From positions 1-61,563 of the IMG/VR virus record IMGVR_UViG_3300041809_002848: a DNA stretch of 61,563 nucleotides; one strand, given 5' to 3'. The notes beneath the pieces are model-generated. The model saw only the letters and a list, made by a program, of their open reading frames with translations, was not told the DNA's origin and did not search any database. Of this stretch, positions 1 to 61,563 are shown in pieces (within the stretch, counting starts at the first letter, position 1; the number at the start of each line of letters is the position of its first letter). The translations under genes were made by a program, and so were the position numbers. Source of the stretch: a virus (taxonomy: Duplodnaviria; Caudoviricetes).

Positions 1-263
1 AGCGAGTGTGCGAAGTCCTTGGCTTCGATGTAGCCGACAGGCAGGTCGCCACGCGTGACGATGTAATCGGGGGCTCCTCACTCGATGCGCCGTGTCTCGT
101 TCACTGCCCGGACGTCCGGGGCGAGTTCCTCGATCAACGTCTTGAGGGCCGGGCGGTGTGTATGTTCGGTGGCGTTGCCCTGTCTGAGGTTGTCGTCGAG
201 CTCGTGCAAGTACGTGCGGAAGGCGGCTTCCGCGCTCGCGGGACCTGCGGCCACTTTCGTCAC
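1..263 (-). pseudogene. N-terminus of a type IIG/ISP-like restriction-modification enzyme, interrupted by an in-frame TGA (78-80) and running off the left edge
   Basis: NATEHTHRPALKTLIE...VNETRRIE*GAPDYIVTRGDLPVGYIEAKD; the frame stays open after the TGA and shows the PD...EAK nuclease motif. Confidence 0.7.
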
Positions 264-489
264 CCGGACACCCCACGAGCGCAGTTCCCCAGCACGTCAG
301 ACTTGTTACTGCAGGAGAGGTCGTAGTCGGCCATCGGACAGAGGCTATCACCATGCCGGCTGGCACGGTAAGACGGCGACGCCGGCGCCCGCCTGCCCAG
401 CTGTGTCTGATTCGCGTCGCGGAGCGGCGTCTTCCCTGTGGCAAGGAACCTTTGACCCGTCCGCCGTCCTTGCGATCGTCGCAGCGTGT

Positions 490-611
490 GGGGGTAGGGA
501 GTCAGTCACTGTAGACGCTCATGCCCCACCCTGCCCGCCCGGCGCCCGTGCGAAATCCCGAAACTGACGCTTTTCAGGCGACGGGTTTGGACTGTCTGCG
601 TGACAGGTTTC
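490..611 (+). repeat. cos-like packaging region of prophage A (degenerate direct repeat of 35655-35775)
   Basis: GGGTAGGG..TCA.TCA...CATGCCC.ACCCTGCCCGCCC...GAAATCCCGAAA...ACGGGTT...GTGACAGGTTTC shared with B; resembles the G-run...CGAAA regions upstream of P27-type small terminases. Confidence 0.6.
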
Positions 612-684
612 TGGAGGAGCTCACGCCAAGACACTCAGTCCACGTGGGGATGGACGCACTCCCGCTGGATCCGCCCCCGTGGGC

Positions 685-3060
685 TCAGGCTAGTCGCAAC
701 ACGATCAACTGCAGGTCATCGCGGAGCCTGTCGGAGAACGCTAGGACGGCATCTCGCACACCCTCCGCGACCTCTTGCGGCGAGCGGCCGCGCAAGCCAT
801 CAACGGTCTCCAGCAGGCGCGTCTCGCCGAACATCTCGCCGTCGCGGCGGGCCTCGGTAACGCCGTCGGTGTAGAGGACCAAGTACTCCTCGGGGGTGAG
901 CATCGCGTGGCTATTCGTGTAGGGGCGCTCGTAGAGGCCCAGCGGCAGGCCAAAGCTGACAGCAAGGGGCCGGCAGGCGAACGCACCCAGATGGACCGGA
1001 GCGGGGTGCCCGGCGCTGGCGTAGGTGAGCTGGCCCGTTGTGGGATCGAGCAGCGCGCAGAAGAGGGTCACGTGCGGGTCACTCGGGTCGAGCCTCAGCA
1101 GCTCGTTGACCTTGCCAAGAATGTAGGCCGGTGAGGAATCGATCATGGCGAAGGCGCGTGCCGTCGCGCGGACCGTCTCGGTGTGACCGGCGGCTCGCAC
1201 GCCCTTGCCGGCTACGTCGCCGATCAGCACGACGACGTGGCTGTCGTCGAGGAGGAAGAGGTCGCCGAAGTCGCCACCGACAAGATCCGAGGCGAAGGCC
1301 CTGCTCGAGACGATGTCGATCTCAAGGCCCGGCACCTGGGGCAGGTCGTGGACGAAGTTCTCCTGCAGGGTCTCGGCGACCCGGCGCTGGATCTTATAGA
1401 GGCGGGCGCTTTCAAGCATGCCGGAGACAAGGTCGGCGACTCGGCTTGCGAAATCGATCTCGGGCTCGGTGAAGATGTGTTGCCGGCTGTGGTTGAAGAA
1501 CAGAGCGCCGACCACCTTGCCGTGTACGACAAGCGGGACCGTCAGGACGGAGCGCACGCCCCAAGCGTGCTGCAGATCGATATCGACCCGCAGATCGGTC
1601 TCGCAGTCGTCGATGGCGACCGCCTTACGGGTCTCGCTGGCTTCGCTTGCGTACCGCACCTGCTCAAGCGGGATCGGTACATCAAGCACCTCGTCGGGCA
1701 CGTTCCAGAGGTGGCGCGGCACCCAGCCCTCCCCCTCGAGCGAGCACATGGTGGCCGACTCGGCCCCCATCGCCACACCCGCCCGCGGCACGACGGCGTC
1801 GAGGATCTCCTCGGGCTCGAGCAGCGTGGTGATGACGCTGGCGATCTCACCGACGGCCCGCAACCTCTCCTCGCTTGCCCGCAGGGCATCGGCGGCGCGC
1901 TGACGCTCGGTGATGTCGGTAAAGAGGACGGTGATACCGTCGGCACTGGGGTAGTCGCGCTCTTCGAACCAGCTGTCAAAAGGCGGATAGTAGGAGTCGA
2001 AGAGGCGAAACTCGCCGTGCTCCATGGCGGCGCGCTTGTTGGTCTCGAAGTCGCTACCCACCGCCTCGGGGAACAGCTCCCAGAAGTTGGCGCCCACAGC
2101 GTCCTTGCCGCCCGGGAACAGCTCGGCCGCAGCGTCGTTCAGGTAGGTCACACGCCACAAGCGGTCCAGCGTGTAGAAGCCATCGGTGATGGCGGCCAGG
2201 GTCGTAGCGAGCGCCGCGCGTGACTCAATGAGCTCCTGCTCAGTGCGCTTGCGCTCGTTGATCTCACGAAAGTAGATGCTGATGCCGGCCTGGGTCGGGT
2301 AGACGCGGACCTCAAGCCAATCGCCGGTCACCACGGAGCGGTGCTCATTGACCGACGGCTTGCCCAGTTCCATCGCCTCTCGATAGTGCTGTGCTAGGGG
2401 GGCGTCCTCAAGCTGCGGAAGGAGCTCCCAGATCACCTTGCCGAGGACCTCGTCGCGGCGCTTGCCCAGGAGGCGCAACATCACTTCGTTGACGTACGCG
2501 TAGCGGTACTCCCAGTCCAGCGCGGTGAAGCCCTCGTCGATCTCCTCGAGCACAGCGCGCATGCGAGGGTTGTGGTGGCCACGACTATCGAGCGCACCGC
2601 CGAGGCCGCTCTCGAACGACGAAGGCTCAGCGCACGACGCGGCGCATCGCGTCATGCGCACCCCCAGGCCGCCGTCCAGATGCAGTTCGAGTGAGTCCAT
2701 GAGCTGGGAGATGATGAACAGACCGCGGCCGTGATCGTTCTGCGGGTCGGGCAGCGCGTCGCTGTCGAAGGTGGTGATGTCGAAGCCGCTTCCGTGGTCG
2801 CGCACATCCGCGACCAGACTGCCCTTCTCGAAGCCAAGCGACAGCTCGACGTCGAGCTCGCTGCCGCTATGGCTGACCGCATTGGCTACGGCCTCGTCGA
2901 CACAAAGCACGACATCGCTGATGAGCTGTTCGTCGGTGCAGTAGAGGCGCAGGTAGTCGCGGATACGCTCGCGGGCGCGCAGCAGGTGTGCCGGTTCGGG
3001 AGGCATACGGAAATGCAGGCGCGGTGGCTCCGTCTGTGTCCGTGCGCTGTTCTGCGTCAA
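685..3060 (-). CDS. RsbW-like HATPase_c + PAS + PAS + GAF + SpoIIE/PP2C phosphatase fusion (moron)
   Basis: EAVANAVSH, D.G.GF and GRGL ATPase boxes; two PAS repeats; VGGDFGD, GDVAGKG, AGHP, YTDGVTEA and DD phosphatase motifs. Confidence 0.9.
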   Translation of the reverse strand: MTQNSARTQTEPPRLHFRMPPEPAHLLRARERIRDYLRLYCTDEQLISDVVLCVDEAVANAVSHSGSELDVELSLGFEKGSLVADVRDHGSGFDITTFDSDALPDPQNDHGRGLFIISQLMDSLELHLDGGLGVRMTRCAASCAEPSSFESGLGGALDSRGHHNPRMRAVLEEIDEGFTALDWEYRYAYVNEVMLRLLGKRRDEVLGKVIWELLPQLEDAPLAQHYREAMELGKPSVNEHRSVVTGDWLEVRVYPTQAGISIYFREINERKRTEQELIESRAALATTLAAITDGFYTLDRLWRVTYLNDAAAELFPGGKDAVGANFWELFPEAVGSDFETNKRAAMEHGEFRLFDSYYPPFDSWFEERDYPSADGITVLFTDITERQRAADALRASEERLRAVGEIASVITTLLEPEEILDAVVPRAGVAMGAESATMCSLEGEGWVPRHLWNVPDEVLDVPIPLEQVRYASEASETRKAVAIDDCETDLRVDIDLQHAWGVRSVLTVPLVVHGKVVGALFFNHSRQHIFTEPEIDFASRVADLVSGMLESARLYKIQRRVAETLQENFVHDLPQVPGLEIDIVSSRAFASDLVGGDFGDLFLLDDSHVVVLIGDVAGKGVRAAGHTETVRATARAFAMIDSSPAYILGKVNELLRLDPSDPHVTLFCALLDPTTGQLTYASAGHPAPVHLGAFACRPLAVSFGLPLGLYERPYTNSHAMLTPEEYLVLYTDGVTEARRDGEMFGETRLLETVDGLRGRSPQEVAEGVRDAVLAFSDRLRDDLQLIVLRLA

Positions 3061-3216
3061 ATGGGTCCCCCGACACCACTAGGAACGATCGCGTCATCTT
3101 ACGACCGTCATCCGGCACCTGCGACCGTTGCTGTGACCAGGCTCCAGGCCGAGCGGATGCGCCTCCGCCCGCCTGGACCTCAAGACTCGACGCCGGTGTC
3201 GGCGCACGCACCATCT

Positions 3217-3239
3217 CGGCGTGACGGGTTTCTCATGAT
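3217..3239 (+). promoter_or_regulatory. Phage promoter motif CGGCGTGACG-N7-CATGAT (leaderless, 6 nt before ATG)
   Basis: One of 8 fixed-spacing copies; ATG at 3246. Confidence 0.7.
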
Positions 3240-3245
3240 GCGGGC

Positions 3246-3602
3246 ATGGTCGTCGTGCTTTGCGCTCACTGCCGCCAACCCCTTCCGCCACGCAGAACGC
3301 GTGGGCCGGCTGCTTCGTATTGCTCCCGAGGCTGCCGGCAGGCAGCCTATGTTGCGCGCCGCCGAGCGCAGGCCGGGCTCGAGGAGCTGGTCGGCGCCGC
3401 CGCCGCGCAAACGATTGTCCCAGCGCTGGCGCCGGCCGACGCCGACTCCCAGGTGCAGCAAGCCATACTCGACGGTCGCGGCATCGCCGGTGCCTTCATC
3501 CGGCTGCGCCGCGAGGCGCGCGTCGAGCTCGGCTGGCGCTGCGCCAAGATCGGCGAGGCGATGCTCGACGCCATGGACCGCTACTTCCCGGAGGTCGGCT
3601 GA
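3246..3602 (+). CDS. Small Zn-finger protein
   Basis: CAHC...YCSRGCRQAAY; paralogue at 37072-37422. Confidence 0.75.
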   Translation: MVVVLCAHCRQPLPPRRTRGPAASYCSRGCRQAAYVARRRAQAGLEELVGAAAAQTIVPALAPADADSQVQQAILDGRGIAGAFIRLRREARVELGWRCAKIGEAMLDAMDRYFPEVG

Positions 3603-4909
3603 TGTCGCTCGCGCTCGAGACCGTGCCGGTCGCGTCCCTGACGCTTGACCCGGCCAACGCGCGCAAGCACGGCTCGCGCAACCTCGAGGCGATCGCCGGG
3701 AGCCTGCGACAGTTCGGCCAGCGCCGGCCGCTTGTCTGCCGGCGCGCCGGCGGACAGACCATGGTCGTCGCCGGCAACGGCACCCTCGAGGCGGCGCGCT
3801 CGCTGGGCTGGACCGAAGTTGTCATCACCGTCGTGCCGGACGACTGGACCGCCGAGCAGGCGAAGGCGTACGCGCTGGCCGACAACCGCACGGCCGAGCT
3901 CGCGACCTGGGACGAGGGCGTGCTCGCCGAGCAGCTCGGCGACCTCGACGCGCTCGGCTTCGATCTCAACAGCATCGGCTTCGACGGGCTGCCGGCGCTT
4001 GACCTCGGCGCCGGCGCCGACGACGTGGGCGAGGCGCCGCTCGACCCGGTCTCGTCGCGGGGCGATCTGTGGCTCTGCGGTCCGCACCGCGTCATCTGTG
4101 GATCCAGCACGGACGCCGGCGCCGTGGCGCGGCTCTTCGCCGACGACCACTGCCAGTGCATCATCACCGACCCGCCGTACGGCGTCGCCTACGTCACCTC
4201 GCTCGACAAGACGATGCGCGATCAGGGGAAGGTTCCGCCGCGGCACCGCGCGATCGCCGGCGACGACACATCGGACCCGGTGCTCGAGGCGCTGGTCAAG
4301 GATTCGCTCACGCTCGCCTGCGCGCACGCCGCCCAGGGCGCCGGCTGCTACGTCTTCCATGCCGACTCGAAGCGCATGCTCTTCGAAGCGTCCATGGCGC
4401 GCGCCGGCTTTCTCGTTCACCAGACGCTCGTCTGGGTCAAGCAGCGCATCACGCTTGGCCACATGGACTACCTCTCGCAGCACGAGCCGGTGCTTTACGG
4501 CTGGAAGCTCGGCGGCAAGCACGACTGGTACGGAGGCCGGCGGCGATCGGCCCTGGTGGCCGACGAGGCGCCCGACCTCGAGCGCCTGACGGGCGACGGG
4601 GCACTCGAGCTCCTGCGCGACCTCTACTCCGCCACCACGGTCATCCGCCACGACCGCCCGGTGAAGTCGACGGAGCATCCCACCATGAAGCCGGTGGGCC
4701 TGCTGGCGCGCTTCGTCGTCAATTCCACCAAGAAGGGCGACCTCGTCTACGACCCGTTTCTCGGCTCCGGCTCGACGCTCATCGCCGCCGAGACCCAGGG
4801 TCGGCGCTGTGTCGGTTGCGAGCTCGACCCGGGCTACGTCGATGTCATCGTGCGGCGCTGGGAGGAGGCGACCGGCGGCAAGGCGGTGCTCGAGCGTGGC
4901 GAAGGGTAG
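3602..4909 (+). CDS. ParB-N domain fused to N4/N6 DNA methyltransferase
   Basis: N-terminal NARKH..FGQ..P...AGNG...ADNR; DPPY, HPTMKP and DPFLGSGST motifs; ATG at 3602 overlaps the upstream stop. Confidence 0.92.
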   Translation: MSLALETVPVASLTLDPANARKHGSRNLEAIAGSLRQFGQRRPLVCRRAGGQTMVVAGNGTLEAARSLGWTEVVITVVPDDWTAEQAKAYALADNRTAELATWDEGVLAEQLGDLDALGFDLNSIGFDGLPALDLGAGADDVGEAPLDPVSSRGDLWLCGPHRVICGSSTDAGAVARLFADDHCQCIITDPPYGVAYVTSLDKTMRDQGKVPPRHRAIAGDDTSDPVLEALVKDSLTLACAHAAQGAGCYVFHADSKRMLFEASMARAGFLVHQTLVWVKQRITLGHMDYLSQHEPVLYGWKLGGKHDWYGGRRRSALVADEAPDLERLTGDGALELLRDLYSATTVIRHDRPVKSTEHPTMKPVGLLARFVVNSTKKGDLVYDPFLGSGSTLIAAETQGRRCVGCELDPGYVDVIVRRWEEATGGKAVLERGEG

Positions 4910-5399
4910 ACCGCCGGATCCTGGCCGGGAGCGCCGAGGCACAGGCAACCGCGCGACGGTCGGTCGCGCCAAGGCGGCGACCGCGCGCGCGCTGCCCGCG
5001 CCGGTGGAGGTCGTCGGCGCCGAGCCGCCGGATGGCCTGCCAGAGGCAGTCGCGCCGCTGTGGAGCGTGTGTGTCACGGAGATGGCGGCGAACCGTCACC
5101 TGCGCGCGCCGGACCTCATCCTGCTCAAGGCATACTGCGAGGCGATCTGGCTTCACGAAGAGGCCGCGGCGCAGATCCATCGCCTCGGTATGCTCGTCGC
5201 CGGCGATCGCGGGCCGATGGTCAACCCGCTCATCCGGGTGCAGAAGGACGCCGCGCAAACGATGCGTCAACTGGCCGACGTGCTCGGTCTGAACCCCTCC
5301 GCGCGCATCCGCGCGGGTCTCATGGAGGTCGCCGGGGCCAGCATGGTGCTAGGTATTCGCGACCGCCTGGTCGGCGAGCTCACCAAGGGCGCCAAGTGA
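4896..5399 (+). CDS. terS: Terminase small subunit (P27 family)
   Basis: YCEA...NPLI...LGLNPSAR signature; upstream of TerL; GTG start. Confidence 0.85.
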   Translation: MAKGRPPDPGRERRGTGNRATVGRAKAATARALPAPVEVVGAEPPDGLPEAVAPLWSVCVTEMAANRHLRAPDLILLKAYCEAIWLHEEAAAQIHRLGMLVAGDRGPMVNPLIRVQKDAAQTMRQLADVLGLNPSARIRAGLMEVAGASMVLGIRDRLVGELTKGAK

Positions 5400-5680
5400 G
5401 CCGCGCGCGGCTCTACATCTCCGTGGTGGCCGACGTCTTGGAGGCGCGCGACTTCCGCTGCGAGTCCTGCGGGGCGCCCGACATCGAGCACGTGCACCAC
5501 ATCATCCCGGTCTCCGAGACCGGGATCTGCGCGGTGCTCGCGACCGAGCCGGCCAACATGATGGTGCTCTGCAACGACTGCCACGTGCTCTTTCATCCCG
5601 GCTCGCGCAACCGCAACATGTGGTGGCACATGCAGCTTGTCGCCGACGCGCGCGGTCGATCACTGGGGGCCTTCCGATGA
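5396..5680 (+). CDS. HNH endonuclease (packaging-associated, HK97 gp74-like)
   Basis: CESC..HVHHIIP...NMMVLCNDCH. Confidence 0.88.
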   Translation: MSRARLYISVVADVLEARDFRCESCGAPDIEHVHHIIPVSETGICAVLATEPANMMVLCNDCHVLFHPGSRNRNMWWHMQLVADARGRSLGAFR

Positions 5681-5979
5681 GCGATCGCCCCAAGGCCGGC
5701 AAGCCGCCGGACCTCACCCAGCCGACCGAGATCCTGCGCTACCTGTGCGGCGTCGAGTGCGAGCGGCTGGTCGTCGCGCTGTCGATCGAGGCCAAGCGCG
5801 AGCTCGTCTTTCCCGAGACCACGGTCATCATCCGCGACATCGAGCGGCTCACCGCCGAGCTCGAGCGCCGCGATGCCGAGGCCGCGGCCGGCGGCGTCGC
5901 CGCGGCGCCGGCGAACTCGGCGCAAGCGACTCCTTCCGCCGGCTGGGCGCCGGCCGACCTGCCGAGCCTGGGGGACTGA
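5677..5979 (+). CDS. Hypothetical phage protein
   Basis: ATGA-coupled; conserved at 39497-39796. Confidence 0.7.
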   Translation: MSDRPKAGKPPDLTQPTEILRYLCGVECERLVVALSIEAKRELVFPETTVIIRDIERLTAELERRDAEAAAGGVAAAPANSAQATPSAGWAPADLPSLGD

Positions 5980-5980
5980 C

Positions 5981-7480
5981 ATGGCACGGCGCACCGTTCG
6001 GGAGCTCGAGCGCGATAGCGCCGGCGCGCTGGCCGCATCGGTCGTCGAGCTGTTCATGCTCGAGCACCTACGCTTCACCGGCGGCACCCTCGCCGGCCGG
6101 CCGATGCGGCTGGCGCCGTTCCAGCGCGACAACATCGTGTGTCCCATCTTCGGTACGCTCGATGCTCGCGGCCGGCGCGTCTACCGCGAGGCGCTCGTCG
6201 GGCTGCCGCGCTGGGGCGGCAAGAGCCAGCTCTCGGCGGCGCTCGGGCTCACCCTCATGTACACCGAGCCGACCTTCGAGGGCGAGTACTACGTCGTGGC
6301 CACCACGCGCCAGCAGGCCGGCATCGTCTTCGAGAAGGCCAAGCGCATGGTGCTCATGGACGACCTGCTGCGCGGCATCACCCGCGTCTACCGCAACGTC
6401 TTGGAGATCCAGGAGACCGGCGCGCTGTTTCGCGTCCTGCCCTGGGACGCCGACACCGCCCAGGGCTACCATCCGACGACGGCGATCATCGACGAGTACC
6501 ACGTGCACCGCGACTCATCGATGCGCGAGGCGCTCATCTCCGGCATGGTCGGCGTCGAGCAGGGCCTGCTCATCACGATCTCGACCGCCGGGCCGGAGCG
6601 CAAGGGCCCACTCTGGGACCTGCTGCGCGACATGCTCGGCGAGCCGGGGCCGCACGCCGGGCCGGCACGCCGGGACCCGCGCGCCTACGTCTACTGGGCC
6701 GGCGCCGGCGCAGACGACGACGGGCGCGACCCGAGGGTCTGGCGTGCCGCCAACCCGGCGCGCTGGATCACCGCGCGCATGCTGCGCGACCAATACCGCA
6801 CGCTGCCGTTCCCGGTCTTTGAGCGGCTCCATCTGAACCGCTTCCCCTCGAGCGGCACGAGCCGCGCCTACCCGGCCGATCTCTGGGACGCCTGCGCCGC
6901 GCTGCCCAGCTTCGATGCCGACTCCCCCACCATGCTGGCGCTCGACGCCTCCTGGACACGCGACTCGACGGCGCTCGTGGTCGACCAGCGGTCGCCGGCC
7001 GGGATCCACAACCTCGAGTGCTACGTCTGGCGCAAGGACGGTGCCATGGGCCACATCGACCACGAGGCCGTCGAGGCCAAGATCGTCGAGCTCTGCCGGA
7101 AGCTCAACGTCGTGCGGGTCGGCTGCGACCCCAACTACTTCACGCGCTCCATGCTGCGCCTGGAGCACGACTTCCGGGTGCCCATCGAGGAGTTCCCTCA
7201 GGAGAACAAGCGCATGAGCTCGGCCGCCATGACGCTGTTCGATGTGCTGCAGGAGGGCCGGTTGGCGCACGGCGGCGCGCGCGAGCTCCGCTCCCAGGTC
7301 CTGAATGCCGGCGTGAAGGCGACGCCCTACGGCTGGCGCCTGACAAAGGTCACCGACGACGCCAAGATCGACGCCGCGGTGGCGCTGGCCATGGCCGTCT
7401 ACCTGGCCGAGTCGGAGGCCAACGCCTTCACACCGTCGTTCGCCAAGACGGGCGGGGTGTGGAGCATCCCGTTGGCCTGA
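5981..7480 (+). CDS. terL: Terminase large subunit
   Basis: Walker A PRWGGKS, Walker B IIDEYH, ISTAG, C-terminal KIDAAVALAMA. Confidence 0.95.
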   Translation: MARRTVRELERDSAGALAASVVELFMLEHLRFTGGTLAGRPMRLAPFQRDNIVCPIFGTLDARGRRVYREALVGLPRWGGKSQLSAALGLTLMYTEPTFEGEYYVVATTRQQAGIVFEKAKRMVLMDDLLRGITRVYRNVLEIQETGALFRVLPWDADTAQGYHPTTAIIDEYHVHRDSSMREALISGMVGVEQGLLITISTAGPERKGPLWDLLRDMLGEPGPHAGPARRDPRAYVYWAGAGADDDGRDPRVWRAANPARWITARMLRDQYRTLPFPVFERLHLNRFPSSGTSRAYPADLWDACAALPSFDADSPTMLALDASWTRDSTALVVDQRSPAGIHNLECYVWRKDGAMGHIDHEAVEAKIVELCRKLNVVRVGCDPNYFTRSMLRLEHDFRVPIEEFPQENKRMSSAAMTLFDVLQEGRLAHGGARELRSQVLNAGVKATPYGWRLTKVTDDAKIDAAVALAMAVYLAESEANAFTPSFAKTGGVWSIPLA

Positions 7481-7481
7481 G

Positions 7482-7634
7482 TCAGGCAGCCTCGCCGGCC
7501 GGCCCTTCAACCAACTGAATGTCCATCCCGCCACAGACGGGGCAGGCAACGAGGGCGTCCTCCACGTCCGGAACGAATTCCGTCTTTTCAAAGTGTTGAC
7601 CGCCGTCCTCGCATATGAAGTATGGCGTGCTCAT
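7482..7634 (-). CDS. Small FmdB-like zinc-ribbon protein
   Basis: YFICEDGG.HFE...CPVCGG; GGGAGG RBS; one Cys of the first knuckle is replaced. Confidence 0.55.
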   Translation of the reverse strand: MSTPYFICEDGGQHFEKTEFVPDVEDALVACPVCGGMDIQLVEGPAGEAA

Positions 7635-7718
7635 CCTCTGCCTCCCTTCGCTTCGAGTGTTCCCACGAGCAACAAAGAGTCGGTTGGCTTTGGCGATGCA
7701 GACAGGTACCATCGCGGT

Positions 7719-7772
7719 ACGGGGATGGAGTCCCCCTTTGAGCGCCCCACCCGGGGCTGATGGCTCCTGTCG
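7719..7772 (+). ncRNA. Fluoride riboswitch (crcB motif)
   Basis: GGGGATGGAGTCCCC...CGCCCC-loop-GGGGCTGATGGCTCCTG matches the GAUGG-pseudoknot-GCUGAUG consensus, upstream of an antiporter. Confidence 0.88.
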
Positions 7773-7816
7773 CGCAAACGAAAGCGCCCACAGGGTCATC
7801 GCAAGGAGGACTCGTC

Positions 7817-9121
7817 ATGCAGCAGCTTTTCACGATCGCCGCCCTTTGGCTTGCCTTGGCCGTCGTCGCCGCCGTTGTCGCCCACCGCCTGCACATTGCC
7901 ATTGCGCTGGTCGAGATCTGCGTCGGCGTGGCCGTCGCGGCGATCGCCGCTCACTTCGGCTGGTTTGCCAGCCTTGGCTCCGACCAGTTGTGGCTCCAGT
8001 TTCTCGCCTCGACGGGGGCTGTCTTGCTCACCTTCCTGGCCGGTGCGGAACTCGACCCCGCGGTCATCCGCACCAAGCTCGCCGAGGTCTCGGTGGTCGG
8101 GTTGGTCGGCTTTGCCGCACCGTTTCTGGTCTGCGCCGCTGCCGCCCACTGGCTGCTAGGCTGGGACTCGCAAGCCAGCCTGCTGGCCGGCGTGGCGCTC
8201 TCCACGACCTCGATGGCGGTCGTCTACTCGGTCATGCTGGAGACCGGCTTCAACCGCACCGACTTCGGCAAGGGCATCCTCGGCGCCTGTTTCATCAATG
8301 ACCTGGGCACGGTAATCGCCCTCGGTCTGCTCTTCGCCCCCTTTACCTACAGGACCGGGGTGTTCATCGCGACCACGGCCGGGGTCATCGTGGCGCTGCC
8401 CTTCGTCATCAACCGGCTGACGCGTATCTACGGACACCGCACCGCTGCCATCCGCACCAAGCTCATAATGCTCGTGCTGCTCGGCCTCGGCGCGCTGGCC
8501 TACTGGGCCGGCAGCGAAGCGGTGCTGCCGGCCTACATCGTCGGCATCGTGCTGGCCGGCGGCGCGGCCCAGGACCACCACTGGATCAGGCGGCTGCGCA
8601 CCCTGACGGTCGGCTTTCTCACGCCCTTCTACTTCCTACGGGCCGGCATGCTGGTCAGCGTGAATGCCGTGGTCGGTGCGCCCCTTGTGGTGCTTGCGCT
8701 CTTTGCCGCCAAGGTCGGGGCCAAGATCTTCGGCCTCTCTCCCGTGATCGGCCGCTTCCGGCGAGAGCGCTCGGAGCGATGGTACTACACCCTCATGATG
8801 TCGACCGGCCTGACTTTCGGCACGATCTCGGCGCTCTACGGCCTGAGCCACGGCATCGTCACGCAGAAACAGTATTCGTACCTCGTGGCTGTCGTCATCG
8901 GCACAGCGGTCATCCCCACGCTGGTCGCCAGCCTTGCCTTCGTGCCGCGCCACCTGCTGCCGCAGGCGGAGGTCGAGGTCGCTGTCGGGGTGGCGGTTGC
9001 AGCGTCAGGGCATCCCGTCACGAGGCAGACTCCCGTCGTGCCGGACGAGATCTACGCGGAGGCGCTGGAGGAGCTCGACCTCGAGGAGGAAGAAGAAGAG
9101 GAGGTCGGCGAGGAGGGGTAA
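7817..9121 (+). CDS. Cation:proton antiporter (CPA family), fluoride-riboswitch controlled
   Basis: Many TM helices, FLAGAELD, STTSMAVV and INDL motifs; AAGGAGG RBS; acidic C-terminal tail. Confidence 0.9.
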   Translation: MQQLFTIAALWLALAVVAAVVAHRLHIAIALVEICVGVAVAAIAAHFGWFASLGSDQLWLQFLASTGAVLLTFLAGAELDPAVIRTKLAEVSVVGLVGFAAPFLVCAAAAHWLLGWDSQASLLAGVALSTTSMAVVYSVMLETGFNRTDFGKGILGACFINDLGTVIALGLLFAPFTYRTGVFIATTAGVIVALPFVINRLTRIYGHRTAAIRTKLIMLVLLGLGALAYWAGSEAVLPAYIVGIVLAGGAAQDHHWIRRLRTLTVGFLTPFYFLRAGMLVSVNAVVGAPLVVLALFAAKVGAKIFGLSPVIGRFRRERSERWYYTLMMSTGLTFGTISALYGLSHGIVTQKQYSYLVAVVIGTAVIPTLVASLAFVPRHLLPQAEVEVAVGVAVAASGHPVTRQTPVVPDEIYAEALEELDLEEEEEEEVGEEG

Positions 9122-9122
9122 C

Positions 9123-9171
9123 GGCGTCACACGCTGCAGACCAATGAAGGCGCTGACAAGCGTGTAACGCC
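9123..9171 (+). terminator. 13-bp inverted repeat after the antiporter (probable terminator)
   Basis: GGCGTCACACGCT ... AGCGTGTAACGCC with 1 mismatch; no U-tract. Confidence 0.4.
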
Positions 9172-9181
9172 AGGCCAGCAA

Positions 9182-9204
9182 CGGCGTGACGGGCTTTTCA
9201 CACT
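9182..9204 (+). promoter_or_regulatory. Phage promoter motif upstream of portal
   Basis: CGGCGTGACG-GGCTTTT-CACACT. Confidence 0.7.
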
Positions 9205-9231
9205 TGGGGTCGTCGACCGGCTCGAGGTGAG

Positions 9232-10797
9232 GTGCCCGTGAACCTGAACCCGCTGCGCCTCTTCGGCGCTCATCCCAAGAAGCGCGCGCTGGACGAGTCC
9301 AGCGAGCTCTACCGTGCGCTCGCGGTCTACGCGCAAACCGCTTCTGGCTTCTCCGTCAACGACGAGACCGCGCTGACCTCGGTGGCCGTGCTCGGCTGCC
9401 TGCAGGTCCGCGCCGGCTCGTTCTCCGCGCTCCCGCTCAAGGTCCGCCAGCGTGTCGGGCGCGATCGCCTCGAGCGCGACGACCATCCGGTCTACCGACT
9501 CCTCTCGGTGGCGCCGAACCCGATGCTCACCGCGCCGCAGTTCTGGCGCTGGAAGCAGATTCAGGAGGATCTCACCGGCAACGCCTTCGCCCGGGTCATC
9601 TGGGACGGCGGCGAGCCGGTCGAGGTGTGGCCGATGACCGGGCCGCTGCCGACCATGCGCACCACGTCGGTGGGCATGGCCTACGCCTACGGCGGCGACG
9701 TCTGCGTGCCGGCCGGCGTCTACCCGGCCAACCAGATCCTGCACTTCAAGGGCCAGGTTCTGCGCAACCCGTACTGGGGCCGGTCGATCATCAACCTGGC
9801 TCGCGACGTCATCGGCCTGGACATCGCCACCGAGCAGTTCTTCGCCCGCTTCCTGGCGAACGGCAACCACTTCCCGGGCTACCTCTCGACCGAGCAGGAC
9901 TTAACCGACGAGGACTACGAGGCACTCAAGGAGCAGTTCAAGGGCACAAGCGGCGTACTCACCGCCGGCGAGCTGCGCATCTTCGATCGCGGCCTGAAGC
10001 TCCTGCAGAACGCCATGAGCCTCAAAGACGCGCAGTTGGTCGAGGAGCAGCGCTGGCTCCTAGAGCAGATGTGTCGCCTCTTCCGTGTGCCGCTCCCGCT
10101 CCTGCAGGACTGGACGCACGGCACCTACACCAACGCCGAGCAGGCCGGGCTGTGGTTCGGCCAGCACACGCTCACGCCGCTTGCGGTCGACACCGAGGCC
10201 GTCATCGCGCAGCGCATGTTCTTGGCCAGCGAGGTCGCCGCCGGCTACTTTGTGAAGTTCAACATCGACTCCCTGCTGCGCGGTGACTTCGCCGCCCGCA
10301 CCGCCGGCTACTCGGTGCTCATCCTCTGCGGCGTGCTGTCGCCCAACGAGGCGCGCGCCTTCGAGGACTGGAACCCCTACGACGGCGGCGACGACTACCG
10401 GCTGCCGCTCAACACCGCGCCGGCCGGCGACCCGCTCGCGCCGCCCGCAATCGTGCCGGCCGCAGACCACGCCAAGGCGCAGGAGGTCGTGCCGGCTGGC
10501 GACGCCGCGCGCAACCTGCAGGCCGGCGAGGCGGCGCGCTTCGCCGTGGCCACCATGATCCGCAACGCCGGCGATCTCATCGCGCGCCGCGCCGTCGAGG
10601 ATGCAGGGCGCGGCCGGTCGGTCACCGACACCGAGGCGTTCGCGCACCGCGTGCTGGCGCCGGTCTGCGAGTCGGCGTGTCACCTCGGCGTCCAGCTATC
10701 TCCGCAGACCCTGGTCGACCACTTCGTGGCTCGGCGTGACGGCGTTCTCACAGTGGGGCCAGGTTCGCCGGCTGCAGACGAGGAGGGCGCTTCATGA
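9232..10797 (+). CDS. Portal protein (HK97 family)
   Basis: PN..T...FW, GNAF, ILHFKG, LFRVP, SPNEARAFED motifs. Confidence 0.95.
   Translation: MPVNLNPLRLFGAHPKKRALDESSELYRALAVYAQTASGFSVNDETALTSVAVLGCLQVRAGSFSALPLKVRQRVGRDRLERDDHPVYRLLSVAPNPMLTAPQFWRWKQIQEDLTGNAFARVIWDGGEPVEVWPMTGPLPTMRTTSVGMAYAYGGDVCVPAGVYPANQILHFKGQVLRNPYWGRSIINLARDVIGLDIATEQFFARFLANGNHFPGYLSTEQDLTDEDYEALKEQFKGTSGVLTAGELRIFDRGLKLLQNAMSLKDAQLVEEQRWLLEQMCRLFRVPLPLLQDWTHGTYTNAEQAGLWFGQHTLTPLAVDTEAVIAQRMFLASEVAAGYFVKFNIDSLLRGDFAARTAGYSVLILCGVLSPNEARAFEDWNPYDGGDDYRLPLNTAPAGDPLAPPAIVPAADHAKAQEVVPAGDAARNLQAGEAARFAVATMIRNAGDLIARRAVEDAGRGRSVTDTEAFAHRVLAPVCESACHLGVQLSPQTLVDHFVARRDGVLTVGPGSPAADEEGAS
10732..10754 (+). promoter_or_regulatory. 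Phage promoter motif inside the portal 3' end, upstream of protease/capsid
   Basis: CGGCGTGACG-GCGTTCT-CACAGT. Confidence 0.65.
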
Positions 10798-11687
10798 ACA
10801 CCGAGCTGCGCACGAGGGTCGCCTCGGACCTGCGCTTCCTCGCCGCTTCGGGCGATGCGCCGGACCGCATACAAGCCAAGGCTCTCGTCTACGGCGCCGT
10901 CTCTGAGGACATGGGCGGCTGGCGCGAGGTCTTCGCGCCGGGCTCGGTCGAGCTCGACCCCGACCTGCGTATGCTCAACGACCATCAGACCGCCATGGTC
11001 CTCGGTCGCGTGAGCGCCGGCACGCTGGACGCCATGGATGACGGAAGTGGCATCGTGGCGACCGCTTACCCGCCGGACACGTCGTGGGCGCGCGACTTGC
11101 GAGTCTCGATGGAGCGCGGCGACATCGACCAGATGTCCTTCCGCTTCCAGGCGCTCGAGGACGACGTCGCCTGGGTCCCTTCCGAGGCCGCGCCCGACGG
11201 CGGCTACGTGCTGCGCACCGTCCTGCGCGCGCTGATCTCCGAGGTCTCGGTGGTGGCCATGCCGGCCTACCCGCAGACCGTGGCGCTTGCCCGCGCGAGC
11301 GTGAGCGGTGAGCTCCGCCGCCGCGTCTGGTCGGCGCTGCCGGTCGAGCTGCGCGAGGGCAAGGTGCTCTCCCAGGAGAACATGGCCGCGCTCATTCAGA
11401 TCCACGACCTTACCGAGGCCGTGCTCTCCGGCGCCGACCCGAACTGGGCCGAGGCCGGCGTGGCCGCCGGCGAGGACGGCGGCGACGGCGACGCCAACGA
11501 CACCGGCGCCGCCGGCGAGCGCGCAAACGATTCTTCTGACTTCGAGGTCACCGCGGGGGCCGGCGGATCGCCGGCGGACCCGTCTCGCGCCGGTTCGGCG
11601 CCGCACCTGCCCAGCTCTCGGTCCGCCACCATCTGGCTGCCGGGCGTCGGGCTCCGTTCGATCACTCAAGGAGCGTGGTCCCGATGA
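10794..11687 (+). CDS. HK97-type prohead protease
   Basis: GGWREVFAPG, NDH, QMSFRF, EVSVV..PAY. Confidence 0.92.
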   Translation: MNTELRTRVASDLRFLAASGDAPDRIQAKALVYGAVSEDMGGWREVFAPGSVELDPDLRMLNDHQTAMVLGRVSAGTLDAMDDGSGIVATAYPPDTSWARDLRVSMERGDIDQMSFRFQALEDDVAWVPSEAAPDGGYVLRTVLRALISEVSVVAMPAYPQTVALARASVSGELRRRVWSALPVELREGKVLSQENMAALIQIHDLTEAVLSGADPNWAEAGVAAGEDGGDGDANDTGAAGERANDSSDFEVTAGAGGSPADPSRAGSAPHLPSSRSATIWLPGVGLRSITQGAWSR

Positions 11688-12853
11688 GGACTGACTACCG
11701 TGAGCTGGACCGGCGCGCCAGCGAGATCCGCGCCGAGACCGAGGGCATCCTGGCCAAGGGCGCCGAGATGACCTCAGAGGACCGCGACCTGCTCAACCAG
11801 CGGGTCGGCGAGATGAACACCCTAGAGCGCGTGGCGCTCGAGCTGCGCGACTCGCAGATCGACGAGCTGACCCGCCAGGTGGCCGCCGGCGCGCCCGTGC
11901 TGACCGGCACCACGCCGGAAGACCAGGCGCAGGTCGACGACTTCCGCGCCTACCTGCGCTCGGGTGAGCAGCGCGCCGCACTGGTCGCCGGCACGGGCTC
12001 CGGCGGCGGCTTCGTTGTGCCCGAGCCGGTGCACGCGCCGCTCATCGAGAAGTACCGCAAGCACTCCCCCATCATCGCCGACTGCACGGTCTTCGAGATG
12101 CAGGGCAACACGTCGATGTACCTGCCCTACAAGGCCACGCACGGCTCGATCGCTGCCACGACCGAGACCGGCGCTCGTACCGAGCGCACCGAGCCGACCT
12201 TCACCGGCGGCGCCGACACCTCGCTGCAGGCGTTCGACTACTACTCGGACCAGCGCGCCACACAGCAGCTCTTAGACGACGTCCCCGACTTCGAGCAGAC
12301 CATGCTCGAGTGGCAGTACGAGGACTTCATGGAGCAGCTCAACGCCGACGCCTGCGTGGGCGCCGGATCCGCGAGTCAGCAGCTCGCCGGGATCTTCGTG
12401 TCCAACGCGACGTACATCACCAAGCTCTCCGGCTCGGCCGGAGCTTTGGTGAACACCGCGTTTCTCACGCAGTTCTTCGCGCTGCCGTTCAAGTACCGGC
12501 CCAACGCGAAGTTCTACCTGTCCTCGGTCACCCTGGCCGCGGTCATGGGGTTCACCTACCCGAACCTCGTCAACACGCCGCTCGTCCAGCCGAACGCCAC
12601 GGACGGCTCGTTCTCCATCCTCGGCAAGCCGGTGGTCGAGGTCGACGACGCGCCGGCGATCGGTGCGACGAAGTACCCGGTCGCCTTCGGCGATCTGTCG
12701 CGCGCCTACGCCGTCGGCATCCACAAGCAGCCGACCATCCTGCGTGACCCCTTCACGGCCAAGCCGAACGTCATCTTCTACGGCCTGGGTCGCTTCGGCG
12801 GCATCCCGTGGGACCCCAACGCGCTCGTGCTCCTCAAGAGCAACGACGCCTGA
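11684..12853 (+). CDS. Major capsid protein (HK97 fold, N-terminal delta domain)
   Basis: GGFVVPE, ILGKPV, FGDLS.AY, RDPFT, RFGG. Confidence 0.95.
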   Translation: MRTDYRELDRRASEIRAETEGILAKGAEMTSEDRDLLNQRVGEMNTLERVALELRDSQIDELTRQVAAGAPVLTGTTPEDQAQVDDFRAYLRSGEQRAALVAGTGSGGGFVVPEPVHAPLIEKYRKHSPIIADCTVFEMQGNTSMYLPYKATHGSIAATTETGARTERTEPTFTGGADTSLQAFDYYSDQRATQQLLDDVPDFEQTMLEWQYEDFMEQLNADACVGAGSASQQLAGIFVSNATYITKLSGSAGALVNTAFLTQFFALPFKYRPNAKFYLSSVTLAAVMGFTYPNLVNTPLVQPNATDGSFSILGKPVVEVDDAPAIGATKYPVAFGDLSRAYAVGIHKQPTILRDPFTAKPNVIFYGLGRFGGIPWDPNALVLLKSNDA

Positions 12854-12867
12854 GTGAGGGGGCTGTC

Positions 12868-13239
12868 ATGGCTGACGTGGAGATCCGGGAGGAGGGCAGC
12901 GCCGAGCAGGCGCCGCCCGAGGCTCCCGTCGAGCAGGTCGGCGCCGAGGCACCGACCGACGAGGCGCCGGCCGACGCGGCCGCGCCCAGGGTAGGCGCGC
13001 CGCTCTGCGAGGAGCGGCTCGTCGAGGTCCGCTTCGTGCGTGACACCAACTGGTGTGTAGCCACGGCGGAGGACTCGTTCATCGAGCCGCTCGCCGCCGG
13101 CGAGCAGCGCACGCTGCCGTGGGAGACCGCGCAGGTCTTCATCGGGCAGGGCGCCGCCGTGTGGGCCGGCGACGAGGAGCTCGCCGTCAAGGCCACGGCC
13201 GGCGAGGTGGCGACGCGCAGTCGTCGCCGCCGTAAGTAG
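12868..13239 (+). CDS. Small acidic protein after capsid
   Basis: RBS; conserved C-terminus AGEVATRSRRRRK shared with 46204-46542. Confidence 0.7.
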   Translation: MADVEIREEGSAEQAPPEAPVEQVGAEAPTDEAPADAAAPRVGAPLCEERLVEVRFVRDTNWCVATAEDSFIEPLAAGEQRTLPWETAQVFIGQGAAVWAGDEELAVKATAGEVATRSRRRRK

Positions 13240-13251
13240 GACACCTCAAGA

Positions 13252-13287
13252 GGCCGCGGGAGCGTTCGGACGGGCGCTCCCGCGGCC
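13252..13287 (+). terminator. 13-bp GC hairpin after the capsid operon
   Basis: GGCCGCGGGAGCG-N10-CGCTCCCGCGGCC; stem identical in B while the loop differs. Confidence 0.7.
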
Positions 13288-13309
13288 GTGCCTGACTAGG
13301 AGGGCGTGA

Positions 13310-14206
13310 GTGGACCGCATCAGGCAGCAGAGCTCTGGGGACTACGCGCTCTCTGTCGTTACCATCGACCCGGCAACCGAGGCGCCCTGCACCGCGACGG
13401 GCGACCTCGGCCTTGTCGTCTATGACGGCGACGGCGTGCAGGTATTCACCGGCGAGGCGATCGGCGGCGAGGGCGTGCTCACCGCCGCCATTCCTGTCGC
13501 CAGCATGCCGCTCCTTGACACCTACGTCTGCGCCTGGTCCGGCACCGCGTCCGGCGAGCCGACGAGCTGGACCAGCCGCGTCGAGGTCTGCGGCGGCTAC
13601 CTCTACGAGATCGCCGACTTCCGCAGCTACTCCCCAGAGTTTGCCGACGTCGTGAAGTTTCCCGCGGCGATGCTGCGCGCCGCGCGCGTCGCCGGCGAGC
13701 AGCGCTTCGAAAAGCACGCGCGCGTCGCCTACGTGCCGCGCGGTGGTCGCTGGTCGGGCTACATCAAGGGACACCCCGTGCCGATCGGCTACGGCATCGG
13801 CTACGAAGCCGGCTGCCAGCGCTTGGAGACGCAGTTCAACCGCGTGCGCTGCCTGCGGGCCGTCACCCAGAACGGCGTGGCCATGGCGCCGGCCGACCTC
13901 GCCTTGCTGCATCCGCTTGAGTGGGGCGCGATCGACCGCCAGCCGGGCGACTACTGGCTCGACGGGCAGCAGATCAAGGTCACGCTTGAGCACGGCTACG
14001 ACGCGCCGCCCGAGCCAGTCTCCACGGCCGTCATGATCCTGGCGCGCGAGTACATCTTCCGCACCGCGCTCTCGAGCCGGGCGACCGTGGAGGCGACCGA
14101 CGTCGGCTTCTTTCGCCTGTCGGTCGCCGGGCCGGGCCGACCGACCGGGATCCCTGAGGTCGACACGGCGATCCTCGAGTTCGGCCGGCGCCGGCCGCGC
14201 GTATGA
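13310..14206 (+). CDS. Head-tail connector/adaptor
   Basis: Position; HGYDAPP.PV..AV and TGIPEVD motifs; paralogue in B. Confidence 0.7.
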   Translation: MDRIRQQSSGDYALSVVTIDPATEAPCTATGDLGLVVYDGDGVQVFTGEAIGGEGVLTAAIPVASMPLLDTYVCAWSGTASGEPTSWTSRVEVCGGYLYEIADFRSYSPEFADVVKFPAAMLRAARVAGEQRFEKHARVAYVPRGGRWSGYIKGHPVPIGYGIGYEAGCQRLETQFNRVRCLRAVTQNGVAMAPADLALLHPLEWGAIDRQPGDYWLDGQQIKVTLEHGYDAPPEPVSTAVMILAREYIFRTALSSRATVEATDVGFFRLSVAGPGRPTGIPEVDTAILEFGRRRPRV

Positions 14207-14643
14207 GCGGCTTCCGCACCCTCGCGCCGGCGGTGCAGGCCGCGCTGCTGGCCGCGATCGCCGCCGCGGCGCCGGACACGACGTCGGTCTCGCTGGGCTA
14301 CCCGCCGGGCGGCCTGGCCGCCGAGCAGGTCTGGGTGGAGGGCGACTTCGAGTTCGACGTGTCGCTCGAGACGAGCGGCTGGACGCAGCGCCAGGAGGAC
14401 GGCACCACGGAGGTGCGTATCGCCGTGACGCAGACCTGCGACTCGTTCCTCGGGCCGCAATCGCGCGCGCTGGAGCTCGCCGGCATGGTCGAGGACTGTC
14501 TGGCCGCCGACCGCACGCTCGGCGGCGTGGTCGATCGCTGCGCCGTCTCCAAGGGCAAGGGCCAGGAGGCGATTCCTTCGGAGCACCAGCACCAGTTCGG
14601 CATCATCTTGACCGTCGCCTGGGCGGGCACCGCCGCGGCGTGA
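14203..14643 (+). CDS. Tail terminator-like protein
   Basis: Position; DRTLGGVVD motif. Confidence 0.6.
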   Translation: MSGFRTLAPAVQAALLAAIAAAAPDTTSVSLGYPPGGLAAEQVWVEGDFEFDVSLETSGWTQRQEDGTTEVRIAVTQTCDSFLGPQSRALELAGMVEDCLAADRTLGGVVDRCAVSKGKGQEAIPSEHQHQFGIILTVAWAGTAAA

Positions 14644-14658
14644 CGGTCCTTTCACGAT
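14636..14658 (+). promoter_or_regulatory. Phage promoter motif upstream of the tail-tube unit
   Basis: CGGCGTGACG-GTCCTTT-CACGAT; its TGA is the upstream stop codon. Confidence 0.7.
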
Positions 14659-14668
14659 GGGGGCTGTG

Positions 14669-14890
14669 ATGAGGCACAAGTTCACGATCGCGCAGAAGGT
14701 CTGGGGCGAGTTCCACGGCGAGTTCTTCTCGGGCTCCTTCTCCTACGAGGCGGGCACGCACGTCACTCGCACCGCCGGCGAGGAAGAGCTGTTCGAGCAC
14801 CTCGTCGGGCTCGGGCTGGCCGCTCGCGTGACGCGCGCGCCGGCGCCCGGCCGACCGTCGCCGGCGCAAACGATTACCTCGGAGGTCTGA
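14669..14890 (+). CDS. Small hypothetical phage protein
   Basis: QKVWGEFHGE conserved with 47969-48172. Confidence 0.7.
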   Translation: MRHKFTIAQKVWGEFHGEFFSGSFSYEAGTHVTRTAGEEELFEHLVGLGLAARVTRAPAPGRPSPAQTITSEV

Positions 14891-14892
14891 CC

Positions 14893-15873
14893 ATGGCTGG
14901 GGCTCTGCAAATCGGTAGGGACATCATCGGCGTCGCCAAGCAAGCCGGCGCCGGTGTGCTCGCTGCCAACCCGACCTTCGCGCACGGCGTCTCGACTGGC
15001 TCCGACCCGAGCGTCTCGATCGGCCAGGCCGACGACCCGCAGACCTCGGCCGGCCGCGCCGCGCCGGGCGCGTACCGCTCGTCGGTGGACGAGAAGTTCA
15101 CCTTCGATACGCGCGCCTGGCAGAAGTCGATCGGGCTCTATCTGCTGGCCATGCTCGGCAACGACGGCGTGACCGGCGGGCCGGCCTACGTCCACGTGCT
15201 GACCCAGGGCCTGACCGTGCCCTACCTCTCGATGTTCTCCAAGAAGGGCGACGGCACGATCATCGCCGTGCGCGACTGCAAGCTCTCCAAGCTCGAGTTC
15301 GCCTGGCAGGACAACCAGCCGCTGGTCGTCTCGGTCGAGGCGGACGGCTGCGTGCTCTCGTTCCCGCTGACCTTCACGCCCGGCACCGACGAGTCGGGCA
15401 CGCTCGGCTACTACACGCCGGTGGGCGGCACGTTCAAGTACGACGTCGCTTCGGCCGTGCCGGTCGTGGCAGCGATCACCGGCGGCAAGATCACCCTCGC
15501 CCAGGACATCAACACGCCCGTCTTCTCCGGTCAGGTAGAGGCCGGCGATGCCATCGAGGGCAACCTCGCAGTCGACGTCTCGTTCGACTGCATCCCGGCC
15601 GACACCACGCTGTGGCGCAAGATCGTCACGGGCACCATCAACGGCGCTGCGATCGCCGCGGCGCCGCAGTACGGCTCGTTCGAGATGACCTTCGCCAAGG
15701 GCGCCGATTCGCTGAAGTTCGGCGCCTACAACGTGGGCTTCCTGGCCGACCTGCCCGGCGCCGACGCCAAGGGCGGCGCCGCCCAGATGACCGTGGCGGG
15801 CTCCGCCTACCCGGCCGCCGCCGGCGGCACGCCTATCACCGCCACCCTGACCAACGCGGTCGCGTCCTACTAA
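14893..15873 (+). CDS. Major tail (tube) protein
   Basis: 326 aa, beta-rich, directly upstream of the frameshifted chaperone. Confidence 0.8.
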   Translation: MAGALQIGRDIIGVAKQAGAGVLAANPTFAHGVSTGSDPSVSIGQADDPQTSAGRAAPGAYRSSVDEKFTFDTRAWQKSIGLYLLAMLGNDGVTGGPAYVHVLTQGLTVPYLSMFSKKGDGTIIAVRDCKLSKLEFAWQDNQPLVVSVEADGCVLSFPLTFTPGTDESGTLGYYTPVGGTFKYDVASAVPVVAAITGGKITLAQDINTPVFSGQVEAGDAIEGNLAVDVSFDCIPADTTLWRKIVTGTINGAAIAAAPQYGSFEMTFAKGADSLKFGAYNVGFLADLPGADAKGGAAQMTVAGSAYPAAAGGTPITATLTNAVASY

Positions 15874-15884
15874 AGGGGGAGCCC

Positions 15885-16265
15885 ATGAAGCGCGTCATCG
15901 TGCGCTATGTCGGAGGGGCCGAGGAGACCGCCTGGCTCCAGCCCTTCGACGACATGCTCAAGAACCGCGAGCTCGCCCGCCCGCTCTACCGCGACCCCGA
16001 GAGCGGCGAGTCGTGGATCACCGACGCCGAGCGCATGGCCTGCCAGGCGTTCTTCGCCTTGCAGCGCGCAGCGCGCGTCTCGGAGGGCGAGTTCATGGAC
16101 TGGTACAAGCGCGTCGAGGAGATCGAGCCGCGCCTCTCGCACCGCGATGTGGACGACCTCTTATCGACGGGCGCCGTGGACGCCAAGACGGCGGCCTTTC
16201 TCAACAAGCGCGTCGACGAGCTAGGTGATGGCGCGGGGGAATCTCAGGCGCCGCCTTCGCTATAG
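15885..16265 (+). CDS. Tail assembly chaperone (gpG-like)
   Basis: Position; GGGGGAA slippery site near the 3' end. Confidence 0.8.
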   Translation: MKRVIVRYVGGAEETAWLQPFDDMLKNRELARPLYRDPESGESWITDAERMACQAFFALQRAARVSEGEFMDWYKRVEEIEPRLSHRDVDDLLSTGAVDAKTAAFLNKRVDELGDGAGESQAPPSL

Positions 16266-16414
16266 CGGATGCGGCGCTGGCGGCGGGCTTCGGTCTGGAC
16301 ATGCAGCGCTGCGACGGCGAGGTCTTCGCCGCCCTGATGGTCCGGCTCGAGGACGCCGAGCGGGCGCGCCGCCGGGAGGAGTTGCTGGCGCGCTTCAAGG
16401 AGGGCAAGGCGTGA
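16235..16414 (+). other. -1 programmed frameshift site and gpGT-like extension
   Basis: G GGG GAA at 16235-16241; the -1 frame GISGAAFAIADAALAAGFGLDMQRCDGEVFAAL...* is conserved in B. Confidence 0.85.
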
Positions 16415-16932
16415 GCGGGATATCGGGCAAGGTCATCGGGGCCGGGACGACCGGGTTCTCCGCCGAGTTTCGCATCGAGGGGCTCGAGGAGACGCTCGCC
16501 GCGCTATGCGCGCTGGACCGCGACATCTACGCGGGGCTCATCCGCGCGCTTAAGACCGTGGGCGATCTGCTGGCCGCCGACGCCGACGCCGCTGCGCCGC
16601 TGGGCGCCAAGGGCGGCTACTTCACCCGCATGAGCGTGCGCGGCCAGAAGGTCGGCGTGAAGGTCGGCGCCCGCGCGGGCTCGGTCGCCGGCCGCAACGC
16701 CGCCATCTTCGAGTTCGCCGGCACGCGCATGCAGTCGCGCCTCGGCGGTCCCATCACCGGGCAGGGCGCCGCCATGGTGAGCTGGCTCGACGGCTTCGGC
16801 AAGCCGGGCCGCTTTCTCTGGGCGTCCTGGGATAAGAGCAAGGACCGTGCCGAGGTCCAGATCCGCACGATGATGAGCCAGGCCGAGCGCATCTGCCGGG
16901 AGCGCTTGAACGCCGCCGGCGAGGCGTTCTGA
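16411..16932 (+). CDS. HK97 gp10-like tail completion protein
   Basis: IEGLEE..AAL, AIFEFAGT, PGRFLW.SWD motifs. Confidence 0.7.
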   Translation: MSGISGKVIGAGTTGFSAEFRIEGLEETLAALCALDRDIYAGLIRALKTVGDLLAADADAAAPLGAKGGYFTRMSVRGQKVGVKVGARAGSVAGRNAAIFEFAGTRMQSRLGGPITGQGAAMVSWLDGFGKPGRFLWASWDKSKDRAEVQIRTMMSQAERICRERLNAAGEAF

Positions 16933-18887
16933 TGGCCGTTGTCGTCAACGTGTACGGCAAGGCGTCGCTTGCCCAGATCGACAAGGCGCAGGCGCAGCTC
17001 GCCGGCCTGCGCCGCGAGGCCGCGGCGCAAGCCGGTCCGTGGAAGAGCATGGGCTCGGCGATCAGCTCGACCTGGGCCAAGATCGGCTCGACCGTCGCCG
17101 CCGTCGCCGTCGCGCGCTGGCTCAAGGGCTCGGTCGACGCCGCGCGCAGCTACCAGCTCGGGCTGGCGCAGCTGCGCACCGCCGTGCTCGACACCAACAA
17201 GGCCGAGGGTGGGCACGCCGCCGCGCTGGCCGCCTCGAAGACCAGCTCGGTCGCGGTGACTTCTTCGCAGGTCGCCCTCGCGAAGGCGGCGGCCGCCGCC
17301 GCGAAGGCCGCAAAGGATCACGGCAAATCGTCGCTTGCCTACCGCAGTGCCGCGGTGGCCGAGCAGAAGGCCGAGCTCGCGCTCTCCGCCGCCGAGGTCA
17401 AGCACCGCAACGACCTGCAGACGCTGCGCTCGGCGGTGGACGGCGGCAAGGTCATGTGGGCCGGCTACCAGGCTCAGATGCAGAAGGTCGTCACCACGCA
17501 GTCGCAGCTCTCCGCCTACTCGCGCGGCGATCTCGAGGGCGCACTGACGGCGCTCACCCAGACGACGGGCTCGGCGTCCAAGGGGCTCTCGCTGCTGGCG
17601 CTGACCACCAACCTGGCGCGGGCCAAGCACATGGACCTCGAGAAGGCCGCGACGCTCGTGGGCAAGGTGGCCGACGGCAACACCACGGCGCTCAAGCGCT
17701 ACGGCATCGTGCTCGACAAGGGCGCCACGGCGACGCAGGCGCTGGCCGCGATGAACGCCAAGTTCGCCGGCGCCGCCAAGACCTACGGCGACTCGTCGGC
17801 CGGCGCCGCGGAGAAGTTCCACAACTCGCTGCAGCAGCTGCAGATCACCGTGGGCACGGCGCTGCTGCCGGTCATCAACCGCCTCATGGGCTACCTCAAC
17901 ACCGGCCTGGGGCTGTTCCAGAAGCTGCCGGGGCCGGTGAAGACCGTGGTGGTGGCGCTCGGCGCCCTGGCCGGCGTGGCCGCGCTCATGGCGCCGTTCG
18001 CCTCGGGCATCCTCGCCGTGGGCAAGGCCATGCAGCTCGCGCAGCTCGCCTCGAAGGTCTGGGCCGCCGCGCAGTGGCTGCTCAACGCCGCCATGGACGC
18101 CAACCCCATCGGGCTCGTCGTGGTGGCGATCGCCGCGCTCGTCGCCGCCTTCGTCATCGCCTACAAGCGCTCGCAGACCTTCCGCGACGTCGTGCTCGGC
18201 GCCTGGAATGCGATCAAGTCGGCGACGAGCTCAGTCTTCAACTGGATCGTCTCGTTCTTCAAGCGCTGGGGCACGCTCGTGCTCGCCGCGCTCACCGGCG
18301 GGCTGGGGCCGGCGGTGCTGTGGGTGCTCGGCCACTGGGCGCAGATCCGCAGCGCCGCCTCGGACGCCTTCGGCGCCGTGGTGAGTCTCGCCAAGGGCTT
18401 CGGCGGGCGCGTCCTGGGTGCCGTGGGCAACCTCGGGTCGCTGCTCTACTCGGCGGGCCAGGCCGTAGTGCATGGCTTCGTCAACGGCATCACGAGCGTC
18501 TGGAGCTCCGTGACCAGCACGATCTCTCACCTGCTGTCGGGACTGTCGAAGGCGGCCAAGAAGCTGCTCGGCATCTCGAGCCCGAGCAAGGTCTTCGCCG
18601 ACATCGGCCGGCAGACCGCGGCCGGGCTGGCCGCCGGCATGGACGGCGGGCGCGGCCTGGTGAGCGCCGCGGCCGGCCGCATGGTCGGCGCTTCGCTTGG
18701 GGGGGCGAGCGGCTACGGCGGCGGCGCCGGCGGCGCCCTCGTGGTGGCGCCCGGGGCCATCGTCGTGAATCTCTACGGGGCCGACGCGGGCGGCTCGCCG
18801 GCGGCGATCGGCCAAGCCGTGTCGAGCGCCGTGGCGCCCGCCTTCGACTCACTTGCCCGCGAGGTCCGCCGGGTGGTGAGGCGCTGA
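16932..18887 (+). CDS. Tape measure protein (651 aa)
   Basis: Ala-rich helical; QWLLNAAMDANPIG, SQTFRD and LGISSPSKVF motifs. Confidence 0.92.
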   Translation: MAVVVNVYGKASLAQIDKAQAQLAGLRREAAAQAGPWKSMGSAISSTWAKIGSTVAAVAVARWLKGSVDAARSYQLGLAQLRTAVLDTNKAEGGHAAALAASKTSSVAVTSSQVALAKAAAAAAKAAKDHGKSSLAYRSAAVAEQKAELALSAAEVKHRNDLQTLRSAVDGGKVMWAGYQAQMQKVVTTQSQLSAYSRGDLEGALTALTQTTGSASKGLSLLALTTNLARAKHMDLEKAATLVGKVADGNTTALKRYGIVLDKGATATQALAAMNAKFAGAAKTYGDSSAGAAEKFHNSLQQLQITVGTALLPVINRLMGYLNTGLGLFQKLPGPVKTVVVALGALAGVAALMAPFASGILAVGKAMQLAQLASKVWAAAQWLLNAAMDANPIGLVVVAIAALVAAFVIAYKRSQTFRDVVLGAWNAIKSATSSVFNWIVSFFKRWGTLVLAALTGGLGPAVLWVLGHWAQIRSAASDAFGAVVSLAKGFGGRVLGAVGNLGSLLYSAGQAVVHGFVNGITSVWSSVTSTISHLLSGLSKAAKKLLGISSPSKVFADIGRQTAAGLAAGMDGGRGLVSAAAGRMVGASLGGASGYGGGAGGALVVAPGAIVVNLYGADAGGSPAAIGQAVSSAVAPAFDSLAREVRRVVRR

Positions 18888-20560
18888 TGCCGACGCACGT
18901 CTTCAAGCCGACCGAGATGGGCAACGGCGGGCGCACCAACGCGCCGGTCAACGTCACCGGCGGAACCAACCAGATCGTCGTCACCCAGGACGGGCTCGAC
19001 ACGACCTACATCCGCTTCGCCAACGGCGGCGCGCCCTACCCGCTCGACTGGGCCGATGGCTTCCCGGACCTCATCCCGTTCAACGGCGAGCGCGTGGTGT
19101 CGGTCTGCCCATACTGCCGCTCGAAGTCTCCCGGGCCGAGCGTGGCGCGCATCCTGGCCGGCGCCGTGGTACTCCCCAGCGGGCCGATTGTGGAGGGCGC
19201 CGCGCTCTCGCTGCCGGCCGGCTCCGCGGTCATCGCTAACTATGCGCTGGCGCCGCAAGTCGGGCAGTTCCTCGACCCGCTGACCGGCGCCGAGTGGAAC
19301 CCGTACTTCGGCTCGGACCTGCTCACCGTCACCCTGCGCGACCCGAACGCCTACGCCAACGCCGCCTACTGGTACGAGGCGGGGCTCAACGTCTACACCA
19401 CGAAGAAGGCGGCGATCGCCGCGCCGACCGTCGCGCCGGTCACGGGCGGCACGAACAACACCACGGCGTTCCCGACGTTCTCCGCCGTCGTGTCCGCCCT
19501 CGTTGAGAGCTGGCAGCTGTACTCAGGCGGCGAGTTCTGCACGACCGGCCGCGTCGAGTTCTCGGTCTTCCGCGCCGCCGATGCCGGCGCCGGCGCCTCG
19601 CCGCCCGCCGGCATCACGCCCGTCATGCGCCAGGTGGCGACCTTCGACTGCAACACGTATATCGACGGCGTGACGCTCTCGACCGTCACCGTCCCGGCGA
19701 AGGCGGCGACGCCGCTGCCCGACGACAACTACGTGGTCTACGCCAGGGCCGTGCGCGACCACCCCAGCGGGCTCGACGTCGACCCGACCGGCACCAGCGC
19801 TTGGACCGCCTACCAGCGGCTCGCCTGGTCGCAGCTCATCGGCGCGCCGCAGCCGCCGGGCGCCGGCTATGCCGCCGACGCCGCCGGCCAGGGCATCATC
19901 CTGCACGCCTACCTCTCGGCGCCGGCCGCCTACACGCAGAGCTCCGGGCTGGCCTACCTCGAGCGTCTCGTGGGCGGCGTCTGGCGCGCCGTGCGCGGCA
20001 TGACCGGCGTTCCCGTGCCCGCCGCCAACGACCACACGGTCGGCGAGGACTTCGAGTGCGACCGCACGATCACCAACACCTACCGCCTGCGCTCGAGCTA
20101 CGTGAACGCCACGGACGGCACGCTCGCCTACTCGACATGGACGACCTTCGCCGTCGCCGGGCCGGCGCCGCTCGGGACCGGCTGGAATCTCAAGGCCGTC
20201 AACCTCATCGCCTCGTCCTGGCTTTCCGCCGGCATCCTCACCGAGCCGACCGAGTCGGATCAGACTCAGGCGACCATCTTCTACCCGCTGGACCGGCCGC
20301 GTCCGGTCGTGGTCAAGGGTTCGGCCGGCGGCTGGGCCGGCAGCTACGACTTCATCGCCAACGGCGCCGCCGCCGTGGCCGCCGTGCGCGCCCTCACCGA
20401 CTACGAGGGGCTCGTGCTCGTGGAGACCGCCTTCGGCGACACCTTCTACTGTTCGCTCACCGGCGTGACCGTGAAGCGCCAGGGCACCGCGCCGGCGCCG
20501 CGCCTCGCCGGCACGCTGACCTTCGCCCAGGTGGACTGCGATCTCGCCACGGAGAGCTGA
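18887..20560 (+). CDS. Minor/distal tail protein
   Basis: ATG at 18887 coupled to the TMP stop; paralogue 51949-53616. Confidence 0.75.
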   Translation: MPTHVFKPTEMGNGGRTNAPVNVTGGTNQIVVTQDGLDTTYIRFANGGAPYPLDWADGFPDLIPFNGERVVSVCPYCRSKSPGPSVARILAGAVVLPSGPIVEGAALSLPAGSAVIANYALAPQVGQFLDPLTGAEWNPYFGSDLLTVTLRDPNAYANAAYWYEAGLNVYTTKKAAIAAPTVAPVTGGTNNTTAFPTFSAVVSALVESWQLYSGGEFCTTGRVEFSVFRAADAGAGASPPAGITPVMRQVATFDCNTYIDGVTLSTVTVPAKAATPLPDDNYVVYARAVRDHPSGLDVDPTGTSAWTAYQRLAWSQLIGAPQPPGAGYAADAAGQGIILHAYLSAPAAYTQSSGLAYLERLVGGVWRAVRGMTGVPVPAANDHTVGEDFECDRTITNTYRLRSSYVNATDGTLAYSTWTTFAVAGPAPLGTGWNLKAVNLIASSWLSAGILTEPTESDQTQATIFYPLDRPRPVVVKGSAGGWAGSYDFIANGAAAVAAVRALTDYEGLVLVETAFGDTFYCSLTGVTVKRQGTAPAPRLAGTLTFAQVDCDLATES

Positions 20561-20563
20561 GTC

Positions 20564-21691
20564 GTGGCCGAGTTGACCGACCTCGGCGCCCTGGCCACGC
20601 TGGGGGCGCAAACGGTTCTTGTTACCTGCCAGGCGTCGCTTGCCGGCTCCGCCCTAGGCGCCTTGCACGTCGTCGCCGGCTCGGTCACCGCCGACTGCCG
20701 GCGCGCCGCCACGCGCGACGCCACCATCACCGTGGCGCCGTCCGGCGGGCAGACCTACGACGAGCTCTACGCGCTGCTGGCCATGCCCGGCGTAGAGCTC
20801 GCCGTGACCCGCGGCTTCGCGCTGCCGGACGGCACGCAGGTCACGGCGCCGCTCGGCGTCTTTGTTATCGACGAGCTCACCTACAAGCGGGTCGGCAGCG
20901 CCTCGGGCTTCGAGCTCACCGCGGCCTGCACCGACCGTTCCGAGCGCGTCACCCGGGCACGCTGGACGCAGCCCTACCAGATCGCCGCCGGCACGGCCCT
21001 GGCCGATGCGATCAACGCCGCGGTGGCCGACCGCTGGCCAGGCGCGCAAACGATTGTCTCCGCGGCCAGCGTTCCCAACGTGCTCGGCGCCCAGGCGGTC
21101 TTCGACGCCGGGGCCGACTCCGACCCGTGGGCCGACATCTGCTCGCTGGCGACCAGCTTCGGCTACCTGCTGTCCTTCAACACCGCCGGCGTCATGCAGG
21201 CGCAGGTCGTGACGCCGCTCGCCAGCCAGGGCGCCGTCTTTACATTCGCCCGCGGCACCACAGCGATCATGACCAGCCAGTCGAAGGTCGCCGCTGCCGA
21301 CCAGATGTACAACGGCGTCATCGTCACCGGCGAGGGCTCCGATGTGGGCGATACGCCGCCGCGGGCCGAGGCGTGGGACCTCAACCCGGCGTCGCCGACC
21401 TACCTCTACGGGCCGTTCGGCGCCGTGCCGACCTTCTACAGCTCGCCGCTCATCACGACGACCGACCAGGCCGCCTCGGTCGCCGCCGCGATGCTGGCGC
21501 AGACGCTGGGCAAGGTGGAGCAGCTCTCATGGGAGCAGGTCACCCATCCGGGGCTGCAGCCGCTCGACGTGGTGGCGGTCGAGTTCCCGGACGGCACCAC
21601 GCAGAGCTTCATCTTGGACGCGCTCACCGTGCCGCTCACCGCGACCGACGTGATGAGCGGTACCGCGCGCTCGACGCTGGCGGCCTGCTGA
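20564..21691 (+). CDS. Baseplate hub/Tal-like minor tail protein (DUF5047-like)
   Basis: YNGVIVTGE, SPTY..GPFG.VP.FYSSPLITT motif typical of actinophage hub proteins. Confidence 0.75.
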   Translation: MAELTDLGALATLGAQTVLVTCQASLAGSALGALHVVAGSVTADCRRAATRDATITVAPSGGQTYDELYALLAMPGVELAVTRGFALPDGTQVTAPLGVFVIDELTYKRVGSASGFELTAACTDRSERVTRARWTQPYQIAAGTALADAINAAVADRWPGAQTIVSAASVPNVLGAQAVFDAGADSDPWADICSLATSFGYLLSFNTAGVMQAQVVTPLASQGAVFTFARGTTAIMTSQSKVAAADQMYNGVIVTGEGSDVGDTPPRAEAWDLNPASPTYLYGPFGAVPTFYSSPLITTTDQAASVAAAMLAQTLGKVEQLSWEQVTHPGLQPLDVVAVEFPDGTTQSFILDALTVPLTATDVMSGTARSTLAAC

Positions 21692-22464
21692 TGGACCTCC
21701 ACGAGGTCGCCAAGATCATCGCCGCCGCCGGGGGTGGCTCCGACCTGCGTCTGCGGCTCGGCACGGTCACCGCCGTGCCCGGCGACGGCACCTTCTCGGC
21801 GACGATCGCCGGCTCGACCACGGTCGTCTCGGGCCTGCGCTGCTTCGCCAGTGTGACGCCGGTAGTGGGCAAAGGCATCGTTTTGGCCGTGCAGGGCGCC
21901 GACATCTTCGGCATCGGCACGATCGGCGCGCCGGCCGGCGCCGCCTCTGTTCCGTCTGGCCTGATTGCTATGTGGAAGGGCAGCATCGCCTCGATTCCAG
22001 CCGGCTGGGCGCTCTGCAACGGCTCCAATGGCACGCCTGATCTGCGCGACAAGTTCGTCGTGGGGGCCGACGCCGACGTGGCGGGCACGGCCGAGTCGAC
22101 CGTGGGCGGCGCCGCGGCCCAGGCCGGCGGCGCCACAAGCGCCTCCTCGACCTCTGCCGGCAGCCACCAGCACACCGACCCGGCGAGCGGCGGCTACCAG
22201 CTCCAGGTCGCCGATATGCCGAGTCACCGGCACGCGACGCTGGTCGATCTCATCCGCAACGACTCCGCCGGCTCGACCAACAGCCACTGGGGCACCTCGG
22301 CCGGCCGCTACATCGTCGCCGGCACCGGGCTCATCGACTTCACCGGCGGCTCAGGCTCGCACTCGCACCCGTCTGGCGGCCTGACCGATGTCCAGGGCGC
22401 CCACACCCACGCAACCGCGACTCTGCCGCCGTGGTACGCGCTCGCGTTCATCATGAAGCTCTAG
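21691..22464 (+). CDS. Tail fibre with collar domain
   Basis: PSGLIAMWKG..IPAGWALCNG.NGTPDLRDKF; H-x-H repeats; LPPWYALAFIMKL. Confidence 0.85.
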   Translation: MDLHEVAKIIAAAGGGSDLRLRLGTVTAVPGDGTFSATIAGSTTVVSGLRCFASVTPVVGKGIVLAVQGADIFGIGTIGAPAGAASVPSGLIAMWKGSIASIPAGWALCNGSNGTPDLRDKFVVGADADVAGTAESTVGGAAAQAGGATSASSTSAGSHQHTDPASGGYQLQVADMPSHRHATLVDLIRNDSAGSTNSHWGTSAGRYIVAGTGLIDFTGGSGSHSHPSGGLTDVQGAHTHATATLPPWYALAFIMKL

Positions 22465-22475
22465 GAGGGCCAGCC

Positions 22476-22835
22476 ATGACCGACGAATCGCAGCCGCAGC
22501 CGGCCGCCGGCTCGGTGCCTGAGTTCACTCCCCAGCAGGTCTGGGTCCTCGACGTGGTGGCCGAGCGCGCCGCCAACAAGGTGGTCGATCGCCTCACCCA
22601 GCGCGAGTGCCAGCTTCCCTGCCCGAAGATGGACGCCGTCTCGAAGTTCTGCTTCGGCAAGGCCGAGGACGGCGTGCCGGGGCTCGACGTCCGCATGCCG
22701 GCTGCCGAGGCCGCTATCGCCGCCGTTCAGGAGAGCATCACCTGGCTCAAGCGCACCGTCGCCGGCGCGATCGCCGCGGGTGCCGTCGCCTTCGTCGTGT
22801 GGGGGCTCGAGCAGCTCTCTCGCCACGCCGGTTAA
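22476..22835 (+). CDS. Small protein with C-terminal TM helix (holin/haemolysin-like)
   Basis: GGAGG RBS; WLKRTVAGA plus TM segment, conserved in B. Confidence 0.55.
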   Translation: MTDESQPQPAAGSVPEFTPQQVWVLDVVAERAANKVVDRLTQRECQLPCPKMDAVSKFCFGKAEDGVPGLDVRMPAAEAAIAAVQESITWLKRTVAGAIAAGAVAFVVWGLEQLSRHAG

Positions 22836-22883
22836 GGCCGTTCAGGCCCGCCGCGGCGTGATTGATACCAATGGACCATGCCA

Positions 22884-23387
22884 ATGAAACGGCCATGGAC
22901 CACGCGTGAGGTCGCCTACCTGAGGGACAACCGCGAGCTCGGAGCTGCCACGCTGGCCGAGCTCATGGGCCGCTCTCTCTGGTCCGTCCGTAGTGCCGCT
23001 CACTACCACCGCATCTCGCTGCGCCGGCCGCGCGACGCGCGCGGGCGCCTCTTCGGCGAGCTCGCCGCCGTCTGTCTCGAGGAGCTGCGCGCCGCCGTCA
23101 ATGAGGCGCCGGCGCACTACTCCGCCCGCATGGACGAGCGCCGCGAGGCCGAGCTCTGCTGCAACTGCGGACACCGACCCGTCCAGGTAGAGCGCGCCGG
23201 GCTTTGTGGTCCCTGCTACGCGCGCGTCATGGCCTGCCGGGCGCGGGATGCCCGCGACGAGCTCGAGCAGGTCAAGCTCCTGCTCGCCGAGCTCATCGAG
23301 GAGTACGGCACGGCACTCGACCTGCCACGGCTGGCGGCGCAGATGCGCAGCCGCCGCAGCCGTGCTCGCCTGCGGAAGGGCGCGTGA
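22884..23387 (+). CDS. HTH plus Zn-finger putative regulator
   Basis: WT..E..YL...LAELMGRS..SV HTH; CCNCG...LCGPC. Confidence 0.65.
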   Translation: MKRPWTTREVAYLRDNRELGAATLAELMGRSLWSVRSAAHYHRISLRRPRDARGRLFGELAAVCLEELRAAVNEAPAHYSARMDERREAELCCNCGHRPVQVERAGLCGPCYARVMACRARDARDELEQVKLLLAELIEEYGTALDLPRLAAQMRSRRSRARLRKGA

Positions 23388-23854
23388 GCCGCTTCGCCCG
23401 GCCGTGTCGGGTCTGCGGGGCGCGCTCAGCGCCGGGCAATGACCGCTGCGCTCGCCACGCCGCCGGGTCGGGACGCGCCTCGAGCTGTCGCAGATGTGGC
23501 GCCCGCACCTCGGGCGCCGGCTACTGCGCTCCCTGCGCGGCGATCGTCGAGGCCGAGCGTCAGGCCGAGCAGGGCTACCGCGAGGAGTACTCCAAGGTGG
23601 AGTACCTGCGCAATCGCCGGCGGCGCTTCGAGCTCGCCGGCGGGCTCTGTGAGGTCTGTGGCCAGCCGCTCGACCCGGCTCACTTCGAATGTCACCACGT
23701 CGTCGCGCTGGCCGACGGCGGGCACTCCGAGCTTGCCAACCTGCGCGTCACGCACGGGCGACCATGTCACCAAAGCCTTACGGCGGCGCAGCGTCGCCGG
23801 CGATCTTCCAGGAGGGGTCATCGTGGCGACACCAGCTCAGCTCATCGCTCGTAA
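23384..23854 (+). CDS. Second HNH endonuclease with N-terminal Zn knuckles
   Basis: CEVCG...ECHHVVAL..GG....NL...H..CH. Confidence 0.8.
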   Translation: MSRFARPCRVCGARSAPGNDRCARHAAGSGRASSCRRCGARTSGAGYCAPCAAIVEAERQAEQGYREEYSKVEYLRNRRRRFELAGGLCEVCGQPLDPAHFECHHVVALADGGHSELANLRVTHGRPCHQSLTAAQRRRRSSRRGHRGDTSSAHRS

Positions 23855-24581
23855 GAAAGCCATGCTCGCCTTCGGGCGTGCGGCCGGGCTACCCGTCCCG
23901 GCCGGCTTCAACGCGACGCTCGGGACCTTCGGCGGGCCGGCCCAGCGGTTTCTCAAGGTGATCCAGCGCGCGCTGGGTGTGCCGGCGACCGGGGCCTGGG
24001 GGCCGGTCGTGCAGAGCGTCCTGTTCGCCAAGAGCTCGAGCGCGATTGGCACGCGCTACGAGCACGCCGTGCGCCGCTCCGGAGAGCGCTCCCTGGCGGC
24101 GGTCAAGCTCTACGTGCTGCACGACATGGAGAACGCCAACGAGCTTCATGCCGCCGAGCAGACCGGCTCGTTCTTCGAGTCGCGCTCAGCGACCGGCTCG
24201 AGCCACTTCGGCTGCGACGACGACTCGATCGAGCAGTACCTGCCGCTCGACGTCGTCCCCTGGGGCGCACCGAACGCGAACACGGACGGCATCCATCTCG
24301 AGCAGATGGGACTCGCCGCTTGGTCGACGCATCAGTGGTACCAGAAGGCCGCTGGCACGCTCATGAACACGGCATGGCTGCTCGCCTATCTGTACCACCA
24401 CGCCACGCCGCACGTCCCGCTGCGCGAGCTCTCAGACGCCGACCTGCGCGCCGGGCAGGCCGGCGTGACCACGCACCGCCAGATCACCCGGGTGCTCGGC
24501 GGCGGCACGCACACCGACCCGGGGCCGAGCTACCCGCTCAGCTATGTCATCCGGCGGGCGCAGGTCTTCGCCGGCATCTAG
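23823..24581 (+). CDS. Endolysin: PG-binding-like N-terminus plus Amidase_2
   Basis: VLHDME, SSHF, WGAPNANT.GIHLE, TH...HTDPG. Confidence 0.88.
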   Translation: MATPAQLIARKKAMLAFGRAAGLPVPAGFNATLGTFGGPAQRFLKVIQRALGVPATGAWGPVVQSVLFAKSSSAIGTRYEHAVRRSGERSLAAVKLYVLHDMENANELHAAEQTGSFFESRSATGSSHFGCDDDSIEQYLPLDVVPWGAPNANTDGIHLEQMGLAAWSTHQWYQKAAGTLMNTAWLLAYLYHHATPHVPLRELSDADLRAGQAGVTTHRQITRVLGGGTHTDPGPSYPLSYVIRRAQVFAGI

Positions 24582-24594
24582 CAAGGAGGGCACG

Positions 24595-25368
24595 TTGATC
24601 TACCGCACGGGCAAGCTCCCGAAGGTCGAAGATCCGCGCACGCTGCAGCTCGCACGCTACCTGCCGGCCGCCGGCGCCCTGCCGGCGCCGCCGCCGAGCG
24701 TGGACTACGGTGCCGCGGTCACCGCCTGGGGCATGATGGGCAACGATCGCGTGGGCGACTGCGCCCTGGCCGGCATGGGCCATGCCGACCTGCTCTGGGC
24801 CGCCAACGCCGAGCGCCGCCGGCTGCGCATCACCACCGCCATGGTGATTGCCGCCTACTCGAAGGTGACCGGCTATGTGCCGGGCGAGGAGAGCACCGAC
24901 CGCGGGACCTCGTTGCTGGACGCGCTGCGCTGGTGGCACAAGCAGGGCATCGCGGGGCAGACCATCCGCGCCTTCGTCGAGGTCGACCCGCGCGACGTGG
25001 AGAACGTGAAGCGCACGGTCGACTGGTTCGGCTGTGCCTACATCGGCGTCGAGCTCCCGGACGCCGTGCTGCCGACCTCGCCGAGCTCGCTGCCGGAGTG
25101 GACCTGCTCGCCCGACGGTTCGCCGGCGAAGCGGCCCAATCCCCACAACGGGCACTGCGTCATCTACTGCGCTTACAACGCGACCGGCCCGGTAGCCGTC
25201 ACCTGGGGCACCACGGTACAGGTCTCCTGGGCCTTCCACGCCGCCTACTGCGACGAGCTCTACGCCCTCCTTGCGCCCGCGTGGTTGCAGGCCGCCTGGC
25301 TTGAGCAGATCAACCCTCTGTTCGACGTCGCGACGCTGACCGCTGACCTGCAGGCGATCGCGGCCTGA
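24595..25368 (+). CDS. Papain-like cysteine peptidase in the lysis cassette
   Basis: GNDRVGDC...GHCV...VTWG; TTG start after AAGGAGG. Confidence 0.7.
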   Translation: MIYRTGKLPKVEDPRTLQLARYLPAAGALPAPPPSVDYGAAVTAWGMMGNDRVGDCALAGMGHADLLWAANAERRRLRITTAMVIAAYSKVTGYVPGEESTDRGTSLLDALRWWHKQGIAGQTIRAFVEVDPRDVENVKRTVDWFGCAYIGVELPDAVLPTSPSSLPEWTCSPDGSPAKRPNPHNGHCVIYCAYNATGPVAVTWGTTVQVSWAFHAAYCDELYALLAPAWLQAAWLEQINPLFDVATLTADLQAIAA

Positions 25369-25403
25369 ACAGAACCCTCGTCCAGATCGCGCGAAGGAGG
25401 ACC

Positions 25404-25637
25404 GTGAAAGAGAAGATCATAGCGGCCGCCAAGGTGCTCGGCAGGGCCTTCGTCGTCGGCGCCGTGGGCGGCGTCGGCACGTTTCTCACCGACAACGGCC
25501 TGCCGACGAGCCTGCACACGGCGGCGGTCGGCACCCTCTACGCCGCCGCCGGCGGCGGGCTGGCCGCCGTGTTCACCATCATCGAGCAGTGGTTCGACCG
25601 CTCGCAGACGGCCTTCGGGCGGGTGGCCAGAGCATAG
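25404..25637 (+). CDS. Holin
   Basis: 77 aa, two hydrophobic segments, last gene of the lysis cassette. Confidence 0.65.
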   Translation: MKEKIIAAAKVLGRAFVVGAVGGVGTFLTDNGLPTSLHTAAVGTLYAAAGGGLAAVFTIIEQWFDRSQTAFGRVARA

Positions 25638-25717
25638 CTGCGTGGTCTCCGTGCACGTCGCGACTGGTTTCTTCTAACTCTCAAGTTAAGCAAGAGATGC
25701 GCCACGCTTGCGGCCAC

Positions 25718-25766
25718 TTGCACGGCTCGAAGTCAGTGATTAGGGTCTCACAAGAACATACGTTCG
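25718..25766 (+). promoter_or_regulatory. Early sigma70-type promoter with LexA-type SOS box
   Basis: TTGCAC-N17-TAGGGT followed by GAAC-ATAC-GTTCG at 25754-25766. Confidence 0.7.
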
Positions 25767-25975
25767 TGTCGGTTCTCAGTACTCATTGACCGCCACACGA
25801 ATCCGCACCTGAGGGGACGTCCACCAACGCATTCGAACCCTGTCAGCCCAGGGGCGCGACAGCGCGCCCTTACATCGGCCACCGCGGCGTCGCACGGCGC
25901 CGCCCGCATCCGCCCAGGAAGGGAGGTGAAGCCGCTCCGTCACCACTGAACGCTAACCTCGACAAGGGAGAGACC

Positions 25976-26182
25976 TTGCACCGCCAAAAGCGAAGGCGCC
26001 CCGGCCTCGACAGCATGGGCGCCCCCGATCTGCCTCGTGAGCAGACGCCTCCTAGTATTCTCACGCCTTCGTGCGCCGTCAACTTAGCTGCACCCGACGA
26101 GCTCGGCGCCGAGACCCACTCGTTCCACCGCTGGCTCCTGACCCTAGTCGGCGACGCCGGCTGCTCAAGGAGCTCCCGGTGA
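25976..26182 (+). CDS. Leader ORF coupled to the next gene
   Basis: AAGGGAG RBS, TTG start, GTGA overlap with 26179; positional equivalent at 59185-59358. Confidence 0.4.
   Translation: MHRQKRRRPGLDSMGAPDLPREQTPPSILTPSCAVNLAAPDELGAETHSFHRWLLTLVGDAGCSRSSR
25985..26047 (-). ncRNA. Predicted antisense sRNA (two hairpins plus U-tract)
   Basis: Minus-strand TTGACG-N17-AATACT promoter (26082-26054); TCTGC/GCAGA hairpin, then GGCGCCC/GGGCGCC-TTCGCTTTT terminator; same layout in B. Confidence 0.6.
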
Positions 26183-26409
26183 GGGTGCGCGATCGCGTAG
26201 AGCTCGTCTCCGACCACTTTCGCGATCTGCCAACGACGCTCGGACCCGGCGCGCTTGCCATCCACCTTCACCTCGGTGAGCGCGCCGTCCGGCGACTCGT
26301 CGCCCAAGGCAAGCTCCGCCGCCTGCGCTACACGTCGGACGTACGCGTGTCCTGCCTCGAGCTCATCCGGTTCCTCGACGAGCAGACCGGCGAGGGGGGT
26401 GCCTCATGA
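26179..26409 (+). CDS. Excisionase-like wHTH protein
   Basis: LA.HLHLGERAVRRLVAQGKL; paralogue 59355-59627. Confidence 0.7.
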   Translation: MRVRDRVELVSDHFRDLPTTLGPGALAIHLHLGERAVRRLVAQGKLRRLRYTSDVRVSCLELIRFLDEQTGEGGAS

Positions 26410-26819
26410 GGTGGGACGAGGAGTACCGGCTCGCCGCCCGTCGTCATCGCCGCCGGCGCCAGATCGAGCGCCTGCTCGCGCCGCGCTGGACGCCGCGCCA
26501 GGCCGCCCGTTGGCATCGCTCCGCGTGGGGCCGCGCCGACGACCCGCGCCTCGAGGCATCGCTGCTGCGTGACTTCGGTCCCGTCACCGACGAGGAGCGC
26601 GCTCTCGAGGCGCGCATCTCCCGCGAGCACCGTCTGGTCGAGCGCGCTCTCAAGGCGAGTCTCGCGCGCGAGACCATGCAATCGCTCGCGCAGCACATCG
26701 AGCGCGCCTACGGCGTTCCCTACGTCAAGGACCTCACCGACGACCAGCTCGACGATCTCGAGGCGTGGGTCGCGCGTCGTGAGGAGCTCAAGGATAGGAG
26801 GCGTCGTGCAGACGTCTGA
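26406..26819 (+). CDS. Hypothetical phage protein
   Basis: ATGA-coupled; paralogue 59627-60055. Confidence 0.7.
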   Translation: MRWDEEYRLAARRHRRRRQIERLLAPRWTPRQAARWHRSAWGRADDPRLEASLLRDFGPVTDEERALEARISREHRLVERALKASLARETMQSLAQHIERAYGVPYVKDLTDDQLDDLEAWVARREELKDRRRRADV

Positions 26820-27549
26820 GAACTGGGGCGATCTCGCTGCCGCGCTCGCCGCATTCAACGCTGCGGTGACCAACCCGATTGCTGACCAGATCGCCAAGGT
26901 CCACTCGAAGCGGACCAACACCGACTTCACCTACCCCTACGCCGACCTGGGTGGCATTACCAACGTTGTGCGTCCGGCGCTCGCGGCGCACGACCTCTCG
27001 GTTGTGCAGGACGTCGTGTTCGAAGAGGCGCGGGGCTGGGTCGGCGCCGAGACCACGATTGTCTGGGGCAAGCCGGGCGAGGCGAGCCAGTGGGCGCGCT
27101 TCGCTCCGGTGTGGGTGCCGATCCCCGACGATGGCTCCGCGCAGGACATCGGGAAGGCCATCAGTTACTCACGCCGCTATGGCTACCTGACGGCGCTCGG
27201 GCTGGCGACGCGCGAGGACAGCGACGGGCCGGCCGCGTTGAGCCGGCGCCAGCAGAAACCGGCGCAAACGGCTACTCCGAAACAGGCGGCGCCGGCTGCG
27301 ATCGGCCAGCAGCGTGCCGCCGCGCTCATCGGTCTGGCGAATCGCAAGGGCAAGACCGCCGAGGACCTGACGGCCTTCGCCGTGGCGCTCGGGCTCGACA
27401 AGACTAAACGGCTCCACGAGGCGTCGCCGGCGCTAGCCGACCGCATCGGCCGACGTCTCGAGGCGCTGCCTGACCGCTTCGACGCGAACGGCGTCGAGCT
27501 CCCGGCGCCTGTGGACGACCACGACGACGCTCCCAAGGACGAGCCATGA
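26806..27549 (+). CDS. erf: ERF-family single-strand annealing protein
   Basis: Y.YADL..I...RPALA, QDIGKAISYSRRY...LGLA.EDSDG. Confidence 0.9.
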   Translation: MQTSENWGDLAAALAAFNAAVTNPIADQIAKVHSKRTNTDFTYPYADLGGITNVVRPALAAHDLSVVQDVVFEEARGWVGAETTIVWGKPGEASQWARFAPVWVPIPDDGSAQDIGKAISYSRRYGYLTALGLATREDSDGPAALSRRQQKPAQTATPKQAAPAAIGQQRAAALIGLANRKGKTAEDLTAFAVALGLDKTKRLHEASPALADRIGRRLEALPDRFDANGVELPAPVDDHDDAPKDEP

Positions 27550-27622
27550 TCCTCTGTTCGGGTGTCGACTTCGCGGCGGTCAAAGCCGAGAAGGTCCTCG
27601 ACCTGTGCATCCGGGGCCGGCT

Positions 27623-27961
27623 GTGAGCGCCGTCGAGGGCACGGACCAGCTCTCGCTGGGCGTCGACCCGCTGGCCGACGTGCTCGCGTGGCGCCAGGAG
27701 AACGAGGCCGCATGGCGCCAGATCGTCAAGTGGGCTCACGAGGACCGCGCCGCCGCCATCGCGCCGTCGACGCGCGCCTACGCCTACTTCCTGCGCCGGC
27801 CGCACTTCGTCCGGCGCCTGCGCCTCACGCGCATGCTCGGCGACCAAGTGCTCATCAACGACCACATCACGTCAGGGCTCTCGCGTCTGCTCAACCGCGA
27901 GTTCCCGGCCCTCAAGGTGCCAACGCGCGAGGCCGCGGTCGATTCCTGGCCGACGTCATGA
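27623..27961 (+). CDS. Hypothetical phage protein
   Basis: Paralogue 60973-61326. Confidence 0.65.
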   Translation: MSAVEGTDQLSLGVDPLADVLAWRQENEAAWRQIVKWAHEDRAAAIAPSTRAYAYFLRRPHFVRRLRLTRMLGDQVLINDHITSGLSRLLNREFPALKVPTREAAVDSWPTS

Positions 27962-28815
27962 GCTGGCTCGAGTCTCACCAGTCCCTGCGCGACCACCCGA
28001 AGAAGGACCGCCTGGCCGAGCTCCTGTTCGAGGGCATGGTGCCCGACGACGTCGCCGACCTCGCGGCCATCGGTCTCCTTCACCGTCTCTGGTGGTGGGC
28101 GATCGACTACGCACCTAAGGGCGACCTCGCATCCTTCACCGACCGCCAGCTCGCCAAGGGCTGTGGGTGGACCGGAGACGCCGGCGCGCTGCGTCCCGCT
28201 CTCATCGAGGCCGGCCTCGTCGATCGTGAGACCGGCGAGCTTCACGACTGGCGCGAGTACACGGGTCGTCTCATCGAGAAGCGCGAGACTGACGCGGAAC
28301 GAAAGCGTCACACCCGTGCCGCGTCCGCTGGACGTCCCGCGGACGCTCCGCAGGACGGCGCAGGTACCTACCTACCTACCAAACCAACCAACCATACCGA
28401 CCTACCAGGGTCGGACCTTCCACAGGGTGAGGATGAGCGTTGCCCGGTTGAGTCGCTCCGGCTCGACGAGCTCGGCTTCTCCGTCGAGCAGTTCATCGAC
28501 GAGCACGGCGTGAAGGCGCTCCGCGCGCTCGACGCGCTCGGGAAGCGCACATGCGCCGAGTGTCGGCGCCTTGCCGAGCCGGCGCCGTGTCGGGTGATCT
28601 CGGCAACCTGCCGCGAGGCGTTCGTCGGTCGATTCCGGCAGGCGATCGCCGCCGCGCCCAAATCCTTGCCGGCGTACCTGGCAGCGATTGACGGCGCGCT
28701 ACCAGAGCGTCTCATCGAGGAGCTCGCCGACGCCAAGCGCCGGGCGCAGCGGTCTGGCGCCGGCCCATCTGGCGAGCCCGAGCGGCTCGCGGTCTCCACG
28801 GGGAGGTCATCGTGA
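27958..28815 (+). CDS. Phage replication initiator
   Basis: WLESHQSLRDHPK...LHRLWWWA...LHDW.EY N-terminal wHTH; internal repeats. Confidence 0.75.
   Translation: MSWLESHQSLRDHPKKDRLAELLFEGMVPDDVADLAAIGLLHRLWWWAIDYAPKGDLASFTDRQLAKGCGWTGDAGALRPALIEAGLVDRETGELHDWREYTGRLIEKRETDAERKRHTRAASAGRPADAPQDGAGTYLPTKPTNHTDLPGSDLPQGEDERCPVESLRLDELGFSVEQFIDEHGVKALRALDALGKRTCAECRRLAEPAPCRVISATCREAFVGRFRQAIAAAPKSLPAYLAAIDGALPERLIEELADAKRRAQRSGAGPSGEPERLAVSTGRSS
28324..28406 (+). repeat. Putative replication origin: three CCGC(N)GGACG iterons followed by CTAC/CAAC tetranucleotide repeats
   Basis: tccgctggacg tcccgcggacg ctccgcaggacg, then tacctacctacctaccaaaccaaccaacc, inside the initiator gene. Confidence 0.55.
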
Positions 28816-29237
28816 GTCCATCGCGCTGTCGCCGTCTCGAGCTCTCGCTGCCGCTGCCACCGAGCGTCAACCACTCGCACCGCAACATCCGGCTTCGCTC
28901 GAAGCGCACGGGCCGGCTCTACACCGCGCAGTCGCCGACCAAGGCATGCCGGTCCTGGCGCTCGACGGCGGGCCTGTACATCAACCGGGCTCGTGGCGAC
29001 GCGCGCTGGGAGACGATCGCACGGCCGGCGCGCGTCGTCGTCGAGCTCCGGTACTTTTGGCCGGACCTCCGGCGCCGCGACACCCACAACCGCATCAAGG
29101 AGGTCTGCGACGCGCTCCAGCGCTGCAGGGTTTTCGAGGACGACTGCCAGGTCGTCGTGCACGAGCTCGGCTTCGAGCTAGACCGCGTAAACGGCCACCT
29201 TGAAATCGCGGTCTTCGCCGAGGAGGCCGGGCCGTGA
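28812..29237 (+). CDS. rusA: RusA-family Holliday junction resolvase
   Basis: LPPSVN, PD.RRRD..N.IK...DAL......DD.QV. Confidence 0.88.
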   Translation: MSPSRCRRLELSLPLPPSVNHSHRNIRLRSKRTGRLYTAQSPTKACRSWRSTAGLYINRARGDARWETIARPARVVVELRYFWPDLRRRDTHNRIKEVCDALQRCRVFEDDCQVVVHELGFELDRVNGHLEIAVFAEEAGP

Positions 29238-29536
29238 CCGGCATCGACGGCGTGCTCGGCGCCTTCCTCGAGGCGACCGGCGGCGAGGATCCTGAGGCGC
29301 TGCGAACCATGCTCGAGGGCGTCGACTACGACCTACCGCGTTACGAGCTCCTGCCGCAGCATCCCGTCGACCGGCGCCGAGGGCTCGAGCTCCGCGCCGA
29401 GCGCGCGGCGCTCCGCCGGCGCCTGGCCGAAATCGCCGTGCCAGGAACCAGCGCCGGCGCTCGTCGTCTCGCGCGGTGCCGGCACTACCTCGAAGCGGCT
29501 GGCTACACCGTGCTGCCGCCTGGCAGTCGGCGCTGA
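29234..29536 (+). CDS. Hypothetical protein
   Basis: GTGA-coupled, GGAGG RBS. Confidence 0.55.
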   Translation: MTGIDGVLGAFLEATGGEDPEALRTMLEGVDYDLPRYELLPQHPVDRRRGLELRAERAALRRRLAEIAVPGTSAGARRLARCRHYLEAAGYTVLPPGSRR

Positions 29537-29541
29537 ACGCC

Positions 29542-29952
29542 ATGCTGTCGCAACCGGCCGTCTGCGCGCATTGCGGGGCCGCTCTCGCGCGAGACCACGT
29601 CGGTGCGGCGCTCTGCTCGCCTTGTGCCGCCGCTGCCAATGCGGGCGCCGTGGATATCGCCGTCCTTCCGGCAGACCGGCTGGCGCGCGTCGTCGCTGGC
29701 GTGCTCCTTCTCTACAGCGGGCTCCGCCCGGGACGGCGTGTGCCGGTGCGGCGGATCCTCGCGCAGTCGGGCGTCTCCGCCGAGGCATGGGAAATCCACC
29801 ATTCCGTCGAGACCCTGCGGGCTCGCGGCTTCGTCATCGACGCGGTCGAACGCCGGCGCGGCTACCGCTTCATAGACTTCGCGCTCGTGCCGCTCACCCG
29901 CGGCTTCTGCCGGCGCCGGCGCGCATCGTCTCACCAAATCCCTCTCGTCTAG
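29542..29952 (+). CDS. Zn-finger plus wHTH-like protein (possible activator)
   Basis: CAHC...LCSPC; VETLRARGFVIDA..RRGY. Confidence 0.55.
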   Translation: MLSQPAVCAHCGAALARDHVGAALCSPCAAAANAGAVDIAVLPADRLARVVAGVLLLYSGLRPGRRVPVRRILAQSGVSAEAWEIHHSVETLRARGFVIDAVERRRGYRFIDFALVPLTRGFCRRRRASSHQIPLV

Positions 29953-29996
29953 GAGGCTCTTGTGGCCAGCCTTCGCGGGCCTTCGGCGTCTCCAGG

Positions 29997-30016
29997 CTCT
30001 GCGAATTCTCTGCGAA
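29997..30016 (+). repeat. Tandem CTCTGCGAA repeats (possible integrase arm-type sites)
   Basis: Copies at 29997-30005 and 30008-30016, about 100 bp from the att core. Confidence 0.4.
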
Positions 30017-30115
30017 ACCCACACCAATCTTCACGCCTACGCTCGCCGGCGCCGCTCCAGGCCGACACCAAAATACTGGGATTTTGCAGGGCTTTGACCA
30101 GGTTGGTGCAGGAAG

Positions 30116-30163
30116 GACTACCGATTATGAGTCGGCAGCTCTAACCAACTGAGCTATAGGCCC
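30116..30163 (-). tRNA. 5' half of tRNA(CAT) (Ile2- or Met-type), att junction; not a complete tRNA
   Basis: GGGCCTA-TA-GCTC-AGTTGGTTA-GAGC-T-GCCGA-CTCATAA-TCGGT-AG; no T arm or 3' acceptor strand. Confidence 0.85.
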
Positions 30164-30169
30164 ACATGC

Positions 30170-31408
30170 CTATTTGCGGGACTTTTGTCTCCGCTTCTCG
30201 TCGAGAGAGATCACCGAAGTGCTAACGACGTGCGAATCTCCCGCCACTTTCGCCAGGGCGACGTCAATCAGACGCTCTTGCTCGTCCGTTGCGGCCCTGC
30301 TGGCGCGCTCAGTGACGTGCAGGTAGATGTCGGCTGTGGTCGACGACTGCGCATGACCAAGGCGCTCCTGGACGACCTTCAGCATACGCTCCTTGTCCGA
30401 GCCGCCCTGTTCGAAGAGCGCGGTGGCGTAGGAGTGGCGCAGGTCGTGAAGGCGCACGATCGGCAGGCCGTGCCGACGGCAGAAGCGCCGCCAGGACGAC
30501 GAGAGATCGTTGGGGCGCATCGGCTCGCCGCTTGCGCGACAGCAGACGTGCAAATCGGGGTTCCAGGCGCCGCGGTGGGCGAGGTGCATCTCGTCGATGG
30601 CCGCCTTCTCTTCGCGCAGGATCTCGACTAGCTGGCGCGGCACCGGGATGTCGCGCACGCCAGCGGCACTCTTGGGCGCGACGACGTGCAGGCCCTCTCT
30701 CGTCTGCTCGAGCGAGCGAGCGATATGGATCACGCCCGCTTTGAGGTCGCAGTCGCCCCACTGTAGGCCGCAGATCTCGCCGGCGCGTAGACCTGCCCAG
30801 GCGCCGAGCGCCAGTGGCACGAAGACCTGCAGACCATCGGCTGCCTTTAGGCCGCGCGCGACGTCGTCCTGCGACCAGGTCACGACGTCGCGACGCGCCT
30901 GGCGTGGCGGGTCCTGCACGCGCTCCGCCGGGTTGCGGTCGACCAGGTCTTCTCTGAGCGCCCAAGAGAAGGCAGCGCGCACCGTGGCGTGGATGTGGCG
31001 CCTGCTGGTCTCTGAGAGGCCGGCATCGCGCTTGGCCGCGTAGAGCGCCGTGAGGTGCGAGGGGCGCAGGTCGCGCGCCAAGATATTGCCGAGCTCTGGG
31101 TCGATGTGGTGGCGCACGTTGTCGGCGTAGAACTGGCGCGTCTTGGGCCGAACGTCGATCGTCGCGAGCCAGCGTCGGCAGAGTTCGGCGACCGTGAGGC
31201 GCCGCGGATCGGTGCATGAGTGCTGTTCGATCTCTGAGAGCCAATCGGCGAGCGCCTTGTCGGCGGCGCGTACGCCTTTGGCCTGAACGACCTTTGTAGC
31301 GCGCGGATAGCGCCGGCGCCCATCTGTGACGGTCGCCGGCAGGTTCGCGACGAGGCGCCATGTGCCGCGTCCGAGGTCCTCGTGGTGGCCGGTGACCCTT
31401 CTCTCCAT
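30170..31408 (-). CDS. int: Tyrosine integrase
   Basis: GLRAGEICGL, RLHDLRHSYAT, LGHAQSSTTADIY; likely leaderless ATG at 31408, 7 nt after TAGGAT. Confidence 0.95.
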   Translation of the reverse strand: MERRVTGHHEDLGRGTWRLVANLPATVTDGRRRYPRATKVVQAKGVRAADKALADWLSEIEQHSCTDPRRLTVAELCRRWLATIDVRPKTRQFYADNVRHHIDPELGNILARDLRPSHLTALYAAKRDAGLSETSRRHIHATVRAAFSWALREDLVDRNPAERVQDPPRQARRDVVTWSQDDVARGLKAADGLQVFVPLALGAWAGLRAGEICGLQWGDCDLKAGVIHIARSLEQTREGLHVVAPKSAAGVRDIPVPRQLVEILREEKAAIDEMHLAHRGAWNPDLHVCCRASGEPMRPNDLSSSWRRFCRRHGLPIVRLHDLRHSYATALFEQGGSDKERMLKVVQERLGHAQSSTTADIYLHVTERASRAATDEQERLIDVALAKVAGDSHVVSTSVISLDEKRRQKSRK

Positions 31409-31548
31409 GGCAGGCATCCTACCGCGAGGGGCTCGGCAAAGCGACGCCGACACGGGTTCGCTAGTCTCCATATCTGCCGACCATGAGCCGGAGCGAGCGC
31501 CCGCACCATCAACGGGCGAGCGTCGCACCGCGGTGGCGGGCGGTGGCC

Positions 31549-31833
31549 CTAAGTGCGGATTATGCCCCGGGCTACCAAACGAGCTACGTACTCGTCGCCG
31601 CTTAGGGTGCACTCGACCAGTTGAACGAATTCTTTCTTGGCAATCTTTGCCTGCTTCGCCATGAGCCCGATGAGTGTGTCTCCACACTCGGCGCCGCCGT
31701 GGCTGATCTTGGTCCAGACCTGCGTCTTCTTACCGTCGACGTACAGGGAGTAGTAGTGGTGATCCTTCTCCGATCGCACGAACCCTTTGGATTGCAGCGC
31801 GCCGTCTATCTGCCTGGTCTTGATGACGGTCAA
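31549..31833 (-). CDS. HicA-like toxin
   Basis: L.SKGF....DHHYY...TKISHG...IGLMAKQ pattern. Confidence 0.65.
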   Translation of the reverse strand: MTVIKTRQIDGALQSKGFVRSEKDHHYYSLYVDGKKTQVWTKISHGGAECGDTLIGLMAKQAKIAKKEFVQLVECTLSGDEYVARLVARGIIRT

Positions 31834-32309
31834 TCGCAGGTTCCTGCCACGACCTCACGCATGCGACTCTTCAATTCGAGGCCGTCGCGACTTAGGTTCG
31901 AATCGGCCTCGTTAGCAAAGTCGTCCCATAGGAAGAAGAAGTCACGGGCGAATTCGCTGAGGACTGAACTACGATCCTCGACACAGCCCACGATGTCCAG
32001 ATCCGAACACTGGTACGTCCAGCAATCTTGATCGGGCAACACGTCAAGAAACAAAAGTTTGCCAAGGCTCAAACACCGGTCTTCCAGGCGAACCTGATGC
32101 AGCGTCAGCCGTTGCATGAAAGGAAAGGCCCCCGTACTCGTTTGGCGTTTTGGAAACAAACCCACTGTCACGTTCATCGATGAACTGCCGTATCGTTTCA
32201 TCGGCTGAGCGCCACCTACGCTTGAGGCTTGTGCTGAGACATCCAACGCGCAGGAACCGGAACTCGTTATGCACGCACTCTCACCGGCTCGAAGAGCCGC
32301 AGCAATCAT
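31830..32309 (-). CDS. Putative antitoxin with HicB-like C-terminal domain
   Basis: Coupled to the toxin; DLDIVG......EF...FLWDDFA.E.D..LS. Confidence 0.5.
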   Translation of the reverse strand: MIAAALRAGESACITSSGSCALDVSAQASSVGGAQPMKRYGSSSMNVTVGLFPKRQTSTGAFPFMQRLTLHQVRLEDRCLSLGKLLFLDVLPDQDCWTYQCSDLDIVGCVEDRSSVLSEFARDFFFLWDDFANEADSNLSRDGLELKSRMREVVAGTCD

Positions 32310-32635
32310 GGCGTCTCACCGCCCGCTGCTATGGAGTCGCGCCTGGCGGTTAGCGCGACAATCAGAGGGTCGAGAAGATCGGGCGAAATCGAGATACAGG
32401 CCACCGGTGAGGCAGTTATCCTCGGCTTTGGCTTCTTGGCGAGCGCCCGCGCCTCGTTCTCGGCGAATGGGACTCGTGCTTGGCCGAAGAAGAGTGTGAC
32501 TTCCCACGCCGTATTGCTCACTGAAACATAGTTTGCGTAGAGGGACATCGGCATGTCCGCGACCGCCGGCGGCGTCACTTCGATTTGTTTTGGCGCCTCA
32601 AGAGGTTCAGGCGGCTTGGGTTGTGAGTCTGCCAT
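32306..32635 (-). CDS. DUF3467-like protein
   Basis: YANYVSV.....EVTLFFGQ...ISISP..L..LI.AL; GGAGAGG RBS. Confidence 0.65.
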   Translation of the reverse strand: MADSQPKPPEPLEAPKQIEVTPPAVADMPMSLYANYVSVSNTAWEVTLFFGQARVPFAENEARALAKKPKPRITASPVACISISPDLLDPLIVALTARRDSIAAGGETP

Positions 32636-32839
32636 GTACCTCTCCAATGGTCGGCCTAGACACCGGGCTCGTTCTTCCCATTACGCGTCCGAGCGCCACG
32701 CGTTGTGCGACGCGTCGAGCTTAGCAGAGTCATCGAGTGGTGTCGCCGATACGCGCTAAGGCGGTAAGGGGGACAGAAAGCGGGGCGGCAAACGCCCGAC
32801 CCGGCCGCCCGGGGCGCGCGATCAAGCTCGAGGGCTCGC

Positions 32840-33637
32840 TCAAGTCGCGTACGCGACGCTGACGCCGTGTTGCGCAAGGCCGTCTGCAAACTCAAGGGGG
32901 AGCGCCGAGACGACGAGTGTCTCCACACTTGTCCAGTCGACGACACGGACGCGAGCGGCGAACCCGATCTTCGCGGGCGAGGCCAGCACGACCGTTCGAG
33001 AGGAGCTCTCGCTCATCGCCCGGGCCGATGCCGCATCATCAAGGGAGAAATCTCGGACCCCTCCTTCGATTGTGACGCCGTCGGCGCCGATGAAGGCCAC
33101 GTCGGCGTGCAGAGAACGGATGGTGTCCACTGACAAGGAGCCGGTCGTGCCAAACGAGGTCGCCCTCAGCTGACCGCCCACGACGATCACCTCGATTCCG
33201 GCACTGCCGGCCAGCAGCTGGGCGATGTTGAGCGCCCCGGTAATGACGGTGAGATGCCGGTGCACCAGGCATTGGGCCAGCGCGTACGAAGTGGTGCCGT
33301 CTGTGAGGAAGAGTGCCATGCCGTCGCCTATGAGCCCGGCCGCGCACTGGGCGATGAGGCGCTTCTCGCGACGGTCGCGGCTCTGGCGGATCTCGAATTC
33401 TTCCTCGAGGGTCGAATGGCGCTGGACGGCACGCGCCCCGCCGCGCGTGCGCGCCAGCAACCCAAGGCGCTCCAGGAGCACGAGATCGCGCCGCGCCGTG
33501 GCCTCGCTTGCGCCCGTCACCTCCCGCACCTCGCCCAGCGACGCCACGGCCTGGCGTCGCAACAGCTCCTCTATGCGCCGCCGCCGCTCCTCAGCAACGA
33601 GGCGTTGGCCGGCCGGCATCTCGGCGCTGTCGCTCAT
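32840..33637 (-). CDS. DeoR/GlpR-family transcriptional regulator
   Basis: SEATARRDL..LE, RTRGGA, EK..IA..A, DGTT. Confidence 0.92.
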   Translation of the reverse strand: MSDSAEMPAGQRLVAEERRRRIEELLRRQAVASLGEVREVTGASEATARRDLVLLERLGLLARTRGGARAVQRHSTLEEEFEIRQSRDRREKRLIAQCAAGLIGDGMALFLTDGTTSYALAQCLVHRHLTVITGALNIAQLLAGSAGIEVIVVGGQLRATSFGTTGSLSVDTIRSLHADVAFIGADGVTIEGGVRDFSLDDAASARAMSESSSRTVVLASPAKIGFAARVRVVDWTSVETLVVSALPLEFADGLAQHGVSVAYAT

Positions 33638-33669
33638 GATCTCTCCTCATTTGTGACGGGTGGGCTGAC

Positions 33670-33701
33670 TGAACGTTCATAATCGGTCAATGATATCATT
33701 G
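33670..33701. promoter_or_regulatory. Divergent promoter region with palindromes (likely DeoR operators)
   Basis: TGAACGTTCA (33670-33679) and CAATGATATCATTG (33688-33701). Confidence 0.5.
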
Positions 33702-33767
33702 TCATGAGTGAAAAAGACGACGATACTTCAGGTGCCAACGACCACCACGAACTGCAAGGGGTACCTG

Positions 33768-34220
33768 ATGCCAAATGCCGCCGACTCCCGGAAATCGACT
33801 GGTAGCTGTCTTTGTGGCGGCGTGCAGTATGAGGTCCGCGGCCCGCTGCGCGACATCCTGTTCTGTCACTGCGAGAACTGTCGTCGCACACACGGCAACT
33901 TCTCCGCCTACGCCTCCAGTCACCGCGAGGACCTCGTCGTAACCAAGGACGCCACTCTGCGCTGGTACCACACCGACAAGGACGTGACGCCAGACGTGCA
34001 GCGCGGCTTCTGTTCGCAGTGCGGCTCCAGCCTGTTCTGGGATCCGCAGGGGTACGAGTACGTCTACATCTCGGCCGGCACCCTCGATCCGCCGACGGGC
34101 GTCAAGGGCGCCGGCCACATCTGGCTCAGTGAGGCTGGCGACTACTACGCGATCTGCGACGACCTGCCCAAGGCACAAGGGTCGTCGAAGGGCCGCTTCC
34201 TAGGCACGCCACACGACTGA
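33768..34220 (+). CDS. GFA-family (glutathione-dependent formaldehyde-activating-like) Zn protein
   Basis: GSCLCGGV, CHCENCRR, RGFCSQCGS. Confidence 0.9.
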   Translation: MPNAADSRKSTGSCLCGGVQYEVRGPLRDILFCHCENCRRTHGNFSAYASSHREDLVVTKDATLRWYHTDKDVTPDVQRGFCSQCGSSLFWDPQGYEYVYISAGTLDPPTGVKGAGHIWLSEAGDYYAICDDLPKAQGSSKGRFLGTPHD

Positions 34221-34242
34221 GCTGCCGACGCGGCTCGCGCAG

Positions 34243-35325
34243 ATGTCGGCACCTCATCCACAGGCGAGCCTTGAGCTCGACAGTGCACAGCTAGAGCGAC
34301 GGCTTTCGTTTGCTCGGCGCGGACTCCTCTGGGGAGTCTTGTCTGGCATCACCTGGGGCATTGTGGGCGTCCTGCTGGGGCTCGCTTTGTCGATGCCTCC
34401 GTTCTCTGATTCGCACCCCGGCTCGGTGCCACTTTGGGGTCTGCTTGCCGCTCCCCTTGTTGGCGCGTGTCTGCACGACACCTTCGCAGCACTGTGGCTT
34501 GTCACCTACAACGTCTCGAGCGGTCGCGGCAAGGAGTATGTGCGGACGCTGCGGACCACGCCCGGGGCCATGATCTGTCTAGGGGGTGTATTCGGCGGAC
34601 CCGTCTTCATGTCCGGCTACCTCATCGCCATCCGGCTCTCGGGAGCCTTCTATGCGCTCGCCATCACCGCGACCTACCCGATCATCGGTGCCCTGCTCGC
34701 GGCTCTCATCCTCAAGGAGAAGACCTCTGCGCGCCTGTGGTTCGGCATCGTGCTGTGCATGGTCGGCGCTGTGCTGGTCGGCTACCTGCCACCTCAGGGT
34801 GGCACCGGCACCTACTTCTACATCGGCATCGCAGCTGCCGTCGTTGCGGCAATCGGAGTCGCCCTTGAAGGCATCTTCTCCACCTGGGGCATGGATCTCG
34901 TCGACGCCAACATAGCCCTTGGCATCCGAGAGCTCACGTCGTCGGTCATCTACCTGGCGATCATCCTGCCCCTGCTTTCGGCCAGCGGCATTCTCGTCGC
35001 TGCGGCCAGTCACAAGAGCTTCCTCATCTTGGCCGTCGCTGGCGTGATCGGTGGCTACTCCTTTCAGATCTGGTACCGGGGTTTCAACATGGCGGGAGTG
35101 AGCCGGACTATGGCGCTCAATATCACCTACGCACTATGGGGCCTGCTGTTCGGCTGGGCGTTTACGGCGGCTTCGGTGACCACGAGCTTGTTGTTGGGCG
35201 CGCTGCTGATCACCGCGGGTGCCGTGATCACGGTGCTGAACCCGAAGGAGTTCCTCGTGCTAAGGAGGGTCGACCGCCATGAAGTTGCCGCTCAAGTTTC
35301 GGATCCTGCAGGTGATCGCCTCTGA
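34243..35325 (+). CDS. DMT/EamA-family transporter (LicB-like)
   Basis: About 10 TM helices in two EamA repeats; GGPVFMSGY, LNITYALWG. Confidence 0.85.
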   Translation: MSAPHPQASLELDSAQLERRLSFARRGLLWGVLSGITWGIVGVLLGLALSMPPFSDSHPGSVPLWGLLAAPLVGACLHDTFAALWLVTYNVSSGRGKEYVRTLRTTPGAMICLGGVFGGPVFMSGYLIAIRLSGAFYALAITATYPIIGALLAALILKEKTSARLWFGIVLCMVGAVLVGYLPPQGGTGTYFYIGIAAAVVAAIGVALEGIFSTWGMDLVDANIALGIRELTSSVIYLAIILPLLSASGILVAAASHKSFLILAVAGVIGGYSFQIWYRGFNMAGVSRTMALNITYALWGLLFGWAFTAASVTTSLLLGALLITAGAVITVLNPKEFLVLRRVDRHEVAAQVSDPAGDRL

Positions 35326-35557
35326 GCCAGGTGTCTCCAATTGCGAGATGGCGACACGTATCGCCGCGGAGTATCCGGGGGAGCGACAGGCGCGCAGGTC
35401 GGTGGTCGCAGATCATCTCACCGCCTTCGAGACGATGGGCATGATCAACTCACGGCCGCTGGCTCTGGCGGAGGACGGCTCGCTTGTCGAAGGACTGACC
35501 CTGACAGCCTATGGGCTGGACCGGTTAAGGTTCCTTCCGAGGAGGGCTCGGGCATGA
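35279..35557 (+). CDS. Small wHTH DNA-binding protein
   Basis: LPLKFRIL...EY.GERQ...HL......G.I...LT.YG; overlaps the transporter end. Confidence 0.65.
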   Translation: MKLPLKFRILQVIASEPGVSNCEMATRIAAEYPGERQARRSVVADHLTAFETMGMINSRPLALAEDGSLVEGLTLTAYGLDRLRFLPRRARA

Positions 35558-35654
35558 GCTTCGTTCCTCGCCTGATCGCCAGGCCGCAGCGCCGGGTCTT
35601 CGGCGAAGAGCACTCCATGCCACCCCGCCGCGCAACATCCAGCATGTCTCGACC

Positions 35655-35775
35655 GGGTAGGGGTTCAATCAGCGGCAGGCGCCATGCCCGACCCTGCCCG
35701 CCCTGGGTCTCCGTGAAATCCCGAAATTGGAGTTTTTGGGGTCTACGGGTTCAGGCGAACTGTGTGACAGGTTTC
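35655..35775 (+). repeat. cos-like packaging region of prophage B
   Basis: Degenerate direct repeat of 490-611. Confidence 0.6.
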
Positions 35776-35829
35776 CCGCCAGGCAGCGGGCTGCCCTTCA
35801 GCTCACGAGTATCGGCTGGGTGCGCCGAT

Positions 35830-35845
35830 GATGCGCTTGTTGGGC
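35830..35845 (-). other. Truncated attC (R'' and L'' only)
   Basis: GCCCAAC-AAGCGCATC downstream of 35887-36381; the 12 nt from AAC are identical to the full attC. Confidence 0.6.
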
Positions 35846-35886
35846 GGTCCTCCCTCGTGCCGCTTGCCCGGTGTCACCGCGTGACC

Positions 35887-36381
35887 TCAGTGCGGGTGCG
35901 GCCGGACCACACCGTCGGCGTCCGGCAGATTGAGTGTCACAGCATCGACACCATCGTTGTCCCGAGCCGGGAAGAGCCCGAAGAAGGCGCGCGCACCCGC
36001 AGTGAGATGTGCCGCGTCGTCCGCCACCTCGCCGGGTGTGCTGGGATAGTCAACGTCGATGTCGATGCCATCCGGTGCAAGCACGCCGAAGACGATGTCG
36101 ATGTCCTTCGCAGTCAGGCGCTGGATCTCGGCAAGGAGTTCGGGCGAGAGGACGCCGTCGCGGATGCGGCCGTCGAAATAGAAGCTCACGCTGCTACCGG
36201 GCCATAGACGACCGGCAACCTCGTCAAGAGCGCAGGCGTCGGCGCACAGGTACCAGCAAGTGCGGCCGGCCCCACGGGCAATGCGTTCGAGAACGACTGC
36301 CGGTCGGCTCGCAAGCAGCTGGCGCACCGGCGTCCGGGCGAGCACCTGGAGTGCCACCTCTCTGTATGGCTGTGGGGCCAC
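35887..36381 (-). CDS. Hypothetical protein (gene cassette)
   Basis: 164-aa ORF between two attC-like sites. Confidence 0.6.
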   Translation of the reverse strand: MAPQPYREVALQVLARTPVRQLLASRPAVVLERIARGAGRTCWYLCADACALDEVAGRLWPGSSVSFYFDGRIRDGVLSPELLAEIQRLTAKDIDIVFGVLAPDGIDIDVDYPSTPGEVADDAAHLTAGARAFFGLFPARDNDGVDAVTLNLPDADGVVRPHPH

Positions 36382-36391
36382 CGGCTGTTCC

Positions 36392-36481
36392 TATCAACGG
36401 TTGGCGCATGAGCTGTTGGCCTGCTGTGCATAGACTCCCATCACAGCCTCCGGGCCAATCTGCACGATGCGCTTGTTACCC
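36392..36481 (-). other. Integron attC recombination site (90 bp)
   Basis: GGGTAAC-AAGCGCAT[C]GTGCAG[A]TTGGCC...GGCCAA-CAGCTC-ATGCGC-CAACC-GTTGATA; imperfect palindrome with extrahelical G and T on the bottom strand. Confidence 0.75.
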
Positions 36482-36487
36482 GCGAGG

Positions 36488-36919
36488 TCACGCGGCGATG
36501 TCGATGAAGAATTGAGCGACGTCGTAGTTGCCGATGCTGCGCGCCGCGCCGACGGGCGCGACGCCGGAATCGTTGGCGGCCTGAGGGTCGGCCCCGGCGC
36601 TGCGGAGCGCCGCGATGACGGAGCCATCGCCGCGCGATTCGAACACGGCCCGCCAGAGGGGCGTGTTGCCGTAGGAGTCGCGCAGGCCGGGATCAGCACC
36701 AGCTTCGAGCAGGGCCGTCGTGGCGCCGGCGGAGTTCGCCTGGGCCGCAAAGTGGAGGGGGGACCAGCCGTTGTCGTCCTGGGCATTGACGTCAGCGCCC
36801 TCGCCCAGCAGCCGCGCCACCTCGTCGACTCGACCGCTCGCCGCCGCATAGTGCAGAGGTGTGCGTCCGTAAGGATCGACTCCGTCTCGAGTCGTTCGCT
36901 TGGGCTGCTTTCCCGTCAC
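36488..36919 (-). CDS. Ankyrin-repeat protein (gene cassette)
   Basis: GRTPLHYAA, GWSPLHFAA, GNTPLWRA repeats; GAGGAG RBS preceded by a GTTGGCC R' box. Confidence 0.9.
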   Translation of the reverse strand: MTGKQPKRTTRDGVDPYGRTPLHYAAASGRVDEVARLLGEGADVNAQDDNGWSPLHFAAQANSAGATTALLEAGADPGLRDSYGNTPLWRAVFESRGDGSVIAALRSAGADPQAANDSGVAPVGAARSIGNYDVAQFFIDIAA

Positions 36920-37042
36920 GGCGCTCCTCTGTGGCCAACGGTGATTCTGCTTACTGAGCAAAGTCGGCACCAGCCTACGCCTTCGTGAGTAATGGCGGGA
37001 AGAACCTCGCAAGGTCCTTGCATACGCAGTCTGCGTAACAGA

Positions 37043-37065
37043 CGGCGTGACGAGTTTTCCATGAT
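37043..37065 (+). promoter_or_regulatory. Phage promoter motif (leaderless)
   Basis: CGGCGTGACG-AGTTTTC-CATGAT, 6 nt before ATG 37072. Confidence 0.7.
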
Positions 37066-37071
37066 GGCGGC

Positions 37072-37422
37072 ATGGTCGTTTCGCTCTGTGCCTACTGCCA
37101 CCAGCCTCTTCCGACGCGCGGTCGCCGCGGTCCGGCGCCGTCGTATTGCTGCCGCGCCTGCCGTCAGGCCGCGTACCGCGCGCGCCAACGGCAGGAGGTC
37201 CGGCTCGAGCCGCTCGGGCTCGCCGCGCAGACGATCACTCCTGTTTTGGCGCCGGCCGCAGCCGACGAGCAGGTCGCGCAGGCCATCCTCGAAGCGCGAT
37301 CGGTCGCCGGCTCCTTCATCCGCCTGAGCCGCGAGGCGCGAGTCGAGTTCGCCTGGCGCTGCGGCAAGGTCGGCGAGGCGATGCTCGACGCCATGGACCG
37401 CTACTTCCCGGAGGTTCGATGA
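37072..37422 (+). CDS. Small Zn-finger protein
   Basis: Paralogue of 3246-3602. Confidence 0.75.
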   Translation: MVVSLCAYCHQPLPTRGRRGPAPSYCCRACRQAAYRARQRQEVRLEPLGLAAQTITPVLAPAAADEQVAQAILEARSVAGSFIRLSREARVEFAWRCGKVGEAMLDAMDRYFPEVR

Positions 37423-38729
37423 CGTCCTTGACGCTCGAGACCGTGCCCGTCGGCGCGCTGTCGCTCGACCCAGCCAACGCGCGCAAGCACGGCGTGCGTA
37501 ACCTCGAGGCGATCGCCGGGAGCCTGCGCCAGTTCGGCCAGCGCCGGCCACTGGTCTGCCGGCGGGCCGGCGGGTCGACCATGGTCATCGCGGGCAACGG
37601 CACGCTCGAGGCCGCGCGCTCGCTGGGCTGGACCGAGATCGTCATCACGGTGGTGCCTGACGACTGGACCGCCGAGCAGGCCAAGGCGTATGCGCTGGCC
37701 GACAACCGCACGGCCGAGCTCGCGACCTGGGACGAGGCCGAGCTGGCCGAGCAGCTCGGCGACCTCGACGCACTCGGCTTCGACCTCAATTCGATCGGTT
37801 TCGACGGGCTCCCGGCGCTGGACATGGGCGTCGGCGCCGACGACCCAGGCGAGGTCCCGCTCGACCCGGTGTCGACGCCGGGCGACCTGTGGGTCTGCGG
37901 ACCGCACCGCGTGGTCTGCGCCTCGAGCACCGACGCCGGCGCGGTGGCGCGCCTGTTCGGCGACGAGGCGTGCCAGTGCATCATCACCGACCCGCCCTAC
38001 GGCGTGGCCTACGTCGACTCGCTCGACAAGACGATGCGCGATCAGGGCAAAGTCCCGCCGCGCCATCGCGCGATCGCCGGCGACGACGTCTCCGACCCGG
38101 TGCTCGAGGCGCTGGTCAAAGACGCGCTCGCGCTCGCCTTCGCACACGCCGCCGAGGGCGCCGGCGCCTACGTCTTCCACGCCGACGTGAAGCGCCTGCT
38201 GTTCGAGTCGTCGATGGTGCGGGCCGGCTTCCTCGTCCACCAGACGCTGGTGTGGGTGAAGCAGCGCATCACGCTCGGCCACATGGATTACCTCTCGCAG
38301 CACGAGCCGGTGCTCTACGGCTGGAAGCAGGGCGGCAAGCACGGCTGGTACGGAGGGCGCAAACGGTCGGCTCTCATCGCCGACGAGGCCCCGGACATCG
38401 CCACTATGACCGGCGCGCAGGCGCTCGAGCTCCTGCGCGACCTCTACCGCGAGACCACGGTCATCCGCCACGATCGCCCGGCCAAGTCCACGGAGCATCC
38501 CACCATGAAGCCGGTCGGGCTCCTGGCGCGCTTCGTCGTGAACTCGACCAAGAAGGGCGAGCTCGTCTACGACCCGTTCCTCGGTTCCGGCTCGACGCTC
38601 ATCGCCGCCGAGACCCAGGGCCGGCGCTGTGTCGGCTGCGAGCTCGACCCCGGCTACGTCGACGTCATCGTGCGGCGCTGGGAGAAGGCGACCGGCGGCA
38701 AGGCGGTGCTCGACCGTGGCGAAGGGTAG
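37419..38729 (+). CDS. ParB-N plus DNA methyltransferase
   Basis: DPPY and DPFLGSGST; paralogue of 3602-4909. Confidence 0.92.
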   Translation: MTSLTLETVPVGALSLDPANARKHGVRNLEAIAGSLRQFGQRRPLVCRRAGGSTMVIAGNGTLEAARSLGWTEIVITVVPDDWTAEQAKAYALADNRTAELATWDEAELAEQLGDLDALGFDLNSIGFDGLPALDMGVGADDPGEVPLDPVSTPGDLWVCGPHRVVCASSTDAGAVARLFGDEACQCIITDPPYGVAYVDSLDKTMRDQGKVPPRHRAIAGDDVSDPVLEALVKDALALAFAHAAEGAGAYVFHADVKRLLFESSMVRAGFLVHQTLVWVKQRITLGHMDYLSQHEPVLYGWKQGGKHGWYGGRKRSALIADEAPDIATMTGAQALELLRDLYRETTVIRHDRPAKSTEHPTMKPVGLLARFVVNSTKKGELVYDPFLGSGSTLIAAETQGRRCVGCELDPGYVDVIVRRWEKATGGKAVLDRGEG

Positions 38730-39219
38730 ACCGCCTGACCCTGGACGTGAGCGCCGTGGCACAGGCAACCGGGCGGCCGTCGGTCGCGCCAAGCCGGCGA
38801 CCTCTCGCGCTCTGCCGGCGCCGGCCGCGGTGGTCGGCGCCGAACCGCCGGCTGGGCTGCCGGAAGCGGTCGCGCCTGTCTGGGGAGTGTGCGTCGCCGA
38901 GATGGCGGCGAACCGCCACCTTCGGGCGTCGGACCTCATCCTGCTCAAGGCGTACTGCGAGGCGGTCGCGCTCCACGACGAGTCTTCGAACCAGATCCAC
39001 CGGCTCGGCGTGCTGGTCGCAGGTCCATCGGGGCCGATGGTCAATCCGCTGATCCGCGTGCAAAAAGACGCCGCGCAAACGATTCGTCAGCTTTCCGACG
39101 TGCTGGGCCTGAACCCGCTGGCGCGCATCCGCGCCGGCCTGCAGGAGGCGGCCGGCGCCAGTCTCGTGCTCGGCATCCGCGAGCGCCTGGTCGGCAAGAT
39201 CGTGGACGGTGGCAAGTGA
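38716..39219 (+). CDS. terS: Terminase small subunit
   Basis: LGLNPLAR; paralogue. Confidence 0.85.
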   Translation: MAKGRPPDPGRERRGTGNRAAVGRAKPATSRALPAPAAVVGAEPPAGLPEAVAPVWGVCVAEMAANRHLRASDLILLKAYCEAVALHDESSNQIHRLGVLVAGPSGPMVNPLIRVQKDAAQTIRQLSDVLGLNPLARIRAGLQEAAGASLVLGIRERLVGKIVDGGK

Positions 39220-39500
39220 GCCGCGCGCGGCTCTACATCTCCGTGGTGGCCGACGTCCTGGAGGCTCGCGACTTCCGCTGCGAGTCCTGCGGCGAGCCGG
39301 ACATCGAGCACGTGCACCACATCATCCCGGTGTCGGAGACCGGCATCTGCGCGGAGCTGGCGATCGAGCCGGCCAACATGATGGTGCTCTGCAACGACTG
39401 CCACGTCCTTTTCCACCCGGGCTCTCGCAACCGCAACATGTGGTGGCACATGCAGTTGGTCGCCGACGCGCGCGGGCGCTCGCTGGGGGCCTTCCGATGA
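39216..39500 (+). CDS. HNH endonuclease
   Basis: Protein nearly identical to 5396-5680. Confidence 0.88.
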   Translation: MSRARLYISVVADVLEARDFRCESCGEPDIEHVHHIIPVSETGICAELAIEPANMMVLCNDCHVLFHPGSRNRNMWWHMQLVADARGRSLGAFR

Positions 39501-39796
39501 GCGATCGCCCCAAAGCCGGCGAGCCGCCGGACCTCACGCAGCCGACCGAGGTCTTGCGCTTCCTGCTGGGCGTCGAGTGTCGCCGGCTCGAGGTGGCGCT
39601 CGGCATCGAGGCCAAGCGCGAGCTCGTCTTCCCGGAGACCACGGTCATCATCCGCGACATCGAGCGTCTCACCGCCGAGGTCGAGCGTCGCGACGCCGGG
39701 GCTGCCGGTGGCGGCGCCGCGGCGCCGGCCAAAACGGCGCAAACGATTCCTTCGCCGGGCTGGGCGCCGGCCGACCTCACCGGGCTGGGCGACTGA
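39497..39796 (+). CDS. Hypothetical phage protein
   Basis: Paralogue of 5677-5979. Confidence 0.7.
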   Translation: MSDRPKAGEPPDLTQPTEVLRFLLGVECRRLEVALGIEAKRELVFPETTVIIRDIERLTAEVERRDAGAAGGGAAAPAKTAQTIPSPGWAPADLTGLGD

Positions 39797-41298
39797 TGGC
39801 GCGCCGCACCGTCCGCGAACTCGAGCGCGATCGCCAGGGACAGCTGGCCGCGTCGGTCGCCGAGCTCTTCATGCTCGAGCACCTGCGCTTCACCGGCGGT
39901 GCGCTGGCCGGCAAGCCGATGCGCCTGGCGGCCTTCCAGCGCGACAACATCGTGCGACCCATCTTCGGCACCCTGGACGCCCGCGGCCGGCGCGTCTACC
40001 GCGAGGGCATCGTCGGGCTGCCGCGCTGGGGCGGCAAGAGCCAGCTCGCCGCGGCGCTCGGTCTCACGCTGATGTACACCGAGCCGACCTTCGAGGGCGA
40101 GTACTACGTTGTGGCCACCACGCGCCAACAGGCCGGCATCGTCTTCGAGAAGGCCAAGCGCATGGTGCTCATGGACGACCTGCTGCGCGGCGTCACCAAG
40201 GTCTACCGCAACGTGCTCGAGATCCCCGAGACCGGCGCCCTGTTCCGCGTGCTGCCGTGGGACGCCGACACCGCCCAGGGCTATCACCCCACGGCGGCGA
40301 TCATCGACGAGTACCACGTGCACCGCGACGCATCGATGCGCGAGGCGCTGCTGTCGGGCATGGTGGGTGTCGAGCAGGGGCTGCTCATCACGATCTCGAC
40401 CGCCGGGCCGGAGCGCAAGGGTCCGCTGTGGGACCTGCTGCGCGACACACTCGGCGAGCCGGGGCCGCACGCCGGGCCGGCGCGCCGCGACCCGCGCGCC
40501 TACGTCTACTGGGCCGGCGCCTCAGACGACGAGGACGGGCACGACCCGGCCGTCTGGCGCAAGGCCAACCCGGCGCGCTGGATAACGGCGCGCATGCTGC
40601 GCGACCAGTACCGCACCCTGCCCTTCCCGGTGTTCGAACGCCTCCACCTGAACCGCTTCCCGTCGAGCGGCACGAGCCGCGCCTACCCGGCCGAGCTCTG
40701 GGATCCCTGCGACGCGCTGCCCACCTTCGACGCCGACACACCGACCATGCTGGCGCTCGACGCCTCCTGGACGCGCGACTCGACGGCGCTCCTGGTCGAC
40801 CAGCGATCGCCGGGCGGCATGCACAACATCGAGGCGTACGTGTGGCGCAAGGACGGCGCCATGGGCCACATCGACCACGAGGCCGTCGAGGCCAAGATCG
40901 TCGAGCTCTGTCGCGAGCTCAACGTCGTGCGCGTGGGCTGCGACCCCAACTACTTCACCCGCTCCATGCTGCGGCTCGAGCACGACTTCAAGGTGCCCAT
41001 CGAGGAGTTCCCCCAGGAGAACAAGCGCATGAGCTCAGCGGCCATGACGCTGTTCGACGTGCTGCAGGAGGGGCGGCTGGCGCACGGTGGCTCGCGCGGG
41101 CTGCGCGAGCAGGTCTTGAACGCCGGCGTGAAGGCAACGCCCTACGGCTGGCGCCTCACCAAGGTCACTGACGACGCCAAGATCGACGCCGCGGTGGCGC
41201 TGGCCATGGTTGTCTACCTGGCGGAGTCGGAGGCCAATGCCTTCGCGCCGTCGTTTGCTCGCACGGGCGGCGTGCGCACCATTAGTCTCGGAGTGTGA
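39796..41298 (+). CDS. terL: Terminase large subunit
   Basis: Walker A/B and nuclease motifs as in A. Confidence 0.95.
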   Translation: MARRTVRELERDRQGQLAASVAELFMLEHLRFTGGALAGKPMRLAAFQRDNIVRPIFGTLDARGRRVYREGIVGLPRWGGKSQLAAALGLTLMYTEPTFEGEYYVVATTRQQAGIVFEKAKRMVLMDDLLRGVTKVYRNVLEIPETGALFRVLPWDADTAQGYHPTAAIIDEYHVHRDASMREALLSGMVGVEQGLLITISTAGPERKGPLWDLLRDTLGEPGPHAGPARRDPRAYVYWAGASDDEDGHDPAVWRKANPARWITARMLRDQYRTLPFPVFERLHLNRFPSSGTSRAYPAELWDPCDALPTFDADTPTMLALDASWTRDSTALLVDQRSPGGMHNIEAYVWRKDGAMGHIDHEAVEAKIVELCRELNVVRVGCDPNYFTRSMLRLEHDFKVPIEEFPQENKRMSSAAMTLFDVLQEGRLAHGGSRGLREQVLNAGVKATPYGWRLTKVTDDAKIDAAVALAMVVYLAESEANAFAPSFARTGGVRTISLGV

Positions 41299-41363
41299 CC
41301 CGCTGCATGAGGGTAGAGCCAGTCAATCGGCTCGAGGTGAGGTGCCCATCTGGACCAGCCGCG

Positions 41364-42485
41364 TCACTTCTGCTTCTTCCAGGTCGCACCGCCATTCGTG
41401 GTGGCGAGCAGCGCACTGCTGACGAAGTTCCCGTTGAGGTCGTCGGTCTCGCCGACAACCCAGCCGTGGCGCGCATCTGAAAACGCAACACTTCCGAGCC
41501 AGGCAGTTGTGCCGGAGTTTTGCCGCTGCCAGCTCCGCCCACCGTTCGAGGTAACGAGGATCAAGCCGTCGTCCCCAACGACCCAGACCTGCCTTGCACT
41601 GACTGCATCGACGCTGGCGAGGCCGCCGAAGGTCTGCCAGGCAGAAAGGGGGTAGGCGCGGCTCAACTGCATCGTCCAGTTCGCGCCACTGTCCGTGGTC
41701 GCAAAGATGACGGCGCGCCGCATCGTGTCGTTGGTGCCCACGGCCCAGCCGTCGTGAGCGTTGACGAACGCGATGTCCGCCACTTGCAGTCCGTCGACCA
41801 ACTGCTTCTTCCAGCTGACGCCGCCGTCGGTCGTGTCGAAGATGGCGCCCCCACCGGCGGTAGCCCAGCCGTCTTTGGCATTCACGAAGGAGACCGCGTC
41901 AAGGCCTCCACCTGCCGGACAAGGCCGCTCGGTCCAGCTGACGCCGCCGTCGGTCGTGGTAAGCACGGGAGCTGCGCCCCCGGCGTGGCTGCCCACCGCC
42001 CAGCCGTCGTTTGCGTTGACGAAGTCGACGGCTGCAAGGTCACAGCCCCGCGCATCCGGATGCTGCTCTACCCAGCTGGCGCCGCCGTCGGTCGTGGCTA
42101 GGATGGTGCCATGCGTCGCTGTGCCACCCACCATCCAGCCGTCCCTGGCATTGACGAAGGTGACGGCGTTCGGGATGCCGACGGTGGCCACCCTCTCCGC
42201 CCCCCAGGTCGCGCCGCCATCGTGGGTGCTGAGCACCACGCCATTGAAGGGTACGTCAAAGTCGCTTCGTTTGTATCCGGTGTCGCCCACCGCCCAGCCA
42301 TCGCTTGGGTTGGCGAAGCTGATCCCCGAGAGGCTGACAGTCTTGCGGGAGTAGCGCAGAGGCGCCAGCTTCACGAGGTGCGTCGCCGGGGGTACGGAGG
42401 TCGGCGCGGCTACGCTTAGCGGTGCGCCGGAACCACACCCGGCCAACAGCAGCGCAGCGACCAGGATGCCTAGGACACCTTTCAC
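41364..42485 (-). CDS. YCF48/BNR-repeat beta-propeller lipoprotein (moron)
   Basis: Lipobox LLAGC; repeated F.NA.DGWAVG...TTDGG.SW units; TG-c-TAAACT extended -10 6 nt before GTG. Confidence 0.88.
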   Translation of the reverse strand: MKGVLGILVAALLLAGCGSGAPLSVAAPTSVPPATHLVKLAPLRYSRKTVSLSGISFANPSDGWAVGDTGYKRSDFDVPFNGVVLSTHDGGATWGAERVATVGIPNAVTFVNARDGWMVGGTATHGTILATTDGGASWVEQHPDARGCDLAAVDFVNANDGWAVGSHAGGAAPVLTTTDGGVSWTERPCPAGGGLDAVSFVNAKDGWATAGGGAIFDTTDGGVSWKKQLVDGLQVADIAFVNAHDGWAVGTNDTMRRAVIFATTDSGANWTMQLSRAYPLSAWQTFGGLASVDAVSARQVWVVGDDGLILVTSNGGRSWQRQNSGTTAWLGSVAFSDARHGWVVGETDDLNGNFVSSALLATTNGGATWKKQK

Positions 42486-42529
42486 ACGACAAGTTTAGCA
42501 CGGCCAGTCAGCTGTCTGGCCTCGGCTGA

Positions 42530-42552
42530 CGGCGTGACGGACTTCTCACACT
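42530..42552 (+). promoter_or_regulatory. Phage promoter motif upstream of portal
   Basis: CGGCGTGACG-GACTTCT-CACACT. Confidence 0.7.
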
Positions 42553-42578
42553 AGGGCCGTCGATCGACTCGAGGTGAG

Positions 42579-44144
42579 GTGCCCGTGAACTTCAACCCGC
42601 TGCGCCTCTTCGGTGCTCGCCCACAGAAGCGTGCCTTAGACGAGTCCAGCGAGCTCTATCGCGCCCTGGCCATCTACAACCAGACGGCGTCGGGCTTCTC
42701 CGTCAACGACGAGACCGCGCTGACATCGGTCGCCGTGCTCGGCTGTCTGCAGGTCCGCGCCGGTTCCTTCTCCTCGCTGCCGCTCCAGGTCCGCCAGCGC
42801 GTAGGGCGCGATCGCGTGGAGCGCGACGACCACCCGGCGTATCGCCTGCTCTCCGTGGCGCCCAACCCGATCCTCACGGCGCCCCAGTTCTGGCGCTGGA
42901 AGCAGATCCAGGAAGACCTCGTGGGCAACGTCTTTGCGCGCGTTGTCTGGGCCAGGGGCGAGCCGGTCGAGGTCTGGCCCATGACCGGCGCGCTGCCCAC
43001 CATGAAGATGACGCCGGCGGGCATGGCCTACGCCTACTCAGGCGACGTCATCGTCCCGGCAGGCGTCTACCCGGCCAGCGAGATCCTGCACTTCAAGGGG
43101 CAGATCCTCCGCAACCCCTACTGGGGCCGCTCGATCATCAACGCCGCCCGCGACACCATCGGCCTCTCGATCGCCTCAAGTCAGTTCTTCGCGCGCTTCC
43201 TGGCCAACGGCAACCACTTCCCGGGCTACCTCTCGACCGACCAGGACTTGACCGACGAGGACTTCGAGGCGCTCACCGAGCAGTTCAAGGGCTCGGCCGG
43301 CGTGCTTAGCGCCGGCGAGCTGCGCATCTTCGACCGCGGCCTCAAGCTCCTGCAGAACGCCATGAGCTTAAAAGACGCGCAGTTGCTCGAAGAGCAGCGG
43401 TGGATCTTGGAGGAGTGCTGTCGCCTCTTCCGCGTGCCACTGCCCCTGCTGCAGGACTGGACGCACGGCACCTACACGAACGCCGAGCAGGCCGGCATCT
43501 GGTTCGGCCAGCACACGCTGCTGCCGCTGGCCGTCGACACCGAGGCGTCGATCGCGCAGCGCCTCTTCCTGCCGAGCGAGATCGCCGCCGGCTACTTCAC
43601 GAAGTTCAACATCGACTCCCTGCTGCGCGGCGACTTCGCCGCGCGCTCACAGGGCTACTCCATCCTCATCCTCTGCGGTGTGCTGTCGCCGAACGAGGCG
43701 CGCGCGCTGGAGGACTGGAACCCCTACGACGGTGGCGACGAGTACCGGCTGCCGCTCAATACCGCGCCGGCCAACCTCTTCCTCAGCGCGCCGGCGCCGG
43801 TGCCGGCCGCGGACAAGGTCAAGGCCGAGGAGGTCGCGCCCTCACCCGATGCCGCGCGCAACCTCGAGGCCGGCGAACAAGCGCGCTTCGCGGTGGCCAC
43901 CATGGTGCGCCACTCCGGCGACCTCATCGCGCGCCGCGCGCTGGAGGACAAAGAGCGGGGCCGACCGCTGACCGACACCGAGGCGTTCGCCCACCGCGTG
44001 CTGGCGCCGGTCTGTGAGTCAGCGGTCCACCTCGGCATCGTGCTGCAGCCGCGCACGCTCGTGGAGCACTTCGTCGGGCGGCGTGACGGCGACTTCATCA
44101 TGACGCCAGCTTCAACGGCGCAGGACGAGGAGGGCGCTTCATGA
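42579..44144 (+). CDS. Portal protein
   Basis: Paralogue of 9232-10797. Confidence 0.95.
   Translation: MPVNFNPLRLFGARPQKRALDESSELYRALAIYNQTASGFSVNDETALTSVAVLGCLQVRAGSFSSLPLQVRQRVGRDRVERDDHPAYRLLSVAPNPILTAPQFWRWKQIQEDLVGNVFARVVWARGEPVEVWPMTGALPTMKMTPAGMAYAYSGDVIVPAGVYPASEILHFKGQILRNPYWGRSIINAARDTIGLSIASSQFFARFLANGNHFPGYLSTDQDLTDEDFEALTEQFKGSAGVLSAGELRIFDRGLKLLQNAMSLKDAQLLEEQRWILEECCRLFRVPLPLLQDWTHGTYTNAEQAGIWFGQHTLLPLAVDTEASIAQRLFLPSEIAAGYFTKFNIDSLLRGDFAARSQGYSILILCGVLSPNEARALEDWNPYDGGDEYRLPLNTAPANLFLSAPAPVPAADKVKAEEVAPSPDAARNLEAGEQARFAVATMVRHSGDLIARRALEDKERGRPLTDTEAFAHRVLAPVCESAVHLGIVLQPRTLVEHFVGRRDGDFIMTPASTAQDEEGAS
44079..44101 (+). promoter_or_regulatory. Phage promoter motif inside the portal 3' end
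   Basis: CGGCGTGACG-GCGACTT-CATCAT. Confidence 0.65.
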
Positions 44145-45004
44145 ACTCAGAGCTTCGCATGAGGGTCGTTCCCGACCTGCGTTTTCTGACCGCCGGCGAC
44201 GGCGCGCCCGACCGCATCCAGGGCAAGGCGATCGTCTACGGCGCCGTCTCTGAGGACATGGGCGGCTGGCGCGAGGTCTTCGCGCCTCACTCGGTGGAGC
44301 TCGACTGCGACCTGCGCATGCTCAACGACCACCAGACCAGCATGGTCATCGGTCGTCAGAGCGCCAGCACCCTGGACGCCTTAGACGACGGCTCGGGCAT
44401 CGTGGTGACCGGCTACCCGCCGGACACGAGCTGGGCGCGCGACCTGCTGGTCTCGATGGGCCGCGGCGACGTCAACCAGATGTCGTTTCGCTTCCTCGCC
44501 CTGGAAGACGACATCGCCTGGGTGCCCAGCGAGGCGGCGCCGGACGGCGGCTACGTGCTGCGCACCGTGCTGCGCGCCATGGTCAGCGAAGTGTCGGTCG
44601 TGGCCATCCCGGCCTACCCGCAAACGATCGCCCTGGCGCGGGCCAGCATCAGCGGCGAGCTGCGCCGCCGTGTCTGGGCGGCGCTGCCCGGCGAGCTGCG
44701 AGAAGGCAAGGTGCTCTCCGCCGAGAACCTCGCCGCTTTGATCCAGATGCACGACCTCGCCGAGACGGTGCTCAACGCCGCCGACCCGGACTGGGCCGCC
44801 GACAGCCAGGTCGCCGGCGAGGCTACAGATGAGGCCGAGCCCGGCGTAGGCGTCGAGGGTCGGTCGGCAGCAAAGCAGGACACCGGGGAGGCCGGCGGTC
44901 CACCGGTCGTCCCGTCCGGCGCCGGTTCGGCGCGCGCCAGCGACCTCGTGGCAGTGCCCGGGGTCGGATTCATGACTGTGAAGGGAGCTGGCCGCGATGG
45001 CTGA
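44141..45004 (+). CDS. Prohead protease
   Basis: Paralogue of 10794-11687. Confidence 0.92.
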   Translation: MNSELRMRVVPDLRFLTAGDGAPDRIQGKAIVYGAVSEDMGGWREVFAPHSVELDCDLRMLNDHQTSMVIGRQSASTLDALDDGSGIVVTGYPPDTSWARDLLVSMGRGDVNQMSFRFLALEDDIAWVPSEAAPDGGYVLRTVLRAMVSEVSVVAIPAYPQTIALARASISGELRRRVWAALPGELREGKVLSAENLAALIQMHDLAETVLNAADPDWAADSQVAGEATDEAEPGVGVEGRSAAKQDTGEAGGPPVVPSGAGSARASDLVAVPGVGFMTVKGAGRDG

Positions 45005-46190
45005 CTACCGTGAAATGGAGAAGGAAGCCGGCGAGATCCGCTCGCGCAACGAGGCGCTGCTGGCCAAGGGCGCCGAGATGACCCCGGAGGACCGCGACCA
45101 GGTCATGCGCGACGTCGGTCGCATGGGCGTACTCGAGGAGGTGGCGCGCGGCCTGCGTGACGCCGAGCTTGAGACCATGCGCGCCTCGGTCGCCGGTAGC
45201 GCGCCGGTGGTGGCCGGCGGCGAGTCGCCCGAGAAGGCCTTCATGGCCGACCTGCGCCACTTCATGGAGACCGGCGTGGTGCGCGACCCGTCGGCCGCCG
45301 GCGAGGCGCGTGCGGCGCTCATCGGCGGCACGGGCGCAAACGGCGGCTTCCTGGTACCCGAGCCCATCCACGCACCGCTGATCGAGAAGTACCGCAGGCA
45401 CTCCCCGCTCATCCAGGACTGCACGGTCTTCAACATGAACGGCAACACCACCATGTACCTGCCGTTCAAGGCCACCCACGGCGCCACCACCTCCACCACG
45501 GAGACCGGGGCGCGCACCGAGCAGGCCGAGCCGACCTTCGCCGGGGGCGCCGCGTCGGCGCTGCAGGCCTTTGACTACTACACCGACCAGCGCGCCTCGC
45601 AGACGTTCTTAGACGACATCCCCGACGCCGAGCAGATGTACCTCGACTGGATCTACCAGGACTTCCTCGAGGGCATGAACGCCGACGCCGCGGTGGGCGC
45701 CGGCGCCGGCTCGCAGAAGCTCGCCGGCATCTTCGTGGCGAGCGGCACCTACCAGACAACGCTCTCGGGCTCCGCGGCGGCGCTCACCAACACGGGCTTC
45801 CTGACGCAGTTCTTCAAGCTGCCCATCAAGTACCGGGCCAACGCCAAGTGGTACCTGAGCTCGCAGAACCTGGCGATCGCCATGGGCTTTGCCTACCCCA
45901 ACCTCAACAACACGCCGCTGGTGCTGCCCAACCCCACCGACGGCTCGTTCTCCATCCTCGGCAAGCCGGTGGTCGAAGTCGACGACGCTCCCGCGATCGG
46001 CGCCGCGGCCTACCCGGTCGCCTTCGGCGATCTGGCGCGCGGCTATGCGGTCGGCATCCACAAGCAGCCCACCATCCTGCGCGACCCGTTCACCGCCAAG
46101 CCGAACGTCATCTTCTACGGCCTGGGTCGCTTCGGCGGCATCCCCTGGGATCCGTATGCGGTCGTGCTCTGCAAGAGCAACAACGTCTAA
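44997..46190 (+). CDS. Major capsid protein
   Basis: Paralogue of 11684-12853. Confidence 0.95.
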   Translation: MADYREMEKEAGEIRSRNEALLAKGAEMTPEDRDQVMRDVGRMGVLEEVARGLRDAELETMRASVAGSAPVVAGGESPEKAFMADLRHFMETGVVRDPSAAGEARAALIGGTGANGGFLVPEPIHAPLIEKYRRHSPLIQDCTVFNMNGNTTMYLPFKATHGATTSTTETGARTEQAEPTFAGGAASALQAFDYYTDQRASQTFLDDIPDAEQMYLDWIYQDFLEGMNADAAVGAGAGSQKLAGIFVASGTYQTTLSGSAAALTNTGFLTQFFKLPIKYRANAKWYLSSQNLAIAMGFAYPNLNNTPLVLPNPTDGSFSILGKPVVEVDDAPAIGAAAYPVAFGDLARGYAVGIHKQPTILRDPFTAKPNVIFYGLGRFGGIPWDPYAVVLCKSNNV

Positions 46191-46203
46191 CAGGGGGTCC
46201 GTC

Positions 46204-46542
46204 ATGGCAGACGAGGACACCGCCGCGGAGGTCGACGCCGTGCAGGCGCCGGCCGACGTAGCGCCGGAGATCGACGAGGCCGAGGAGGAGGCTCCGCGCG
46301 TCGCCGAGCCGTTCATCGACCCGACCGTCGAGGTCCGCTTCACCCGGCGCACGCCGTGGTGCGTCGGCACCGCCGAGGGAGCCAGCGAGCACGTCTTCGA
46401 GACCGACGAGGTGGTGGAGCTCCCGAGCTCCGTCGCCCACGTCTTCGTCGGCATCGGCGCGGCCGCCTGGTCGGGCGACACCGAGACCGCCGTCCTCAAG
46501 GCCGGCGAGGTGGCGACCCGCAGTCGTCGCCGGCGTAAGTAG
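46204..46542 (+). CDS. Small acidic protein after capsid
   Basis: Paralogue of 12868-13239. Confidence 0.7.
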   Translation: MADEDTAAEVDAVQAPADVAPEIDEAEEEAPRVAEPFIDPTVEVRFTRRTPWCVGTAEGASEHVFETDEVVELPSSVAHVFVGIGAAAWSGDTETAVLKAGEVATRSRRRRK

Positions 46543-46554
46543 GGCACCGTGAGA

Positions 46555-46590
46555 GGCCGCGGGAGCGTCTCGTTGGGCGCTCCCGCGGCC
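46555..46590 (+). terminator. 13-bp hairpin after the capsid operon
   Basis: GGCCGCGGGAGCG-N10-CGCTCCCGCGGCC-GTGTTT. Confidence 0.7.
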
Positions 46591-46612
46591 GTGTTTGGCT
46601 AGGGGAGGCGTC

Positions 46613-47506
46613 GTGGACCGTTTCAGGCAGCAGAGCGTCGGCAGCTACCCGCTCGTGGTCACCACGATCGACCCCGCGACCGAGGCGCCGTGCACCGTGA
46701 CGGGCTCGCCGACGGTCGTAGTCACCGACGGTGGCGGCGCGCAGGTCTACTGCGGCGCCGCGGCGATCGCCGGCACCACGCTCACTCTGGCGCTGCCGGT
46801 CGCCAGCTTGCTGCTGGACACCTACACCTGCGTCTGGACGGGCACCGCGCCGAGCGGTCAGACCACGTGGCACAGCTACTTCGAGATCTGCGGTGGCTTC
46901 ATCTACGAGATCGCCGACTTCCGCGCCTGGGATCCCACCTTCTCTGACACCACCAAGTTTCCCGCGGCCGTGCTGCGCGCCGCGCGCGTCGCCGGCGAAC
47001 AGCGGTTCGAGCGCGCCGCGCGCCTGGCATTCGTGCCGCGCTGCAAACGCTGGTCGAAGAAGGTCCAGGGTTACCCCATGCCCATCGGCTACGGCATCGG
47101 CTACGACGCCGGGATCAAGCGTTTGGAGACGCACGTCAACGCAGTGCGCACGGTGCGCTCCGTGGCGATCAACGGCGCGGCCATGGTGCCCTCGGACCTG
47201 GCCAACCTGACCTTCACCGAGTGGGGCGCGCTCGACCAGCCTTCGGGCGGCTACTGGCTCGACGGCTCGACGGTCTCGGTCGTGCTCGAGCACGGACTCG
47301 ACTTCGCGCCGCAGCCGGTGGCCACAGCGGTCATGATGCTGGCGCGTGAGTACATCTTCCGCACGGCGCTCGCCAGCCGCGCCACGGTCGAGGCGACCGA
47401 CGTCGGCTTCTTCCGCCTGTCGGTGGCTGGTCCCGGTCGACCGACCGGCATCCCCGAGGTCGACACGGCCATCTTCGAGTTCGGACGCCGGAGGCCGCGC
47501 GCATGA
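46613..47506 (+). CDS. Head-tail connector/adaptor
   Basis: Paralogue of 13310-14206. Confidence 0.7.
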   Translation: MDRFRQQSVGSYPLVVTTIDPATEAPCTVTGSPTVVVTDGGGAQVYCGAAAIAGTTLTLALPVASLLLDTYTCVWTGTAPSGQTTWHSYFEICGGFIYEIADFRAWDPTFSDTTKFPAAVLRAARVAGEQRFERAARLAFVPRCKRWSKKVQGYPMPIGYGIGYDAGIKRLETHVNAVRTVRSVAINGAAMVPSDLANLTFTEWGALDQPSGGYWLDGSTVSVVLEHGLDFAPQPVATAVMMLAREYIFRTALASRATVEATDVGFFRLSVAGPGRPTGIPEVDTAIFEFGRRRPRA

Positions 47507-47943
47507 GCGGCTTCCGCGCGCTCGCGCCGCAGGTCATGGACGCGCTGGGGGTTGCCATCGCCGCCACGGCGCCGAGCGCCGCAAACGTCTCCGTGGGCTA
47601 CCCGGCCGGCGGTCTTGCCGACCAGCAGATCTGGGTCGCCGGCGACTTCGAGGCGGCGATCGCCTGGGCGACGACCGGCTGGCAGCAGCGTGCCGAGGAG
47701 ACGGACTGCAAGGTGCGCTGTTCGGTGCTTCAGTCGACCAATGTCTTTGCGGACGTGCGCGACGCCTGCACGGCGCTCGTGAACGCAGTCGAGGACGCGC
47801 TCGGCGCCGACCGCACGCTCGGCGGGCTTGTCGATCGCTGCGAGGTCACAGCCAGCAGAGGCCAGGAGGCCATTCCCGACGAGCACCAGCGGTCCTACGG
47901 CATCGAGCTCACGGTCTCCTGGGCAGGCGAGGCCACGGCGTGA
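47503..47943 (+). CDS. Tail terminator-like protein
   Basis: Paralogue of 14203-14643. Confidence 0.6.
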   Translation: MSGFRALAPQVMDALGVAIAATAPSAANVSVGYPAGGLADQQIWVAGDFEAAIAWATTGWQQRAEETDCKVRCSVLQSTNVFADVRDACTALVNAVEDALGADRTLGGLVDRCEVTASRGQEAIPDEHQRSYGIELTVSWAGEATA

Positions 47944-47958
47944 CGCTCCTCTCAGGAT
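47936..47958 (+). promoter_or_regulatory. Phage promoter motif upstream of the tail-tube unit
   Basis: CGGCGTGACG-CTCCTCT-CAGGAT. Confidence 0.7.
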
Positions 47959-47968
47959 AGGGGGCGCG

Positions 47969-48172
47969 ATGAGGCGCACCTACACAGTCACGCAGAAGGT
48001 CTGGGGCGAGTTCCACGGCGAGCACCACGACGGCGAGTTCGAGCTGCGCGCCGGCGTGGCTGTCGCTACCGACGCCGCCCGCCTCGAGCTGTTGGAGCAC
48101 CTCGTCGGACTTGGACTGGCCAGACGTGGCAGGCCGCGCCTGCCGGCGCAAACGATCACCCCGGAGGTCTGA
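47969..48172 (+). CDS. Small hypothetical phage protein
   Basis: Paralogue of 14669-14890. Confidence 0.7.
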   Translation: MRRTYTVTQKVWGEFHGEHHDGEFELRAGVAVATDAARLELLEHLVGLGLARRGRPRLPAQTITPEV

Positions 48173-48174
48173 CC

Positions 48175-49155
48175 ATGGCTGGTGCTCTGCAGATCGGTCG
48201 CGACATCGTCGGCGTGGCCAAGCAGACCGCGCAGGGCGCGCTTTCCGCCAACCCGACCTTCGCCCACGGCGTGGCGTCGGGCGACCTGCCGGCCATCGCC
48301 ATCGGTCAGGCCGACGACCCCATGACCTCGGCCGGGCGCGCCGCGCCGGGCGCCTATCGCAGCTCGGTCGACGAGAAGTTTGCCTTCGACACGCGCGCCT
48401 GGCAGAAGTCGATCGGCCTCTACATCCTCGGGTTGCTGGGCAACGACGCCGTGAGCGGCACGGGGCCGTACACGCATGTGCTCACCCAGGCGCTCACCGT
48501 GCCTTACCTGTCGATGTTCGCCAAGAAGAGCGACGGCACGATCGTCGCGGTGCGCGACTCGAAGATCACCAAGCTCGAGTGGTCCTGGTCGGACAACCAG
48601 CCGGTCGTGGTCTCGATCGAGACCGACGGCTGTGTGCTGTCCTTCCCTGCTACGTTTGCGCCGACCACCGACGAGTCGGGCACGCTTAACTACTACACGC
48701 CGGTGGGCGGCACGTTCAAATACGACGTCGCTTCGGCCACTCCGGCGGTCGCCTCGGTGGTCGGCGGCAAGATCACCATCGCCCAGGACATCACCACGCC
48801 TATCTTCTCCGGGGCGATCGAGGCCGGCGACGCGCTCGAGGGCAACCTCAACATCGACGTCTCGCTGGACTGCATCCCCGCCGACGCCACGCTGTGGCGC
48901 AAGATCCTGACCGGATCGGCGTCGGGCACCTCGATCGCCACCACGCCGCAGTACGGCTCGTTTGAGGTGAGCTTCGCCAAGGGCGCCGACTCGATCAAGT
49001 GGGGCGCCTACAACGTCGGCTTCCTGGGCGACCTGCCCAAAGCCGACGCCAAGGGCGGTCCCGGCACCATGACGATCGCCGGCGGCTGCTACCCGGCCGC
49101 ACCGGGCGGCACGCCTATCACCGCGACGCTGATCAACACCGTCGCGTCCTACTAG
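48175..49155 (+). CDS. Major tail protein
   Basis: Paralogue of 14893-15873. Confidence 0.8.
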   Translation: MAGALQIGRDIVGVAKQTAQGALSANPTFAHGVASGDLPAIAIGQADDPMTSAGRAAPGAYRSSVDEKFAFDTRAWQKSIGLYILGLLGNDAVSGTGPYTHVLTQALTVPYLSMFAKKSDGTIVAVRDSKITKLEWSWSDNQPVVVSIETDGCVLSFPATFAPTTDESGTLNYYTPVGGTFKYDVASATPAVASVVGGKITIAQDITTPIFSGAIEAGDALEGNLNIDVSLDCIPADATLWRKILTGSASGTSIATTPQYGSFEVSFAKGADSIKWGAYNVGFLGDLPKADAKGGPGTMTIAGGCYPAAPGGTPITATLINTVASY

Positions 49156-49165
49156 GAGGGGTCCT

Positions 49166-49546
49166 GTGAAGCGCGTCATCGTTCGTTACCTCGAAGGCGA
49201 AGAGCAGACCGCCTGGCTGCAGCCTTACGACGACATGCTCAAGAACCGCGAGCTCGCCCGGCCGGCCTACCGCGACCCGGACACCGGCGAGGAGTGGGTC
49301 ACCGACGCCGAGCGCCTGGCCTGCAACGCCTTCTTCGCGCTCAAGCGAGCCGGCCTGGTCAGCGACGCCGAGTTCATGAGCTGGTATCAGCGCGTAGACG
49401 AGATCGAGCCGCGCCTCTCGCACGCAGACGTCGAGGAGCTCGTGGCCACCGGCCAGGTCAGAAAGGCCGAGGCCGAGTACCTGCACCGCCGCGTGGAGGA
49501 GCTCGGTGACGGCGCGGGGGAATCTCAGGCGCCGCCTTCGCTGTAG
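49166..49546 (+). CDS. Tail assembly chaperone
   Basis: Paralogue of 15885-16265. Confidence 0.8.
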   Translation: MKRVIVRYLEGEEQTAWLQPYDDMLKNRELARPAYRDPDTGEEWVTDAERLACNAFFALKRAGLVSDAEFMSWYQRVDEIEPRLSHADVEELVATGQVRKAEAEYLHRRVEELGDGAGESQAPPSL

Positions 49547-49695
49547 CGAGCGCGGCGCTTGGGTGCGGGTTCGGGCTCGACCTGCAGAGCTGTGACGGCG
49601 AGGTCTTCGCGGCGCTTCAGGAGCTGCTTGAAGAGCAGGAGCGCGAGCGGCGCCGGGAGGAGCTGCTGGCGCGCTACAAGGAGACGATGGGGTGA
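49516..49695 (+). other. -1 frameshift site and chaperone extension
   Basis: GGGGGAA at 49516-49522; -1 frame GISGAAFAVASAALGCGFGLDLQSCDGEVFAAL...*. Confidence 0.85.
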
Positions 49696-50210
49696 GGGTT
49701 TCGGGCAAGGTCGTCGGCGCCGGTGAGACCGGGTTCTCCGCCGAGATCCGCATCGACGGGCTCGAGGAGACACTCGCCGCGCTGCGCATGCTCGACCGCG
49801 ACATCTACGCCGGCCTGGTCCGTGGCCTCAAGACCGTGGGCGACCTGCTCGTGGTCGACGCCGACGCCGCGGCTCCGCCTGACGCCAAAGGCGGCTACGG
49901 CGCCCGCATGACCGTGCGCGGCAAGAAGGTCGGAGTCAAGGTCTTCGCCAAGGCCGGCTCCCAGGCCGGTCGCAACGCCGCCATCTTCGAGTTCGCCGGC
50001 ACGCGCGGCCAGTCGCGCCTCGGCGGTCCTATCACCGGCCAGGGCGCCGCCATGGTGCGCTGGCTGGACGGCTACGGCAAACCGGGCCGCTTCCTGTGGG
50101 GCGCCTGGGATCGCAACAAGGAGCGCGCCGAGAACCAGATCCGCGTGATGATGGCGCAGGCCGAGAAGCTCTGCCAGGACCGTCTCGCCGCCGCCGGGGA
50201 GGCCTTCTGA
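49692..50210 (+). CDS. HK97 gp10-like protein
   Basis: Paralogue of 16411-16932. Confidence 0.7.
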   Translation: MRVSGKVVGAGETGFSAEIRIDGLEETLAALRMLDRDIYAGLVRGLKTVGDLLVVDADAAAPPDAKGGYGARMTVRGKKVGVKVFAKAGSQAGRNAAIFEFAGTRGQSRLGGPITGQGAAMVRWLDGYGKPGRFLWGAWDRNKERAENQIRVMMAQAEKLCQDRLAAAGEAF

Positions 50211-51949
50211 TGGCCGTCGTGGTCAACGTCTACGGCAAGGCCTCGCTCGCGCAGATCGACAAGGCGCAGGCGCAGCTCGCCGGCATGCGCAAAGAGGCCG
50301 CGGCGCAGGCCGGGCCGTGGAAGAGCATGGGATCTGCGATCAGCTCTACGTGGGCGAAGATCGGCTCGAGTCTTGCCGCGGTGGCCGTGCTGCGCTGGCT
50401 CAAGGGTTCGCTCGACGCCGCGCGGGAGTTCCAGCTCGGCACCTCGCAGCTGCGCACCGCCGTCATGGACACCGCCAAGACCGCGGGCCGCGGCGCGGTG
50501 CTGTGGGACGCCTACGCCAAGCAGATGCAGCGCGTGGTGGCGGCGCAGTCGAACCTCTCCGCCTACTCGCGCGGCGATCTCGAGAGCGCGCTCACCACCC
50601 TGACCCAGACCACGGGCTCCTCTGCGAAGGGCTTGACGCTGCTCAGTCTGGCGACCGACCTCGCGCGCGCCAAGCACATGGACCTCGGCCGAGCTGCGCA
50701 GCTCGTCGGCCGGGTGGCCGACGGCAACACCGGCATCCTCAAGCGGTACGGCATCGTCATCGACAAGGGCGCCACGGCCACGCAGGCCCTCGGCGAGCTG
50801 CACCGCAAGTTCGCAGGCGCCGCCAAGACTTACGGCGACTCCTCGGCTGGCGCCGCGGCGAAGTTCCACAACGCCCTGCAGCAGCTGCAGATCACGGTGG
50901 GCACGGCGCTCCTGCCAGTCATCAACAAGCTCATGGGCTACCTCAACACCGGCCTCGGGCTGTTCCAGCGGCTTCCCGGTCCGGTGAAGACCGTCGTGGT
51001 GGCGCTCGCCGCCGTCGCCGGCGCCGCCGCCATTCTCGCGCCGTTTGCCTCAAGCATCCTCGCGCTCGCCAAGGCCATGCAGCTCGCCCAGCTCGCCGCG
51101 AAGGTCTGGGCCGGCGTGCAGTGGCTGCTCAACGCCGCCATGAGCGCCAACCCCATCGGCATCGTCATCGTGGCGATCGCCGCGCTGGTCGCCGGCATGA
51201 TCATCGCCTACCGCAAGAGCCAGACCTTCCGCGACGTGGTGCTCGGCGCCTGGAGCGCGATCAAGACCGCGAGCGTCACCGTCTTCAATTACCTGGTGGC
51301 CTTCTTCAAGCGGTGGGGACCGCTCGTGCTCGGCGCCTTCACCGGCGGCCTCGGGCCGGCGGTGCTGTGGGTGGTCAGTCACTGGACCCAGATCAAGACC
51401 GCCGCCTCGGATGCCTTCGGCGCCGTGGTCTCCCTGGCCCGAGGCTTCGGCGGGCGCATCCTCTCGGCGGTGGGCGACCTCGGGTCGCTGCTCTACAAGG
51501 CGGGGCAGGCGATCGTGCAGGGCCTTGTGTCCGGCATCACAAGCGTCTGGCACACCGTCACCGACAAGATCAGCTCGCTGCTTTCGGGCCTTTCGAAGGC
51601 CGCAAAGAAGCTGCTCGGCATCAGCTCGCCTTCGAAGGTCTGGGCGCAGTTCGGCCGCTACATGGGACTGGGCGTCGCCGTCGGGCTGGACGGCACGCGC
51701 GGCGCGGTCGCCGCGGCCGGCTCGCGCGTCTTCGCCGCCGCTGCCGGCGGCGGCTTCGGCGGCGGTCTTGCCTTCGGCGGCGCCGGCGGCGCGCAAAGCG
51801 TTGTCATCTCTGCGGGCGCCGTCGTGGTGCAGCTCACGATCGGCTCGGGTGCCGCCTCACCACAAGCGATCGGTCAGGCGGTTTCGACCGCTGTCTCTCC
51901 CGCGCTCGACCAGCTCGCCCGCGAGGTCCGTCGGGTGGTGAGGCGCTAG
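50210..51949 (+). CDS. Tape measure protein (579 aa)
   Basis: Paralogue of 16932-18887 lacking an Ala-rich insert. Confidence 0.92.
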   Translation: MAVVVNVYGKASLAQIDKAQAQLAGMRKEAAAQAGPWKSMGSAISSTWAKIGSSLAAVAVLRWLKGSLDAAREFQLGTSQLRTAVMDTAKTAGRGAVLWDAYAKQMQRVVAAQSNLSAYSRGDLESALTTLTQTTGSSAKGLTLLSLATDLARAKHMDLGRAAQLVGRVADGNTGILKRYGIVIDKGATATQALGELHRKFAGAAKTYGDSSAGAAAKFHNALQQLQITVGTALLPVINKLMGYLNTGLGLFQRLPGPVKTVVVALAAVAGAAAILAPFASSILALAKAMQLAQLAAKVWAGVQWLLNAAMSANPIGIVIVAIAALVAGMIIAYRKSQTFRDVVLGAWSAIKTASVTVFNYLVAFFKRWGPLVLGAFTGGLGPAVLWVVSHWTQIKTAASDAFGAVVSLARGFGGRILSAVGDLGSLLYKAGQAIVQGLVSGITSVWHTVTDKISSLLSGLSKAAKKLLGISSPSKVWAQFGRYMGLGVAVGLDGTRGAVAAAGSRVFAAAAGGGFGGGLAFGGAGGAQSVVISAGAVVVQLTIGSGAASPQAIGQAVSTAVSPALDQLAREVRRVVRR

Positions 51950-53616
51950 TGCCGACCTACACCTTCAAGTCGACCCAGCTCGCCAACACCGGGCGGGCGC
52001 AGGGCGGCGTCCAGGCGACCGGCACGGGCAACGTCGTGGTGGCTCTGACCGACGGCACGGATGCGACCTACGACCGCGCGATCGGCAGCAGCAATCCGAC
52101 TGACTTCCTCGACTACTACCCGCAGCTCTGCCAGCTCAACGGCGAGCGCGTGGTCTCGGTCGTGCCGTACTGCCGCTCCAAGTCTCCCGGGCCGAGCGCG
52201 GCCAGCGTCAAGGTCGGCGCCGCGATCACTCCCGGCGGGCCGCTGGTCGAGGGCGTCGCGCTATCTCTGCCGGCCGGCTCGTCGGTGGTCGCCAACTACG
52301 CGCTGGCACCACAGGTCGGGCAGTTCGTTGACCCGCTGACCGGCGCCGAGTGGAGCCCGTACTTCGGCTCCGACTGGTTGACCATCTCGCTGCGCGACGC
52401 CAACAGCGCGGCCAACGCGGTCTATTGGTACGAGGCGGGACTGTACGTCTACACGACCAAGCCGGCGACGATCGCCGCGCCCACGATCGCCCAGTACAAC
52501 GGCGGCTGGGTCACCACCACGCAGTACCCGACCTTCTCGGCTCTCGTCTCGGCGCTCGTCGAGAGCTGGCAGCTCTACGCCGGCGGCGAGTTCTGCACCA
52601 CGGGCCGCGTGGAGTTCTCCGTCTACCGCCAAGCCGATGCCGGCAACGGCGCCTCGCCGCCGGCGGGCGTGGTGCCGGTCATGTCGCAGGTCGTGCCGTT
52701 CGATCTGAACGCCTACATCGACGGCGTGACGCTCTCGAGCCTTACGGTCTCGCTTAGGGCGCCGGCGCCGCTTCCCGACGACAGCTACGTGGTCTACGCG
52801 CGGGTCGTGCGCGATCACCCGACCGGCCAGGACGTCGACCCGACCGGCAGGAGCGCCTGGAGCTCCTACCAGAAGCTCTCCTGGTCGCAGCTGGTCGGCG
52901 GTCCGTATGCGCCGGGCTGCGGCATGCGCGCCGACGACGCGCCGCAGGGCATGCTTGTGAAGATCACGCCGAGCGGTCCCGCCGCCTACACACAGACCAG
53001 CTCGGTCGCCTACGTCGAGCGCCTGGTCGGCGGTGTCTGGCGCGCGGTGCGCGGCATGAGCGGCGTGGCGGTGCCGGTCAACGTCGAGACCACGCTCGGC
53101 TACGACTACGAGTGCGACCGCGGCGCGGCGAACACCTATCGCTTGCGCCACACCATGGTGCTCACCGCCGACGGTACGCTGGCGAGCTCGCCCTGGACGC
53201 AGATGTCGCTTGCCGGGCCGAATCCCATCGGCACCGGCTGGAATCTCAAGGCGGTCGACCTGCCGGGCGCCTCGTGGCTGTCGGCGGGGATCCTCACCGA
53301 GCCTGCGGAGTCAGACCAGACCCAGGCGACCATCTTCTACCCGCTGGACCGGCCGTGTCCGGTCGTGGTGAAGGGCACAGCCGGCGGCTGGGCCGGCTCC
53401 TATGACTTCATCGCAAGCGGCGCCGCCGCGGTGGCCGCGCTGCGCGCCCTTGTCGACTACGAGGGCCTGGTGTTCGTCGAGACCGCTTTCGGCGATGCCT
53501 TCTACTGCTCGCTGACCGGCACGACCGTCAAGCGCCAGGGCACCTCGCCCTCTCCGCGCCTGGCCGGCACGCTGACCTTCGCCCAGGTGGACTGCGACCT
53601 CGTAACGGAGAGCTGA
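51949..53616 (+). CDS. Minor/distal tail protein
   Basis: Paralogue of 18887-20560; GTG start. Confidence 0.75.
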   Translation: MPTYTFKSTQLANTGRAQGGVQATGTGNVVVALTDGTDATYDRAIGSSNPTDFLDYYPQLCQLNGERVVSVVPYCRSKSPGPSAASVKVGAAITPGGPLVEGVALSLPAGSSVVANYALAPQVGQFVDPLTGAEWSPYFGSDWLTISLRDANSAANAVYWYEAGLYVYTTKPATIAAPTIAQYNGGWVTTTQYPTFSALVSALVESWQLYAGGEFCTTGRVEFSVYRQADAGNGASPPAGVVPVMSQVVPFDLNAYIDGVTLSSLTVSLRAPAPLPDDSYVVYARVVRDHPTGQDVDPTGRSAWSSYQKLSWSQLVGGPYAPGCGMRADDAPQGMLVKITPSGPAAYTQTSSVAYVERLVGGVWRAVRGMSGVAVPVNVETTLGYDYECDRGAANTYRLRHTMVLTADGTLASSPWTQMSLAGPNPIGTGWNLKAVDLPGASWLSAGILTEPAESDQTQATIFYPLDRPCPVVVKGTAGGWAGSYDFIASGAAAVAALRALVDYEGLVFVETAFGDAFYCSLTGTTVKRQGTSPSPRLAGTLTFAQVDCDLVTES

Positions 53617-53617
53617 A

Positions 53618-54748
53618 GTGGTGGCCGGCGTGACCGACCTCGGGGTGCTCGCCACGCAGGGCGCGCAGACCATCCTCGTGACCTGCTCCGCTTCGCTTGC
53701 CGGCTCACCCCTGGGCGACCTGCACGTGGTCGCCGGGTCGGTGACGGCCGACTGCCGGCGCTCGGCGACCCGCGATGCCACCATCACCGTCGTGCCGAGC
53801 GCGGGCCAGACCTTCGACCAGGTGTTCGCCTTGCTGGCGACGCCGGGGCTCGAGCTCTCGCTCGCGCGCGGCTTCGTTCTCCCGGACGGGACGCAGGTCA
53901 GCGCGCCGCTCGGCGTGTTCGTCGTCGACCAGCTCACCTACAAGCGCGTCGGCGCTGCGTCGGGCTGGGAGCTCACCGCGGTGTGCACCGACCGCTCGCA
54001 GCGCGTGACGAGGACGCGCTGGACGCAGCCGTACCAGATCGCCGCCGGGACGGCACTGGCCGATGCGATCAACGCCGCGGTGCTCTCGCGCTGGCCAGGT
54101 GCGCAAACGATCGTCTCGGCGGCGAGCGTGCCCAACACACTCGGCGCGCAGGCGATCTTCGACGCCGGAGGAGACTCCGACCCGTGGGCCGACATCTGCT
54201 CGCTTGCGACCTCGTTTGGCTACCTGCTGTCGTTCAACGCCGCCGGCGTGCTGCAGGCGCAGGTCGTCACGCCGCTTGCCAGCCAGGGGCCGGTGTTCAC
54301 CTTCGCCCGCGGCAGCGCGGCGATCATGACGAGCCAGTCCAAGGTGGTCGCCGCCGACCAGACCTACAACGGCGTGATCGTCACCGGCGAGGGCTCCGGC
54401 GTCGGCGATACACCGCCGCGGGCCGAGGCTTGGGATCTGAACCCGGCGTCGCCGACCTATGCCAACGGGCCGTTCGGCGCCGTGCCGACCTTCTACTCTT
54501 CGCCGCTCATCACCACGACCGACCAGGCTGCGGCGGTCGCCGCCGCGATGCTGGCGCAGAGCATCGGCAAGGTGGAGCAGCTCTCCTGGGAGCAGGTCAC
54601 CCATCCCGGACTTGAGCCGCTCGACGTCGTGGCGGTGCAGTTCCCGGACGACACCACGCAGACCTTCATCTTGGACGCGCTCACCGTGCCGCTGAGTGCG
54701 ACCGACGTCATGACCGCCACGGCGCGCTCGACCCTGGGGCCGTGCTGA
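53618..54748 (+). CDS. Baseplate hub-like minor tail protein
   Basis: Paralogue of 20564-21691. Confidence 0.75.
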   Translation: MVAGVTDLGVLATQGAQTILVTCSASLAGSPLGDLHVVAGSVTADCRRSATRDATITVVPSAGQTFDQVFALLATPGLELSLARGFVLPDGTQVSAPLGVFVVDQLTYKRVGAASGWELTAVCTDRSQRVTRTRWTQPYQIAAGTALADAINAAVLSRWPGAQTIVSAASVPNTLGAQAIFDAGGDSDPWADICSLATSFGYLLSFNAAGVLQAQVVTPLASQGPVFTFARGSAAIMTSQSKVVAADQTYNGVIVTGEGSGVGDTPPRAEAWDLNPASPTYANGPFGAVPTFYSSPLITTTDQAAAVAAAMLAQSIGKVEQLSWEQVTHPGLEPLDVVAVQFPDDTTQTFILDALTVPLSATDVMTATARSTLGPC

Positions 54749-55515
54749 TGGACTTACACGAGGTCGCCGCGATTCTCGCCGATGCCGGTGGCGGCTCGGA
54801 CCTGCGTCTGCGCCTGGGCACCGTCACAGCCCTCGCCGGCGACGGCACGTTCTCGGCGACGATCGCCGGCTCAAGCGTCGCCGTCTCCGGGATCCGCGCC
54901 TTTGCGAGCGTCTCGCCTACCGTGGGCAAAGGCATCTGGCTCGCCGTCCAGGGCTCGGACGTCTTCGGCGTGGGAGCGATCGGTGCGCCGGCCGGTGTCA
55001 TTCCCTCGGGGCTCATCGCCATGTGGAAGGGCTCGATCGCCTCGATTCCCGCCGGCTGGGCGCTGTGCAACGGCGCAAACGGCACGCCGGACCTGCGTGA
55101 CAAGTTCGTGGTGGGCGCAGACGCCGACGTCGCCGGCGCAGCCGCCTCGACGGTCGCCGGCGCCGCGGCGCAGAGCGGCGGCACGGCGAGCGCCACGACG
55201 AGTTCGGCCGGCTTGCATGCGCATACCGACCCGGCGAGCGGTGCCTACACCTTGCAGCTCACCGACATCCCCTCGCACCGCCACGCCACGACTGTCGACC
55301 TCATGCGCAACGACGCCGCCGGCTCGACCAACACGCACTGGGGCACGTCGGCGGGGCGCTACATCGCCGCCGGCACCGGCGCAGTCGACTTCGCCGGCGG
55401 CGGCGGCTCTCACGCGCACCCGAGCGGCGGCCCGACCGATGCGCAGGGCAGCCACAGCCACAGCGCCGGCACGCTGCCGCCATGGTATGCGCTTGCCTTC
55501 ATCATGAAGCTCTAG
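54748..55515 (+). CDS. Tail fibre with collar domain
   Basis: Paralogue of 21691-22464. Confidence 0.85.
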   Translation: MDLHEVAAILADAGGGSDLRLRLGTVTALAGDGTFSATIAGSSVAVSGIRAFASVSPTVGKGIWLAVQGSDVFGVGAIGAPAGVIPSGLIAMWKGSIASIPAGWALCNGANGTPDLRDKFVVGADADVAGAAASTVAGAAAQSGGTASATTSSAGLHAHTDPASGAYTLQLTDIPSHRHATTVDLMRNDAAGSTNTHWGTSAGRYIAAGTGAVDFAGGGGSHAHPSGGPTDAQGSHSHSAGTLPPWYALAFIMKL

Positions 55516-55523
55516 GAGGAGCC

Positions 55524-55874
55524 ATGGCCGACGACGCGATCATTCCGGGCTTCACCGCAGACCAGAGCTGGGCGATCGAGCAGGTCCTCTCGCGCGCGGT
55601 CGAGAAGGGCGTCGCCGCCGGCATCGAGGCCTTCCAGAAGGCCAACTGTAGCGAGCACGAAAAGCGCACGCTGGCACTCGAGGACACCGTGTTCGGACGC
55701 GCCGAGAGAAACGTCGTGGGCCACGTGCAGCGCCTGGCGCTCGCCGAGAAGGCCATCCTTGCGATCGCCGGCGACCTGCGCTGGCTCAAGCGCACCGTCG
55801 CAGGCGCCGTCGTCGTGGGCGGTGTGACCTTCGCCATCTGGGCGCTCGAGGCGCTCCTGCGGGCGCACCACTAA
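55524..55874 (+). CDS. Small protein with C-terminal TM helix
   Basis: Divergent paralogue of 22476-22835. Confidence 0.55.
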   Translation: MADDAIIPGFTADQSWAIEQVLSRAVEKGVAAGIEAFQKANCSEHEKRTLALEDTVFGRAERNVVGHVQRLALAEKAILAIAGDLRWLKRTVAGAVVVGGVTFAIWALEALLRAHH

Positions 55875-55921
55875 GGCCGTTCAGGCTCCAGGGTGCAAGT
55901 TCGCAAGTATGAGACCCGCGT

Positions 55922-56431
55922 ATGAAGACCGGGCCATGGAACACCTCTGAGATCGCCTTTGTGCGGACCAACCGCGAGCTTGGCGCTGGCGCGCTGGCCG
56001 AGCTTCTGGACCGCTCGGTGCGCTCCGTGGAGAGCGCGGCCTTCCGCGCGCGCATCTCGCTGCGCCGACCGCGCGAGGTGCGCGGTCGGCTCTTCGGCGA
56101 GTGCGCCGGAGTCCGCCTCGAGGAGCTGCGCGCCACGATCGCCGGCGAGGCGCCGGCTCACTACTCCGCGCGCCTGGACGCGCGCGCCGACGCCGAGCTC
56201 TGCCCGGGCTGCGGGCACCGGCCTATCCAGGTGCAGCGCGCCGGCCTCTGTGGGCCGTGTTATGTGCGCGAGCTCGCCTGTCGCGCTCGTGACGCCGGCG
56301 ACGAGCTTGCCCAGGCGCGCTGCCTGCTGAGCGAGCTTGTCGAGGAGTACGGCACGGCGCTCGAGCTGCCGCGCATCGCCGCGCAGATGCGCAGTCGGCG
56401 CAGCCGCGCTCGACTGCGGGAGGGTGCATGA
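55922..56431 (+). CDS. HTH plus Zn-finger putative regulator
   Basis: Paralogue of 22884-23387. Confidence 0.65.
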   Translation: MKTGPWNTSEIAFVRTNRELGAGALAELLDRSVRSVESAAFRARISLRRPREVRGRLFGECAGVRLEELRATIAGEAPAHYSARLDARADAELCPGCGHRPIQVQRAGLCGPCYVRELACRARDAGDELAQARCLLSELVEEYGTALELPRIAAQMRSRRSRARLREGA

Positions 56432-56898
56432 GCGGCTTCGCGCGACCCTGCCGGGTCTGCGGCGCACGGGCGGCGCCAGGCAAGGACCGCTGCGAGCGCC
56501 ACGCTTCGGGCTCGGGTCGCCCCTCGAGCTGCCGCAGCTGTGGCGCACGCACCTCAGGGGCCGGCTACTGCCCGGCCTGCGCGGCGGCGCTCGAGGCGGA
56601 GCGGCTCGCGGCGCAGCCCTACCGCGCGAACTACGGCGCAAACGAGTACCTCACCAACCGCCGGCGGCGCTTCGAGCTCGCCGGCGGGCGGTGTGAGGTC
56701 TGCGGCCAGGCGCTCGACCCCAAGCACTTCGAGTGCCACCACGTCGTCGCCCTGGCCGACGGCGGCGACTCCTCGCTTGGCAACCTGCGCGTGACGCACG
56801 GACGACCATGTCACCAGGCACTCACGGCGGCGCAGCGCCGCCGGCGATCTTCAAGGAGGGGTTCTCGTGGCGACACCGGCACAGCTCATCACCCGTAA
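56428..56898 (+). CDS. Second HNH endonuclease
   Basis: Paralogue of 23384-23854. Confidence 0.8.
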   Translation: MSGFARPCRVCGARAAPGKDRCERHASGSGRPSSCRSCGARTSGAGYCPACAAALEAERLAAQPYRANYGANEYLTNRRRRFELAGGRCEVCGQALDPKHFECHHVVALADGGDSSLGNLRVTHGRPCHQALTAAQRRRRSSRRGSRGDTGTAHHP

Positions 56899-57625
56899 GA
56901 AGGCCATGCTCTCGTGGGGGGAGGCTGCCGGCCTTCCCGTCCCCGCCGGCTTCAACGCAAGCCTGGGCACCTTCGGCGGGCCGGCCGAGCGGTTCCTCAT
57001 GGAGATCCAGCGCACGCTCGGCGTGCCGGCCACCGGCATCTGGGGGCCGTCCGTACAGTCGGCCCTGTTTGCCCGAAGCTCGGGCGCCATCGGCACGCGC
57101 TACGAGCACGCCGTGCGCCGCTCGGGTACGCGCCCGCTGTCCGCCGTGAAGCTCTACGTGCTGCACGACATGGAGAACGCAAACGAGCTCAAGGCCGCCG
57201 AGCAGACCGGCTCGTTCTTCGAGTCGCGCTCAGCGACCGGCTCGGCGCACTTCGGCACCGACGACGACTCGATCGAGCAGTACCTGCCGCTCGAGGTCAT
57301 CCCCTGGGGCGCGCCGCACGCCAACGCAGACGGCATCCACATCGAGCAGATGGGCCTGGCTGCCTGGACTGGCGAGCAGTGGCTCACGCGGGGCGCCGGT
57401 ACGCTGCTAAACACCGCCTGGCTGCTGGCTCACCTCTACCGCCACGCCACGCCCCACGTGCCGCTGCGTGCGCTCTCCGACGCGCAGCTGCGCGCCGGTG
57501 ATGGCGGCGTCACCACACACCGCCAGATCACCCGTGTGCTGGGCGGAGGCACACACACCGACCCGGGGCCGGGCTATCCGCTGGGCTACGTCATCCGTCG
57601 GGCGCACGTCTTCGCCGGCATCTGA
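56867..57625 (+). CDS. Endolysin (Amidase_2)
   Basis: Paralogue of 23823-24581. Confidence 0.88.
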   Translation: MATPAQLITRKKAMLSWGEAAGLPVPAGFNASLGTFGGPAERFLMEIQRTLGVPATGIWGPSVQSALFARSSGAIGTRYEHAVRRSGTRPLSAVKLYVLHDMENANELKAAEQTGSFFESRSATGSAHFGTDDDSIEQYLPLEVIPWGAPHANADGIHIEQMGLAAWTGEQWLTRGAGTLLNTAWLLAHLYRHATPHVPLRALSDAQLRAGDGGVTTHRQITRVLGGGTHTDPGPGYPLGYVIRRAHVFAGI

Positions 57626-57638
57626 GAGGGAGGGCACA

Positions 57639-58412
57639 TTGATCTTCAAGACCGGCAAGCTGCCGAAAGTCACCGACGAGCGCACGCTGCAGCTCGCGCA
57701 CTATCTGCCCGCCGCAGCGTCACTGCCGGCGCCACCGCCGGCCGTGGACTACTCAGCCGCGGTCACGGCCTGGGGCATGATGGGCAACGACCGCGTCGGC
57801 GACTGCGCGCTGGCGGGCATGGGCCACGCCGACCTGCTCTGGGCCGCCAACGCCGAGCGTCGCCGGCTGCGCATCACCACGGCCATGGTGATCGCCGCCT
57901 ACTCCAAGGTGACCGGCTACGTGCCGGGCGACCCGAGCACCGACCGCGGCACCGCGCTACTGGACGCGCTGCGCTGGTGGCACAAGCAGGGCATCGCGGC
58001 CCAAACCATCCGCGCCTTCGTCGAGGTCGACCCGCACGACACGGAGAACGTGAAGCGCACCGTCGACTGGTTCGGCTGCGCCTACCTGGGCGTCGAACTG
58101 CCCGACGCCGTGCTGCCCACCTCGCCGAGCTCGCTGCCGGCGTGGACCTGCTCCCCGGACGGCACGCCGGCGCGCAAAGCGAACCCCCACAACGGCCACT
58201 GCGTCATCTACTGCGCCTACAACGCCGTCGGGCCGGTGGCCGTCACCTGGGGCACCACGGTGCAGTGCTCGTGGGCCTTCCACGAGGCCTACTGCGACGA
58301 GCTCTACGCCTTGCTGGCGCCGTCCTGGCTGCAGGCCGGCTGGCTTTCCCAGATCAATCCGCTGTTCGACGCAGCGACGCTGGCCGCCGATCTGCGTGCG
58401 ATCGCTGCCTAG
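57639..58412 (+). CDS. Papain-like cysteine peptidase
   Basis: Paralogue of 24595-25368; TTG start. Confidence 0.7.
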   Translation: MIFKTGKLPKVTDERTLQLAHYLPAAASLPAPPPAVDYSAAVTAWGMMGNDRVGDCALAGMGHADLLWAANAERRRLRITTAMVIAAYSKVTGYVPGDPSTDRGTALLDALRWWHKQGIAAQTIRAFVEVDPHDTENVKRTVDWFGCAYLGVELPDAVLPTSPSSLPAWTCSPDGTPARKANPHNGHCVIYCAYNAVGPVAVTWGTTVQCSWAFHEAYCDELYALLAPSWLQAGWLSQINPLFDAATLAADLRAIAA

Positions 58413-58425
58413 AGGAGGTCCCGAC

Positions 58426-58653
58426 GTGAAGAGGTTCCTGGCGAAATGGAAGCCCATGGTGCGCACCATGGCGACCGTCTTTGTGGCCGGCTGTCTGGCC
58501 TCTGCGGCGGTCAACCTGGTGCTGCCGCTCGACCTCTCGAGGCTCGAGGCCGTGGTCATCGCCGGCCTGGCGGCGGTGCTCACCTGGGCGGGCAACGCCC
58601 TCAACCCCAGCTACGGCGCCTACGGCCTGCGCTGGAGGCACCGCAAGCTCTGA
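58426..58653 (+). CDS. Holin
   Basis: 75 aa, two TM segments, GGAGG RBS; little similarity to the holin of A. Confidence 0.65.
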   Translation: MKRFLAKWKPMVRTMATVFVAGCLASAAVNLVLPLDLSRLEAVVIAGLAAVLTWAGNALNPSYGAYGLRWRHRKL

Positions 58654-58689
58654 GGGCGACGCCGCCGACTCACGACCGCCAAGCTCGGC

Positions 58690-58760
58690 TTGCACGGCCG
58701 CCGGGTCGTGGCATAGCATTCCGCACGTTACGTACGTTCTGGAGAACGTACGCAACGTGC
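58690..58760 (+). promoter_or_regulatory. Early promoter with 18-bp inverted-repeat operator
   Basis: TTGCAC-N18-TAGCAT, then GCACGTTACGTACGTTCT-GG-AGAACGTACGCAACGTGC (58723-58760). Confidence 0.7.
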
Positions 58761-58776
58761 ATCACGCAAGTCCGAG

Positions 58777-59097
58777 GTGGGGGTCAAGATGGTCGGAGCC
58801 GAGGAATTCATCGACCTAGTGAGAGGACTGATGACCATGAAAGAGGGTGGTCCTGCGGTACTGATGACGACCGGTGAGGCGGCGGCCCACCTGGCGGCCC
58901 GCTACGGGGCCATGACGGTACCCGCCTCGGTACGTTTCTGGTGTGACTCAGACGAGCTCGACTACGCCGTCGTGGGCGGCCGCTATGTGATCGGCGCCAA
59001 GGCCTTGGACGAGTTCTGGGAGAACCGCATCGAGCGGTGCTGGCGGCGCATCCAGGAGCTGCGCCGCTCAGAGGGGCGTGACGCCGGCGAGCCGTGA
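58777..59097 (+). CDS. MerR/excisionase-like HTH protein (B only)
   Basis: LMTTGEAAAHL...SVRFWC..GGRYVI; start uncertain. Confidence 0.65.
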   Translation: MGVKMVGAEEFIDLVRGLMTMKEGGPAVLMTTGEAAAHLAARYGAMTVPASVRFWCDSDELDYAVVGGRYVIGAKALDEFWENRIERCWRRIQELRRSEGRDAGEP

Positions 59098-59184
59098 TGG
59101 TGCCCGCCTATCCTCCCTGCCTGCGAGGAGGTGATGCCGCTGTCTGAACGTTGACCGGCAACACCGACAAGCAAGGAGGATCCC

Positions 59185-59358
59185 TTGCACTGCCCAAAAG
59201 AACGGCGGGCTCCCCTGGAAGAGACGCCCGCCATCCATCCACTTGCATGGACGTCGCACATCATGGGCCTGTTTGGCCCACTCGTCAACGTCGCTGGGCC
59301 ACTGACGGCCACTGCCCGCCACGGCGCGCCTGCCCGAGCTGAGGGGAGCCGGCGATGA
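59185..59358 (+). CDS. Leader ORF coupled to the next gene
   Basis: AAGGAGG RBS, TTG start, open for 57 codons, ATGA overlap at 59355. Confidence 0.4.
   Translation: MHCPKERRAPLEETPAIHPLAWTSHIMGLFGPLVNVAGPLTATARHGAPARAEGSRR
59195..59253 (-). ncRNA. Predicted antisense sRNA (two hairpins plus U-tract)
   Basis: Minus-strand TTGACG-N17-CATGAT promoter (59288-59260); GTCCAT-GCAA-GTGGAT hairpin, then GGCGGGC/GCCCGCC-GTTCTTTT terminator. Confidence 0.6.
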
Positions 59359-59627
59359 GCCGCGCCCGCGGTGGCGAGCCCGGCCTTCACCCGACGGACA
59401 GTCACAAGCCGCGCGAGGCTCGCATCGAGCCGGTCGACCTTTTGCACCTGCCCACCGTCTTGGACACCGCCGATCTCATGAACGTGCTGCGCGTCGGTGA
59501 GAACCGGGTGCGCCACCTGGTGGCCGGCGGTGCGCTGCGCCGCCTGCGCTACTCCCGCGAGATCAAGGTCTACCGCGGCGAGGTGCTGCGCTTCCTGCGC
59601 GAACAGACCGACGGCGAGGTGCTCTGA
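59355..59627 (+). CDS. Excisionase-like wHTH protein
   Basis: Paralogue of 26179-26409. Confidence 0.7.
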   Translation: MSRARGGEPGLHPTDSHKPREARIEPVDLLHLPTVLDTADLMNVLRVGENRVRHLVAGGALRRLRYSREIKVYRGEVLRFLREQTDGEVL

Positions 59628-60055
59628 TGGACGACTTTGCCCGCCAGGCCGCACACCGCCGCTCGCTGGCGGCGCGACGCCAGCGCAACCTGCTTGCCCC
59701 ACGCCAACCGCAGCGCCTCGCGCTGCGCTACCGCCTGCGCGACTGGGGCTGGGACGGCGAGGCACTCGAGGAGGAGGTCCTGCGCCAGCTCGGTCCGGTG
59801 ACGGCCGAGGAACGCGCCCTCGACGAGCGCATCGACCGCGAGAACGAGATCATGCGCCGCGCCCTGGCCGTACTCGGCCCCGATACCTTGGACGCCGAGC
59901 TGCGCCTGGTCGACTACCTCGAGGAGCACTTCAGAGGCGAGATCGAGGGCAGAGTGCTCATCCGCCACCTCTCCGACTCCCAGCTCGACTCACTCGAGCG
60001 TTGGGTGGTCGCACGCGAGGCGCGCACCCAAGGGAGGCGCCATGCAGACCTCTGA
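59627..60055 (+). CDS. Hypothetical phage protein
   Basis: Paralogue of 26406-26819. Confidence 0.7.
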   Translation: MDDFARQAAHRRSLAARRQRNLLAPRQPQRLALRYRLRDWGWDGEALEEEVLRQLGPVTAEERALDERIDRENEIMRRALAVLGPDTLDAELRLVDYLEEHFRGEIEGRVLIRHLSDSQLDSLERWVVAREARTQGRRHADL

Positions 60056-60752
60056 GTCGGTTACCGAGATCGCCGCAGCCCTTGCTGAGTTCAACGCAAG
60101 TGTCGCCAACCCGGTGGCCGACCAGCTCGCCCGAGTCAAGTCGAACCGCACGGGTAGCGAGTACACCTACCCCTACGCCGACCTGGGCGGCATCACCGAC
60201 GTCGTGCGGCCGGCCCTGGCGGCGGCGGGACTTTCGGTCTTCCAGGAGGTCGTCTGGGATGCGGCGCGCGCCTGGGTGGGGGCCGAGACCTGGGTCTGGC
60301 ATCGCAGTGGTGAGTGGCTGCGCTTCTCTGCGGTCTGGGTGCCGGTGCCCGACGAGGGCTCAGCCCAGGACATCGGCAAGGCGATCAGCTACAGCCGGCG
60401 TTACTCCTACCTGAGCTCGCTCGGCCTGGCGGCCCGCGAGGAGAGCGATGGGCCGGGCGGCAGCGCCTCAGGGGCGCAAAGCGTCACTCGCCAGCGCCGC
60501 TCACCGCGACCCGTGCCGGCTGCCGAGCCGCAGACCATCAACCGCGGGCAGTTCGAGGAGCTCATGCGTCGTGCCCGCGCCAAGGGGCGCACCGTCGGCG
60601 ATCTCGCCGAGCTCGCCATCGCCAAGGGCTTCTGCGAGCCGCTGCCCAAGATGCCGCCGACGCTGCTTGAGTACATCACCAACCGCCTCGAGGCGCTGCC
60701 CGACGTTGCAGGCGACGCCAAGCCAGCCGACTCCCCCGAGGTGGCGCCATGA
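60042..60752 (+). CDS. erf: ERF-family single-strand annealing protein
   Basis: YPYADL, QDIGKAISYSRRY. Confidence 0.9.
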   Translation: MQTSESVTEIAAALAEFNASVANPVADQLARVKSNRTGSEYTYPYADLGGITDVVRPALAAAGLSVFQEVVWDAARAWVGAETWVWHRSGEWLRFSAVWVPVPDEGSAQDIGKAISYSRRYSYLSSLGLAAREESDGPGGSASGAQSVTRQRRSPRPVPAAEPQTINRGQFEELMRRARAKGRTVGDLAELAIAKGFCEPLPKMPPTLLEYITNRLEALPDVAGDAKPADSPEVAP

Positions 60753-60976
60753 CGATCGACGGTGTATCAGTCATGGCGGTCGCCCTGAAGGACCTCAAGC
60801 ACTGGCGCGGACGACGGAGCTGGTTTTGCGTGCGGCCTCGAGGGCGCCACATGAGCTACGTGGCGATCGAGCGCGTCGAGCGCGCCGGCCGCTACCGCCG
60901 GCGTGTCCACCTCAGCGACGGTCTCTACTACGTGGTCGCACCCGAGCACGCCGTCTACGTGGAAGGCGCCTCATGA
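60749..60976 (+). CDS. Hypothetical protein
   Basis: ATGA-coupled on both sides. Confidence 0.55.
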   Translation: MTIDGVSVMAVALKDLKHWRGRRSWFCVRPRGRHMSYVAIERVERAGRYRRRVHLSDGLYYVVAPEHAVYVEGAS

Positions 60977-61326
60977 GCGCCCCCGCGCAGCTCGCCCTGC
61001 TCGACCAGCCCGCTTGCGAGCGTGAAGGGGACTCACGCGACCGCGACCCGCTCGGCCAGGCACTGAGCTGGCGCAAGGCCAACCCCGCCGGCTGGCAGTT
61101 GCTCGTCTCGTGGGCCTTGGCAGATGCGGCGAGCGACGGGCACTGTTCGATCGCCCTGTATGTCGAGCGCCTGCGCCACCCGGCCTATCGCCTTAACGCA
61201 GTCGATGACTGCCCATACCTCATCGACAACACGGCGCGGGCCGGATTGGTGAGGCTCCTGGTCAAGGAGAAGCCGCAACTTCGCGGCGCCTTCACCACGC
61301 GCGCAAGCCGGGCCGGTGAGCCGTGA
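60973..61326 (+). CDS. Hypothetical phage protein
   Basis: Paralogue of 27623-27961. Confidence 0.65.
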   Translation: MSAPAQLALLDQPACEREGDSRDRDPLGQALSWRKANPAGWQLLVSWALADAASDGHCSIALYVERLRHPAYRLNAVDDCPYLIDNTARAGLVRLLVKEKPQLRGAFTTRASRAGEP

Positions 61327-61563
61327 GCGAGCATCTCTACTGGCGGGTCTCGCCCAAGGTCTGGGACGAGCAGTGGAGCGACGATGCACGGCTGCTGTGG
61401 CTCTACCTGCTGACCAACCGCCATCGCCTGGCCGAGGGGCTCTACCGCCTGCCGCGCGGCTACATCGAAGCCGACCTGGGATGGTCTGCCAAACGGTTGG
61501 CCGAACCGTTCGCCGAACTGCTCGCCGACGGTTGCGTCAAATACGACGAAGCGGTCTCGGTGG
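61323..61563 (+). CDS. Replication initiator N-terminus (truncated by the window; different family from A)
   Basis: YWRVSPKVWD...ARLLWLYLLTN.H....GLYRLP..YI.ADLG wHTH. Confidence 0.7.
   Translation, partial: MSEHLYWRVSPKVWDEQWSDDARLLWLYLLTNRHRLAEGLYRLPRGYIEADLGWSAKRLAEPFAELLADGCVKYDEAVSV

What the first reader, a model, noticed from the sequence alone, without database searches (positions are those of the whole stretch)
25900..26182. Candidate RNA-based immunity switch: antisense two-hairpin sRNA opposite a translationally coupled leader ORF
Seen in both phages (A 25985-26082; B 59195-59288): a minus-strand TTGACG-N17-(-10) promoter, a ~60-nt transcript with a small hairpin plus a terminator hairpin and U-tract, lying inside a TTG-start leader ORF whose stop overlaps the first early gene. 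Architecture is conserved while sequence has diverged. The sRNA loops also match the leader's initiation region: CCTCGACA occurs at 26005 and just before the RBS at 25957 (A); ATCC(A)CTTGCA at ~59237 echoes ATCCCTTGCA over the TTG (B). Upstream, both share GGAGGTGA.GCCGCT...CTGAACG with the SD-like sequence in a hairpin. Knowledge: P4 CI and P1 c4 RNAs give immunity this way. Inference: an uncharacterised, repressor-independent, phage-specific immunity system that would let two close relatives coexist.
Basis: partly seen in the sequence, partly recalled or inferred. Interest (0 to 1): 0.8.

Follow-up and report, generated by a model that had tools for sequence, protein, structure and literature searches.

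The report
Antisense small RNA in prophage early leader
Two related prophages of an uncultured wetland actinobacterium each carry what looks like a small antisense RNA gene, set inside a short leader reading frame that is coupled to the first early gene; this resembles plasmid and phage RNA switches, but no experiment has tested it.

Summary
The core observation holds and extends beyond the window. Both prophages have a minus-strand promoter (TTGACG-17-nAnnnT). It lies in front of a ~62-66 nt unit made of a small hairpin, a GC-rich hairpin and a U-tract. The unit sits in codons ~4-24 of a TTG-start leader ORF whose stop overlaps the start of an HTH_17 early gene.

I found the same layout in four further variants (L149, L004/L005, L156, L160). 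The sequences differ but spacing, reading frame and stop/start overlap are kept. Nine of 20 stem pairs change on both sides among four lineages. The 16 G-U pairs all fit the minus strand; on the plus strand they would be A-C mismatches. The structured RNA is therefore the antisense transcript.

Two sub-claims are not supported. The loop/initiation-region "echoes" are chance-level and not conserved. "Repressor-independent immunity" is untested: a conserved plus-strand early promoter lies upstream, with a palindrome behind it in B, and B and the L156 variant have an extra HTH gene there.

Best reading: a cis-antisense lock on leader translation, and through coupling on the early operon. The closest layout is R1 CopA/tap/repA; P22 sar and P1 c4 are closest in setting. 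It is a new variant of a known kind. No match in Rfam or the phage collection. Expression is unproven.

The parts
25718..25746 (+). Phage A candidate early promoter P_E: TTGCAC-17-TAGGGT
   Evidence: The pattern TTGCA-N18/19-TAGNNT has 2 matches in the 61.5 kb window, at the equivalent places in A and B, against 0.08 expected. The same pattern sits upstream of the element in L004/L005 and L156. Too weak for the sigma-70 scan.
25751..25939 (.). Untranslated stretch between P_E and the box; the only part of 24544-27549 covered by a contig of an RNA library
   Evidence: run X5 (metatranscriptomic library) gives one 189-nt contig, 0 differences, depth 4.5. Strand is unknown. DNA carry-over is not excluded.
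25922..25929 (+). Orphan Shine-Dalgarno-like box GGAGGTGA, with no start codon at working distance
   Evidence: Present 54-58 nt before the leader start in A, L149, B/L008 and L004/L005; GGAGGTGG in L156. Not seen in L160. Function unexplained.
25963..25978 (+). Leader initiation region: SD AAGGGAG plus the TTG start; CAAGG and CCTTG can pair
   Evidence: Read. A strong SD 5-8 nt before the start in all six variants. The CAAGG(N6)CCTTG inverted repeat is in A, L149, B and L156, predicted as a small helix.
25976..26182 (+). Leader ORF of phage A (68 aa, TTG start); its stop TGA overlaps GTG of the HTH gene (GTGA)
   Evidence: Open, with a stop/start overlap, in 6 of 6 variants. Only the first ~36 codons align. 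GC3 of those codons is 0.56-0.72, against 0.81-0.95 for the HTH genes.
25984..26048 (-). Candidate antisense sRNA of phage A (~62-66 nt): hairpin 1 at 26046..26028, terminator hairpin at 26027..25991, U-tract at 25990..25984
   Evidence: The 5' and 3' ends are inferred from the promoter and U-tract, not measured.
26054..26082 (-). Promoter of the antisense RNA, phage A: TTGACG-17-AATACT
   Evidence: TTGAC at 17-nt spacing from an nAnnnT or TAnnAC hexamer in all six variants (by eye).
26179..26409 (+). First early gene of A after the leader: HTH_17 / excisionase-like DNA-binding protein (76 aa); followed by Erf, replication initiator and RusA
   Evidence: The hits are weak: PF12728 at E 0.0012, below its cut-off; PHROG 66 at E 3e-4.
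58690..58719 (+). Phage B candidate early promoter P_E: TTGCAC-18-TAGCAT, followed by an inverted repeat at about 58722-58765
   Evidence: the repeat was read by eye.
58831..59097 (+). Extra HTH_17 gene of B between P_E and the element; absent from A
   Evidence: PF12728 at E 0.0013, below its cut-off. A homologous gene lies at the same place in L156.
59127..59134 (+). GGAGGTGA box of phage B
59185..59358 (+). Leader ORF of phage B (57 aa, TTG start); its stop overlaps ATG of the HTH gene (ATGA)
59193..59254 (-). Candidate antisense sRNA of phage B: hairpin 1 at 59252..59237, terminator hairpin at 59236..59200, U-tract at 59199..59193
59260..59288 (-). Promoter of the antisense RNA, phage B: TTGACG-17-CATGAT
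59355..59627 (+). HTH_17-like first early gene of B after the leader (90 aa)
   Evidence: 50% identical to the A protein in the 4-row alignment and 45% in the 7-row alignment.

Best explanation
Each phage carries a cis-encoded antisense small RNA gene (a countertranscript).

Inferred steps:
1. A sigma-70-type promoter inside the leader ORF fires against the early operon.
2. It makes a ~62-66 nt RNA with a 5' recognition hairpin and an intrinsic terminator. The RNA ends about 6-10 nt after the leader's TTG.
3. The RNA is fully complementary to codons ~4-24 of the leader. Pairing blocks initiation or elongation of leader translation, and probably creates an RNase III substrate.
4. The HTH_17 gene starts inside the leader's stop codon and has a weak SD of its own in most variants, so it is silenced with the leader.
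5. The Erf, replication-initiator and RusA genes behind it are then lowered by polarity.

The role I think most likely is a post-transcriptional second lock. It would keep leaky transcripts from the upstream early promoter P_E untranslated in the lysogen and set a threshold for entry into the early programme. Its specificity would lie in hairpin 1.

Shown here: the sequence architecture, its conservation, the compensatory changes and the strand of the structure. Inferred: transcription of the RNA, its ends, the pairing outcome, the coupling, and the biological role.
For: Promoter
- It is the only promoter-like site in each region, on the minus strand, against 0.1 expected.
- TTGAC plus a 17-nt spacer is kept in 6 of 6 variants, while the flanking codons differ.

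Structure
- On 7 rows, 20 pairs: 99.3% of cells are paired, 10 pairs change on both sides, and 0 of 500 shuffles reach this. Sliding the partners by 1-3 columns gives at most 53.6% pairing.
- On one row per lineage (4 rows): 9 of 20 pairs vary on both sides and stay paired, and 4 are invariant.
- Strand test: the minus strand has 110 Watson-Crick, 29 G-U and 1 unpaired cell. The same columns on the plus strand have 110 Watson-Crick, 0 G-U and 30 unpaired.
- The U-tract follows the hairpin only on the minus strand.
- All six variants show a two-hairpin-plus-tail fold. It is the minimum-energy fold for B, C, D and E, the centroid for L149 and the consensus fold for A; z from -1.8 to -2.9.

Geometry
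- The distance from the box to GTCAAC is 162-165 nt.
- The distance from the start codon to the end of GTCAAC is 105 or 108 nt in five variants, always a multiple of 3.

Coupling
- The leader is open, and its stop overlaps the HTH start, in 6 of 6 variants: GTGA, TGATG, ATGA, GTGA, TTGA, GTGA.
- Leader lengths differ (52-127 aa) and the tails are unrelated or deleted.

Module behaviour
- L149 joins an A-type untranslated region and sRNA body to a different sRNA promoter and a B-type HTH gene. The break lies at the inferred sRNA 5' end.

Precedent
Against: - No transcript has been seen. The one RNA-library contig on this stretch lies upstream, at 25751-25939, not on the sRNA.
- The -10 hexamers are weak in some variants: AACGAT in L004 and L149, and TACAAC in L160. 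These would fail the scan's own rule.
- The simple terminator scan did not call the hairpins.
- Only 4-5 independent lineages exist, so the shuffle statistics are inflated by near-duplicate rows.
- L160 was placed by eye; the covariance model does not find it.
- GC-rich DNA forms hairpins readily, and a 60-codon open frame has roughly a 1 in 4 chance at this G+C (my estimate).
- Structure around the HTH start is not clearly stronger than the average of the surrounding RNA. The unpaired probability is 0.18-0.46 there against 0.25-0.40 overall.
Confidence: 0.55

Rival explanations
1. The antisense RNA is itself the immunity determinant. Made constitutively in the lysogen, it alone keeps the early operon off without a protein repressor. 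Its divergent sequence defines immunity groups, which lets A and B reside in one chromosome.
For: - No CI-like or peptidase-S24 repressor was recognised among the early-region ORFs I scanned with Pfam, PHROGs or NCBIfam.
- In the regions I checked by composition (22000-33800 and from 55000), the only minus-strand ORFs beside int are short ones or overlap plus-strand genes in the way shadow frames do.
- A and B structural genes are 77-86% identical, but 25366-26731 and 58410-59967 do not align.
- The A and B sRNA/target pairs are orthogonal: -48.8 against -155 and -140.5 kcal/mol.
- P4 immunity works through an RNA that causes premature termination (PMC4825925, passage read). The c4 RNA underlies P1/P7 heteroimmunity (PMC12197685, passage read).
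- An RNA-library contig covers only the untranslated stretch just downstream of P_E. This would fit an active P_E whose message is stopped later, but it is a single contig of unknown strand.
Against: - P_E is conserved and in B is followed by an inverted repeat typical of an operator.
- B and L156 have an extra HTH gene there, and every variant has the HTH_17 gene.
- Several small early ORFs have no assignable function, so a repressor can easily be hidden.
- The non-aligning region also contains these proteins and P_E, so its divergence does not single out the RNA.
- The sRNA does not cover the SD or the start codon.
- A and the L004 phage share a 95% identical terminator hairpin.
Confidence: 0.15
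2. The mechanism is the same, but the role is dosage control during lytic growth or replication, as in plasmid copy control. The constitutive antisense gene rises with genome copy number and shuts down the early replication operon. It would act as a timer for the early-to-late switch and not as a lysogeny function.
For: - The controlled operon encodes Erf, a replication-initiation protein and RusA.
- In B and L156 the order is promoter, small DNA-binding protein, antisense target, leader ORF, coupled gene. This matches PcopB-copB-(CopA)-tap-repA of R1 (PMC5717011, passages read).
Against: - The gene directly coupled to the leader is an HTH protein, not the replication initiator.
- The elements are integrated prophages with a tyrosine integrase.
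- Nothing here bears on timing.
Confidence: 0.12
3. There is no regulatory sRNA. The hairpins and U-tract are only a minus-strand terminator or insulator, or an mRNA structure that slows leader translation. The promoter-like hexamers are conserved because they encode Val-Asn and neighbouring codons.
For: - GTCAAC is in frame as V-N in all six leaders.
- Some -10 hexamers are weak.
- The covariance model also picks up ordinary GC-rich terminators in unrelated genomes.
- No transcript has been observed.
Against: - The rest of the leader protein is not conserved, so protein-level selection on V-N alone is unlikely.
- The 17-nt spacing to an nAnnnT hexamer is kept through sequence turnover.
- The G-U bias (29 against 0) excludes a plus-strand structure as the selected one.
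- In the regions checked, no minus-strand gene lies upstream that would need a terminator here, apart from int 4 kb away.
Confidence: 0.1
4. It is a type I toxin-antitoxin-like pair. The leader ORF encodes a small membrane protein (toxin, or exclusion protein) and the antisense RNA is its antitoxin, as in hok/sok with the mok leader.
For: - The leaders of L004, L156 and L160 (98-127 aa) end in one or two hydrophobic helices. The L156 and L160 tails are alike (by eye).
- The tails of A, C, D and E have a coding-like GC3 of 0.76-0.83.
Against: - The leaders of the window's own phages A and B, and of L149, have no hydrophobic segment and are shortened to 52-68 aa. The RNA, the reading frame and the stop/start overlap are all kept.
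- The B tail has a non-coding composition: GC3 0.64, GC2 0.86.
- The proteins are longer than typical type I toxins (recalled).
Confidence: 0.05

Closest known systems
R1 (IncFII) plasmid CopA/CopT with leader peptide Tap and RepA
   Same: A short, constitutively made cis-antisense RNA. Control of a leader reading frame to which the next gene is translationally coupled. In B and L156, a small DNA-binding protein gene is co-transcribed upstream, as copB is (PMC5717011 passages; PMC5415839 Table 2).
   Different: This is a prophage early operon, not a plasmid replicon. The coupled gene is an HTH protein. By my placement the antisense RNA lies inside the leader coding region, not on the intergenic region as the paper states for copA. 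There is no sequence or Rfam similarity. The host is an actinobacterium.
P1/P7 c4 RNA acting on the icd-ant operon (immI)
   Same: An antisense RNA that controls a phage regulatory operon around a ribosome-binding region and defines heteroimmunity between close relatives (PMC12197685 passage). That ant translation is coupled to the upstream icd frame is recalled, not read here.
   Different: c4 is listed as trans-acting (PMC12197685 table). That it is encoded on the same strand upstream of its target and cut out of the operon transcript is recalled. Here the RNA is a true cis-antisense transcript with its own promoter and terminator. No second-site loop pairing is supported.
P22 sar RNA against ant
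   Same: A 68/69-nt phage RNA that pairs with the ant mRNA and interferes with initiation of translation (PMC12197685 passage and table). That it is made from a promoter facing the target operon is recalled.
   Different: sar covers the ant initiation region directly, with no leader-ORF coupling. It acts beside protein repressors. The host is enterobacterial.
Lambda OOP RNA against cII
   Same: A 77-nt cis-antisense phage RNA. The duplex is cut by RNase III (PMC5415839 Table 2).
   Different: OOP pairs with the 3' end of cII, not with an initiation-proximal region, and no coupling is involved.
P4 CI RNA immunity
   Same: An RNA, not a protein, keeps the replication operon off in the lysogen (PMC4825925 passage).
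   Different: CI is processed from the sense leader transcript and causes premature transcription termination by pairing with seqA and seqC. Here the RNA is antisense with its own promoter. The untranslated stretch 25751-25939 seen in an RNA library is the only hint of anything P4-like.
hok/sok with the mok leader (type I toxin-antitoxin)
   Same: A short antisense RNA against a leader frame to which a second frame is coupled (recalled). Some variants encode a membrane protein.
   Different: The window's own leaders are not hydrophobic. The coupled gene is a DNA-binding protein.

Membership tests
Cis-antisense countertranscript with leader-peptide coupling (R1 CopA/tap/repA type, functional class) | Antisense RNA gene with its own promoter opposite the target leader | tested here: met
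   Consensus promoter on the minus strand in A and B. TTGAC-17-hexamer in all six variants by eye. Activity was not measured.
Cis-antisense countertranscript with leader-peptide coupling (R1 CopA/tap/repA type, functional class) | Stem-loop RNA ending in an intrinsic terminator | tested here: met
   Folds, covariation and G-U strand bias. The tool's simple terminator scan did not call them.
Cis-antisense countertranscript with leader-peptide coupling (R1 CopA/tap/repA type, functional class) | Leader ORF whose translation is coupled to the regulated gene | tested here: inconclusive
   Stop/start overlap in 6 of 6 variants. The HTH gene's own SD is weak in L004, L156, L160 and L149 (by eye). 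Sequestration of the HTH start is not clear. Dependence itself cannot be tested here.
Cis-antisense countertranscript with leader-peptide coupling (R1 CopA/tap/repA type, functional class) | Transcript present and repressing in vivo | not testable with these tools
   Only assembled contigs of one RNA library were available.
Any curated RNA family (Rfam 15; to my recollection it includes CopA, C4, sar, OOP and Sok) | Match to the family covariance model | tested here: not met
   At gathering threshold the window's only hit is the fluoride riboswitch. At E<=1 nothing falls on the element in A or B. There is a Flavivirus_SLIV hit at 25817-25878 and a symR hit at 58722-58791, both far below their gathering scores and elsewhere in the region.
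P1/P7 c4-type immunity RNA | RNA encoded on the sense strand upstream of its targets and released by processing (recalled definition) | tested here: not met
   The structured RNA is on the opposite strand, with its own promoter and terminator.
P1/P7 c4-type immunity RNA | Loop sequences pair with short sites at the ribosome-binding region of the leader | tested here: not met
   Shared words between the sRNA body and the -60..+6 region are at chance level, and the A match is lost in L149. Cognate duplexes are no better than cross or shuffled ones.
Phage immunity system (any) | Expressed in the lysogen and sufficient to block superinfection by the same phage only | not testable with these tools
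   The host is uncultured. Only the orthogonality of A and B pairing could be computed.
Type I toxin-antitoxin (hok/sok-like) | Target ORF encodes a small hydrophobic toxin | tested here: not met
   The leaders of A, B and L149 have no hydrophobic stretch. L004, L156 and L160 do have one (translations, judged by eye, no predictor run).

The most novel reading that the evidence does not exclude
A group of actinobacterial temperate phages keeps lysogeny and sets its immunity specificity by RNA alone. The early promoter P_E stays active in the lysogen. The antisense RNA, whose hairpin 1 differs in every lineage, blocks the coupled leader/HTH gene and the replication operon. The two co-resident prophages A and B would then be heteroimmune through orthogonal RNAs. 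This would be the first RNA-only immunity outside the P4 and P1/P7 systems and the first in Actinomycetota.
Probability: 0.15. Interest if true: 0.8.

Novelty: new variant of a known kind. Interest (0 to 1): 0.5.

Why it matters
If the RNA is real, it is a compact and portable RNA switch from a little-studied phage group. The hosts are uncultured, high-G+C actinobacteria; DNA runs labelled wetland metagenome hold the stretch.

It combines two classic devices, a countertranscript and leader-peptide coupling, at the entry to a temperate phage's early operon. Four to five natural specificity variants are already in hand for orthogonality tests.

A 2025 review of phage-derived small RNAs that I searched has no occurrence of Actinobacteria, Streptomyces or Mycobacteri, so the kind appears undescribed for such phages in what I could search.

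It also offers a testable explanation of how two 77-86% identical prophages share one chromosome.

Tried and rejected
Searches for relatives that gave little
- Phage collection, blastn with 25400-27600: no match.
- Viral contigs with the 274-aa upstream protein: 4 loci, of which 2 (L004, L005) show the element in the flank. L003 is the contig on which the L156 variant lies further downstream.
- Viral contigs with the B HTH protein: 1 locus. With the A HTH protein: none. With the 7-row HTH alignment: 3 loci, all known.
- Genome contigs with the upstream-protein alignment: 26 loci, of which only L008 has the element. L009-L011 carry the gene in a non-phage setting.
- Metagenome contigs with the HTH alignment: 4 loci, of which only L149 reaches upstream.
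- HTH alignment in 89 genomes of the order of G001: 5 genomes match; the element is in G001 and G068 only. L157-L159 are other integrated elements next to tRNA genes.
- HTH alignment in 401 genomes of the class: 19 match, and the weak ones have no model hit.
- DNA pattern scans of viral contigs. One strict pattern gave 1 known locus. One looser pattern gave 77 stretches, of which the model confirms 3, all known.
- Covariance model R1 on the 89 genomes: 7 genomes hit, and only G001 is real. I read the context of L189 and L193, which are terminators between ordinary genes. The alignments of L190, L191, L192 and L194 show only GC hairpins.
- R1 does not find L160.
- Leader protein of L004 against 5.8 billion proteins: 2 hits.

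Ideas tested and dropped
- Second-site pairing of sRNA loops with the initiation region.
- A conserved hairpin around the GGAGGTGA box.
- The A and C untranslated regions as remnants of the extra HTH gene: tblastn E >= 0.22.
- A structured RNA in 25751-25990: z -1.42.
- Sequestration of the HTH start: inconclusive.
- Exact direct repeats of 11 nt or more flanking prophage A as att sites: none found.
- A 53-aa minus-strand ORF at 25748-25909 under the RNA contig. By my hand translation and hand count it has GC3 of about 0.67 and about 6 non-synonymous to 4 synonymous differences against L149, which is not convincing.
- A repressor among the early ORFs: none recognised.

Read laying
- The RNA run X5 has no contig on the sRNA, the leader or the genes. 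With contigs of depth ~4.5 and a ~65-nt RNA this says nothing either way.
- The contig start at 25751 is shared with a DNA contig of X1, so I do not read it as an RNA 5' end.

- Supplements of papers were not opened. Supplementary Table S1 of PMC12197685 (38 phage sRNAs without a described function) could bear on the novelty claim.
Full report
**Setting**

The window is a 61.5 kb virus record that holds two related prophages.

- Prophage A runs from about 3217 to a tyrosine integrase on the minus strand at 30170-31687.
- Prophage B starts at about 37043 and runs off the end of the window.
- Host-type genes lie to the left of A (a SpoIIE/PAS/GAF protein at 685-3060). Between the two prophages are a DeoR regulator, a GFA enzyme and an EamA transporter.
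- The structural and lysis genes of A and B align at 77-86% identity. The stretches 25366-26731 and 58410-59967 do not align at all. Similarity resumes in the Erf gene at 72%.

The finding lies in this non-aligning stretch, between the last late genes and the early genes. The last late genes are a 274-aa protein of PHROG 19005 and a small ORF. The early genes are an HTH_17/excisionase-like protein, Erf, a replication initiator and RusA.

**The observation**

- The promoter scan returns a single site in each region, on the minus strand: TTGACG-17-AATACT at 26082..26054 and TTGACG-17-CATGAT at 59288..59260, against 0.1 expected.
- Downstream on the minus strand there is a small hairpin, a long GC-rich hairpin and a U-tail. 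B folds this way directly (-33.8 kcal/mol, z -2.90). For A (-36.9 kcal/mol, z -1.86) the minimum-energy fold pairs the ends, and the two-hairpin form appears as the consensus fold. The plus-strand folds are weaker, z -1.31 and -0.93.
- The unit lies in codons ~4-24 of a TTG-start ORF: 25976-26182 in A and 59185-59358 in B. A strong SD precedes each ORF.
- Each ORF's stop overlaps the start of the HTH gene, as GTGA at 26179 and ATGA at 59355.
- A box GGAGGTGA lies 54 and 58 nt before the TTG.
- The tool's simple terminator scan did not flag the hairpins. Their loops exceed its 3-8 nt rule.

**Relatives**

The element is rare in what I could search, but it is not confined to this record. I found four further sequence variants.

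| Variant | Source | Note |
|---|---|---|
| L004/L005 | two virus records | |
| L156 | a third virus record | |
| L149 | a metagenome contig | |
| L160 | a genome of the same order as the L008 genome | |
| L008 | a genome titled uncultured Actinomycetes bacterium | near-copy of B |

Five variants share these spacings:

- GGAGGTG(A/G) lies 54-58 nt before the start.
- CCTTGC spans the TTG.
- An A-run follows 6-7 nt later.
- GTCAAC ends 105 or 108 nt after the first base of the start codon.
- The whole unit is 162-165 nt.

L160 uses ATG and is 12 nt longer. It has the same order of parts and folds the same way. I placed it by eye, because the covariance model built from the others does not detect it.

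The wider searches added nothing further. They are listed under Tried and rejected.

**Is it a structured RNA, and on which strand?**

- On the 7-row alignment, the two helices (20 pairs) are paired in 99.3% of cells. Ten pairs change on both sides, and 0 of 500 shuffles reach these values. Sliding the partners by 1-3 columns drops pairing to 35-54%.
- Several rows are near-duplicates, so I recounted with one row per lineage (A, B, L004, L156). Four pairs are invariant, and 9 vary on both sides with every cell still paired. Six change on one side through G-U, and 1 has a single mismatch. In cells that is 63 Watson-Crick, 16 G-U and 1 other, of 80.
- The G-U pairs decide the strand. Over the 7 rows the minus strand has 110 Watson-Crick, 29 G-U and 1 unpaired cell. 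Read on the plus strand, the same columns give 110 Watson-Crick, 0 G-U and 30 unpaired.
- The U-tract follows the GC hairpin only on the minus strand.

Selection has therefore kept a minus-strand RNA with a terminator, directly downstream of a conserved TTGAC-17-hexamer. The hexamers are AATACT, CATGAT, AACGAT (twice), GATACT and TACAAC. Some of these are weak.

**The leader ORF**

The ORF is open in all six variants, and its stop overlaps the HTH start each time: GTGA, TGATG, ATGA, GTGA, TTGA, GTGA. Several observations bear on whether the protein itself matters:

- Its length ranges from 52 to 127 aa, and only the first ~36 codons align.
- Those codons have a weak third-position G+C (0.56-0.72), against 0.81-0.95 in the adjacent HTH genes. 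This suggests they are constrained by the RNA and its promoter, not by the protein.
- The tails of L004, L156 and L160 contain hydrophobic helices. The tail of A resembles the last residues of L156. B and L149 have short tails, and B's has a non-coding composition.

What is kept is translation from a strong SD and a weak start codon, through the antisense target, up to the HTH start. By eye, the HTH start has only a weak SD of its own in L004, L156, L160 and L149. This is the signature of translational coupling, but the dependence itself is not shown. Folding around the HTH start was inconclusive.

**What lies upstream**

- A plus-strand promoter, TTGCA(C/T/G)-17/18-TAG(G/C)(G/A)T, is conserved. 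The pattern has 2 matches in the whole window, at 25718 and 58690, against 0.08 expected. It recurs upstream of the element in L004/L005 and L156. I call it P_E.
- In B it is followed by a long inverted repeat (by eye).
- In B and L156 an extra HTH_17 gene lies between P_E and the box. In A and L004 there is a 180-225 nt untranslated stretch instead, unrelated between the two.
- One metatranscriptomic run has a single contig on the 3 kb I laid. It covers 25751-25939, the A untranslated stretch, with no differences at depth 4.5. Its strand is unknown and DNA carry-over is not excluded. Its left end coincides with a DNA contig end in another run, so I do not read it as a transcript end.
- The GGAGGTGA box matches the extended anti-SD (recalled) but has no start codon at working distance. 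Its role is unexplained.

**Claims that fail**

- The proposed echoes between sRNA loops and the initiation region are at chance level. The 8-mer in A is matched or beaten by 39 of 500 shuffles. It is not kept in L149, whose loop changed while the upstream copy did not. The other five variants share only 5-6 nt words, and 272-483 of 500 shuffles reach that length.
- Cognate duplex energies with the non-overlapped region are no better than cross or shuffled ones.
- No Rfam family matches the element.

**Mechanism**

I conclude that the element is a cis-antisense small RNA gene. Its product pairs with the 5' coding part of the leader, starting about 8-10 nt after the first base of the start codon. 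It thereby blocks leader translation and probably triggers duplex cleavage. Through coupling and polarity this silences the HTH gene and lowers the early replication and recombination genes.

Two observations point to hairpin 1 as the part most likely to set specificity:

- Hairpin 1 is the most divergent part, at 37-53% identity between lineages. The terminator hairpin is 95% identical between A and L004.
- L149 joins an A-type untranslated stretch and sRNA body to another promoter and a B-type HTH gene.

The A and B RNAs are mutually orthogonal: -48.8 against -155 and -140.5 kcal/mol.

**Role**

The layout matches R1. [quoted passage not shown] It also resembles P22 sar, lambda OOP and P1/P7 c4 in setting (PMC12197685 and PMC5415839, passages read).

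P_E is conserved, B has an operator-like repeat behind it, and HTH genes are present. I therefore favour a secondary post-transcriptional lock beside an unidentified protein control (0.55). Sole, repressor-independent immunity is less likely (0.15), as is a dosage timer (0.12). No repressor was recognised, so the bolder reading stays open.

**Novelty and limits**

The kind of device is known, so I rate this a new variant of a known kind. I did not find it described in this setting, meaning temperate phages of high-G+C actinobacteria with the antisense gene inside a coupled leader ORF.

- The 2025 review PMC12197685 has 0 occurrences of Actinobacteria, Streptomyces or Mycobacteri. Its supplement was not seen.

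The limits are as follows:

- There are only 4-5 independent lineages.
- There is no expression evidence.
- The RNA ends are inferred.
- The host is uncultured.

Noticed in passing
window 7712-7776 and 7760-9121 (inside 7467-9181): A fluoride riboswitch above the Rfam gathering score (37.4 against 34 bits) sits in front of a 453-aa Na+/H+-exchanger-family ORF. Both lie in a stretch of prophage A's structural module that does not align with prophage B. This looks like a riboswitch-controlled cargo gene carried by a phage.
   Followed up: partly
window 25751-25939: This is the only part of 24544-27549 covered by a contig of a metatranscriptomic library (189 nt, depth 4.5, 0 differences). It is the untranslated stretch between P_E and the GGAGGTGA box. 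The strand is unknown. A 53-aa minus-strand ORF (25748-25909) lies under it but does not look coding, by my hand translation.
   Followed up: partly
window 58722-58791: A long inverted repeat lies directly after the B early promoter and looks like an operator. The same stretch gives a sub-threshold symR hit on the minus strand (27.6 bits against a gathering score of 61, E 0.005), probably because it is a hairpin.
   Followed up: no
window 25922-25929 and 59127-59134; L004 5288, L156 1109, L149 114: An orphan, near-perfect Shine-Dalgarno-like box, GGAGGTG(A/G), is held 54-58 nt before the leader start in five variants. It has no usable start codon behind it. It could be a ribosome standby site or an mRNA stabiliser, but this is unexplained.
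   Followed up: partly
L003 about 5240-5900 (same virus record as L156): Between the small ORF after the 274-aa gene and P_E, this relative carries an inserted ORF. By eye it looks like an insertion-sequence transposase. I did not test it against any library.
   Followed up: no
window 492-611 and 35655-35775: A 122-nt stretch, 74.6% identical, lies about 2.6 kb left of prophage A and about 1.3 kb left of prophage B, outside the phage homology. No exact flanking repeats of 11 nt or more were found for A.
   Followed up: no
L149 1-330: A mosaic relative. It is A-type from the untranslated stretch through the sRNA body, then switches at the inferred sRNA 5' end to a different promoter and leader tail. 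Its HTH gene is 85% identical to B's.
   Followed up: partly
L004 5345-5641, L156 1163-1468, L160 2081-1698 (minus): In three relatives the leader ORF is 98-127 aa and ends in one or two hydrophobic helices. The window's own leaders look like shortened versions. Only 2 database proteins resemble the L004 leader.
   Followed up: partly
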